A stretch of DNA of 14,407 nt, taken from a virus (taxonomy: Duplodnaviria > Heunggongvirae > Uroviricota > Caudoviricetes). Positions within the stretch are counted from its first letter, which is position 1; each line of letters begins with the position of its first letter. The translations under genes were made by a program, and so were the position numbers. The stretch lies in IMG/VR virus record IMGVR_UViG_2778261641_000006, positions 1-14,407 of that record; one strand, given 5' to 3'. Below, in pieces: positions 1 through 14,407 of the stretch. Under the pieces are notes generated by a model. The model was not told the DNA's origin. It did no database searches and saw only the letters and a list, made by a program, of their open reading frames with translations.

Positions 1-101
1 ACAGTCGCCTAAACATAATCTGTCGCGAGTGCCGGAAGAGCGAAGTTATGCAGCGCATATTGTCGTTTTATCAGGGGAATTTTCAGGAGGTGGTGCTGTG
101 A
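1..101 (+). CDS. Possible 3' end of an upstream gene running off the left edge (partial)
   Basis: Frame 3 is open from the window start to TGA at 99-101 and contains a CxxC motif (ICRECRK). The stop abuts GTG at 102. Frame 2 is also open from position 2 to a stop at 182-184, so the assignment is ambiguous. Confidence 0.2.
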   Translation, partial: SRLNIICRECRKSEVMQRILSFYQGNFQEVVL

Positions 102-158
102 GTGAAATTAGCTATCAGGCTTCAATTGCCGCTGGCATTCGCATCAAAGGAGAGGAGC

Positions 159-515
159 ATGGAAATAAAACCAGAAGATGAGTTAAGTAATATTGTTTTA
201 TTTCCGGTAAAAGAGGATGACCCACGTAATCAGGTTAATTTTCTTTATGAGCCATCGGAAAGACCATACTGCCATCACGCTTCTGTCCGGGTTGACGAAA
301 AAGAGCGTCAGGTCCGCTGTAAAAACTGCGGTGCAGTTGTGGAGCCGTTTGACTGGATGCTCTCAGTGGCGAAAAGAGAAACCAGACTGGCAGATGATGT
401 AAGGCTATTGCGCCAGGAGGAACAGGAAAGGCGGAAAAATATAGAAAAGTTAATTCAGATTGAGCGTAACGCGAAAGCGCGGATACGCAGAGCGACAAAA
501 TCCAGAACTGAATAA
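159..515 (+). CDS. Hypothetical phage protein with a Cys/His cluster (possible zinc ribbon) and a basic, coiled-coil-like C-terminus
   Basis: ORF-track frame 102..515. ATG at 159 is preceded by AAGGAGAGGAG 6-9 nt upstream; GTG at 102 is an alternative start. Motif CHH-x16-CxxC, followed by a K/R/E-rich tail. I recognise no homolog. Confidence 0.5.
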   Translation: MEIKPEDELSNIVLFPVKEDDPRNQVNFLYEPSERPYCHHASVRVDEKERQVRCKNCGAVVEPFDWMLSVAKRETRLADDVRLLRQEEQERRKNIEKLIQIERNAKARIRRATKSRTE

Positions 516-585
516 TTAAATTTAGTAGTGTTAAAAATTTAATCCTTAACCGGAGGGATTTCTGCACCCTCAGAACATCAGGAGG

Positions 586-601
586 CCGCCCGAAAGGGCG
601 G
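586..601 (+). promoter_or_regulatory. Stable hairpin (CCGCCC-GAAA-GGGCGG) between the SD-like AGGAGG (580-585) and the start codon of the next gene
   Basis: Perfect 6-bp GC stem with a GNRA tetraloop, seen directly. No U-tract follows, so it is not a classical terminator. If folded, the SD-to-ATG(609) distance drops from 23 nt to about 7 nt. Confidence 0.35.
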
Positions 602-608
602 TAATGAA

Positions 609-791
609 ATGCGAAAGTTCAAAATAATTATTGAAACGGGAATAGCTGGTGGAGATTTTGAGGATGTATTCGAAGTGGACGATGACGCAACACCTGATGA
701 AATTCATGATGAAGCAAAAGAAATTTTCTTTAACTACTGCAATTACTCATATCACGCAATAAAAGACGAAGAGGAAGAACAAAATGGCTGA
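609..791 (+). CDS. Small, highly acidic hypothetical protein (60 aa)
   Basis: ORF track. About 18 D/E versus 5 K/R in 60 residues. The stop overlaps the start of the next gene by 8 nt. Confidence 0.5.
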   Translation: MRKFKIIIETGIAGGDFEDVFEVDDDATPDEIHDEAKEIFFNYCNYSYHAIKDEEEEQNG

Positions 792-960
792 TTTTGGTTC
801 AACTAAATACAACGTCAGTTTTGAAGAATGGCATGAACTGTTAATGGACTATGCAGAGTTACGTGGTGGAAGTGCTGCTGATGCTGAAGCCTGGCGTGAT
901 GACTACGAAGCAGGAAAAACACCTGTCGAAGCATATTGTGATGAGTGGGGCGATGAATGA
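784..960 (+). CDS. Small acidic hypothetical protein (58 aa; below the ORF-track length cutoff)
   Basis: Translated by hand: ATG 784 to TGA 958-960, MADFGSTKYNVSFEEWHELLMDYAELRGGSAADAEAWRDDYEAGKTPVEAYCDEWGDE. GAGGAAG lies 7-8 nt upstream. The start overlaps the previous stop, and the stop overlaps the next ATG (ATGA at 957-960). Confidence 0.4.
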   Translation: MADFGSTKYNVSFEEWHELLMDYAELRGGSAADAEAWRDDYEAGKTPVEAYCDEWGDE

Positions 961-1472
961 GCGAGATTAATTATCAGGAAGGGCATGAAACGGTAGGGCA
1001 GGCAAAACCAGTTGCATGGCGATATCGCTATGTGAAAAAAAGCGTTACGGACTTTCAGGAGAAGATGTGGGTTGGTGACTGGAAATATGTACCGACAAAA
1101 GAGGATTGCAACGACAGGCCGAGCTATGAGATTCAGGCCTTATTCACTGCCCCGCCAGTCCCGGTGACATCAGAAGGACTGGTTAAAGCCGTGCGCTTTT
1201 ATGAACAGGTAAAGCGTGAAAATCCGCCAGCCGAAACAGGATCATGGAAAGATGCTGTTGATTGGGTACTCAAAGAGGCCTGCTGTGCTGCCATTCTGGG
1301 TAAAGCTGACAATCCACTAGCATCCAGTAATCAGGTTAGCGAATTAACAATGTGGGTTAAACGACTGGTCAGTCAACTGAAAAAAGCTCAGCCGGACTGC
1401 AAATTACCGGAGAAGGCGATGGATTACCTGAAACGAAATGGACTGATAAGCGTGGAGGATGTTTTAAGATGA
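957..1472 (+). CDS. Hypothetical phage protein (171 aa)
   Basis: ORF track; coupled to the flanking genes through ATGA overlaps at both ends. No motif I recognise. Confidence 0.55.
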   Translation: MSEINYQEGHETVGQAKPVAWRYRYVKKSVTDFQEKMWVGDWKYVPTKEDCNDRPSYEIQALFTAPPVPVTSEGLVKAVRFYEQVKRENPPAETGSWKDAVDWVLKEACCAAILGKADNPLASSNQVSELTMWVKRLVSQLKKAQPDCKLPEKAMDYLKRNGLISVEDVLR

Positions 1473-1552
1473 CCTGGTCTGAAGCATTCACAACGGTAGG
1501 AATCGCACTGGCGGTGGCGCTGGTGGTGTATTCGATTTGCCGCTGGGGATAA
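1469..1552 (+). CDS. Putative 27-aa hydrophobic peptide (MTWSEAFTTVGIALAVALVVYSICRWG)
   Basis: Hand-translated. ATG 1469 overlaps the TGA of the previous gene (ATGA). Single predicted transmembrane segment. Very short, so it could be spurious. Confidence 0.25.
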   Translation: MTWSEAFTTVGIALAVALVVYSICRWG

Positions 1553-1558
1553 AAACGG

Positions 1559-1586
1559 TTTGCGGGAAAAGGAGAGTTAAGTAGAA
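1559..1586 (+). promoter_or_regulatory. Candidate sigma70 promoter for the hok mRNA (TTGCGG -16 nt- TAGAAT)
   Basis: Hexamers read directly. A start near 1593 and the terminator-like hairpin at 1990-2007 would give a transcript of about 415 nt, which fits known hok mRNAs of roughly 400 nt. Confidence 0.3.
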
Positions 1587-1763
1587 TTGCAGCGGGTGCT
1601 TGAGGCTATCTGTCTCAGGCATGAACACCAAAAGGCAGATAGAGAAAAGCCCCAGTTAACATTACGCGTCCGGCAAGACGCTTAACATTAATCTGAGGCT
1701 CAATCTATGAACGGCAAATCTAGGTTAGCCTCTTACGTGCCGAAAGGCAAGGAGAAGCAGGCT

Positions 1764-1919
1764 ATGAAGCAGCAAAAGGCGATGTTAGTCGCCCTGATCG
1801 TCATCTGTATTACCGTCATTGTGACGGCACTGGTAACGAGGAAAGACCTCTGCGAGGTACGAATCCGAACCGGCCAGACGGAGGTCGCTGTCTTCACAGC
1901 TTACGAACCTGAGGAGTAA
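1764..1919 (+). CDS. hokD: Hok/Gef-family type I toxin (small membrane toxin, 51 aa)
   Basis: MKQQKAMLVALIVICITVIVTALVTRKDLCEVRIRTGQTEVAVFTAYEPEE is near-identical to my recollection of E. coli HokD (RelF) and close to HokC (Gef). GGAG lies 8 nt upstream of ATG 1764. The in-frame upstream ATG at 1707 gives the 70-aa ORF in the track, possibly a mok-like leader reading frame. Confidence 0.85.
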   Translation: MKQQKAMLVALIVICITVIVTALVTRKDLCEVRIRTGQTEVAVFTAYEPEE

Positions 1920-1926
1920 GAGACCT

Positions 1927-1948
1927 GGCGGGGGAGAAATCCCTCGCC
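1927..1948 (+). promoter_or_regulatory. 8-bp GC-rich hairpin just 3' of hok (GGCGGGGG-AGAAAT-CCCTCGCC), possibly an mRNA folding or stability element
   Basis: Inverted repeat read directly, with one G-U pair. No U-tract follows. Hok mRNAs are known to carry 3' fold-back elements, but the assignment here is inference. Confidence 0.3.
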
Positions 1949-1989
1949 ACCTCTGATGTGTCAGGCATCCTCAACGCACCCGCACTTAA

Positions 1990-2007
1990 CCCGCTTCGGC
2001 GTTTTTT
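1990..2007 (+). terminator. Weak rho-independent terminator (CGC-UUCG-GCG then T6) at the end of the hok transcript
   Basis: 3-bp stem with a UUCG tetraloop followed by TTTTTT. It shares the 13-mer ACCCGCTTCGGCG with the stronger terminator at 2655-2679. Confidence 0.4.
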
Positions 2008-2062
2008 CCGTTGATTAACTCTAGTTATTAGAGAACCGAACTTTTATTGATGGGGCAGGGAG

Positions 2063-2455
2063 ATGAAGAAACTTGTTTTAGTCGCAGGTGTAATGATTGC
2101 AACAGTAATGTTGGGAGGGTGTGCAGCAAAGGTCGATCCAGCGTTGAAAGCAGAAGCAATGAAGCCACTAACATGTAATGATGAAAAGCAATGTGACTTT
2201 TATTGGAAACGAGCGCAATTCTGGTTGGCTAATAATTCCTCATGGAAAATTCAAACGGCGACAGACACGCTAATTTCCACTTATAATCCCTCTCCAAATA
2301 GTCCATTCCTCGCTTATCAAGTGAGTAAAATGCCAAATGAAGATGGATCCTCAAGAATTTTCATCAAGCCTTTTTGCGATAATATGTTTGGCTGTCAACC
2401 AAACCCCTATCAGGCAGTTGTTTCCTTTAAAAACTTCGTTAAAACAGGGCAGTAG
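2063..2455 (+). CDS. Putative lipoprotein (moron), 130 aa
   Basis: N-terminal signal peptide with lipobox LGGC (Cys20); four more Cys in the mature part; AGGGAG as RBS. Not Bor by sequence comparison from memory. Flanked by terminator-like hairpins on both sides. Confidence 0.7.
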   Translation: MKKLVLVAGVMIATVMLGGCAAKVDPALKAEAMKPLTCNDEKQCDFYWKRAQFWLANNSSWKIQTATDTLISTYNPSPNSPFLAYQVSKMPNEDGSSRIFIKPFCDNMFGCQPNPYQAVVSFKNFVKTGQ

Positions 2456-2654
2456 TGTATAGCTTGGACGATAAATTATTAGTGAAAACGCCGTAAACCC
2501 TCACCCAATGTGGACTAAGTCTATCAAACATGACTGTGATGATTAGTCCGTAGTTGTTGCCTATGAAATCTGGATTGAGTCAGGGTTTAATCCAATAATT
2601 ATTCTATCGTTCCTTTACAAGTCCGGTATATTACTTTCAGTTTGTTTTAGCATA

Positions 2655-2679
2655 CCCGCTTCGGCGGGTTTTGTTTTTT
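2655..2679 (+). terminator. Rho-independent terminator (CCCGC-TTCG-GCGGG then TTTTGTTTTTT)
   Basis: 5-bp GC stem, UUCG tetraloop and a long T-tract, read directly. Confidence 0.6.
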
Positions 2680-2751
2680 CCTGGCATTCTGGTTTACAAT
2701 TCGCACGCCAGCCTGAACAACTGGCACCTGCTGCGCCAGCAGAGACAACCG

Positions 2752-3030
2752 ATGGCGCACGATACCAAATTACACAATTCTGATGATTCTGCCGTCTTTG
2801 CCAGCAGGCACGGGCGGCGTTCCCGCACTTTCAAATCTGACTGGTTCCAGCATGACCCATGTACTGAAGAACAGGCCGAATGGCTAATTCATAACTATCG
2901 CAGACGCGGATACGAGATTAAGAAAGCCCTCAGCCTCGATTATCGTCACTGGATAATCTATGTCAGGCTCCCTTATTCCGAACGCCCACCGCGCCCATCC
3001 CGCACATACCAGCAACGGATCTGGAGGTAA
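2752..3030 (+). CDS. Small basic hypothetical protein (92 aa), in the position Rem occupies in Qin
   Basis: The ORF-track entry begins at a TTG (2671) inside the terminator T-tract; the first ATG is at 2752. Stop TAA at 3028-3030 sits just before the GTG start of the next gene. Weak RBS. Confidence 0.4.
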   Translation: MAHDTKLHNSDDSAVFASRHGRRSRTFKSDWFQHDPCTEEQAEWLIHNYRRRGYEIKKALSLDYRHWIIYVRLPYSERPPRPSRTYQQRIWR

Positions 3031-3031
3031 C

Positions 3032-4090
3032 GTGCGGATATTACTTCGACCTGTTCTGGTACCGGAACTCGGGCTGGTGGTCCTTAGGCCGGGCCGTGAA
3101 TCCATGCAAGTATTTCATAACCCTCGAGTGCTGGTGGAGCCTGAACCGAAAAGCATGCGCGGTCTGCCGTCCGGAGTCGTCCCTGCCGTTCGCCAGCCGC
3201 TGGCGGAGGATAAATCATTACTGCCATTTTTCAGCGATGAGCGGGTGATTCGTGCTGCTGGCGGCGCTGGGGCACTGTCTGACTGGCTGTTGCGTCATGT
3301 CAAATCCTGCCAGTGGCCTCATGGTGACTATCATCACAGTGAAATCGTCATACATCGTTACGGTACCGGCGCGATGGTGTTGTGCTGGCACTGCGACAAC
3401 CAGTTGCGTGACCAGACATCCGAATCACTCGGGCAACTTGCTCATCAAAACCTGTCAGCATGGATGATTGACGTCATACGCCATGCAATGAATGGCACGC
3501 AGGAGCGGGAATTGTCGCTGGCTGAATTATCCTGGTGGGCGGTCTGCAATCAGGTGGCGGACGCGCTTCCGGAGGCAGTATTACGTCGTTCTCTGGGGTT
3601 ACGTGCGGAAAAAATCCGCTCCTTGTACCGCGAAAGCGACATCGTACCGGGAGAGCAGACCGCCACCAGCATACTGAAGCAGCGCACAAAAAATCTTGCG
3701 CCGTTGCCTCATGCCCACCAGCAACAGAACCCACCACAGGAAAAGACGGTGGTATGCATCACCGTTGATCCGGAGTCTCCGGCTCAGTATCTCCAGCGCC
3801 AGAAACCACAACGGGAAGAGATGCCTGTATACACGCGCTGGGTAAAAACGCAGAAATGCATGACGTGCGGTAATCAGGCAGATGATCCGCATCACATCAT
3901 TGGTCATGGACTGGGAGGGATGGGAACAAAGGCTGATGATTTGTTTGTTATTCCGCTGTGCCGTAAATGTCATAACGAACTGCACGCCGGGGTAAAAGAT
4001 TTTGAAGAAAAACACGGCAGCCAGCTGTTGTTGCTGATTCGTTTTTTAATGCACGCGAGAAATTCGGGTGTCCTGAAGTGGAAAGCATGA
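3032..4090 (+). CDS. DUF968/YdfU-like prophage protein with a C-terminal HNH-like Cys/His motif
   Basis: GTG at 3032 is in frame with the track ORF 2960..4090 and has GGAGGT 4 nt upstream. The resulting 352-aa product matches the size I recall for YdfU. C-terminal CMTCGN...HH...CRKCHNELH. Lies directly upstream of rusA, as in DLP12/Qin-type prophages. Confidence 0.65.
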   Translation: MRILLRPVLVPELGLVVLRPGRESMQVFHNPRVLVEPEPKSMRGLPSGVVPAVRQPLAEDKSLLPFFSDERVIRAAGGAGALSDWLLRHVKSCQWPHGDYHHSEIVIHRYGTGAMVLCWHCDNQLRDQTSESLGQLAHQNLSAWMIDVIRHAMNGTQERELSLAELSWWAVCNQVADALPEAVLRRSLGLRAEKIRSLYRESDIVPGEQTATSILKQRTKNLAPLPHAHQQQNPPQEKTVVCITVDPESPAQYLQRQKPQREEMPVYTRWVKTQKCMTCGNQADDPHHIIGHGLGGMGTKADDLFVIPLCRKCHNELHAGVKDFEEKHGSQLLLLIRFLMHARNSGVLKWKA

Positions 4091-4456
4091 ATGACTGAAC
4101 GCATAGAATTTGTTTTGCCTTACCCGCCGACGGTGAATACCTACTGGCGACGTCGTGGCAGCACATATTTTGTATCAAAAGCCGGCGAGCGTTATCGCCG
4201 TGATGTGGCGCTCATTGTTCGCCAGCAGCGGCTGAAATTAAACCTGCCCGGAAGGCTGGCGATAAAGGTGATTGCAGAGCCGCCGGATAAGCGCCGCCGG
4301 GACCTGGACAATATCCTGAAAGCACCACTGGATGCACTGACACATGCGGGGTTGCTTATCGACGACGAGCAGTTTGATGAAATCAATATTGTGCGCGGTC
4401 AGGTCGTTCCTGGTGGTCGGTTGGGGATAAAAATCACAGGGCTGGAGTGCGCATGA
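4091..4456 (+). CDS. rusA: RusA-family Holliday junction resolvase
   Basis: 121 aa; LPYPPTVNTYWR and RRRDLDNILKAPLDALTHAGLLIDDEQ align with E. coli RusA from memory. The start abuts the previous stop (TGAATG). Confidence 0.9.
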   Translation: MTERIEFVLPYPPTVNTYWRRRGSTYFVSKAGERYRRDVALIVRQQRLKLNLPGRLAIKVIAEPPDKRRRDLDNILKAPLDALTHAGLLIDDEQFDEINIVRGQVVPGGRLGIKITGLECA

Positions 4457-5142
4457 ATAACCAGTATTTACAGTTTGTGCGTGAACAGCTCATTATCGCC
4501 ACCGCCGATTTGAGTGGAGCAACAAAAGGTCAGCTTGAAGCCTGGCAGGAGAATGCCATGTTTGATACCGGGCGTTACAGGCGTAAAAAAATCCGGTACC
4601 GCGATGAAGTGACCGGAAAAATGATCACGCTGGATAATCCACCAATCCCGGGGAAACAATCGCTGGCAAAGAAGACGTCAATTCCTCTGGTAAGTCAGGT
4701 TGAGTTTTCGACATCATCATGGCGACGGGCGGTTCTGTCTCTTGAAGAACACCATAAAGCCTGGTTGCTGTGGTGTTACAGCGGCAGCATTTGCTGGGAA
4801 CACCAGATTGCGATAACACAGTGGGCGTGGAATGAATTTAACGCGCAATCTGGTACCAGAAAAATTGCGGAGAAAACACGGGAGCGCCTGAAAAAATTAA
4901 TCTGGCTGGCGGCACAGGATGTGAAGAGTGAGCTAGCTGGGCGTGAAACTTATGAATATCAGGAACTGGCATTACTGGCGGGAGTGACAACTAAAAACTG
5001 GTCCAAAACATTTACTGGTCACTGGGTTGCAATGAAACACATTTTCCACCGGCTGGATAGTGAGGCTTTATTGTTTGTGATGAGAACACGTTCAGAACAA
5101 AAGGCGGCATTTTCAAAGCAAAATGTTGCAAAAGTAGATTGA
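4453..5142 (+). CDS. Putative late-gene antiterminator Q (Qin QuuQ/Q82-like family)
   Basis: ATG 4453 overlaps the rusA stop (ATGA) and has GGAG 6 nt upstream; the track start at 4447 is a GTG. The function call rests on synteny (after rusA, before promoter/terminator and the lysis cassette) and size, not on recognised motifs. Confidence 0.55.
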   Translation: MNNQYLQFVREQLIIATADLSGATKGQLEAWQENAMFDTGRYRRKKIRYRDEVTGKMITLDNPPIPGKQSLAKKTSIPLVSQVEFSTSSWRRAVLSLEEHHKAWLLWCYSGSICWEHQIAITQWAWNEFNAQSGTRKIAEKTRERLKKLIWLAAQDVKSELAGRETYEYQELALLAGVTTKNWSKTFTGHWVAMKHIFHRLDSEALLFVMRTRSEQKAAFSKQNVAKVD

Positions 5143-5154
5143 AAGGCATATATT
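5126..5154 (+). promoter_or_regulatory. Candidate late promoter PR' (TTGCAA -17 nt- TATATT) overlapping the 3' end of the Q-like gene
   Basis: Hexamers and spacing read directly. A terminator follows about 50 nt downstream, the arrangement expected for a Q-modified PR'/tR' unit. Confidence 0.35.
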
Positions 5155-5207
5155 TCATGCAAATCTGATATTTTGCCGATTTTGTACGTGATGGCAAAAG
5201 CAAACAA

Positions 5208-5231
5208 AACCCGCCCACAAGCGGGTTTTTT
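5208..5231 (+). terminator. Rho-independent terminator (AACCCGC-CCACAA-GCGGGTT then T-tract); candidate tR'
   Basis: 7-bp stem with a T-tract, read directly. Confidence 0.6.
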
Positions 5232-5298
5232 GTGCCACTTATCTCGGATAGACATGGTGAATGCGCTAGTGGAGGAGATAAGGGTGATTTTTGAATGC

Positions 5299-5327
5299 TT
5301 GCAACATTGATTTCGTAACGTTATTAT
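5299..5327 (+). promoter_or_regulatory. Candidate sigma70 promoter for the tRNA cluster (TTGCAA -17 nt- TATTAT)
   Basis: Read directly. The predicted start at about 5334-5336 lies immediately 5' of the first tRNA (5337). Confidence 0.45.
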
Positions 5328-5336
5328 CCTGCGCCC

Positions 5337-5412
5337 GGCCCTTTAGCTCAGTGGTGAGAGCGAGCGACTCATAATCGCCAGGTCGCTGGTTCAAATCCAG
5401 CAAGGGCCACCA
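5337..5412 (+). tRNA. tRNA with anticodon CAT (Ile2/lysidine-type or Met; resembles E. coli ileX and prophage ileZ)
   Basis: Cloverleaf folded by hand: acceptor GGCCCTT/AAGGGCC, D-arm GCTC..GAGC, anticodon loop CTCATAA, T-loop TTCAAAT, 3' ACCA. Confidence 0.8.
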
Positions 5413-5413
5413 G

Positions 5414-5490
5414 CCGCCACTAGCTCATCAGGAAAGAGCGTCAACCCTTTAAGTTGAGTGTGCGAGGTTCGAGTCCCCGGTGGCGGTCCA
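5414..5490 (+). tRNA. Non-canonical tRNA-like gene, UUU-type (Lys-like) anticodon in a loop reading CCTTTAA (C at position 33)
   Basis: Acceptor CCGCCAC/GTGGCGG, discriminator T, CCA encoded; 9-nt D-loop; anticodon stem TCAAC/GTTGA; T-loop TTCGAGT with an A-C mismatch in the T-stem. Could be functional, a pseudo-tRNA, or mis-folded by hand. Confidence 0.45.
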
Positions 5491-5492
5491 GT

Positions 5493-5568
<76 letters not shown>

Positions 5569-5571
5569 TAT

Positions 5572-5646
<75 letters not shown>

Positions 5647-5652
5647 GTTAGA

Positions 5653-5698
5653 GTCTTTCAGTCTGCGATGATGGGAAATCCCGGAGTGACTGAAAGAC
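5653..5698. repeat. Perfect 11-bp inverted repeat (GTCTTTCAGTC / GACTGAAAGAC) with an inner GGG-AAAT-CCC mini-hairpin, just 3' of tRNA-Gly
   Basis: Read directly; 24-nt spacer. Possible RNA processing or structural element. Confidence 0.5.
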
Positions 5699-5705
5699 GT
5701 TTAAG

Positions 5706-5778
5706 TTATGAATGATCGCCTTTTTTTGCAAAATTGCTGTGCAGAAATACTAACCTTCGAGCAGGCGATCATTCATAA
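5706..5778. repeat. Perfect 15-bp inverted repeat (TTATGAATGATCGCC / GGCGATCATTCATAA) around a 43-nt spacer that holds a promoter-like TTGCAA -16 nt- TACTAA
   Basis: Read directly. The left arm is followed by T7. The embedded -35/-10-like hexamers are at 5726-5731 and 5748-5753. Confidence 0.5.
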
Positions 5779-5854
5779 GCACTCTGCTTTTATTCCGATT
5801 AACTGTGGGTGGTTTGTTGGATAGAGTGCTTTCCTTTCTGTATATATCGTTTCG

Positions 5855-5878
5855 CCCGCTTTTGCGGGTTTTTCTTTT
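5855..5878 (+). terminator. Rho-independent terminator (CCCGC-TTTT-GCGGG then TTTTTCTTTT) upstream of the lysis cassette
   Basis: Read directly; lies about 60 nt upstream of the holin start. Confidence 0.6.
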
Positions 5879-5938
5879 CAAATCCCTTTCATTTCTCAGT
5901 GTAAAACTACGCCATCCGTTATTTGCGGAGGTGAGGCT

Positions 5939-6154
5939 ATGAAATCCATGGACAAAATTTCAACGGGCATTGCCTACGGCACCTCCGCAGGCAGTGCTGG
6001 CTACTGGTTTTTACAGTGGCTTGATCAGGTCAGTCCTTCACAGTGGGCTGCGATTGGTGTACTGGGGAGTCTGGTTCTGGGCTTCCTGACTTATCTGACA
6101 AATCTGTACTTCAAAATCAGAGAAGACAAGCGTAAGGCTGCACGGGGAGAGTAA
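5939..6154 (+). CDS. S: Class II pinholin, phage 21 S21-type, with dual-start motif (antiholin from M1, holin from M4)
   Basis: [71 protein letters not shown] matches my recollection of S21 (S2171/S2168) and Qin EssQ. RBS GGAGGTGAGG. Confidence 0.85.
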
Positions 6155-6158
6155 TTCA

Positions 6159-6473
6159 ATGACTCAAAACTATGAACTGATTGTGAAAGGGATCCGCAAT
6201 TTTGAGAATAAAGTTACGGTAACTTTAGCGTTACGGGACAAAAAACGCTTTGACGGTGAAATTTTTGACCTGGACATCTCGCTGGACCGTGTTGAAGGTG
6301 CCGCGCTGGAGTTTTATGAAGCAGCAGCCAGAAGGAGCATCAGACAGGTCTTCCTGGATGTTGCTGCCGGGTTATGTGAAGGGGACGAGCTGTTGCCAGA
6401 AACGCGCCCCTGTTCAGAGGCGCGGTATACCATAAAAATTAACAGTTCTGATAACTCGATTACAGGTTGTTAG
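6159..6473 (+). CDS. Hypothetical protein between holin and endolysin (YdfR/DUF1327-like by position and size)
   Basis: 104-aa ORF in the same slot as ydfR (103 aa) between essQ and rrrQ in Qin. The family assignment is from synteny and memory, not motifs. Confidence 0.55.
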   Translation: MTQNYELIVKGIRNFENKVTVTLALRDKKRFDGEIFDLDISLDRVEGAALEFYEAAARRSIRQVFLDVAAGLCEGDELLPETRPCSEARYTIKINSSDNSITGC

Positions 6474-6528
6474 CTTTTTGCAGTTGGCTTTCCAGTATCT
6501 TTCATTGGTAGCATCCTGATAAATATCC

Positions 6529-7062
6529 ATGAGCGCAAAAATCAAATACGGCCTGTCAGCTGCTGTTCTGGCGCTGATTGCTGCAGGCGCGTCTGCTCCT
6601 CAAATACTTGACCAGTTTCTGGATGAAAAAGAGGGTAACCACACTACGGCATACCGCGATGGTTCCGGCATATGGACCATCTGCCGCGGTGCAACGATGG
6701 TGGATGGTAAGCCAGTCGTACCAGGAATGAAACTGTCGAAGGAAAAATGCGCTCAGGTTAATGCCATTGAGCGTGATAAGGCGCTGGCATGGGTGGAGCG
6801 CAATATAAAAGTTCCACTGACCGAGCCACAGAAAGCCGGTATCGCATCATTCTGTCCCTATAACATTGGCCCCGGTAAGTGTTTCCCGTCGACGTTTTAT
6901 AAGCGGCTGAATGCCGGTGATCGTAAGGGCGCATGCGAGGCGATTCGCTGGTGGATAAAAGATGGTGGGCGCGATTGCCGCATACGTTCAAATAACTGCT
7001 ATGGACAGGTTATTCGTCGTGACCAGGAAAGCGCATTAGCCTGTTGGGGGATAGATCAGTGA
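6529..7062 (+). CDS. R: SAR endolysin (T4-lysozyme-like muramidase, GH24; RrrQ/R21-type)
   Basis: 177 aa. N-terminal signal-anchor-release segment ([20 protein letters not shown]), then an E...D...T catalytic arrangement (EKEGN / YRDGSG / WTICRG). Pairs functionally with a pinholin. Confidence 0.85.
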
Positions 7063-7523
7063 GCAGAGTCGCCGCGATTATTTATGCTCTGGTTATTTGC
7101 ATCATCGTCTGCCTGTTGTGGGCGGTCAATCATTACCGTGATAACGCCATCGCCTACAAAGAACAGCGTGATAAAAAAGTCAGTGAGCTGAAGCAGGCGA
7201 TCGCCACCATCGCTGACATGCAGCAGCGTCAGCGTGATGTTGCTGCGCTCGATGCAAAGTACTCGAGAGAATTAGCCAATGCGAAAGCTGAAAATGAAAC
7301 TCTGCGCGCTGATGTTGCCGCTGGTCGTCGTCGGTTGCACATCAAAGCAGTCTGTCAGTCAGTGCGTGAAGCCACCACCGCCTCCGGCGTGGATAATGCA
7401 ACCAGCCCCCGACTGGCAGACACCGCTGAACGGGATTATTTCACCCTCAGAGAGCGGCTGATGACGATGCAGATGCAACTGGAAGGGGCACAGGAGTATA
7501 TCCGCACTCAGTGCATTAAGTAG
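7059..7523 (+). CDS. Rz: Rz (i-spanin)
   Basis: From GTG 7059 the product [31 protein letters not shown]... is very close to lambda Rz from memory. GGGGGA lies about 9 nt upstream. The track start at 7044 is a TTG. Confidence 0.85.
7279..7461 (+). CDS. Rz1: Rz1 (o-spanin lipoprotein), embedded in the +1 frame of Rz
   Basis: [42 protein letters not shown]... has the lipobox VVGC and proline-rich region, near-identical to lambda Rz1 from memory. Confidence 0.85.
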
Positions 7524-7565
7524 CCTTTTTATCGTGGTAAACATTTCGCAGGGTATGAGGTATTT

Positions 7566-7916
7566 ATGCCATCACGAATCCCACGCGCCTGCCGTAAGCG
7601 TGGATGTGCAGGTACAACCACAGACAGTTCTGGTTACTGCGATAAACATCGTGGCGAAGGATGGGTACAGCATCAACGCGGACTGAGCCGCCACCAGCGT
7701 GGCTATGGCTCGAAATGGGATGCCATACGTGCGCGCATACTGAAGCGTGATAATCATCTGTGTCAGAACTGCCTGCGCAATGGGAGAGCCGTTGAAGCTA
7801 GAACTGTGGACCACATCATTCCGAAAGCTCATGGTGGCACGGATGCAGACAGTAACCTGCAGAGTCTGTGCTGGCCCTGTCATAAAGCAAAAACAGCGCG
7901 CGAACGCATCAATTGA
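7566..7916 (+). CDS. HNH endonuclease, terminase-associated (HK97 gp74-like)
   Basis: N-terminal Cys cluster and C-terminal HNH motif (DHIIPKAHGG...NLQSLCWPCHKAK). Sits directly upstream of the small terminase, as in HK97-like phages. Confidence 0.85.
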   Translation: MPSRIPRACRKRGCAGTTTDSSGYCDKHRGEGWVQHQRGLSRHQRGYGSKWDAIRARILKRDNHLCQNCLRNGRAVEARTVDHIIPKAHGGTDADSNLQSLCWPCHKAKTARERIN

Positions 7917-8063
7917 TAACAGTTCCCATCTGTAGGGGAGGGGCGGGTCAAATCTCTGCAACCCTGGCTGCTCAGTACCGCCGCCTGACCCTTCCTCACA
8001 TCGCCGCAGGTTCGAAAACTTTTTTTTGGAATGTGATTGAATGATTGATAGGTAAAACCGATT
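7917..8063. other. Candidate cos/packaging-signal region between the HNH gene and terS
   Basis: Position only: in HK97 the cohesive-end site lies between the HNH gene and terS. Contains an imperfect inverted repeat (GGGCGGGTCA ... TGACCCTTCC) and a T8 run. The exact cos site is not identified. Confidence 0.25.
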
Positions 8064-8546
8064 ATGTCAGGACCCCCGAAAACCCCGCCACGCCTGCATT
8101 TGATACGAGGCAACCCCTCAAAGCGCCCCGTTAAAGACCCCAAAAAAACCGCTAAAAAGGATGAAAAAGGTCTCCCTAAAATTCCGCAACATTTAGGGGC
8201 ACAGGGGAAGTACTGGTTCAGGCGAATGGCGGAAGAGCTGAATGCGGAAGGGATCATTTCTCAGCTTGATGCGCGTGCACTCGAGTTGCTGGTGGAAGCC
8301 TACACCGAATATCGGCATCACTGCGAAACACTGGATGTTGAGGGGTATACCTACCGCACGGAAACGCAGAGCGGTGATGTACTGATTAAGGCGCACCCCG
8401 CGGCGGCAATGAAAGCGGATGCCTGGAAGCGGATCCGGGCAATGCTTGCAGAGTTTGGTATGTCACCGGCAAGCCGGGCTAAAGTAAATATCGCCGGACC
8501 GGATGATGTTGATCCGCTGGCGGAGCTTTTAAAAGCGAGAGACTGA
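8064..8546 (+). CDS. Terminase small subunit (P27/HK97-type)
   Basis: 160 aa with a basic N-terminus; position and size fit TerS. Stop overlaps the terL start (TGATG). Confidence 0.8.
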   Translation: MSGPPKTPPRLHLIRGNPSKRPVKDPKKTAKKDEKGLPKIPQHLGAQGKYWFRRMAEELNAEGIISQLDARALELLVEAYTEYRHHCETLDVEGYTYRTETQSGDVLIKAHPAAAMKADAWKRIRAMLAEFGMSPASRAKVNIAGPDDVDPLAELLKARD

Positions 8547-10303
8547 TGGCAAAAGTGGCTGACGGGATCCGCTACGCCGAACGTGTTGTTGCAGGAGAAA
8601 TTGTTGCTGGCGAATTTGTCCGCCTGGCCTGCCAGCGTTTTCTTGATGATCTGAAGTTCGGCGAAGAGCGGGGGATTTATTTCAGTGAACCCCGTGCGCA
8701 GCACATCCTGAATTTCTACAAATTTGTACCTCATGTAAAAGGGGCGCTAGCAGGCCAGCCCATTGACTTGATGGACTGGCATGTATTTATCCTCATTAAT
8801 ATTTTTGGTTTTGTCATTCCGCTGGTCAATGAAGAGACCGGGGAAGTTGTCATGCGCAGCGATGGCAGCGGACGTCCGGTGATGGTGCGCCGGTTCCGGA
8901 CGGCGTACAACGAAGTCGCCCGTAAAAACGCAAAATCAACTCTGTCATCGGGTATCGGCCTGTATATGACGGGGGCAGATGGTGAAGGCGGAGCTGAGGT
9001 GTATTCAGCCGCAACCACGCGTGACCAGGCCAGAATCGTGTTTGAAGACGCCAAAAATATGGTAAGAAAAGCCCGGTCGACACTCGGGCGGTTGTTTGAT
9101 TTCAACAAGCTGGCGATTTACCAGGAGCAGAGCGCATCAAAATTTGAACCGCTTTCTTCGGATGCAAACAACCTGGATGGTCTGAACATCCACTGCGCCA
9201 TTATTGATGAGCTGCATGCACATAAAACACGTGACGTGTGGGACGTTCTGGAAACGGCAACCGGTGCCCGTCTGCAGTCCCTTTTATTTGGTATCACCAC
9301 GGCAGGGTTTAACAAGGAAGGGATTTGTTACGAGCAGCGTGATTACGCCATCAAGGTATTGCGTGGCTATAACAGCGACGTGGAGGGCGCGGTAAAAGAC
9401 GACTCCTACTTTGCGATTATTTACACCCTCGATGAGGGAGATGATCCGTTTGATGAAACGGTCTGGCAGAAAGCGAATCCCGGCCTGGGCATCTGTAAAC
9501 GCTGGGATGATCTGCGTCGCCTGGCGAAAAAAGCGAAAGAACAGGTCTCTGCGCGGGTGAATTTTTTTACCAAACACATGAATGTGTGGGTAACAGCAGA
9601 GTCTGCCTGGATGGACATGATTAAGTGGGAGAAGTGCGAATACATTGCCCCACGACATGAGCTGAAAACGTATCCCATGTGGGTCGGCGTTGACCTTGCT
9701 CATAAGATTGATATCTGTGCGGCGGCAAAACTCTGGCGAACGGATAACGGGCATGTTCATGCCGATTTTAAATTCTGGCTTCCGGAAGGACGGCTGGAAC
9801 GATGCTCGCGGCAGCAGGCAGAACTTTACCGGAAGTGGGCGGAGATGGATAAGCTGATTCTGACGGATGGTGATGTTATCGATCATGCTCAGATAAAAAG
9901 TGACTTACTGGAATGGATTGGTGGTGAAAACCTCAGGGAACTGGGATTTGACCCGTGGAGCGCGATGCAGTTCAGCCTGGCACTGGCTGAAGAAGGGATA
10001 CCGCTGGTGGAGGTTCCGCAGACGGTTCGCAATCTGTCAGAGGCCATGAAGGAAACGGAATCACTGGTCTATGCCGGGCGTTTCCATCACAGCAATCATC
10101 CGGTCATGAACTGGATGATGTCTAACGTTACGGTAAAACCGGACAAAAACGACAATATCTTCCCGAATAAATCCACGCTGGAAGCCAAAATCGACGGCCC
10201 TGTTGCGATGTTTACAGCAATGAGCCGGATGCTGGTCAATGGTGGTGAACCGGAGCTGGATCTGTCTGAACATCTGGTCAGCGTGGGCATCCGCTCGCTT
10301 TAA
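8546..10303 (+). CDS. Terminase large subunit (HK97 Terminase_1 family)
   Basis: 585 aa. An N-terminal ATPase region with a Walker A-like GADGEGG segment and a Walker B-like IIDE segment, followed by a C-terminal nuclease region; typical length and position. Confidence 0.9.
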
Positions 10304-10314
10304 CCGAGGTCATT

Positions 10315-10497
10315 ATGTTTCTGATAATTCTCGCGCCACTGGTGGGCGTGCTGGGTGCGCTTTTGCTGGCGTATGGTGCCTGGCTGATTTATCCCCCGGC
10401 GGGTTTTGTTGTTGCCGGGGTGCTGTGCCTGTTCTGGTCGTGGCTGGTGGCGCGATATCTCGACCGTACACAGCCGTCTGTCGGCGGAGGTAAATAG
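10315..10497 (+). CDS. Small predicted 2-TM membrane protein (60 aa) inserted between terL and portal
   Basis: ORF track. GAGG 5 nt upstream of ATG. Two hydrophobic segments. Its stop overlaps the portal GTG. Canonical HK97-type modules have no gene here. Confidence 0.45.
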
Positions 10498-11738
10498 TGT
10501 TCTTTTCGGGATTATTTCAACGAAAAAGTGACGCACCGGTGACCACGCCAGCAGAGCTGGCGGATGCTATCGGGTTGTCCTACGACACCTATACCGGAAA
10601 GCAGATCAGCAGCCAGCGGGCCATGCGACTGACGGCGGTTTTTTCCTGTGTCAGGGTGCTGGCGGAGTCGGTCGGGATGTTGCCCTGCAACCTGTATCAC
10701 CTGAACGGCAGCCTGAAGCAGAGAGCCACTGGCGAACGTCTGCATAAGCTGATCTCCACGCATCCCAATGGCTATATGACGCCGCAGGAGTTCTGGGAGC
10801 TGGTGGTCACCTGTCTGTGCCTGCGGGGAAACTTTTACGCCTACAAAGTGAAAGCATTTGGCGAAGTGGCTGAACTGCTGCCCGTCGATCCCGGCTGTGT
10901 GGTACCGAAGCTTAACAGTAGCTGGGAGCCGGTCTATCAGGTCACATTCCCGGATGGCTCCACGGATGTACTGAGCCAGGAGGATATCTGGCATGTGCGC
11001 ACGCTGACGCTGGACGGACTGGTGGGGCTGAATCCCATCGCCTATGCCCGCGAGGCAATATCGCTGGCGGCAGCGACCGAAGAGCACGGGGCCAGACTGT
11101 TCAGCAATGGCGCGGTGACGTCGGGTGTGTTGCGTACAGAGCAGACGCTGTCAGATCAGGCTTATGAGCGCCTGAAGAAAGATTTTGAGGAGCGTCACAC
11201 CGGGCTTGGCAATGCTCACCGCCCGATGATCCTTGAGATGGGGCTGGACTGGAAGTCGATGGCGCTGAACGCCGAGGACAGCCAGTTCCTGGAAACCCGC
11301 AAGTTTCAGCTTGAAGAAATCTGTCGTCTGTTCCGGGTGCCGTTGCACATGGTGCAGAACACCGATCGCGCCACCTTCAACAATATCGAAGAGCTGGGGC
11401 TGGGATTTATCAACTATTCACTGGTGCCGTATCTGACCCGCATCGAACAGCGGATCAACACCGGACTGGTACGAAAAAGTAAGCAGGGCGTTTATTACGC
11501 CAAATTTAATGCCGGGGCGTTACTGCGCGGGGATATGAAGTCCCGTTTTGAAGCCTACGCCACCGGGATCAACTGGGGAATTTACTCTCCCAATGACTGC
11601 CGCGACCTGGAAGATATGAATCCGCGTCCCGGTGGTGATGTCTATCTCACACCGATGAACATGACCACGAAACCCTCCGATGGCAGTAAAGCCGGTAAGC
11701 AGAAGGATAACGCCAATGCAGACGAAACAACGTCTTGA
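10497..11738 (+). CDS. Portal protein (HK97 family)
   Basis: 413 aa; position after terL and composition fit portal. GTG start at 10497 with GGCGGAGG upstream. Confidence 0.85.
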   Translation: MFFSGLFQRKSDAPVTTPAELADAIGLSYDTYTGKQISSQRAMRLTAVFSCVRVLAESVGMLPCNLYHLNGSLKQRATGERLHKLISTHPNGYMTPQEFWELVVTCLCLRGNFYAYKVKAFGEVAELLPVDPGCVVPKLNSSWEPVYQVTFPDGSTDVLSQEDIWHVRTLTLDGLVGLNPIAYAREAISLAAATEEHGARLFSNGAVTSGVLRTEQTLSDQAYERLKKDFEERHTGLGNAHRPMILEMGLDWKSMALNAEDSQFLETRKFQLEEICRLFRVPLHMVQNTDRATFNNIEELGLGFINYSLVPYLTRIEQRINTGLVRKSKQGVYYAKFNAGALLRGDMKSRFEAYATGINWGIYSPNDCRDLEDMNPRPGGDVYLTPMNMTTKPSDGSKAGKQKDNANADETTS

Positions 11739-12366
11739 TGTACCGCTGAGTCTGAAATCTGTCAGTGACTCCGGTGAGTTTGAAGGGTATGGCTCCGTCT
11801 TTGGTGTAAAGGACAGCCACGATGATGTGGTGATGTCCGGGGCATTTGCTGCTTCCCTGCGGGCGTGGAGTGACAGAAAAGCGTTACCTGCGCTGCTCTG
11901 GCAGCACCGCATGGATGAACCCATCGGTGTTTACACCGAAATGAAGGAAGACGATGTCGGGCTTTACGTCAGGGGACGGTTGCTTATTGATGATGATCCC
12001 CTCGCAAAACGCGCACATGCACACATGAAGGCCGGTTCGTTAACCGGCCTTTCTATTGGGTACGTCCTGAAGGACTGGGAATACGACCGGAGCAAAGAAG
12101 CCTTTCTGCTGAAAGAAATCGACCTCTGGGAAGTCAGCCTGGTGACGTTCCCGTCTAACGACGAGGCGCGGATCAGCGACGTCAAGAACGCACTGGCCCG
12201 CGGGGAAATCCCCGAACAGAAAAAAATCGAAAGAGTCCTGCGTGATGTCGGACTCTCCCGTACCCAGGCCAAAGCATTCATGGCCGGGGGCTATGGCGCA
12301 CTGTCCCTGCGCGACGCTGAGGATGTGGGCTCTGCACTGAATGCACTGAAAAATCTGAACTTCTAA
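11716..12366 (+). CDS. Prohead maturation protease (HK97 gp4-like, S78 family)
   Basis: ATG 11716 has AAGGA 8 nt upstream; the in-frame ATG at 11680 is an alternative. Size and position between portal and capsid fit the HK97 protease. Confidence 0.85.
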   Translation: MQTKQRLDVPLSLKSVSDSGEFEGYGSVFGVKDSHDDVVMSGAFAASLRAWSDRKALPALLWQHRMDEPIGVYTEMKEDDVGLYVRGRLLIDDDPLAKRAHAHMKAGSLTGLSIGYVLKDWEYDRSKEAFLLKEIDLWEVSLVTFPSNDEARISDVKNALARGEIPEQKKIERVLRDVGLSRTQAKAFMAGGYGALSLRDAEDVGSALNALKNLNF

Positions 12367-12380
12367 TCAGGAGAAATACG

Positions 12381-13586
12381 ATGGCGGTTGATATTAAAGA
12401 TGTCGAACAGGTCGCGCAGGAGCTGCAGCAGAAGTTTGACGACTTCAAAGCAAAGAACGACAAGCGCGTGGATGCGATTGAGCAGGAAAAAGGCAAACTT
12501 GCCGGGCAGGTGGAAACCCTGAACGGGAAACTCAGCGAGCTGGAAAACCTCAAAAGCGATCTTGAAAAAGAGCTGCTTGAGCTGAAACGTCCGGCAGGTG
12601 GTGCGCAAAATAAACTGGCCACCGAGCATAAAGAAGCGTTTGTGGGCTTCCTGCGTAAAGGCCGTGAAGATGGTCTGCGCGATCTGGAGCGCAAGGCATT
12701 ACAGGTGGGCACCGATGAAGACGGCGGCTATGCCGTGCCGGAAGCACTGGATCGCAACATTCTCACCCTGCTGAAAGATGAAGTGGTGATGCGCCAGGAA
12801 GCCACGGTGATCAGCGTTGGTGGTTCCGACTACAAAAAACTGGTGAATCTGGGCGGCACGGCTTCCGGATGGGTTGGCGAGACTGACGCGCGCTCCCAGA
12901 CTGCCACCTCAAAACTGGGCCTGATTGAACCTTTCATGGGGGAAATCTACGGTAACCCGCAGGCCACCCAGAAAATGCTGGATGATGCCTTTTTCAACGT
13001 GGAAGCATGGATCAACAGCGAGCTGGCAACCGAATTTGCCGAACAGGAAGAAATTGCCTTTACCACCGGCGATGGTACCAAGAAGCCGAAAGGGTTCCTG
13101 GCGTATGAGTCCACGGATGAAACAGACAAGGTCCGGGCGTTCGGCAAACTTCAGCATATTGTATCCGGCGAAGCGACGGCGGTGACCGCAGATGCCATTA
13201 TCAAACTGATTTACACGCTGCGTAAGGCACACCGCACTGGCGCGAAGTTCATGATGAACAACAACAGTCTGTTTGCCATCCGTCTGCTGAAAGACAGTGA
13301 GGGTAACTATCTGTGGCGTCCGGGGCTGGAGCTGGGGCAGCCGTCCTCTCTGGCGGGTTACGCTATCGCTGAAAACGAACAGATGCCGGATATTGCCGCT
13401 GATGCGAAAGCCATTGCATTTGGTAACTTCAAACGGGGTTACACCATCGTTGACCGTATCGGTACCCGCATTCTGCGTGACCCGTACACCAATAAACCGT
13501 TTGTCGGTTTTTATACCACCAAGCGCACCGGCGGCATGCTGGTCGATTCGCAGGCCATCAAACTGCTGAAGATTGCAGCGGCGTAA
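12381..13586 (+). CDS. Major capsid protein, HK97 fold, with N-terminal coiled-coil delta (scaffolding) domain
   Basis: 401 aa. The first 100 or so residues are a K/E/L-rich coiled coil, followed by a conserved capsid body. RBS AGGAGA. Confidence 0.9.
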   Translation: MAVDIKDVEQVAQELQQKFDDFKAKNDKRVDAIEQEKGKLAGQVETLNGKLSELENLKSDLEKELLELKRPAGGAQNKLATEHKEAFVGFLRKGREDGLRDLERKALQVGTDEDGGYAVPEALDRNILTLLKDEVVMRQEATVISVGGSDYKKLVNLGGTASGWVGETDARSQTATSKLGLIEPFMGEIYGNPQATQKMLDDAFFNVEAWINSELATEFAEQEEIAFTTGDGTKKPKGFLAYESTDETDKVRAFGKLQHIVSGEATAVTADAIIKLIYTLRKAHRTGAKFMMNNNSLFAIRLLKDSEGNYLWRPGLELGQPSSLAGYAIAENEQMPDIAADAKAIAFGNFKRGYTIVDRIGTRILRDPYTNKPFVGFYTTKRTGGMLVDSQAIKLLKIAAA

Positions 13587-13593
13587 TCATTCA

Positions 13594-13622
13594 GGGGGCG
13601 CAGAAGTGCGCCCCCTGTTCTG
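13594..13622 (+). terminator. 9-bp GC hairpin (GGGGGCGCA-GAAG-TGCGCCCCC) after the capsid gene, with a weak T-tract; partial terminator or mRNA stabiliser
   Basis: Read directly. The downstream TGTTCTG is U-poor, so termination is probably leaky. Confidence 0.45.
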
Positions 13623-13637
13623 ACAGGTGAAAGAATC

Positions 13638-13826
13638 ATGATCCTGAAACAAGATCTGAAATGGTCACCGGACGGTATGCGTGTTGAGATTATTCGGGCC
13701 GGTGAGTATGAAGATAAAGAATTACCCAAACGGGTACGCGAAATTGCCACTGCAGCTGGGATTGTCTCTGATAAGAGAACACCTGTTGCGCGGGGGGCTG
13801 ATAAGTCTAAAAAACAGCATTCATAG
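13638..13826 (+). CDS. Small hypothetical protein (62 aa) between capsid and head-tail connector
   Basis: ORF track; AGGTGA upstream; charged and hydrophilic. No recognisable motif. Confidence 0.35.
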   Translation: MILKQDLKWSPDGMRVEIIRAGEYEDKELPKRVREIATAAGIVSDKRTPVARGADKSKKQHS

Positions 13827-13837
13827 AGGTTGCCCAA

Positions 13838-14143
13838 ATGATGCCCACTCTGGAAGAGCTTCGTGTTCAGTGCCGGATTGATGATGACAATGAACAGGAG
13901 AATTCTCTTCTTATGATGTATCTGGCTGCTGCCAGGGAAGAGGCTGAAAAGTTTTTAAACCGGACGCTTTACGATGAAACTGTTTCTGAGCAGGATACGA
14001 CCGGGATTGTAATAACACCTCTGATAAAACTGCGTCTTATGCAACTGGTTGGCTACTGGTACGAGAACAGGGAAATGCAGGATGCAGTGCCTGATTTTTT
14101 CTATACCGGACTGCGGATGTATCGATTTCATCCCGGAACATAG
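13838..14143 (+). CDS. Head-tail connector (gp6-like, DNA-packaging/head-completion family)
   Basis: The N-terminus MMPTLEELRVQCRIDDDNEQENSLLMMYLAAAREEAE follows the typical gp6-like connector pattern, and it sits directly after the capsid gene. Confidence 0.7.
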   Translation: MMPTLEELRVQCRIDDDNEQENSLLMMYLAAAREEAEKFLNRTLYDETVSEQDTTGIVITPLIKLRLMQLVGYWYENREMQDAVPDFFYTGLRMYRFHPGT

Positions 14144-14151
14144 GAGGATTC

Positions 14152-14329
14152 ATGCAGGCAGGAAGATTACGTGATCGTGTGGTTATTCTGAATGCCACCA
14201 CCGTTCGGTCTCCGTCAGGGCACCCTGTGGAAACAATGACGGAGGGGGCAACCATATGGGCAGAAGTTAAGGGGATCAGTGGCAGGGAGAGAATATCCGG
14301 AGGCGCAGAAACTGCTCAGGCTACAGTGA
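14152..14329 (+). pseudogene. Head-closure/head-tail adaptor gene, truncated after about 59 codons by an IS insertion
   Basis: MQAGRLRDRVVILNATTV...WAEVKGISGRE matches the N-terminus of head-tail joining proteins, which are usually about 110 aa. The track ORF continues into the IS end and stops at 14346. Confidence 0.6.
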
Positions 14330-14407
14330 GTAGACTGGCCCCCTGAATCTCCAGACAACCAATATCACTTAAATAAGTGATAGTCTTAATACTAGTTTTT
14401 AGACTAG
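14330..14407 (+). mobile_element. Left end of insertion sequence IS2 (IS3 family), partial; runs off the right edge
   Basis: TAGACTGGCCCCCTGAATCTCCAGACAACCAATATCACTTAAATAAGTGATAGTCTTAATACTAGTTTTTAGACTAG matches my recollection of the IS2 terminal inverted repeat and leader upstream of insC. Identified from memory only. Confidence 0.6.

Follow-up and report, generated by a model that had tools for sequence, protein, structure and literature searches.

The nin region of phage lambda, comprising ren and ninA to ninI between P and Q, is a run of small, non-essential, co-directional ORFs that have stop/start overlaps and are mosaic between phages. The block of five ORFs described here, named p1 to p5, is at positions 159–1552 of a 14,407 bp stretch of viral DNA (the window) and shares each of these features, likewise lying between replication genes and the late antiterminator gene Q. 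In Klebsiella, Yersinia and Serratia prophages, homologues of p1 are found in the corresponding place, just upstream of Q, between YbcO/NinH/RusA and Q. Unlike the nin region, however, the block includes no product with detectable homology to any Nin protein. In a tblastn comparison with lambda positions 20000–46000, no block protein gave a match better than E = 0.002 and none matched in the nin genes, and the Pfam families of the region (NinB–NinI and Ren) also found no match among the block proteins. A further difference is that Stx phages also carry cassettes of the block, in their leftward early arm.

The exo-xis region of lambda and Stx phages and the 'ea' region of P22 (Ea22/Ead, Orf63, Orf61, Orf60a, Ea8.5) are also similar, as they carry early, small, dispensable genes with functions that are mostly unknown. 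In Stx phages and in Enterobacter prophages, genes resembling Ead/Ea22 are interspersed with cassettes of the block. The p1 gene, which was found solely in phages and prophages of temperate type, is in some cases fused to an Ead_Ea22 domain. This would be consistent with the block encoding modulators of the lysis-lysogeny decision or the physiology of the host, comparable to the exo-xis proteins of lambda (Ea22, Orf63, Orf61, Orf60a, Ea8.5, Orf73), that would tune prophage induction or lysogenisation instead of countering defences. The exo-xis genes are small, early and non-essential and shift lysogenisation and induction (PMC7093339, PMC3824215, PMC6213356). However, the block proteins are without homology to the lambda exo-xis proteins (tblastn against lambda), p4 falls below the Pfam model for Ead_Ea22 (PF13935; no match at E ≤ 0.1), and p3 and the p2 fold are both present in strictly virulent phages. 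As such phages make no lysogeny decision, a lysogeny-specific role is unlikely for p2 and p3 but may apply to p1, and a modulator role for the block is considered rather unlikely.

The T7 proteins Ocr and Gp5.9, and ArdA, are small early proteins with a very high negative charge density, and anti-CRISPR (Acr) proteins are small and acidic. The p2 and p3 products resemble them in these respects, and the initial annotation had proposed that all five ORFs form one co-translated anti-defence or host-takeover module. The comparisons below indicate that the block is probably a recombinational patchwork of independent, non-essential accessory cassettes in a delayed-early rightward operon equivalent to nin, and not a five-gene module. 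The cassettes would be drawn from a pool kept by lambdoid phages in the nin, exo-xis and 'ea' (Ead/Ea22-associated) regions. As it stands, the block is an ordinary part of the accessory genome of lambdoid phages.

Gene content and prophage setting

The window is a Qin/Rac-type lambdoid E. coli prophage. Positions 1–2100 share 97.6% identity with a prophage of E. coli S51, in which the gene order is Cro-YdaT-(O-like)-DUF977-p1-p2-p3-p4-hokD-...-DUF968-RusA-Q-tRNAs-lysis-terminase. From the annotation of that locus, the 3′-end of the DUF977 (YdaW-like) gene, the last of the replication block, is at 1–101 (+ strand), upstream of p1. The block is in the rightward early operon, with replication genes upstream and hok/sok, DUF968, RusA and Q beyond.

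All five co-directional ORFs listed in the initial annotation were recovered on the + strand: p1 (159–515, 118 aa), which has the Shine-Dalgarno (SD) sequence aaggagaggagcATG, p2 (609–791, 60 aa), p3 (784–960, 58 aa), p4 (957–1472, 171 aa) and p5 (1469–1552), a hydrophobic mini-ORF of 27 aa with a good GGAGG SD but of doubtful gene status. The overlaps claimed for p2/p3, p3/p4 and p4/p5 are also as described, at 8, 4 (ATGA) and 4 (ATGA) nt, respectively. The p1 and p2 genes are 93 nt apart, and p1 is not coupled to p2. The block is in a region of accessory cargo, as first noted, and downstream it does adjoin a hok locus, a hok/sok type I toxin-antitoxin locus (1594–1919, + strand) identified using Pfam HOK_GEF (82.6 bits) and Rfam sok (112 bits, 1594–1769), with a mok/hok ORF at 1707–1919 that is hokD in RefSeq. 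No consensus promoter or terminator was found inside 1–2000. The closely packed genes share one direction and are probably transcribed together at an early stage, and their position suggests that transcription reads through from the early promoter. In the early operons of phages, overlaps of the ATGA type are commonplace and so do not, alone, define a functional unit; the overlaps found here would reflect the usual packing of such operons.

Compared with diverged copies, p1, p2, p3 and both halves of p4 have dN/dS values of approximately 0.02–0.22 and, judged by these values, p1–p4 are real genes under purifying selection. Hence, the earlier count of five genes holds for p1–p4, which also belong to PHROG families, but the fifth ORF is doubtful as it has no coding signature. 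That the small ORFs are chance ORFs or decaying remnants rather than functional genes is extremely improbable. The missing coding signature of p5, and its frame, which is broken in one phage, would fit with this, as would pseudogenes of p2, p3 and p4 in the Qin lineage and of p4 in ETEC H10407. However, besides the low dN/dS values, the families reach distant phages at 35–60% identity, and between the E. coli and Enterobacter forms of p3 the synonymous sites are saturated (28 changes) but only 15 changes are nonsynonymous. For p1–p4, the dN/dS values already refute the chance-ORF reading.

In line with the initial annotation, no function is known for any of the five products. The p1–p4 products fall in uncharacterised families, and the block proteins found no matches in NCBIfam. 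Identical proteins are already public under the names 'hypothetical', 'DUF7167' or 'TFIIB-type zinc ribbon-containing' protein.

Assortment and decay across genomes

By their co-occurrence across genomes, the genes are not a conserved five-gene unit, and the proposed five-gene module is not supported. Among 5426 complete E. coli genomes, 2704 carry some part of the block, but only 379 of these carriers have all of it. The p2–p3 pair was found in 1907 E. coli genomes, with at least 80% of the pair in one place in 1749 of them. In a survey of the neighbours of p2 in 119 IMG/VR contigs, for which the denominators vary by gene, p3 follows p2 in 114 of 116 contigs (98%) and p1 precedes it in 66 of 101, while the N- and C-terminal parts of p4 are present in 63 and 54 of 78 contigs, respectively, and p5 in 21 of 78. 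Per-gene frequencies beside p2 hence range from 27% to 98%.

By these counts p2 and p3 are the sole stable pair, and only within Escherichia-type lambdoid prophages. In other lineages, p1, relatives of p2, and p3 each occur alone. The block is made up of at least 4 independently assorting cassettes, namely p1, the leader hairpin with p2 and p3, the p4 N-domain, and the p4 C-domain with or without p5. The same cassettes are found in the Stx phage ArgO145, where they are located in the leftward early arm, among Ead/Ea22-like genes and far from the replication genes. Caution is needed with loci of this type, as genes of a phage early region are not shown to be a functional module by co-orientation and stop/start overlap, and co-occurrence across lineages needs to be checked.

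The location of the block directly after the replication genes in the window could suggest that its products are accessory factors of phage DNA replication or recombination, e.g. small acidic binders of helicase, polymerase, gyrase, SSB or recombinase. Distant genes of the p2 family, DUF7167, adjoin gyrase A/B, DNA polymerase A/SNF2 helicase, or GamL-RecT-Gp157, with none of the other four block genes near, and the p3 homologue of a Morganella phage is two genes upstream of an RdgC-like gene. The label 'DUF5419' carried by this homologue was not reproduced with current Pfam. However, a replication role is quite improbable given that the neighbourhoods are heterogeneous with no recurrent partner gene, that ArgO145 has the genes away from the replication region, that the p3 homologue in Cba120 is downstream of capsid genes, and that the genes are dispensable, having been lost in many otherwise similar prophages.

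In the Qin lineage, which accounts for ~30% of copies, p2 and p3 carry shared nonsense mutations (K37* and W37*, respectively) and p4 is frameshifted. The genes probably serve the phage and not the host. In live prophages they have remained intact and show purifying selection, p2 and p3 are interrupted in the domesticated Qin remnant, and relatives of p2 and p3 are also present in strictly virulent phages.

The acidic pair p2 and p3

The p2 product belongs to DUF7167 (PF23768; 51 bits against a cut-off of 24.4 bits, over profile positions 1–60 of 60) and matches phrog_1997 (PHROG HMM, E = 3.7e-30), and 85 relatives were found in a search of 1.8 billion proteins. The p3 product matches phrog_519 (E = 4.5e-23) over positions 76–137 of the 143-column profile and includes the conserved motif GGSAADAEAWRDDYEAGKTP..A..DEWG. 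The strong acidity reported for both was borne out, with a net charge of −13 over 60 aa (pI 4.09) for p2 and −12 over 58 aa (pI 4.05) for p3, and the acidic residues are partly conserved across the DUF7167 alignment. Values of dN/dS are 0.05–0.11 among intact copies of p2, and 0–0.2 for p3. The phrog_519 columns covered by p3 raised the idea that it is the C-terminal half of a p2–p3 fusion, which was rejected because p2 has no phrog_519 match.

A copy of p3 that is 79% identical is found in Enterobacter prophages, following an Ead_Ea22 gene and without p1 or p2. Relatives sharing 55–60% identity are present in ~170 genomes of virulent Ackermannviridae, again with p3 alone, and proteins with the p2 fold occur in the virulent phages phAPEC8 and Lactococcus phage 949.

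Structure prediction had been suggested for all of the products and was carried out for p1 and p2 using AF2 (pLDDT 75.5 and 87, respectively), with no significant PDB neighbour for either. The p2 model is a compact beta-beta-alpha domain, consisting of a beta-hairpin and a helix, with an acidic tail. Foldseek searches with this model returned a best E value of 0.9 against PDB, and only uncharacterised phage proteins against BFVD.

The p2 gene has a leader (581–602, + strand) in which GGAGG at 581–585, 23 nt upstream of the AUG at 609, is followed by a 7 bp hairpin with a GAAA tetraloop (585–602), which the centroid fold also shows. Whatever the upstream neighbour, the hairpin accompanies p2 and, if it folds, would place the SD ∼6 nt from the AUG. 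In the T4 gene 38 type, a split ribosome-binding site is bridged by a hairpin, and the p2 leader is similar in that GGAGG and AUG are parted by a stable hairpin of 18 nt. It differs in that the p2 hairpin is a predicted one and support from covariation is weak, with 98 canonical forms, 4 with the compensated pair G588A + C599T and ∼12 with one broken pair among 119 viral contigs.

Together, p2 and p3 constitute a stable, translationally coupled acidic pair with its own leader hairpin. The tight linkage (98%), the shared hairpin and the extreme acidity of both products could mean that they work as a true unit directed at a specific target, in which case describing the block purely as independent cassettes would understate their link. 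Most likely, p2 and p3 would each serve as a small acidic decoy or inhibitor that binds, and blocks or redirects, a conserved protein of enterobacteria soon after infection begins. The roles proposed here for p1, p2 and p3 draw on composition and predicted architecture and not on homology to characterised proteins.

The acidity of p2 and p3 was the basis for the suggested anti-defence function, in which one or both would inhibit host immunity (type I restriction-modification, CRISPR-Cas or RecBCD-linked), as a DNA mimic or otherwise, when expressed early, so that incoming or replicating phage DNA is protected. At −0.21 per residue, their charge density exceeds that of all other real small proteins of the prophage and lambda, and is within the range of Ocr and Gp5.9. 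The early position, a selection pattern that points to benefit for the phage, with decay in the cryptic Qin lineage, and the presence of p3 relatives in virulent Ackermannviridae infecting the same host family and of the p2 fold in phAPEC8 and phage 949 are all consistent with this function, and one distant DUF7167 gene is four genes downstream of a GamL-like gene. The only link found in the literature is that the phrog_519 family has been flagged in Kuttervirus genomes using PaCRISPR/AcRanker, with a machine-learning Acr score (PaCRISPR) of 0.54 and of 0.48 in one genome (PMC9409062), but the former is a borderline prediction, at the threshold.

On the other hand, searches of Pfam, PHROGs, NCBIfam and PDB matched the block proteins to no family of anti-restriction or Acr proteins, and p2 and p3 have no sequence match to the Ocr, ArdA or Gp5.9 families. 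The p2 model, a domain of 60 aa, has no fold match among these and shows no apparent resemblance to known DNA mimics; it is predicted to be compact rather than to form an elongated phosphate-mimicking surface. Unlike Acr loci, the block includes neither a homologue of a validated Acr nor an adjacent aca gene; no aca-type HTH gene is found within 159–1552, and the neighbours are p1, p4 and hok. Acidity is in any case not diagnostic alone, as the lambda anti-restriction protein Ral is basic (+3) and NinF, of unknown function, is nearly as acidic as p2 and p3. PADLOC defence models found no matches among the block proteins, and searches of PDB sequences with p1–p4 as single sequences and with p1 and p2 profiles gave nothing meaningful. 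Literature searches on DUF7167, the RefSeq accessions, DUF5419 and lygF/irsA, and more broadly on anti-defence in lambdoid phages, found nothing relevant. Neither of the findings that the initial annotation named as refuting was made, as no homology to proteins with known unrelated functions was detected and live prophages have conserved the acidic ORFs. The sequence data neither support nor refute an anti-defence role for the block genes, and a module of this kind is considered unlikely.

A related proposal is that p2 and p3 represent two new families of acidic inhibitors, acting alone or paired against a conserved enterobacterial DNA-targeting defence or repair enzyme (restriction or RecBCD-linked). 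This would explain why temperate lambdoid phages and virulent Ackermannviridae have both retained p3, at 55–60% identity, as well as the recurrence of the p2 fold in virulent phages of distant hosts, and the decay of p2 and p3 after prophage domestication, and it is likewise rated as having a low probability. About one in three complete E. coli genomes carries the pair, which would matter if a defined host target exists. The Ackermannviridae are phages considered for therapy. Given the prevalence of the pair in E. coli and of the p3 family in ~170 virulent Ackermannviridae, demonstration that they act in anti-defence or in host takeover would provide an annotation for thousands of genes in a single step.

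p1, p4 and the 27-aa ORF

The p1 product matches phrog_1621 (PHROG HMM, E = 2.5e-56). Its N-terminus is disordered and includes a conserved TETExELSNVVxFP motif. The zinc-ribbon-like motif was originally given as CHH-x16-CxxC, but the spacing is x13 (C38-H39-H40-x13-C54-x2-C57), and the ligands C38, H40, C54 and C57 are invariant in an alignment of 33 homologues from across the Enterobacterales. The score against Pfam Zn_Ribbon_TF (PF08271, TFIIB-type) is 26 bits, below the 29-bit cut-off. In the AF2 model this part forms a 3-strand ribbon for which the best PDB fold match is the TFIIB N-domain (E = 0.56), and Foldseek detected no neighbour in PDB at E < 0.5. A basic helix of 55 residues, LRxEExxRRxNIEKLIQIERNAKARIRR, is almost invariant, and dN/dS for p1 is 0.02–0.2. 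On composition and predicted architecture, p1 would be a zinc ribbon joined to a long basic coiled-coil helix, and its most likely role would be that of a regulator or adaptor that binds nucleic acid or a polymerase. The idea that the arginine-rich helix binds the GAAA hairpin of the p2 leader, as in lambda N/boxB, was dropped as unsupported because p1 is missing from a third of the contigs in which the hairpin and p2 are found, and other genera have p1 without the hairpin.

The p4 product matches phrog_660 (E = 6e-74) and is a fusion of two mobile protein modules. The N-module (∼aa 1–115) is that of phrog_660/26213, and the C-module (∼aa 120–171) is common to several otherwise different proteins (phrog_924, 8171 and 30109). 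Phage 689R5 encodes each module in an ORF of its own, and Ea22, EaA and a hypothetical gene lie between the two, while in ArgO145 the C-module ends a different gene and an Ea22-like gene occupies the position of p4. Breakpoints are found inside p4 in E. coli genomes, and omega is ∼0.21–0.22 for each module. Comparison with PDB sequences gave weak matches only, to designed TIM barrels and a helicase-loader fragment.

Comparison of p5 with the copy in Stx2 phage EH2086 revealed 12 differences, distributed 4/4/4 over the codon positions with no third-position bias, and the break in the frame noted above is in phage 689R5. The ORF is not annotated in RefSeq, and the exact sequence is absent from a collection of 15 billion proteins. 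The p5 ORF is probably not a gene, though it may yet prove to encode a small membrane protein. Where present, p5 accompanies the p4 C-module and/or hok/sok, and in EH2086 it is located after a p1-like ORF and before hok. In favour of a real gene are its strong SD, hydrophobic substitutions that are conservative, and the occurrence of an ATGA overlap in each of three contexts.

Genomic setting of the block

The block at 159-1552 comprises five ORFs, p1 to p5, on the + strand at 159-515, 609-791, 784-960, 957-1472 and 1469-1552, as the initial annotation had placed them. The reported overlaps of 8, 4 and 4 nt (p2/p3, p3/p4 and p4/p5) are present, p2, p3 and p4 are coupled, and hok/sok lies directly 3' of the block as described (Pfam HOK_GEF; Rfam sok 1594-1769). 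A consensus scan of positions 1-2000 found no promoter or terminator.

The first 2.1 kb of the window shares 97.6% identity with a prophage of E. coli strain S51. The left part of that prophage runs from int to exonuclease, dicB, ydfC/B/A-like genes and the repressor, and is followed by Cro, YdaT, an O-like protein, DUF977, p1, p2 (DUF7167), p3, p4 and hokD. Genes for a 130-aa lipoprotein, DUF968, RusA and Q, four tRNAs and the lysis genes come next, with terminase, portal, protease and capsid at the late end. This order identifies the block as part of the rightward early operon of a Qin/Rac-type lambdoid prophage, in the position occupied by the nin region of lambda. In the RefSeq annotation of the S51 locus p1 to p4 are called and p5 is not. 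Among known regions, the nin region of lambda and the exo-xis/'ea' accessory regions come closest; they share position, style and mosaicism with the block, but no homology was found between the block products and the proteins of those regions. The exact proteins are already public as hypothetical proteins, and the block is an uncharacterised set of genes in a familiar type of region rather than a novel type of system.

Two features lie further downstream. The predicted 130-aa lipoprotein after hok (2063-2455; phrog_16082) has a signal peptide and an LGGC lipobox, and its N-terminus weakly matches the Cor superinfection-exclusion family (phrog_1119, E=0.007), making it a possible candidate exclusion lipoprotein. 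The tRNA cluster at 5337-5646, between Q upstream and the lysis genes downstream, includes a tRNA with a CAT anticodon (Met according to ARAGORN, Ile in RefSeq), Lys-TTT, Thr-TGT and Gly-TCC.

An AT-rich palindrome, TTAAATTT...AAATTTAA (516-542), immediately follows the p1 stop codon. It is kept in copies with p1 adjoining p2 and also in the Qin copy, which has another ORF in place of p1, and is missing from Stx phage ArgO145. At 581-611, a GGAGG is followed by a stable 7-bp hairpin with a GAAA tetraloop (585-602) and then by the p2 AUG, 23 nt from the GGAGG. If folded, the hairpin would reduce the SD-AUG spacing to ~6 nt, forming a split ribosome binding site. It always accompanies p2, whatever the upstream gene. 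Among 119 viral contigs, 98 carry the canonical hairpin, 4 the compensatory pair G588A+C599T (also found in S51), ~12 one broken pair, and a few wobble-compatible variants; the covariation that these sequences suggest is weak.

The predicted products

The initial annotation recognised none of the five products, and none is of known function. Each of p1 to p4 matches a PHROG family of unknown function (phrog_1621, phrog_1997, phrog_519 and phrog_660, respectively), and p2 is a bona fide DUF7167 member. Searches of NCBIfam, PADLOC and PDB sequences with single sequences or profiles gave no match for p1 to p4, and no homology to characterised proteins was found.

Homologues of p1 with 45-73% identity occur in Klebsiella, Salmonella, Serratia, Erwinia, Yersinia and Morganella. 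The zinc motif noted earlier in p1 is present, with the spacing C38-H39-H40-x13-C54-x2-C57 rather than x16, and C38, H40, C54 and C57 are invariant among the homologues. The C-terminal helix, LRxEExxRRxNIEKLIQIERNAKARIRR, is almost invariant. The AlphaFold model (pLDDT 75.5) consists of a disordered N-terminus, a three-strand zinc ribbon and one 55-residue helix; it has no significant fold match in the PDB, the best being a TFIIB ribbon (E 0.56). The zinc ribbon, the invariant basic coiled coil and a conserved N-terminal linear motif suggest that p1 may be a nucleic-acid- or polymerase-binding adaptor.

The net charges of p2 (60 aa) and p3 (58 aa) are -13 and -12, as first estimated, with a pI of about 4.1. 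These are the highest acidities per residue among the real small proteins of the window prophage and lambda, NinF of lambda being next (-0.18). A full HMMER scan of 1.8 billion representatives recovered 85 relatives of p2, ~45 of them distant 50-60-aa proteins with 35-50% identity. The family consensus, MxKxxVxxETGxxG......EVxDDATxEEIEExAxExxFN, is acidic along its whole length. The p2 model (pLDDT 87), a beta-hairpin and a helix, has no PDB neighbour below E=0.9, and its fold matches in BFVD are all uncharacterised, coming from phAPEC8, Lactococcus phage 949 and Streptomyces phage Paedore. For p3, 202 phage records gave a tblastn match, ~170 of them from virulent Ackermannviridae (55-60% identity), namely Vi1-like phages of Salmonella, Klebsiella, Escherichia and Serratia; Cba120 orf183 is one example (3474-3668 of locus L032). 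The conserved core is GGSAADA[ED]AWR[ED]DY[ED]AGKTP..A..DEWG.

The product of p4 (957-1472) is a chimera of two mobile protein modules. In phage 689R5 the N-module (aa 1-115, 87% identity) is a separate 119-aa ORF, and the C-module (aa 120-171, 66% identity) ends another ORF that follows after ~0.9 kb; the two are separated by Ea22, a hypothetical gene and EaA. The C-module terminates yet another gene in ArgO145, and this segment of ~50 aa (...PDCKLPEKAMDYLKRNGLISVEDVLR) recurs at the end of several proteins that otherwise have no relation to one another (phrog_924, 8171, 30109). Its role may be that of an interaction domain common to these proteins, or of a linker for recombination.

Against diverged copies, dN/dS was 0.02-0.2 for p1, 0.05-0.11 for p2 (intact copies), 0-0.2 for p3 and about 0.21-0.22 for each half of p4, and p1 to p4 are under purifying selection. 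Between E. coli and Enterobacter, p3 differs by 28 synonymous and 15 nonsynonymous changes. The status of p5 as a gene is doubtful. Its 12 differences from the copy in Stx2a phage Stx2_EH2086 [LC645440] are distributed 4/4/4 by codon position, the frame is broken by a 1-nt deletion in 689R5, and the exact peptide had no match in a collection of 15 billion proteins. A good SD, and an ATGA overlap that recurs in three contexts, speak in favour of p5. In EH2086 (2534-3450 of locus L025), a 156-aa ORF is followed by an ATGA-coupled p5 homologue, with 8 of 27 residues changed, mostly through conservative hydrophobic substitutions, and then by hok/sok, indicating that p5 also travels with hok/sok. 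The C-terminal part of the 156-aa ORF belongs to the p1 family (E=3.7e-18), so diverged paralogues exist among p1-like proteins.

Distribution of the cassettes

The proposal that the five genes form one unit is contradicted by their co-occurrence across genomes, which reveals shuffled cassettes. Some part of 159-1552 is present in 2704 of 5426 complete E. coli genomes, and only 379 have 80% or more of it together at a single site. Recurrent breakpoints in the E. coli copies fall on gene or module borders. The p2+p3 pair was found in 1907 E. coli genomes and is complete in 1749. Among 119 IMG/VR contigs retrieved via the p2 leader, p3 follows p2 in 114/116 and p1 precedes it in 66/101; near p2 are the p4 N-module (63/78), the p4 C-module (54/78), hok (47/78) and p5 (21/78). 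The arrangement in the window is thus a minority outcome, one among those that cassette shuffling has generated.

Outside Escherichia the p2-p3 pair breaks up. In Enterobacter prophages p3 (79% identity) is directly 3' of an Ead_Ea22 gene, either before xis-int or after O/P, with neither p1 nor p2, and in Ackermannviridae and one Morganella phage it occurs without other block genes. ArgO145 carries p1, an extra gene, p2 and p3 in its leftward arm among Ead/Ea22-like genes. Homologues of p1 (50-73% identity) in Klebsiella, Yersinia and Serratia prophages (loci L026-L031) consistently occupy the distal end of nin; they follow YbcO/NinH/RusA and precede the Q antiterminator, either immediately or with one small gene in between. 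Distant DUF7167 genes adjoin GamL-RecT, gyrase, DUF551 and terminase, or DNA polymerase A and SNF2, and none has any of the other four block genes nearby. Some gene neighbourhoods suggest an accessory role in replication or recombination, but no partner gene recurs.

Possible roles of the block genes

The Qin cryptic-prophage lineage accounts for ~30% of the IMG/VR viral-contig copies. Its copies (for example 5001-5770 of locus L016, from the Qin prophage of E. coli WS0115A) have in common K37* in p2 and W37* with a GTG start, from ATG, in p3. The p4 gene is frameshifted, an unrelated 118-aa ORF replaces p1, and dicB, relBE and hokD are kept. RefSeq names the 118-aa product a 'class I SAM-dependent methyltransferase', for which it is implausibly short.

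The block genes are intact and constrained in live prophages and decayed after domestication, with relatives in virulent phages, which together suggests that they serve the infection cycle of the phage itself rather than lysogenic conversion. A role in the lysis-lysogeny decision, as for exo-xis genes (PMC7093339, PMC3824215), is possible for p1 but unlikely for p2 and p3, because both occur in virulent phages. An anti-defence or DNA-mimic role is compatible with charge, timing and distribution, and the only published hint is a prediction from a machine-learning screen in Kuttervirus, which gave phrog_519 a borderline anti-CRISPR score (PaCRISPR 0.54, at threshold; PMC9409062). Sequence and fold searches give this role no support and acidity is not diagnostic, as Ral of lambda is basic and NinF nearly as acidic; we regard the role as improbable. 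As acidic proteins, p2 and p3 may bind, or act as decoys for, a conserved protein of enterobacteria. The greatest gain would come if the p2-p3 pair or the p3 family proved to have a defined host target.

DNA spanning p2-p3...hok, with 93-96% identity to E. coli prophage, is also present in PP818812.1 (11316-13646), Actinobacillus phage vB_Apl-pPE4, attributed to Actinobacillus pleuropneumoniae. This similarity suggests that the DNA stems from an E. coli prophage or that the host was wrongly assigned.

Follow-up and report, generated by a model that had tools for sequence, protein, structure and literature searches.

The lipoprotein gene examined in this work is carried by a cassette which is strongly supported to be a textbook moron of an E. 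coli lambdoid prophage, real and tidy and not surprising, and the two hairpins found on its two sides are shown, upon alignment with a phage that lacks the cassette, to represent one hokD terminator that has been split and duplicated by a 665-bp insertion of about 40% GC. The host element is a Qin/Rac-like lambdoid prophage of E. coli, in which the order of the genes is hok, cassette, rem, ydfU, rusA and Q. The features of this region are listed in Table 1, where the positions are those of the window, i.e. the whole stretch of 14,407 nt that was analysed.

Table 1. Features of the lipoprotein cassette and of the hok locus in which it is located.
Feature	Positions	Strand	Basis
mok/hok reading frame (Hok/Gef toxin)	1707-1919	+	Pfam HOK_GEF, E 1.5e-23
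Putative hok mRNA fold-back (fbi) element	1967-1983	+	Complementarity to mRNA 5' end (tac, 1592-1605)
Upstream crippled hairpin, ACCCGCTTCGGCG then TTTTTT	1989-2007	+	Folding, repeat, empty-site and homologue alignments
665-bp insertion	2002-2666	+	Alignment with empty-site phage vB_EcoS-813R8
Cassette leader and ribosome-binding region	2008-2062	+	Homologous to Pantoea and Enterobacter leaders
Prolipoprotein gene, 130 aa	2063-2455	+	ORF with conservation, dN/dS, structure model, family size
Predicted signal peptide (residues 1-19) and predicted lipidated Cys20 codon	2120-2122 (Cys20 codon)		
Non-coding 3' tail of cassette, 198 nt	2456-2653	+	Orphan sequence, E. coli cassette only
Inverted repeat, 2494-2509 / 2574-2589	2494-2589	none	Repeat search
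Intact Rho-independent terminator, ACCCGC-TTCG-GCGGGT then TTTTGTTTTTT	2654-2680	+	Terminator scan, folding, empty-site alignment

The cassette and the hok locus that received it

In the phage vB_EcoS-813R8 the site is empty and carries one intact terminator, and the sequence of this phage can be aligned base for base across the junction. The insertion delimited by this alignment comprises 652 new nt and one copy of the 13-nt repeat and, because this repeat is present at both ends, the phase of the insertion boundaries is arbitrary within 1989-2001 and 2654-2666. The GC content is about 39-41% over roughly 2001-2650, versus 52-57% on either side. The repeated 13-mer, which an earlier note on this DNA had described as common to both hairpins, occurs in exactly two copies in the window, at 1989-2001 and 2654-2666 (chance expectation 0.01; two copies in 0/200 shuffles). 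The upstream copy is degenerate, as had also been stated, for its hairpin has a 3-bp stem before the TTTTTT and an energy (-3.9 kcal/mol) which is no better than that of shuffles. The downstream hairpin, in which a GC-rich stem of 6 bp carries a UUCG loop and precedes a T-run, folds at -13.1 kcal/mol (z -3.2); it was the sole terminator-like site reported by a scan of 1400-3200, and the right junction in which it lies runs on into the native hokD-rem spacer. Although the gene is bracketed by two related hairpins, as the note had claimed, the empty-site alignment shows that these are not an independent pair but rather one hokD terminator in duplicate. The left junction is probably a hybrid, formed from the 5' part of the hokD terminator and the 3' side of the upstream hairpin of the cassette.

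Between the hairpins, the 130-aa lipoprotein with an LGGC lipobox and five cysteines was found as the note had given it; the product starts with MKKLVLVAGVMIATVMLGGC..., the lipobox L-G-G-C is located at Cys20, and the five Cys are at positions 20, 38, 44, 105 and 111. The roughly 200 nt of non-coding DNA that were said to follow the gene proved to be 198 nt, in which there is no ORF of at least 40 aa; the longest ORF of this tail, of 30 aa on the minus strand (2439-2531), overlaps the end of the lipoprotein gene. The inverted repeat within the tail encloses a 68-nt segment that is missing from a second cassette allele (606R7), and an allele with a shortened 3' region is present in 13 loci.

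The cassette is present in 255 of the 5426 complete E. coli genomes and the empty junction in 2487 of them, with searches based on the gene and on the 3' tail each giving 255 genomes, and the position of the cassette is identical in every E. coli locus inspected. Its carriers include E. coli 4/4 and APEC IMT5155. The junction sequence at 1989-2007 is the same in 58/58 E. coli-type cassettes, except for T-run length and a single C/T difference, and the repeats are spaced 665 bp apart in 41 loci and 664, 596 or 595 bp apart in the others. The junctions common to all 58 of these copies point to one insertion event. Residues 1-130 of the ORF are matched in 54/54 E. coli-type viral contigs (95-100% identity), and broken copies also exist, viz. 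one interrupted by IS1203 in TW10573 and a frameshifted copy in P0012. The protein cluster formed at 90% identity merges the lipoprotein with Hok fragments by means of a partial representative, and due to this its size and names are uninformative.

In matching records, the reading frame upstream of the cassette goes under the name hokD or "host killer protein"; an Rfam sok match covers 1594-1769 and a -10-like hexamer, TAGAAT, is seen at 1581-1586. The sequence GCGGGTGC at 1592 pairs with GCACCCGC at 1976, with an extension containing one bulge that was judged by eye, and we take these elements to have the tac and fbi roles assigned from work on hok of plasmid R1. The putative fbi precedes the first 13-mer by 5 nt and is intact after the insertion. 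The insertion alters the 3' end of the transcript of the hok type I toxin, and it may change the regulation of hok in these prophages.

The view of the cassette as an independently acquired moron is borne out in most respects. It is precisely absent from a close relative (813R8), its base composition is deviant (0.39-0.41 vs 0.52-0.57), the gene occurs at many positions elsewhere, and it is followed by a terminator, which in the E. coli copy is common to, or derived from, that of hok. However, no promoter of its own was detected in the E. coli cassette, although such a promoter belongs to the classic signature of a moron; consensus scans of 1941-2075, which a weak or alternative-sigma promoter could escape, gave no sigma-70-like site scoring at least 8/12. 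A sigma-E-like candidate noticed by eye (GAACTT in the leader) was rejected, for its spacing would place the start inside the ORF. Promoter candidates are seen in two of the relatives (TGgTATGAT in L080 and TTGCCG-15-TAGGAT in L006 from Enterobacter). With no promoter recognisable in the E. coli leader, the lipoprotein gene is most likely transcribed by read-through from hok; in the lysogen, read-through from the constitutive hok promoter would supply its transcript, and during lytic growth the gene would be transcribed by the Q-modified polymerase.

Origin of the cassette and its flanking repeats

In related phages the gene is found at about eight distinct insertion points, five of which are in the tail-tip module, these contexts being few and not independent. 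It lies between TMP and M in the Enterobacter homologue L006, between M and L in L080, between I and J in L009, in a moron island before I-J in L012 (Pantoea sp.) and L067, between a chaperone gene and TMP in L075, and in early or immunity regions in L072, L073 and L078. Each phage-borne homologue is lower in GC than its flanks, and a GC-rich hairpin then follows each of the copies read on their downstream side (all but L067 and L073), with the exception of L012, in which a second gene comes directly after the lipoprotein gene. The hairpins after the phage-borne copies carry a T-run in all cases but L072. Many other members of the family are ordinary chromosomal genes in non-phage contexts, with a GC content matched to their surroundings (L074, L079 and L081), and in Phytobacter a copy has been kept in a decayed prophage remnant.

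The hairpin, leader and SD region of the cassette are homologous to those ahead of the lipoprotein gene in prophages of Pantoea and Enterobacter, where the corresponding upstream regions read ACCCGCTTCGGCGGGTTTTTGCGTTG... (Pantoea sp., L012) and GCCCGCTTCGGTGGGTTTTGCCGTTAAC... (Enterobacter, L006). This homology argues for recombination from terminator to terminator, and not for transposition. The joining would have relied on the near-identity of the hok terminator hairpin with a hairpin which precedes the gene in other phages, and its simplest route would be one crossover with an intermediate that was circular or tandem and bore one copy of the hairpin, by which the insert would be left between two hybrid hairpins. 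The upstream hairpin, having lost 2-3 nt of its 3' arm, would then be a poor terminator, and the intact downstream hairpin would now close the transcription unit. In the search for a donor of the cassette, the protein scan of genome contigs confirmed no relative. Copies with a hairpin on both sides were not seen outside E. coli either, and the single crossover is therefore a proposal. Neither a decayed second gene nor a known RNA was recognised in the 3' tail. It has no match to an Rfam family, no tblastn similarity to the second lipoproteins of Pantoea prophages and no similarity to the flanking regions of the homologues; a distant phage search matched the two E. coli phages and no others, the single match to a 20-mer of the tail was a chance one inside an unrelated coding sequence, and the plus strand folds no better than shuffles (z -0.8). 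The prophage sRNA svsR was considered as the same locus and rejected, since it is located at the 3' end of cI.

The 13-bp repeats could alternatively be read as the target site duplicated through the action of a transposase or integrase, the cassette then being a small non-autonomous mobile element. The insert is exactly flanked by direct repeats, it contains an internal inverted repeat (2494-2509 / 2574-2589), and labels of the RAST-style "mobile element protein" lie beneath this region in phage records. However, the ORFs so labelled are of 37-52 aa on the minus strand and are also present at the empty site, there is no transposase ORF in the cassette, and the ends of the insert are without terminal inverted repeats. 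Moreover, a single site is occupied in all E. coli loci inspected, and the upstream repeat continues into a leader that, together with the hairpin, is homologous in other genera at unrelated sites, from which it follows that the repeat is a shared sequence and not a duplication made upon insertion. In view of the homologous leaders, the occurrence at one site and the missing terminal inverted repeats, transposition with a target-site duplication is largely refuted and we regard it as highly improbable. With joining at terminators as the preferred reading, this locus provides a clean natural case of the movement of a moron, in which near-identical terminator hairpins served as the recombination joint and a split terminator was left behind, and the hairpin joint gives the "boundary sequence" idea of lambdoid mosaicism a concrete mechanism.

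The lipoprotein and its family

The lipoprotein gene is real and under purifying selection (dN/dS about 0.1). The dN/dS values are 0.07-0.19 where dS is unsaturated, the exception being a value of 0.34 between two close E. coli alleles with 14 differing sites; for this copy they are 0.12-0.19 versus these two other E. coli alleles and about 0.1 versus Enterobacter. The N-terminus, with MKK, a hydrophobic core and L-G-G-C20, fits the lipobox [LVI][ASTVIG][GAS]C, of which the variants LSGC, LAGC, LVGC and LTAC are seen in the relatives displayed. The protein is predicted to be exported by Sec, lipidated at Cys20 and sorted by Lol to the outer membrane, the last of these because the residue at +2 is Ala and, under the Lol rule of E. 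coli, Ala at this position, without the Asp retention signal, leads to outer-membrane sorting. Across 45 divergent members the lipobox Cys, Cys38, Cys44 and Cys105 are invariant and Cys111 is conserved in at least 90%, and we infer two local C-x5-C disulfides.

Searches of Pfam, NCBIfam and the PDB sequences, in which the protein or its profile was the query, gave nothing meaningful, PADLOC gave 0 families at E<=1, and Foldseek gave no match at E<=1e-3 against the PDB or the viral BFVD. That the protein is not Bor, as had been stated, agrees with the absence of a Pfam Lambda_Bor match at E<=0.1. In PHROGs it matches two families of unknown function, phrog_16082 and, weakly, phrog_4186. The structure model (pLDDT 84) is of a small helix-grip (alpha+beta) domain of about 105 residues that resembles Flpp3 and the N-terminal domain of BamC, although this predicted fold is a generic one, to which Bet v 1/SRPBCC ligand-binding proteins match too. 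The family comprises at least 1141 clusters at 50% identity (cluster representatives at E<=1e-3) and it is widespread, though unannotated and unnamed. About 13% of the top family matches are longer than 200 aa; some members have a PDZ domain at the C-terminal end, and one of the DegP type was present in 12 of the 19 long members scanned.

Possible function and relationship to known systems

As one explanation for the whole of these observations, we lean on balance toward a moron in the hok terminator which expresses, by read-through, an outer-membrane lipoprotein whose likely role is superinfection exclusion. From its place on the periplasmic face of the outer membrane, the lipoprotein would bind some component of the envelope and guard the lysogen from the entry of other phages, with exclusion acting at the receptor or at the step of tail-tip action or DNA ejection. 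Such a role, which the note had named together with host surface modification, is plausible, with circumstantial support from the location of five of the about eight insertion points in the tail-tip module and from precedent. In T5 the llp gene adjoins the receptor-binding gene, and cor adjoins tail-fibre genes. The gene for gp15 of HK97 adjoins the tape-measure gene (PMC3594210). Against exclusion stand the empty PADLOC result, the lack of similarity to Cor, Llp and Bor, and the generic fold. Further, tail operons are generally permissive for morons, which also counts against inferring exclusion from gene position.

The chromosomal and PDZ-fused members point to a housekeeping role in the envelope, which the phages may exploit for a purpose other than exclusion. 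In this alternative, which is possible albeit rather unlikely, the moron is the same and the lipoprotein is a small periplasmic protein with a helix-grip binding domain similar to Bet v 1, the ligand of which may be hydrophobic or an envelope protein, and which may serve in stress tolerance, in serum or antimicrobial resistance or in the modulation of envelope proteases. It is favoured by the GC-matched chromosomal homologues in non-phage contexts, by the fusion of some members to DegP-type PDZ domains, by the copy kept in the decayed Phytobacter remnant and by the precedent of Bor, a lambda lipoprotein acting in serum resistance according to work listed in the references of PMC3594210. However, it leaves the repeated tail-tip placement unexplained, and the mature protein of about 105 residues is below the typical size of START/Bet v 1 domains. 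If the ORF were instead a decaying passenger without function in E. coli, then only the disruption of the hok terminator would matter, for example by altered 3' processing of the hok mRNA and hence hok activation. The start of the insertion 5 nt past the putative fbi, where it weakens the hok terminator, the lack of a promoter and the interrupted or shortened copies (IS1203 in TW10573 and frameshifted P0012) would accord with this; but among the complete copies examined the ORF of 130 codons is intact (54/54 E. coli-type viral contigs), all functional residues are conserved, and dN/dS is 0.12-0.19 versus the two E. coli alleles (0.34 between those, 14 differences), and we consider this reading improbable.

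Should exclusion be the correct reading, a widespread lipoprotein family would join the envelope-level factors Cor, Llp, HK97 gp15 and SieA, and a factor carried by about 5% of the complete E. coli genomes would be relevant to host range in phage therapy. A broader interpretation, to which we give little credence at this stage, is that the protein is the first recognised member of a disulfide-locked helix-grip lipoprotein family that forms a phage-captured exclusion class, with the hairpins as portable joints. If this were true, the family would have been captured repeatedly by temperate phages and parked beside tail-tip genes, it would block, acting from the periplasm, either the receptor or the tail-tip/DNA-ejection step, and terminator hairpins of the ACCCGC-UUCG-GCGGGU type would shuttle the cassette between phage genomes.

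In comparison with known systems, the cassette protein is similar to Bor/Iss in being a prophage-borne outer-membrane lipoprotein moron of E. coli, whereas its length, Cys pattern and genome position are different. Flpp3 (DUF3568, from Francisella) and the N-terminal helix-grip domain of BamC are, like it, from Gram-negative envelope lipoproteins and have the helix-grip fold; however, the identity is 11-13% only, the two C-x5-C motifs are specific to the family of the cassette protein, and Pfam does not place the protein in DUF3568/Flpp3. Neither Flpp3 nor the BamC N-terminal domain is known to have a defined biochemical function from which that of the cassette protein could be deduced. Cor (phi80/N15/HK022) and Llp (T5) are outer-membrane lipoproteins which block FhuA for superinfection exclusion. 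The cassette protein resembles them as a small phage lipoprotein with a Sec/lipobox signal and conserved Cys, whose relatives are often located beside receptor-binding or tail-tip genes, but it is about 50 residues longer and has no sequence relationship to them. The sole match to Cor (phrog_1119; E 0.0071) covers residues 1-44, in the signal peptide region, and is not full-length; no similarity in sequence or fold was found to the solved Llp of T5, and neither Cor nor Llp is among the top structural matches. Morons are tolerated in operons because late transcription is antiterminated, and those of lambdoid phages have been defined for HK97/HK022 (HK97 gene 15, lambda bor and lom; PMC3594210). 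The cassette is similar to these in being an extra segment with a small single gene that is missing from close relatives, deviates in GC and ends with a terminator and, as in the case of HK97 gene 15, members of its family are found in the tail operon adjoining the tape-measure gene in other phages. However, it differs from the HK97/HK022 morons in that the E. coli cassette is without a recognisable promoter of its own and lies within the terminator that belongs to a type I toxin gene, where a reused terminator hairpin constitutes its boundary.

Insertion of the lipoprotein cassette in the hokD terminator

The window is a lambdoid, HK97-like E. coli prophage (see the table below), whose closest GenBank phage is vB_EcoS-689R5 (99.7% identity across 1600-3100), and it carries a genuine, sharply delimited moron encoding an uncharacterised, predicted outer-membrane lipoprotein. 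The features of this gene claimed in the earlier note, viz. a 130-aa lipoprotein ORF, an LGGC lipobox and five Cys residues in total, are all present, and the N-terminus (MKK, a hydrophobic core and L-G-G-C20) is that of a typical prolipoprotein. The approximately 200 nt of non-coding DNA described after the gene correspond to 198 nt at 2456-2653, in which no ORF of at least 40 aa was found. The GC content is 0.39-0.41 across about 2001-2650 versus 0.52-0.57 in both flanks.

Features of the window around the lipoprotein gene
Feature	Position	Strand	Remarks
mok/hok	1707-1919		Pfam HOK_GEF, E 1.5e-23; Rfam sok at 1594-1769
Lipoprotein gene	2063-2455	+	130-aa ORF
rem-like ORF	2752-3030
ydfU (DUF968)	2960-4090
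rusA	4091-4456
Q antiterminator	4447-5142
Four tRNA genes	5337-5646		Met-CAT, Lys-TTT, Thr-TGT, Gly-TCC; between Q antiterminator gene and lysis cassette
P21-type holin, DUF1327, lysozyme, Rz	5939-7523		DUF1327 gene at 6159-6473, within the lysis cassette, between holin and lysozyme genes
Terminase small and large subunits	8064-10303
Portal	10497-11738
Prohead protease	11680-12366
Major capsid protein	12381-13586

At the tRNA position, related prophages carry different sets (Ile, Lys and Thr in L004; Met, Thr and Gly in L001).

The window has exactly two copies of the 13-mer ACCCGCTTCGGCG (1989-2001 and 2654-2666; chance expectation 0.01, two copies in 0/200 shuffles), and, as had been noticed earlier, the upstream copy lies in a degenerate hairpin, with a stem of only 3 bp followed by TTTTTT, which folds no better than shuffled sequence. 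The downstream hairpin has a complete 6-bp stem, a UUCG loop and a T-run (-13.1 kcal/mol, z -3.2), and it is the sole terminator-like site reported by a terminator scan of 1400-3200. Because phage vB_EcoS-813R8 shows the same hok and rem flanks as the window, with the gene absent and a single intact terminator (...GTAACCCGCTTCGGCGGGTTTTGTTTTTTCCTGGC...), the window contains a 665-bp insertion in the hokD terminator, made up of 652 nt of new DNA and a 13-nt direct repeat. The two bracketing hairpins that share a 13-mer are thus not two related terminators but a single hok terminator, split and put to use again as the recombination joint. A third copy of the 13-mer is seen at 5518 in the IMG/VR prophage L049, roughly 400 nt upstream from the copy on the hok side, which hints at a recurrence of the hairpin at other module borders.

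Among complete E. coli genomes, the empty junction is found in 2487/5426 and the cassette, which is always chromosomal, in 255/5426; only 2 of 50,697 GenBank phage records encode the lipoprotein. In all 58 inspectable E. coli-type copies (54 IMG/VR contigs, two GenBank phages, chromosomal loci and the window) the insertion place is identical, the crippled upstream hairpin is the same except for T-run length and one C/T change, the downstream hairpin is intact with small variations, and the repeats are spaced by 665 or 664 bp, or by 595-596 bp in an allele missing 68 nt of the 3' region. Due to this agreement, the sequences indicate one insertion event, which has later spread along with the prophage module. 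The 68-nt indel lies between inverted-repeat arms (2494-2509/2574-2589; about 2395-2410 in L003), and the shorter allele is paired at L029 and L048 with the gene allele of the window and at some other loci with one that is 97-98% identical. Folding of 2456-2682 beats that of shuffled sequence on the minus strand (z -2.85) but not on the plus strand. In E. coli TW10573 (L005, 1735-2948), IS1203 lies inside the 5' end of the lipoprotein gene, and an annotated 115-aa ORF remains.

Expression of the gene and the hok locus

No sigma-70-like promoter was found in 1941-2075, either by the tool's scan or by our own (at least 8/12 matches, spacers of 15-19). Candidate promoters are present in relatives from a metagenomic contig (L080; TGgTATGAT) and Enterobacter hormaechei (L006; TTGCCG-15-TAGGAT). 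Since both scans were empty and all E. coli copies have a crippled upstream hairpin, transcription of the gene would mostly be read-through starting at the hok promoter. The moron reading of the earlier note is strongly supported by the empty site, the low GC and the varied positions of homologues; as a refinement, the E. coli copy seems to lack a promoter of its own.

The hok/mok/sok-type locus is complete at 1581-1983. A TAGAAT -10-like hexamer (1581-1586) stands immediately before the 5' element GCGGGTGCTTGAGG (1592-1605), the complement of which, CCTCAACGCACCCGC (1967-1983), allows a tac/fbi-like pairing with one bulge and presumably corresponds to the fold-back inhibitory element of the plasmid R1 hok system. 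As the insertion starts 5 nt past this complement and weakens the hok terminator, the 3' end of the hok transcript is probably altered too, and 3'-end formation and processing of hok mRNA may be changed in all carriers.

Insertion route and location of relatives

Upstream of the homologue, a Pantoea sp. prophage has ...ACCCGCTTCGGCGGGTTTTTGCGTTGCCCTTAAC...TGGGGATAGGGATATG and an Enterobacter hormaechei prophage ...GCCCGCTTCGGTGGGTTTTGCCGTTAAC...GATGGGATATAAGGACATG, the counterpart in the window being ACCCGCTTCGGCG--TTTTTTCCGTTGATTAAC...GATGGGGCAGGGAGATG. By this alignment, the hairpin, leader and ribosome-binding region form a single homologous unit, which is found behind three unrelated genes (viz. 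ant, the tape-measure gene and hok). Because this unit is homologous in other genera after unrelated genes, the E. coli left junction is a crossover of the hok terminator with the nearly identical hairpin that the cassette itself carries upstream, and at the right junction (...TTTTAGCAT/ACCCGC..., with the slash at the joint) the hok terminator is restored. Exactly the observed layout, an insert between direct repeats of the shared sequence, would result if the hok hairpin recombined by a single crossover with a circular or tandem intermediate containing one hairpin copy. As no cassette donor was found in contig and phage searches, we count this step as inferred. An origin by transposition is unlikely, as the insert has neither terminal inverted repeats nor a transposase and all E. 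coli copies share one site; where phage records carry a "mobile element protein" label, it denotes tiny minus-strand ORFs, which the empty site has as well.

In other lambdoid prophages, close relatives (66-85% identity) occur as morons whose positions differ: between the tape-measure gene and gpM (Enterobacter hormaechei, and Phytobacter in a decayed remnant), between gpM and gpL (the metagenomic contig), between gpI and gpJ (Pantoea ananatis), in a moron island immediately upstream of gpI-gpJ (Pantoea-type), and beside parDE and sieB or near the repressor (Yersinia and another lambdoid prophage). In a phiJL001-like phage, a 31% identical member separates the tape-measure gene from the tail chaperone genes. 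Among the phage-borne copies with downstream sequence read, which do not include L067 (Pantoea-type) and L073, a GC-rich hairpin follows every copy except that of L012 (Pantoea-type), where a second gene follows directly, and all these hairpins have a T-run except in the Yersinia copy (L072). Since every phage-borne copy is lower in GC than its flanks, and more distant members are lone genes on chromosomes, with a GC content like that of their surroundings, a cellular envelope protein appears to have been captured repeatedly by phages.

In the Pantoea-type prophages, a second lipoprotein gene overlaps the homologue's stop codon (TGATATG; L012 6374-6721, L067 6374-6784); the two second genes are related neither to one another nor to this family, and both lack a Pfam match. 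The Phytobacter diazotrophicus remnant (L010, 6001-7342), surrounded by the chromosomal genes cls, tonB and ompW, keeps the lipoprotein gene with only a gpM fragment nearby, which suggests its retention by the host.

The lipoprotein family and its possible role

On comparison of alleles, the ORF is a real gene: dN/dS is 0.12-0.19 for the window copy against two other E. coli alleles, 0.34 between those two (based on only 14 differences) and about 0.1 against the Enterobacter copy, with synonymous sites saturated in most more distant comparisons. The lipoprotein matched no family in Pfam, NCBIfam or PADLOC, and PHROGs assigned it to phrog_16082, annotated as of unknown function. Searched with a profile, 1.84 billion cluster representatives gave 1141 matches at E<=1e-3 and 532 at E<=1e-10, named in all sources only "hypothetical" or "prophage protein". 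The 90%-identity cluster to which this protein belongs (that of P0013) also includes many Hok toxin sequences beneath an 87-aa partial representative, apparently a clustering artefact, due to which its sizes and names are unreliable. Across 45 aligned short members of divergent sequence, no change is seen in the lipobox Cys, Cys38, Cys44 or Cys105, and Cys111 is nearly invariant; the conserved Cys form two C-x5-C motifs, from which we infer disulfides. About 13% of the top matches exceed 200 aa, and 12 of 19 scanned long members (40 members scanned overall) have a C-terminal DegP-type PDZ domain. In members of about 230 aa (e.g. P0034, P0079, P0103, P0114), a DegP/HtrA-type PDZ follows the lipoprotein domain, an architecture without a curated family name.

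The AlphaFold2 model is confident for residues 22-130 (mean pLDDT 84), with a helix, a strand, a long helix, a four-stranded antiparallel sheet and a C-terminal helix in that order. Its structural matches, all at 13% identity or less, are Flpp3/DUF3568 (9.0), KA1 domains (8.4-8.5), the BamC N-domain (8.1) and Bet v 1/SRPBCC proteins (6-7). The modelled fold is a generic helix-grip binding fold that assigns no function. By the established E. coli Lol rule, Ala at +2 predicts sorting to the outer membrane.

The tail-tip module holds five of about eight distinct phage insertion points, for which our binomial estimate gives a chance of about 3%, assuming uniform insertion and a module of about 1/4 of the genome, with a small number of contexts that are not independent of one another. 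Tail operons are known to tolerate morons, and T5 Llp and Cor are precedents for envelope-level exclusion. The original moron, HK97 gene 15, is a superinfection-exclusion gene adjoining the tape-measure gene (PMC3594210). Based on this placement and these precedents, envelope-level exclusion may be considered the single most likely role, as a tentative hypothesis to which we give rather less than an even chance. A role in host fitness or envelope homeostasis is about as likely, and the chromosomal and PDZ-fused relatives, as well as the fold matches to Flpp3 and BamC, speak for it. The element type is well known, the family unnamed and its architecture unremarkable; the main value lies in a clear insertion mechanism and a testable candidate for a new family of exclusion lipoproteins. 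The earlier statement that the protein is not Bor was correct, and it likewise belongs to neither the Cor nor the Llp family.

Follow-up and report, generated by a model that had tools for sequence, protein, structure and literature searches.

A structured, conserved trailer with a kink-turn signature behind a prophage tRNA array

Introduction

Spacers of tRNA operons are already known as a possible source of small RNA (sRNA) sponges, and the late leaders of prophages, between Q and the lysis genes, are already known for regulatory RNAs, among them StxS, STnc100/PasD, AgvB, AsxR and PasA/PasC. RNAs of the 3'ETS-leuZ type are set free by RNase E, accumulate, bind Hfq and pair with other RNAs. 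3'ETS-leuZ itself, an sRNA sponge of E. coli, is reportedly excised from the glyW-cysT-leuZ operon, within its 3' external transcribed spacer, a finding attributed to Lalaouna et al. in 2015. The stable RNAs 'species 1 and 2' of phage T4 (rnaC and rnaD) lie in the T4 tRNA cluster and are matured from the same precursors as the tRNAs. 3'ETS-leuZ also appears, under the spelling 3'ESTleuZ, in the tables of PMC8550237.

Other RNAs are encoded in the late leader itself. In pathogenic E. coli, the cargo slot of lambdoid prophages, from Q to the holin, is where AgvB and AsxR (PMC4104026) and PasA and PasC (PMC8550237) lie; they are anti-sRNAs encoded at the moron site downstream of pR', convergent with the late genes and on the opposite strand. 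PasB lies within a structural operon, and PasD adjoins LpxR/Q. Lambda 6S RNA and StxS (PMC7547250) run in the same direction as the late genes, start at pR', end at the terminator tR' and are made in lysogens through antitermination control. STnc100 (RF02076) and its PasD relatives, prophage sRNAs beside Q (preprint 10.64898/2026.05.13.724894), belong to the same leader and are likewise co-directional, terminator-ended and structured. In an Stx phage, a start site for the phage tRNAs has been mapped between tR' and the tRNAs (PMC7547250), and high expression in lysogeny is described in the literature for prophage tRNAs that lie between Q and the lysis genes. Here we analyzed a block in this position that carries a conserved, three-hairpin element directly behind a phage tRNA array.

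Results

The block occupies positions 5647-5880 of the window, by which we mean the whole 14,407-nt stretch of phage DNA that was analyzed. According to the original prediction it contained no open reading frame, two perfect inverted repeats and a strong terminator. Upon reading the sequence again we recovered the perfect 11-nt repeat with its nested GGG/CCC mini-hairpin (5653-5698). The second repeat is indeed perfect, but it is one pair longer than the 15 bp originally given, with 16-nt arms separated by 41 nt and not 43. Directly abutting it is a third perfect repeat, of 9 nt, which forms the base of a hairpin that had been overlooked (Table 1). The 16-bp repeat is the longest among the perfect short-range inverted repeats of the entire window. 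In dinucleotide-preserving shuffles of 5647-5880, 16 bp was reached in 0 of 1000 and 11 bp in 3 of 1000. The predicted RNA fold of the same block has an energy of -81.7 kcal/mol, compared with -55.8 +/- 4.2 kcal/mol for shuffled sequences (z = -6.2), and none of 200 shuffles folded as well. Both measures agree with the earlier judgement that such repeats are unlikely to arise by chance.

Table 1. Predicted and annotated features of the locus, in window coordinates
Feature	Position	Strand	Description
Candidate late promoter pR'	5126-5154	+	TTGCAA-17-TATATT, overlaps end of Q; promoter scan
Candidate tR'	5206-5231	both, terminator-like	G+C-rich hairpin CCCGC-CCACAA-GCGGG with an A run and a T run on opposite sides
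Sigma-70 promoter of phage tRNA operon	5299-5327	+	TTGCAA-17-TATTAT, then G+C-rich CCTGCGCCC; promoter scan
tRNA-Met(CAU)	5337-5412	+	ARAGORN, Rfam tRNA
tRNA-Lys(UUU)	5414-5490	+	ARAGORN, Rfam tRNA
tRNA-Thr(UGU)	5493-5568	+	ARAGORN, Rfam tRNA
tRNA-Gly(UCC)	5572-5646	+	ARAGORN, Rfam tRNA
Hairpin 1 (SL1), kink-turn hairpin	5648-5703	+	Basal stem 5653-5663 / 5688-5698
SL1 kink-turn core			C5666:G5686, 3-nt bulge GAU 5667-5669, G5670.A5685, A5671.G5684, U5672.G5683
SL1 distal stem	5673-5675 / 5680-5682		GGG / CCC, loop AAAU
Hairpin 2 (SL2)	5706-5778	+	Lower stem, 16 bp, perfect, 5706-5721 / 5763-5778
SL2 inner hairpin	5723-5730 / 5740-5747	+	8 bp
SL2 apical region	5722-5756		Sequence-conserved; contains TTGCAA...TACTAA
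Hairpin 3 (SL3)	5777-5831	+	Outer stem 5777-5785 / 5823-5831, inner helix
SL3 G/U-rich 3' side	5807-5822		Conserved; GGGTGGTTTGTTGGAT
Intrinsic terminator of tRNA operon / trailer RNA	5854-5878	+	GCCCGC-TTTT-GCGGG at 5854-5869, then TTTTTCTTTT
First lysis gene, phage 21-type holin	5939-6154	+	Pfam PF04971; downstream neighbour, outside the RNA

Homologues of the element were found in 536 of 5426 complete E. coli genomes and are annotated in none of them. The median is one copy per genome, all copies lie in prophage late regions, and the carriers include ExPEC/APEC lineages such as APEC O1 and IHE3034. Phage HK639 has a copy of 75% identity, with a truncated tRNA-Gly just upstream of it. Further copies are present in IMG/VR contigs and in prophages of Shigella, Enterobacter, Phytobacter and Yokenella, and Salmonella Fels-1 retains SL2 alone. 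The contig scan used a 16-mer, which was too short, so that most of its 120 loci were chance matches; after filtering with a second motif, seven loci in five species proved real, and the taxonomic range is therefore a lower bound. Some relatives lack the terminator, SL1, SL3 or any upstream tRNA, indicating that the modules can exist separately.

The fold and covariation checks proposed along with the original prediction were run across related prophages, and compensatory changes preserve all three hairpins among the copies of E. coli, Shigella, Enterobacter, Phytobacter, Yokenella and HK639. Over the 41 pairs of SL2 and SL3, 97.0% of the alignment cells are paired, compared with 33-49% when the pairing is slid. 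Double changes occur in 10 pairs (51 cells), many of these cells deriving from few events because the family is shallow (75-100% identity) and has two main clades; none of 500 shuffles reached the same score. Compensatory changes fall at four pairs of the SL2 stem and at five of the SL3 outer stem, of which several different versions exist. For SL1, in an alignment of 22 distinct relatives (A3), 96.3% of cells are paired and 38-47% when slid, and 8 of the 13 basal pairs show double changes. Folded alone by minimum free energy, the HK639 copy does not cleanly reproduce SL2 and SL3. The wobble pairs are asymmetric, with 133 G.U cells and 12 A.C cells (97.0% paired on the + strand, 85.6% on the - strand), and the structure therefore belongs to RNA of the + strand. 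A minus-strand RNA or a DNA cruciform was ruled out by this asymmetry together with the absence of minus-strand terminators. These data show selection on the trailer, as RNA of the + strand, to keep three hairpins.

The apical region of SL2 and the G/U-rich side of SL3 are more conserved than the surrounding stems. The SL2 loop was almost unchanged even in copies retrieved with an independent bait, although its conservation is partly circular, since the loop itself served as first bait and the second removes only part of this effect. As potential substrates of RNase III, which needs about two near-continuous helical turns, SL2 offers 16 bp and 8 bp with a 3-nt bulge between them, and SL1 11, 2 and 3 bp. 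A riboswitch-like alternative pairing between SL3 and the terminator was considered and dropped because the terminators of relatives are non-homologous and lie at variable distances.

In hairpin 1 the sequence signature of a standard kink-turn is present without variation; the definition, the consensus and the strands and rules of Kt-7 were taken from PMC5689011. The bulge comprises three nucleotides, GAU here and GAA in relatives, and is followed by tandem G.A and A.G pairs whose residues (G5670, A5671, G5684 and A5685) are invariant in 22 of 22 diverged hairpins of A3. The C helix is made of C5666:G5686 and G5665.U5687, with one bulged U before the 11-bp stem. Written as strands, SL1 reads C-GAU-GA-U-GGG / CCC-G-GA-G and ribosomal Kt-7 C-GAA-GA-A-CC / GG-G-GA-G (PMC5689011). 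Both have the three-nucleotide bulge before G.A and A.G as well as C:G at -1b:-1n, which is invariant among the SL1 copies. The sequence class that folds without protein has C:G at -1b:-1n, U:G or A:G at 3b:3n and C:G at 4b:4n. Position 3b:3n of SL1 is U:G here and varies among U:G, A:G and C:U over the copies. Unlike Kt-7, SL1 has G:C and not C:G at 4b:4n, which is the unfavourable orientation, and the kinked geometry, defined by an angle of about 50 degrees and cross-strand A-minor contacts, is predicted here from sequence. The context also differs: SL1 is a small hairpin behind a tRNA and not part of an rRNA, riboswitch or snoRNA. Kink-turn RNAs recognized in E. coli number only a handful, and no L7Ae-family protein is known in this species. 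Some SL1 variants share GCGAUGAAGG with nt 46-55 of 23S rRNA; mimicry of 23S rRNA was considered, and the match was treated as chance because no matching partner strand is evident.

Upstream of the block, the putative sigma-70 promoter ends 9 nt before tRNA-Met, and dozens of arrays with differing flanks share this -35/-10 pair and its spacing to tRNA-Met. Downstream, the strong terminator of the original prediction is in place, between this Q-independent promoter and the lysis genes. Its stem has five G-C pairs among six and is capped by a loop of 4 nt, and the T run on the transcribed strand makes it a predicted intrinsic (Rho-independent) terminator. Of 108 distinct relatives, 71 have a + strand terminator behind SL3 under a strict rule, and at least 28 different sequences make up these hairpins. 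Among A-type copies the stem is cut down to 3-4 G-C pairs in 33 of 78, which would be odd if insulation were critical. The element nearly always stands behind a phage tRNA array of the form Met-X-Thr-Gly, at 61-63 nt from the last tRNA when SL1 is present and 4-6 nt when it is absent (75 distinct loci), and several unrelated holin types lie downstream of it. In HK639 the tRNA upstream of the element has no promoter of its own, and in an unbiased sample the trailers of phage tRNA-Gly genes are mostly other sequences. An array with its own conserved promoter and unrelated holins downstream identifies the block as the 3' end of an autonomous tRNA operon, made up of its trailer and its terminator. 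It is the tRNA array that the unit accompanies, and not any particular Q or holin. The arrangement in the window is best explained as a tRNA operon with its trailer, set in a phage 21-like prophage within the late leader that depends on Q. The earlier picture of the block was incomplete in that neither the operon with its own promoter nor the kink-turn of hairpin 1 had been noticed.

The candidate pR' is assigned by its position after Q (Pfam PF06323). For the hairpin that follows it, the terminator scan lists the - strand; the T run of the + strand (5226-5231) was noted on inspection of the sequence. Together the two would yield a short RNA of ~75 nt, by analogy with lambda 6S and StxS. The block itself was rejected as such a pR'-tR' RNA: it lies ~500 nt downstream of this separate pair (5126-5231), behind four tRNA genes.

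We compared the element with described RNAs. At the gathering threshold, Rfam 15 found only tRNA and sok in the whole window; at E <= 10 on 5560-5960 nothing stood above chance-level hits, with STnc100, AgvB, AsxR, IsrK, Y RNA-like and T-box all absent. In five related loci, again at the gathering threshold, no family matched the element, and STnc100 was found elsewhere in these loci. No paper was found when the conserved motifs were sought in the literature as sequence strings. PasA and PasC, whose E2348/69 loci were located from the supplementary tables of PMC8550237, were rejected as relatives, since blastn with word size 7 gave only matches of 18 nt or less with E > 0.1. Neither the sequence nor Rfam fits a reading of the hairpins as box C/D, T-box, Y-RNA or put-like elements. 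The conserved loops, compared by eye and unsystematically with the sequences of RyhB, RybB and MicA, showed no convincing complementarity. As far as these comparisons reach, the element matches no described RNA family and appears to be a new one, common and unannotated.

In position, the element resembles 3'ETS-leuZ: it directly follows the final tRNA gene of an operon that has a promoter to itself, and the intrinsic terminator of that operon closes it; by analogy, it would be freed as a by-product of tRNA processing. It differs in being about four times longer and phage-encoded, in having three conserved hairpins including the kink-turn, and in its lack of sequence similarity. With lambda 6S and StxS it shares the Q-to-lysis leader and the direction of the late genes, and a terminator-ended product made in lysogens under antitermination control is proposed for it too, but there is no shared sequence. 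AgvB, AsxR and PasA/PasC use the same slot on the opposite strand, whereas the element is on the late-gene strand. STnc100 differs from it in architecture and is absent from the window. The T4 species are, like the element, small RNAs beside phage tRNA genes. T4 belongs to a different, virulent phage group, and the likeness is an analogy only.

Discussion

We favour, with moderate confidence, a model in which the block comprises the transcribed trailer (5647-5853) and terminator of the Met-Lys-Thr-Gly operon and gives rise to a stable trailer RNA that acts in trans. In lysogens, the tRNA promoter would fire without Q, and the terminator would halt its transcripts ahead of the holin gene, shielding the lysis genes; Q-modified RNA polymerase coming from pR' would read through. 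RNase P and RNase E would excise the tRNAs, and the leftover RNA is predicted to start 1-5 nt past the CCA end with a stable helix and to carry the terminator hairpin at its other end. Such a molecule should resist both 5'-end-dependent RNase E and 3' exonucleases, and could accumulate as a discrete species of ~230 nt or as sub-fragments. We infer that any function in trans would be exerted through the kink-turn and the conserved loops on a protein or RNA partner.

The main rival to a stable trailer RNA is a purely cis-acting processing or stability module with no separate trans-acting RNA, which we regard as possible but clearly the less probable account. The long helices would then be landmarks for RNase III and/or RNase E that part the tRNA precursor from the late mRNA, and the helix after the CCA end would cap and protect the new 5' end of the lysis mRNA. 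Such a role would fit the first helix beginning 1-6 nt past the tRNA 3' end whichever hairpin leads, and the retention of the long SL2 helix even where its apical part has been replaced (loci L275 and L255). The lower and inner stems of SL2 add up to about two helical turns, literature cited in PMC7547250 describes RNase III processing sites on the late transcript of lambda, and some copies lack a terminator and run on into the next gene. However, neither an invariant kink-turn core nor loops that are better conserved than the stems would be needed for a protective or cleavage helix; moreover, most copies have their own terminator, which would give a discrete RNA when Q is absent, and the element also occurs without an upstream tRNA. 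That the hairpins are decaying relics, for instance duplicated tRNA halves carried beside the tRNA genes, and that only termination matters, seems to us decidedly improbable. The apex of SL1 (CTGCGATGATGGG...CCC) does resemble, as read from the sequence, the variable-loop/T-arm of tRNA-Gly (CTGATGATGCGGG...CCCGC), modules are gained and lost among relatives, and the truncated tRNA-Gly of HK639 would suit such an origin; yet three helices are all maintained through compensatory changes, the spacers between hairpins diverge freely while the loops and kink-turn core are fixed, and ~10% of E. coli genomes, as well as several genera, have retained the element.

The original prediction had also read TTGCAA (5727-5732), 16 nt and TACTAA (5749-5754) in the loop of the second repeat as a promoter-like element. 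A transcript begun there would be ~120 nt long and take in SL2 by its 3' arm, SL3 and the terminator. The motifs are present and among the best conserved parts of the family (TTGCAA...TACT(A/G)A), a terminator lies ~100-120 nt downstream, and in HK639-type copies TGTGAAAAT just upstream could be taken for an extended -10. Our scan, however, asks for at least 9 of 12 matches over the two hexamers and, in the -10, for A as the second and T as the sixth base; TACTAA lacks the final T, so that the element falls short in the window, and in HK639 the scan calls no site either. The -10-like hexamer varies in relatives (TACTGA or TGCTGA), divergent members swap the entire loop but retain the stem, and the covariation of both SL2 arms, which requires them in one RNA, argues against a start inside the loop. 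Such a transcript is thus unlikely, and the discrete RNA of ~100 nt once expected is less probable than a ~230-nt trailer RNA or its processed pieces. An element acting as DNA, whether as regulator binding sites, a recombination or mosaic junction or a miniature transposable element, is very improbable, and the protein-binding site controlling read-through that had been suggested is disfavoured with it: perfect repeats, varied contexts and a known insertion hotspot downstream of pR' (PMC4104026) would accord with it, but the excess of G.U over A.C is expected of RNA and not of duplex DNA, the arms are 41 nt apart, target-site duplications and multiple dispersed copies are lacking, and + strand terminators follow. 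Equally little credence can be given to a 38-aa peptide (5708-5824), for which two phage records, ON470580 and ON470583, list a hypothetical protein. This frame of 38 codons is open in 21 of 35 A-type and 13 of ~50 B-type sequences; against this, changes in T-run length truncate 11 of 35 A-type copies, B-type copies start with TTG and 17 of them stop at codon 27, and the middle third is in a different frame between the types while the nucleotides of the stems are conserved. The peptide has no Pfam match, no evident Shine-Dalgarno sequence could be read, and it is not conserved. All ORFs overlapping the block are of 45 aa or less, and the earlier description of the block as non-coding was essentially correct.

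What is new here is an undescribed RNA family, carried by about one in ten E. coli genomes, in which a kink-turn hairpin is joined to two conserved hairpins, an arrangement unusual among enterobacterial sRNAs. Between Q and the lysis genes, the tRNA genes make up an autonomous operon that has both a conserved promoter and a terminator to itself, which would explain how tRNAs are expressed in lysogens without setting off lysis. If the trailer RNA has a partner, it would give direct access to the question of why tRNA arrays are carried by temperate phages. We can also imagine, as a speculation that we consider unlikely, that the trailer is a dedicated, self-folding kink-turn RNA shipped by phages with their tRNA genes, which titrates a specific host or phage factor. 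Candidates for such a factor include a tRNA-targeting defence nuclease, a tRNA-processing or repair enzyme, and a ribosomal or RNA-chaperone protein. Were this so, tRNA array and trailer would constitute one counter-defence or host-takeover cassette, and the different structured modules behind other phage tRNA-Gly genes would be variations on this theme.

The leaders of HK639 and Fels-1 also carry STnc100 copies, each with its own terminator, the one in HK639 directly following the element (L001, 2754-2959), and terminator-ended RNA cassettes thus recur in this leader.

Composition of the late leader

The window spans the late-regulatory and lysis part of a phage 21-like prophage, whose genes were identified with Pfam. 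E. coli APEC O1, at 99% identity, is annotated with the identical gene order. The element, a structured non-coding block (5647-5880), lies within the 292 nt that separate tRNA-Gly from the holin.

Features of the window and the basis on which each was assigned
Feature	Position	Basis or remark
sok antitoxin RNA	1594-1769	Rfam, 112 bits
DUF968 protein	2960-4090	Pfam
RusA	4091-4456	Pfam
Antiterminator Q	4447-5142	PF06323
Promoter-like site overlapping Q end and stop codon	5126-5154	candidate late promoter pR', by position
G+C-rich hairpin and T run	5206-5231	candidate pR' terminator tR', by position
Second promoter-like site, upstream of tRNA-Met	5299-5327	
tRNA genes Met, Lys, Thr, Gly	5337-5646	
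Hairpin 1 (SL1)	5648-5703	perfect 11-bp repeat, 5653-5663/5688-5698
Hairpin 2 (SL2)	5706-5778	perfect 16-bp repeat, 5706-5721/5763-5778
Hairpin 3 (SL3)	5777-5831	perfect repeat, 5777-5785/5823-5831
Terminator	5854-5878	5854-5869 plus T run
10-bp perfect inverted repeat	5924-5933/5980-5989	TGCGGAGGTG/CACCTCCGCA
Holin, phage 21-type	5939-6154	PF04971
DUF1327/YdfR	6159-6473	Pfam
Lysozyme	6529-7062	Pfam
Rz	7044-7523	Pfam
HNH endonuclease and small terminase		Pfam

Three further features were observed in the window. The sok RNA adjoins a hokD-type toxin ORF, and together they make up a type I toxin-antitoxin pair at the prophage early-late junction. The promoter-like site at the end of Q is followed about 50-75 nt downstream by a hairpin terminator; the short RNA that these two would give is placed like lambda 6S and StxS, and is a candidate pR'-tR' sRNA of the phage 21-like Q. 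The 10-bp repeat pairs the Shine-Dalgarno region of the holin with its codons ~14-17, a structure that may control translation of this phage 21-type holin.

The block folds as a conserved RNA on the + strand

The original prediction placed an 11-bp and a 15-bp inverted repeat, both perfect, ahead of a terminator. The shorter repeat and the terminator are present as described; the longer repeat is perfect, but it extends to 16 bp and is the longest short-range inverted repeat of the entire window. A third perfect repeat, which had escaped notice, abuts the second. The repeats exceed chance, as had been supposed: among 1000 dinucleotide shuffles of the block, a 16-bp repeat was never reached and an 11-bp repeat only three times. 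The fold of the block RNA (-81.7 kcal/mol) lies 6.2 standard deviations below the shuffles.

Of 5426 complete E. coli genomes, 536 contain the block, mostly as a single copy and always on the chromosome, and no annotated feature lies beneath it in these 536. Four E. coli phage records contain it at ~98% identity, and phage HK639 does so at 75%. Further relatives were sampled by exact-match baits, and the taxonomic range recovered is a lower bound. Of two independent baits used to scan IMG/VR, a 19-mer from the SL2 loop retrieved at least 119 loci and a G/U-rich 17-mer from SL3 retrieved 74, about 55 of them real; a 16-mer, too short a bait, found copies in species-representative genomes of Shigella flexneri, Enterobacter hormaechei, Phytobacter ursingii and Yokenella regensburgei. 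The Salmonella prophage Fels-1 has kept only hairpin 2. There are two main sequence types, A (the E. coli form, including the window) and B (HK639-like).

The repeats had been expected to be conserved in related prophages, and covariation of hairpins 2 and 3 across 26 representatives bears this out. RNAalifold returned the same helices as the single-sequence fold, and standard pairs occupy 97.0% of 1062 cells; sliding the 3' partners by 1-3 columns lowers this to 33-49%. Double-sided changes that retain pairing occur at ten pairs, in 51 cells that do not represent independent events, their number inflated by relatedness, since the family is shallow with two main clades; the covariation score was reached by none of 500 shuffles. 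The outer stem of hairpin 3 has several versions, GCACTCTG/TAGAGTGC, GCATCTCG/TGAGGTGC, GCACTCCG/TGGAGTGC and GCACCTTG/TAAGGTAT. The strand is settled by the wobble pairs: G.U occupies 133 cells and A.C only 12, and the paired fraction therefore falls from 97.0% on the + strand to 85.6% on the - strand. The structure of SL2 and SL3 is thus that of an RNA on the + strand. Invariance of the SL2 loop is partly circular, this loop having been the first bait; in the loci retrieved with the second bait it is strongly, yet not absolutely, conserved, with common variants 1-2 bases apart, and in a few divergent members the apical part is wholly replaced while the long stem is kept.

Hairpin 1 contains a putative kink-turn

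Trailers on phage contigs were sampled independently of the block, using the tRNA-Gly gene's 3' end as bait. Most were unrelated to the block; more than 10 open with a hairpin that has the core of hairpin 1 on a different basal stem, followed by other modules. In an alignment of 22 distinct hairpins, 96.3% of SL1 cells are paired (38-47% when slid), and 8 of the 13 basal stem pairs are changed on both sides. Invariant throughout are C5666:G5686, G5667, A5668, G5670, A5671, GGG/CCC, G5684 and A5685, with G5667 and A5668 forming part of a three-nucleotide bulge.

A standard k-turn is defined by a 3-nt bulge followed by tandem G.A and A.G pairs (PMC5689011). Hairpin 1 matches this definition, making it by sequence a putative k-turn with a predicted kinked geometry; its strands are C-GAU-GA-U-GGG and CCC-G-GA-G, against C-GAA-GA-A-CC and GG-G-GA-G in Kt-7. 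Folding in Mg2+ without protein is favoured by C:G at -1b:-1n and by U:G or A:G at 3b:3n, but not by G:C at 4b:4n (PMC5689011). SL1 has C:G at -1b:-1n and U:G or A:G at 3b:3n, but G:C at 4b:4n. L7Ae is not known from E. coli. In the SL1 variants of three loci (L345, L341 and L306) the bulged strand, GCGAUGAAGG, equals a 10-mer near the 5' end of E. coli 23S rRNA (nt 46-55; L369); no matching partner strand is evident, so the identity is probably chance.

The element belongs to a tRNA operon

The element belongs to the tRNA operon rather than to the holin. In 75 distinct loci it almost always stands behind a Met-X-Thr-Gly array, and the gene that follows it varies among several unrelated holins and small genes. 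Where hairpin 1 is present, the element starts 61-63 nt past the last tRNA; where hairpin 2 leads, the distance is 4-6 nt. In both cases the first helix thus begins a few nucleotides past the CCA end. Ahead of tRNA-Met, arrays whose flanks otherwise differ have in common TTGCA(A/G), 17 nt, TAT(T/C)AT (window 5299-5327), a G+C-rich segment, and a fixed distance to the tRNA. The G+C-rich segment, CCTGCGCCC, lies between the -10 and the tRNA 5' end, within window 5299-5336 and within the 80 nt ahead of tRNA-Met in related loci; it is similar to the discriminator of promoters for stable RNAs under stringent control. An Stx phage has a primary start site for its tRNAs between tR' and the tRNAs (PMC7547250), and those that Salmonella prophage BTP1 carries at the equivalent place are highly expressed in lysogeny (10.1101/787010); each of these lends independent support to expression without Q.

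The second tRNA of the array is hypervariable (window 5414-5490; L008, L011, L018, L021, L087 and others): Lys(UUU), Arg(UCU), Phe(AAA or GAA), forms untyped by ARAGORN, and one whose anticodon, UUA, would decode the UAA stop codon. The tRNA-Lys of the window scores only 44 bits in Rfam. In HK639 (L001 2440-2496), tRNA-Gly is reduced to a 3' half, identical to the window gene over ~47 nt between flanks of ~75% identity; ARAGORN makes no tRNA call for this remnant.

By a strict rule, 71 of 108 distinct members have a + strand intrinsic terminator after hairpin 3, and about 20 further A-type members have a weakened stem. The terminator hairpins, at 39-151 nt, comprise at least 28 different sequences; thus it is the function of terminating here that is conserved, and not the sequence. 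The 3' arm (5864-5878; 78 A-type loci) is polymorphic through G-to-T changes at the border of stem and T run (GCGGG+T5, the window form, in 22 loci; GCGGGC+T4 in 22; GCGG+T6 in 27; GCG+T7 in 6), leaving a stem of just 3-4 G-C pairs in ~40% of copies.

Proposed model and alternative readings

Promoter, tRNAs, structured trailer and terminator form a unit within the late leader, and the trailer is under selection as RNA. We propose that the unit would be transcribed without Q, its terminator barring such transcripts from the lysis genes, and that Q-modified polymerase from the candidate pR' would pass. Processing of the tRNAs would leave an RNA that opens with a helix on the 5' side, closes with the terminator hairpin on the 3' side, and should be stable; the k-turn and conserved apical sequences would point to a specific partner.

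A purely cis role, in which the helices are landmarks for RNase III/E and the 5' helix protects the late mRNA after tRNA excision, would fit the constant position beside the CCA end and the retention of the long SL2 helix with foreign loops; we consider it unlikely, as it leaves the invariant k-turn and the conserved loops unexplained. Covariation weighs against both a functionless relic and a site acting at the DNA level, and both are disfavoured: the strand asymmetry also speaks against a relic, and its excess of G.U over A.C against a duplex-DNA element. The SL2 loop does hold TTGCAA-16-TACTAA, as described, but its reading as an embedded promoter fails the scan criteria in both the window and HK639 and clashes with the covariation of both SL2 arms. 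A peptide encoded by a 38-aa ORF is opposed by the fate of the frame, which is cut short in 11 of 35 A-type copies by changes in the length of the T run, has TTG as its start codon in the B type, where 17 copies stop at codon 27, and has its middle third in a different frame between the two types.

Relation to known RNAs and to RNA cassettes

In its working the proposed trailer RNA is closest to 3'ETS-leuZ, an RNA derived from a tRNA 3'ETS; the T4 species 1/2 RNAs offer an analogy only. The element shares its prophage compartment with the pR'-tR' RNAs (lambda 6S, StxS), with STnc100/PasD, and with the convergent anti-sRNAs AgvB, AsxR and PasA/C (PMC4104026; preprint 10.64898/2026.05.13.724894). 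It is a member of none of these systems, because it has no Rfam match and no similarity to the PasA or PasC loci, the convergent sRNAs lie on the opposite strand, and, unlike 6S and StxS, it sits behind a separate terminator. For this reason, and because its conserved motifs were not found in the searched literature, we rate it as joining the known class of prophage late-leader/tRNA-trailer RNAs, with the k-turn as its sole unusual structural feature.

The HK639 leader supports the idea of RNA cassettes. After tR' it carries a tRNA, the truncated tRNA-Gly, then the element followed by an STnc100 copy, each with a terminator of its own, and one further terminated segment ahead of the lysis genes. 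Four + strand terminators lie in this region (L001 2300-3140), with the STnc100 copy (2754-2959) directly after the element, and the Q-to-lysis leader of Fels-1 (L303 1273-3028) holds three STnc100 copies; both leaders are tandem arrays of terminator-ended RNA modules. Within the first 230 nt after tRNA-Gly, seven other trailers (L305, L312, L319, L323, L341, L345 and L347) have another conserved module, GTGAAGTGACAGCCGGGAAAGACCGGCACC, with a terminator behind it and in some cases an SL1-like kink-turn hairpin in front. It may be that phage tRNA arrays generally carry structured trailers.

What the first reader, a model, noticed from the sequence alone, without database searches (positions are those of the whole stretch)
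14152..14407. IS2 insertion truncating the head-closure gene: the prophage is probably defective
The head-tail adaptor ORF keeps native-looking sequence for about 59 codons, then reads into TAGACTGGCCCCCTGAATCTCCAGACAACCAATATCACTTAAATAAGTGATAG, which I recognise as the IS2 left terminal repeat and leader. The element continues past the window edge. A disrupted head-completion gene would block infectious particle formation while leaving the lysis genes, hok, tRNAs and morons intact, the typical state of a domesticated cryptic prophage. The rest of the element and its target-site duplication lie outside the window.
Basis: partly seen in the sequence, partly recalled or inferred. Interest (0 to 1): 0.5.

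Follow-up and report, generated by a model that had tools for sequence, protein, structure and literature searches.

The report
IS2 insertion in prophage head-closure gene
A common E. coli jumping gene (IS2) has landed in the middle of a prophage gene needed to seal the DNA-filled head and attach the tail. This probably cripples the prophage, and it is an ordinary, well-understood kind of event.

Summary
ORF 14152-14346 matches a 112-aa phage head-closure ("stopper", Pfam PF05521) protein for 59 codons plus 2 nt. At 14330|14331 the sequence switches to the left end of IS2: 14331-14407 equals nt 1-77 of the 1331-bp K-12 IS2 copy, 77 of 77. The reading frame stops 16 nt into IS2, giving a 64-aa product.

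The window is a complete draft-assembly contig (NLVW01000057.1, GCA_002513175.1). It therefore ends inside IS2 because short-read assemblers break at multi-copy repeats. The rest of IS2, its right end, the expected 5-bp duplication (GTGAG) and the 3' half of the gene could not be found with the available tools.

All 23 other genes in the window are full length compared with an intact relative, and the surviving 59 codons carry no amino-acid change. This looks like a recent single hit, not a decayed "domesticated" prophage. Loss of the stopper should block infectious particle formation, by analogy with SPP1 gp16, but that was not tested here.

Independent IS2-group insertions in the same gene occur in other strains, yet roughly 900 complete E. 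coli genomes carry the gene mostly intact.

Verdict: real, ordinary, already known in kind. Interest is low.

The parts
13838..14143 (+). Head-tail connector (adaptor) gene, 101 aa, intact. It lies immediately upstream of the disrupted gene.
   Evidence: Pfam PF05135 Phage_connect_1, 45.6 bits against a cut-off of 21.2. 99% identical over the full length to WP_000983037.1.
14152..14330 (+). Native 5' part of the head-closure (stopper, PF05521) gene: 59 codons plus 2 nt of a 339-nt gene.
   Evidence: 100% amino-acid identity to residues 1-59 of the intact 112-aa protein. Homology to intact prophages ends exactly at 14330.
14152..14346 (+). Truncated ORF as it now reads: 64 aa, made of 59 native residues plus S-R-L-A-P encoded across the junction and in IS2, with stop TGA at 14344-14346.
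   Evidence: Translation. The Pfam PF05521 hit covers only profile positions 1-59 of 106.
14326..14330 (.). GTGAG, the 5 bp next to the IS2 left end. This is the predicted target-site duplication if the event was a simple transposition.
   Evidence: Inference from the 5-bp repeats flanking IS2 in K-12 (CCTTG) and in strain HCP5S3_I2 (ATGTC). The second copy is not in the window and was not found.
14331..14372 (+). IS2 left inverted repeat (IRL, 42 bp), TAGACTGGCCCCCTGAATCTCCAGACAACCAATATCACTTAA.
   Evidence: Identical to the K-12 IS2 end. The 42-bp IRL length is taken from PMC3299598.
14331..14407 (+). IS2 nt 1-77 (IRL plus the leader upstream of orfA). The transposase orientation is the same as the phage late operon. 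The orfA start (IS2 nt 92) would lie 15 nt beyond the contig end.
   Evidence: 77/77 identity to K-12 IS2. The annotated transposase CDS starts at IS2 nt 92. The contig ends here.

Best explanation
Shown: a copy of IS2 (IS3 family) is joined by its left end to nt 179 of the head-closure gene of a lambdoid prophage with an HK97-type head module. IS2 is 1331 bp and moves by a copy-out/paste-in route through a minicircle.

Shown: the head-closure gene encodes the gp16-like 'stopper'. The insertion cuts the 112-aa protein to 59 native residues plus 5 foreign ones, which removes about half of the Pfam PF05521 profile (positions 60-106 are no longer covered).

Inferred: this is a simple transposition. 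If so, the rest of IS2, a GTGAG duplication and the 3' 160 nt of the gene follow in the genome.

Shown and inferred: the sequence stops 77 nt into IS2 only because the window is a whole short-read contig. Assemblers cannot extend through a multi-copy element, and 77 nt is about one typical assembly k-mer.

Inferred from SPP1 gp16: without the stopper, packaged DNA is not retained and tails cannot dock. On induction the prophage would then still lyse the cell but would not yield infectious particles, unless a related co-resident prophage supplies the protein.

Inferred: IS2 also carries Rho-dependent terminators, so it could be polar on the downstream head-tail joining and tail genes. Q-antiterminated late transcription may read through them.
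For: - IS2 identity: 77/77 to the K-12 IS2 left end. That element has defined boundaries, a 5-bp TSD and an annotated IS2 transposase.
- Break point: defined exactly against the empty site.
- Gene identity: PF05521 scores 52 bits for the truncated product and 75.5 bits for the intact relative, against a cut-off of 25. The intact relative matches PDB 2KZ4 'putative head-tail adaptor' at E = 1.7e-30. The gene order connector, head closure, HK97-gp10-like, gp17 holds in intact relatives.
- The intact gene belongs to working phages: it is 100% and 98% identical in the phage records vB_EcoM-606R7 and phi467.
- Contig-end explanation: the window equals the whole contig NLVW01000057.1.
- Second assembly: a Logan assembly of SRR3957065 is identical over 6936 nt and stops 30 nt into IS2, which fits an assembly k-mer of about 31 (inference).
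- Precedent: IS2 sits in the same gene 45 nt further on, in the same orientation, with a clean 5-bp TSD (ATGTC) and an intact downstream module, in complete genomes NZ_CM149870 and NZ_CM149862.
- Stopper function: PMC9701221.
- IS2 ends and mechanism: PMC3299598.
- Rho-dependent terminators in IS2: PMC3737525.
Against: - The right junction, the TSD and the 3' gene fragment of this genome were not found. No called protein carries IS2-right-end residues fused to the C-terminal half.
- There is no exact DNA match for either junction in the species-representative genomes.
- No complete E. coli genome has this junction. A simple insertion therefore remains an inference.
- Defectiveness was not tested. 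E. coli strains often carry several related prophages that could complement the defect.
- The two assemblies with the junction may derive from the same isolate or the same reads, so they are not independent biological replicates.
Confidence: 0.8

Rival explanations
1. The junction is real, but it marks an IS2-mediated rearrangement rather than a simple insertion. This could be a deletion, an inversion, or recombination between two IS2 copies. The 3' half of the gene, and perhaps the tail module, would then be absent or elsewhere in the genome.
For: Only the left junction is visible, and the contig ends in the repeat. The predicted right-junction ORF and DNA pattern were not found in any searched collection. 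IS2 is multi-copy in most E. coli genomes, with a median of 3 and up to 41 places, which gives substrates for recombination.
Against: The searches could not reach the other contigs of this assembly, so finding nothing has little weight. In the one comparable case with complete sequence, IS2 in this gene is a simple insertion with a TSD and intact downstream genes.
Confidence: 0.12
2. The junction is an assembly artefact (a chimeric contig end), or it is present only in a subpopulation of the sequenced culture. The chromosome of most cells would then carry an intact gene.
For: The IS2 part is only 77 nt, about one k-mer, at the very end of a draft contig. Nine other assemblies have contigs ending at gene nt 177-179 without IS sequence, so this position is a frequent assembly-graph branch point.
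Against: A second assembly with a different method (Logan, SRR3957065) gives the same junction with 0 mismatches over 6936 nt. The junction falls exactly at the first base of the IS2 IRL, as real transposition requires. A random chimera would not respect the element boundary. In a mixed population the assemblers would have ended the contig at 14330, not run into IS2.
Confidence: 0.04
3. One reading: the element is a long-domesticated cryptic prophage kept for its morons, hok and tRNAs, and the IS2 hit is one symptom of old decay.
For: Cargo such as a hokD-like gene and four tRNAs is present and intact.
Against: Every other gene in the 14.3 kb is full length compared with an intact relative. 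That includes Q, the lysis cassette, HNH, the small and large terminase subunits, portal, protease, capsid and connector. The capsid and protease are 100% identical at the amino-acid level. The surviving 59 codons have no amino-acid change, and the region is 99.7% identical at the nucleotide level to many intact prophages. The same cargo is carried by intact relatives, so it is not a sign of domestication.
Confidence: 0.05

Closest known systems
IS2 of Escherichia coli K-12 (IS3 family, IS2 group; insC/insD, also called orfA/orfAB)
   Same: The 77 nt present are identical to nt 1-77 of the K-12 copy. They cover the 42-bp IRL and the leader up to 15 nt before orfA. The junction lies exactly at the IRL tip.
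   Different: Nothing differs in what can be seen. The other 1254 nt, the IRR and the TSD are not in the window.
IS2 insertion in the same head-closure gene in pig E. coli strains HCP5S3_I2 / LCP30S3_I5 (NZ_CM149870, NZ_CM149862)
   Same: Same gene, same IS, same orientation. There the event is a simple insertion with a 5-bp TSD (ATGTC), and the downstream HK97-gp10-like and gp17 genes are retained.
   Different: It is an independent event 45 nt further downstream (gene nt 224 against 179). That IS2 copy has a 1-nt deletion in the IRL tip (TAGCTGG against TAGACTGG) and a few substitutions.
SPP1 gp16 / lambda gpFII / Shigella SF1141-type head-completion 'stopper' proteins (Pfam PF05521)
   Same: The intact relative matches PF05521 over the full length and matches PDB 2KZ4. 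The gene sits between the gp6/gp15-like connector gene and the tail-completion genes. The expected role is to close the portal channel and to provide the tail-docking face (PMC9701221).
   Different: The window copy keeps only profile positions 1-59 of 106. The function of this particular E. coli protein has not been tested, and the link between 2KZ4 and SF1141 is from my own memory, not checked here.
IS-disrupted prophages of E. coli, for example the IS-riddled lambdoid prophages of O157:H7 Sakai and K-12 (general knowledge, not tested here)
   Same: A single IS insertion inactivates a virion gene while regulation and lysis genes stay intact.
   Different: Here only one lesion is visible and the rest of the module is pristine. 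The state of the remainder of the prophage is unknown.

Membership tests
IS2 (IS3 family) | Terminal left inverted repeat (42 bp, TAGACTGG...) identical or near-identical to the reference IS2 | tested here: met
   77/77 identity to the K-12 IS2 left end. The K-12 element boundary was fixed by its 5-bp TSD. 7326 records match.
IS2 (IS3 family) | Element of about 1331 bp encoding orfA and orfB, joined by a programmed -1 frameshift into a DDE transposase | not testable with these tools
   The contig ends at IS2 nt 77, and orfA would start at nt 92.
IS2 (IS3 family) | Right inverted repeat (41 bp, ...GGGGCAAATCCA) and a 5-bp target-site duplication | not testable with these tools
   The predicted duplication is GTGAG. 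The pattern GGGGCAAATCCAGTGAGGGTCTGGATGAG gave 0 hits in genome contigs. No fusion protein was on record.
Phage head completion / stopper protein (Pfam PF05521, SPP1 gp16-like) | Sequence match to PF05521 above the gathering score | tested here: met
   The truncated ORF scores 52.2 bits and the intact relative 75.5 bits, against a cut-off of 25. PDB 2KZ4 matches at E = 1.7e-30.
Phage head completion / stopper protein (Pfam PF05521, SPP1 gp16-like) | Complete domain of about 106 positions | tested here: not met
   Only profile positions 1-59 of 106 are present. The C-terminal 53 residues are replaced by 5 IS2-encoded residues and a stop.
Phage head completion / stopper protein (Pfam PF05521, SPP1 gp16-like) | Position in the head-tail joining module, after the connector/adaptor gene and before the tail-completion genes | tested here: met
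   A PF05135 connector gene lies directly upstream in the window. In intact relatives it is followed by the HK97-gp10-like and gp17 genes.
Defective / cryptic (domesticated) prophage | Several inactivating lesions or large deletions of essential phage modules | tested here: not met
   Within the window, 23 of 24 genes are full length compared with the intact prophage of strain 3CM. The rest of the prophage lies outside the window.
Defective / cryptic (domesticated) prophage | Failure to produce infectious particles on induction | not testable with these tools
   This needs an induction and plaque assay. It is expected from loss of the stopper (PMC9701221) but is not shown.

The most novel reading that the evidence does not exclude
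The central stretch of this head-closure gene (about nt 175-225) may be a preferred landing site for IS2-group (IS3-family) elements. Three independent insertions fall within about 46 bp in different strains.
- IS2 at nt 179 in this window.
- A different IS2-like element in the opposite orientation at about nt 195-209 in E. coli O119 CP043821, flanked by an unusual 15-bp repeat.
- IS2 at nt 224 in two pig strains.

IS2 has been suggested to prefer intrinsically curved targets (PMC3299598).

Against this reading, roughly 900 complete genomes carry the gene region, and in the 60 records sampled across the ranking it was uninterrupted. Prophage genes also simply tolerate insertions.
Probability: 0.12. 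Interest if true: 0.25.

Novelty: already known. Interest (0 to 1): 0.08.

Why it matters
It matters little beyond annotating this genome. The head-closure gene should be flagged as a pseudogene interrupted by IS2. The prophage should be scored as probably unable to form infectious particles, although it may still kill its host on induction because Q and the lysis cassette are intact.

There is a practical lesson for the scan. A window that ends a few tens of bases into a multi-copy IS is the signature of a draft-contig boundary. What lies beyond it, whether a simple insertion or a rearrangement, cannot be read from the window.

Tried and rejected
1. Looking for the right junction of this same genome.
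- I predicted the fusion ORF MSGNIGANPVRVWMRF... (an ATG in the IS2 IRR read into the 3' half of the gene) and searched the 5.8-billion-protein set.
- I looked up three exact candidate sequences.
- I read the other C-terminal fragments in the cluster.
- None carries IS2-derived residues. Contig L006 and the contigs holding the 50-aa fragment P0027 come from other samples and other break points.

2. Exact DNA scans of the species-representative genomes for the right junction and the left junction.

3. Asking whether the same insertion is widespread. Nine contigs from other assemblies and metagenomes end at gene nt 177-179. None contains IS sequence. Natural variants differ at exactly nt 179 and 180 (GTGAG-G, GTGAA-G and GTGAG-A). 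I therefore read these ends as assembly-graph branch points, not as evidence for IS2.

4. The insertion hot-spot idea. A spread sample of 900 complete genomes with the region showed it uninterrupted in the records sampled. I kept the idea only as a low-probability novel case.

5. Assembly chimera. I rejected this because the break respects the exact IS2 tip and because a second assembly reproduces it.

6. I used the annotated K-12 IS2 with its TSD-defined boundaries instead.

Full report
**What is in the sequence**

The last 256 nt of the window hold an ORF starting at ATG 14152, preceded by AGGAGG. It runs to TGA 14344-14346 and encodes 64 aa. Its first 59 residues are identical to residues 1-59 of a 112-aa protein that NCBI annotates as 'phage head closure protein' (WP_001147820.1) in intact prophages of many E. 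coli strains.

Nucleotide homology to those prophages runs through the whole window and stops at exactly 14330. The uninterrupted gene in E. coli SMS-3-5 reads ...GCTACAGTGAG|GGTCTGGATGAG.... The window reads ...GCTACAGTGAG|TAGACTGGCCCCCTGAATC.... The break therefore lies between 14330 and 14331, after nt 179 of a 339-nt gene.

**What the foreign sequence is**

The 78-nt query 14330-14407 matches at 100% in thousands of places: 4739 of 5426 complete E. coli genomes, median 3 copies, E = 3e-32. I took one copy in K-12 MG1655 and read it through.
- It is 1331 bp and begins TAGACTGG.
- It ends GGGGCAAATCCA.
- It is flanked by a 5-bp direct repeat (CCTTG).
- It encodes a frameshifted protein annotated 'IS3-like element IS2 family transposase', starting at element nt 92.

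Window 14331-14407 equals nt 1-77 of that element, 77 of 77. The transposase would read in the same direction as the phage late genes.

**Why the sequence stops there**

An exact-protein look-up of the 64-aa product shows that the window is the complete contig NLVW01000057.1 (14,407 nt) of the draft assembly GCA_002513175.1. A second assembly of a public read set, Logan SRR3957065, gives a contig identical to window 7425-14360 with no mismatch. That contig stops 30 nt into IS2.

Ending 77 nt and 30 nt into a multi-copy element is what de Bruijn assemblers with k-mers of about those sizes do at a repeat. That is my inference from how such assemblers work. So 'the element continues past the window edge' is a reasonable expectation, not an observation. 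What follows IS2 in this genome is unknown.

**What the disrupted gene is**

The truncated product still scores 52.2 bits on Pfam PF05521 (phage head completion protein, cut-off 25), but only over profile positions 1-59 of 106. The intact relative scores 75.5 bits over positions 1-105. It also matches the solved structure 2KZ4, 'putative head-tail adaptor', at E = 1.7e-30.

The gene lies directly after a PF05135 gp6-like connector gene (13838-14143). In intact relatives it lies before the HK97-gp10-like and gp17 tail-completion genes. The same gene is 100% and 98% identical in the phage records vB_EcoM-606R7 and phi467, so it belongs to working virions.

The best-studied member of this class is SPP1 gp16. 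[quoted passage not shown] Losing the C-terminal half of the protein should abolish this. That conclusion is an inference by homology.

**Is the prophage 'defective' or 'domesticated'?**

I translated the 24 annotated genes of the matching part of an intact relative (strain 3CM) and compared them with the window. Every gene except the head-closure gene is present at full length, at 89-100% amino-acid identity. That set includes the hokD-like gene, DUF968, RusA, Q, holin, lysozyme, the lysis protein, HNH, the small and large terminase subunits, portal, protease, major capsid and connector. The capsid and protease are 100% identical. Only a YdfR-like gene differs, at its C-terminus.

The surviving 59 codons carry no amino-acid change. 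The window therefore shows one fresh lesion in an otherwise pristine module, not the decay expected of a long-domesticated cryptic prophage.

The prophage is probably unable to make infectious particles on its own, but three reservations apply.
- The remainder of the prophage is unseen.
- A co-resident related prophage could supply the stopper.
- Nothing was tested experimentally.

IS2 also contains Rho-dependent terminators (PMC3737525), which could reduce expression of the downstream tail genes. Q-modified polymerase may ignore them. That last point is established lambdoid biology applied here by inference.

**Simple insertion or rearrangement?**

I tried to find the other side. If IS2 inserted in the normal way, the right junction should read ...GGGGCAAATCCA-GTGAG-GGTCTGGATGAG. 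It would create an ORF starting at an ATG inside the IS2 right end (MSGNIGANPVRVWMRF...).
- No such protein exists in the 5.8-billion-protein collection.
- Neither junction occurs in the species-representative genome set.
- No complete E. coli genome has this junction.

These negatives are weak, because the other contigs of this assembly could not be queried.

The best positive argument is precedent. In two complete pig-strain genomes IS2 sits in the same gene 45 nt further on, in the same orientation. It has a clean 5-bp duplication (ATGTC), and the downstream genes are in place. I put a simple insertion at about 0.8, an IS2-bounded rearrangement at about 0.12, and an artefact or subpopulation at about 0.04.

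**Side observations on recurrence**

E. coli O119 CP043821 carries a different IS2-like element in the opposite orientation, about 20 nt downstream of the present site. It is flanked by a 15-bp repeat.

Many partial versions of this protein exist in draft assemblies. Nine contigs from other samples end at gene nt 177-179. Those ends carry no IS sequence and coincide with natural single-base variants at nt 179 and 180. They are most simply assembly-graph branch points.

Across 900 complete genomes that carry the region, it was uninterrupted in the records sampled. A true IS2 hot spot is possible but unproven, and it would be of modest interest.

**Comparison with what is known, and verdict**

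IS insertions in prophage structural genes are commonplace in E. coli. IS2, its ends and its mechanism are well characterised (PMC3299598), and so is the stopper protein class. Nothing here departs from those descriptions.

The finding is real and correctly recognised, and its mechanistic consequence is plausible. The 'domesticated' gloss is not supported, and the key missing piece, the right end, lies outside the data. Novelty: already known. Interest: about 0.08.

Noticed in passing
window 1-14407: The window is an entire draft contig (NLVW01000057.1 of GCA_002513175.1). A Logan contig of SRR3957065 is identical to window 7425-14360. Both stop inside IS2, at 77 nt and 30 nt, which fits assembler k-mer overhangs.
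   Followed up: yes
window 5337-5646: Four tandem tRNA genes lie between the Q antiterminator gene (4453-5139) and the holin gene (5939-6154). They are CAT (called Met by ARAGORN, annotated tRNA-Ile in a relative), Lys-TTT, Thr-TGT and Gly-TCC.
   Followed up: partly
window 1764-1916: A hokD-like type I toxin gene (51 aa, 96% identical to the HokD annotated in strain 3CM) is intact. The same gene is present in intact relatives, so it is not a marker of domestication.
   Followed up: partly
window 6159-6473: The YdfR/DUF1327-family gene after the holin is 104 aa here against 116 aa in strain 3CM, and it aligns only over residues 1-84. It has a variable C-terminus and is the only other length difference among the 24 genes.
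   Followed up: no
window 7566-8546: An HNH endonuclease gene lies directly upstream of a P27-family small terminase gene, with the large terminase following at 8546-10303.
   Followed up: no
L001 3552-5225 (NZ_CM149870.1, also NZ_CM149862.1): An independent IS2 insertion in the same head-closure gene at gene nt 224, in the same orientation, with a 5-bp duplication ATGTC. This IS2 copy has a 1-nt deletion at the IRL tip (TAGCTGG). An IS4 element also lies just downstream of gp17.
   Followed up: yes
L007 4464-6153 (CP043821.1, E. coli O119): A different IS2-group element, with ends TGTTCTTGCCCCC... and ...GGGGGCCAGCTCA, is inserted in the opposite orientation in the same gene. It is flanked by a 15-bp direct repeat (GTCTGGATGAGATTC), which is unusually long for the IS3 family (3-5 bp is typical).
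   Followed up: partly
L016-L024 contig ends (gene nt 177-179, equivalent to window 14328-14330): Nine contigs from unrelated isolate assemblies, metagenomes and Logan runs end within 2 nt of the same position, without any IS sequence. Natural variants differ at nt 179 and 180, so this is probably a recurrent assembly-graph branch point or mosaic boundary.
   Followed up: partly
window 1-14330 compared with H36/H37 (NZ_OY754421, NZ_OY754377): The closest complete-genome relatives span about 15.4 kb for the same 14.33 kb of the window, so they carry about 1 kb more somewhere in the region. I did not locate the difference. Other relatives, such as strain 3CM, are almost the same length as the window over this region.
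   Followed up: no
H11 (NZ_OZ464527.1 2042967-2044530): In this sheep strain an IS2 left end lies about 750 nt downstream of the present site, within the HK97-gp10-like / gp17 region of the same module. I did not examine it further.
   Followed up: no
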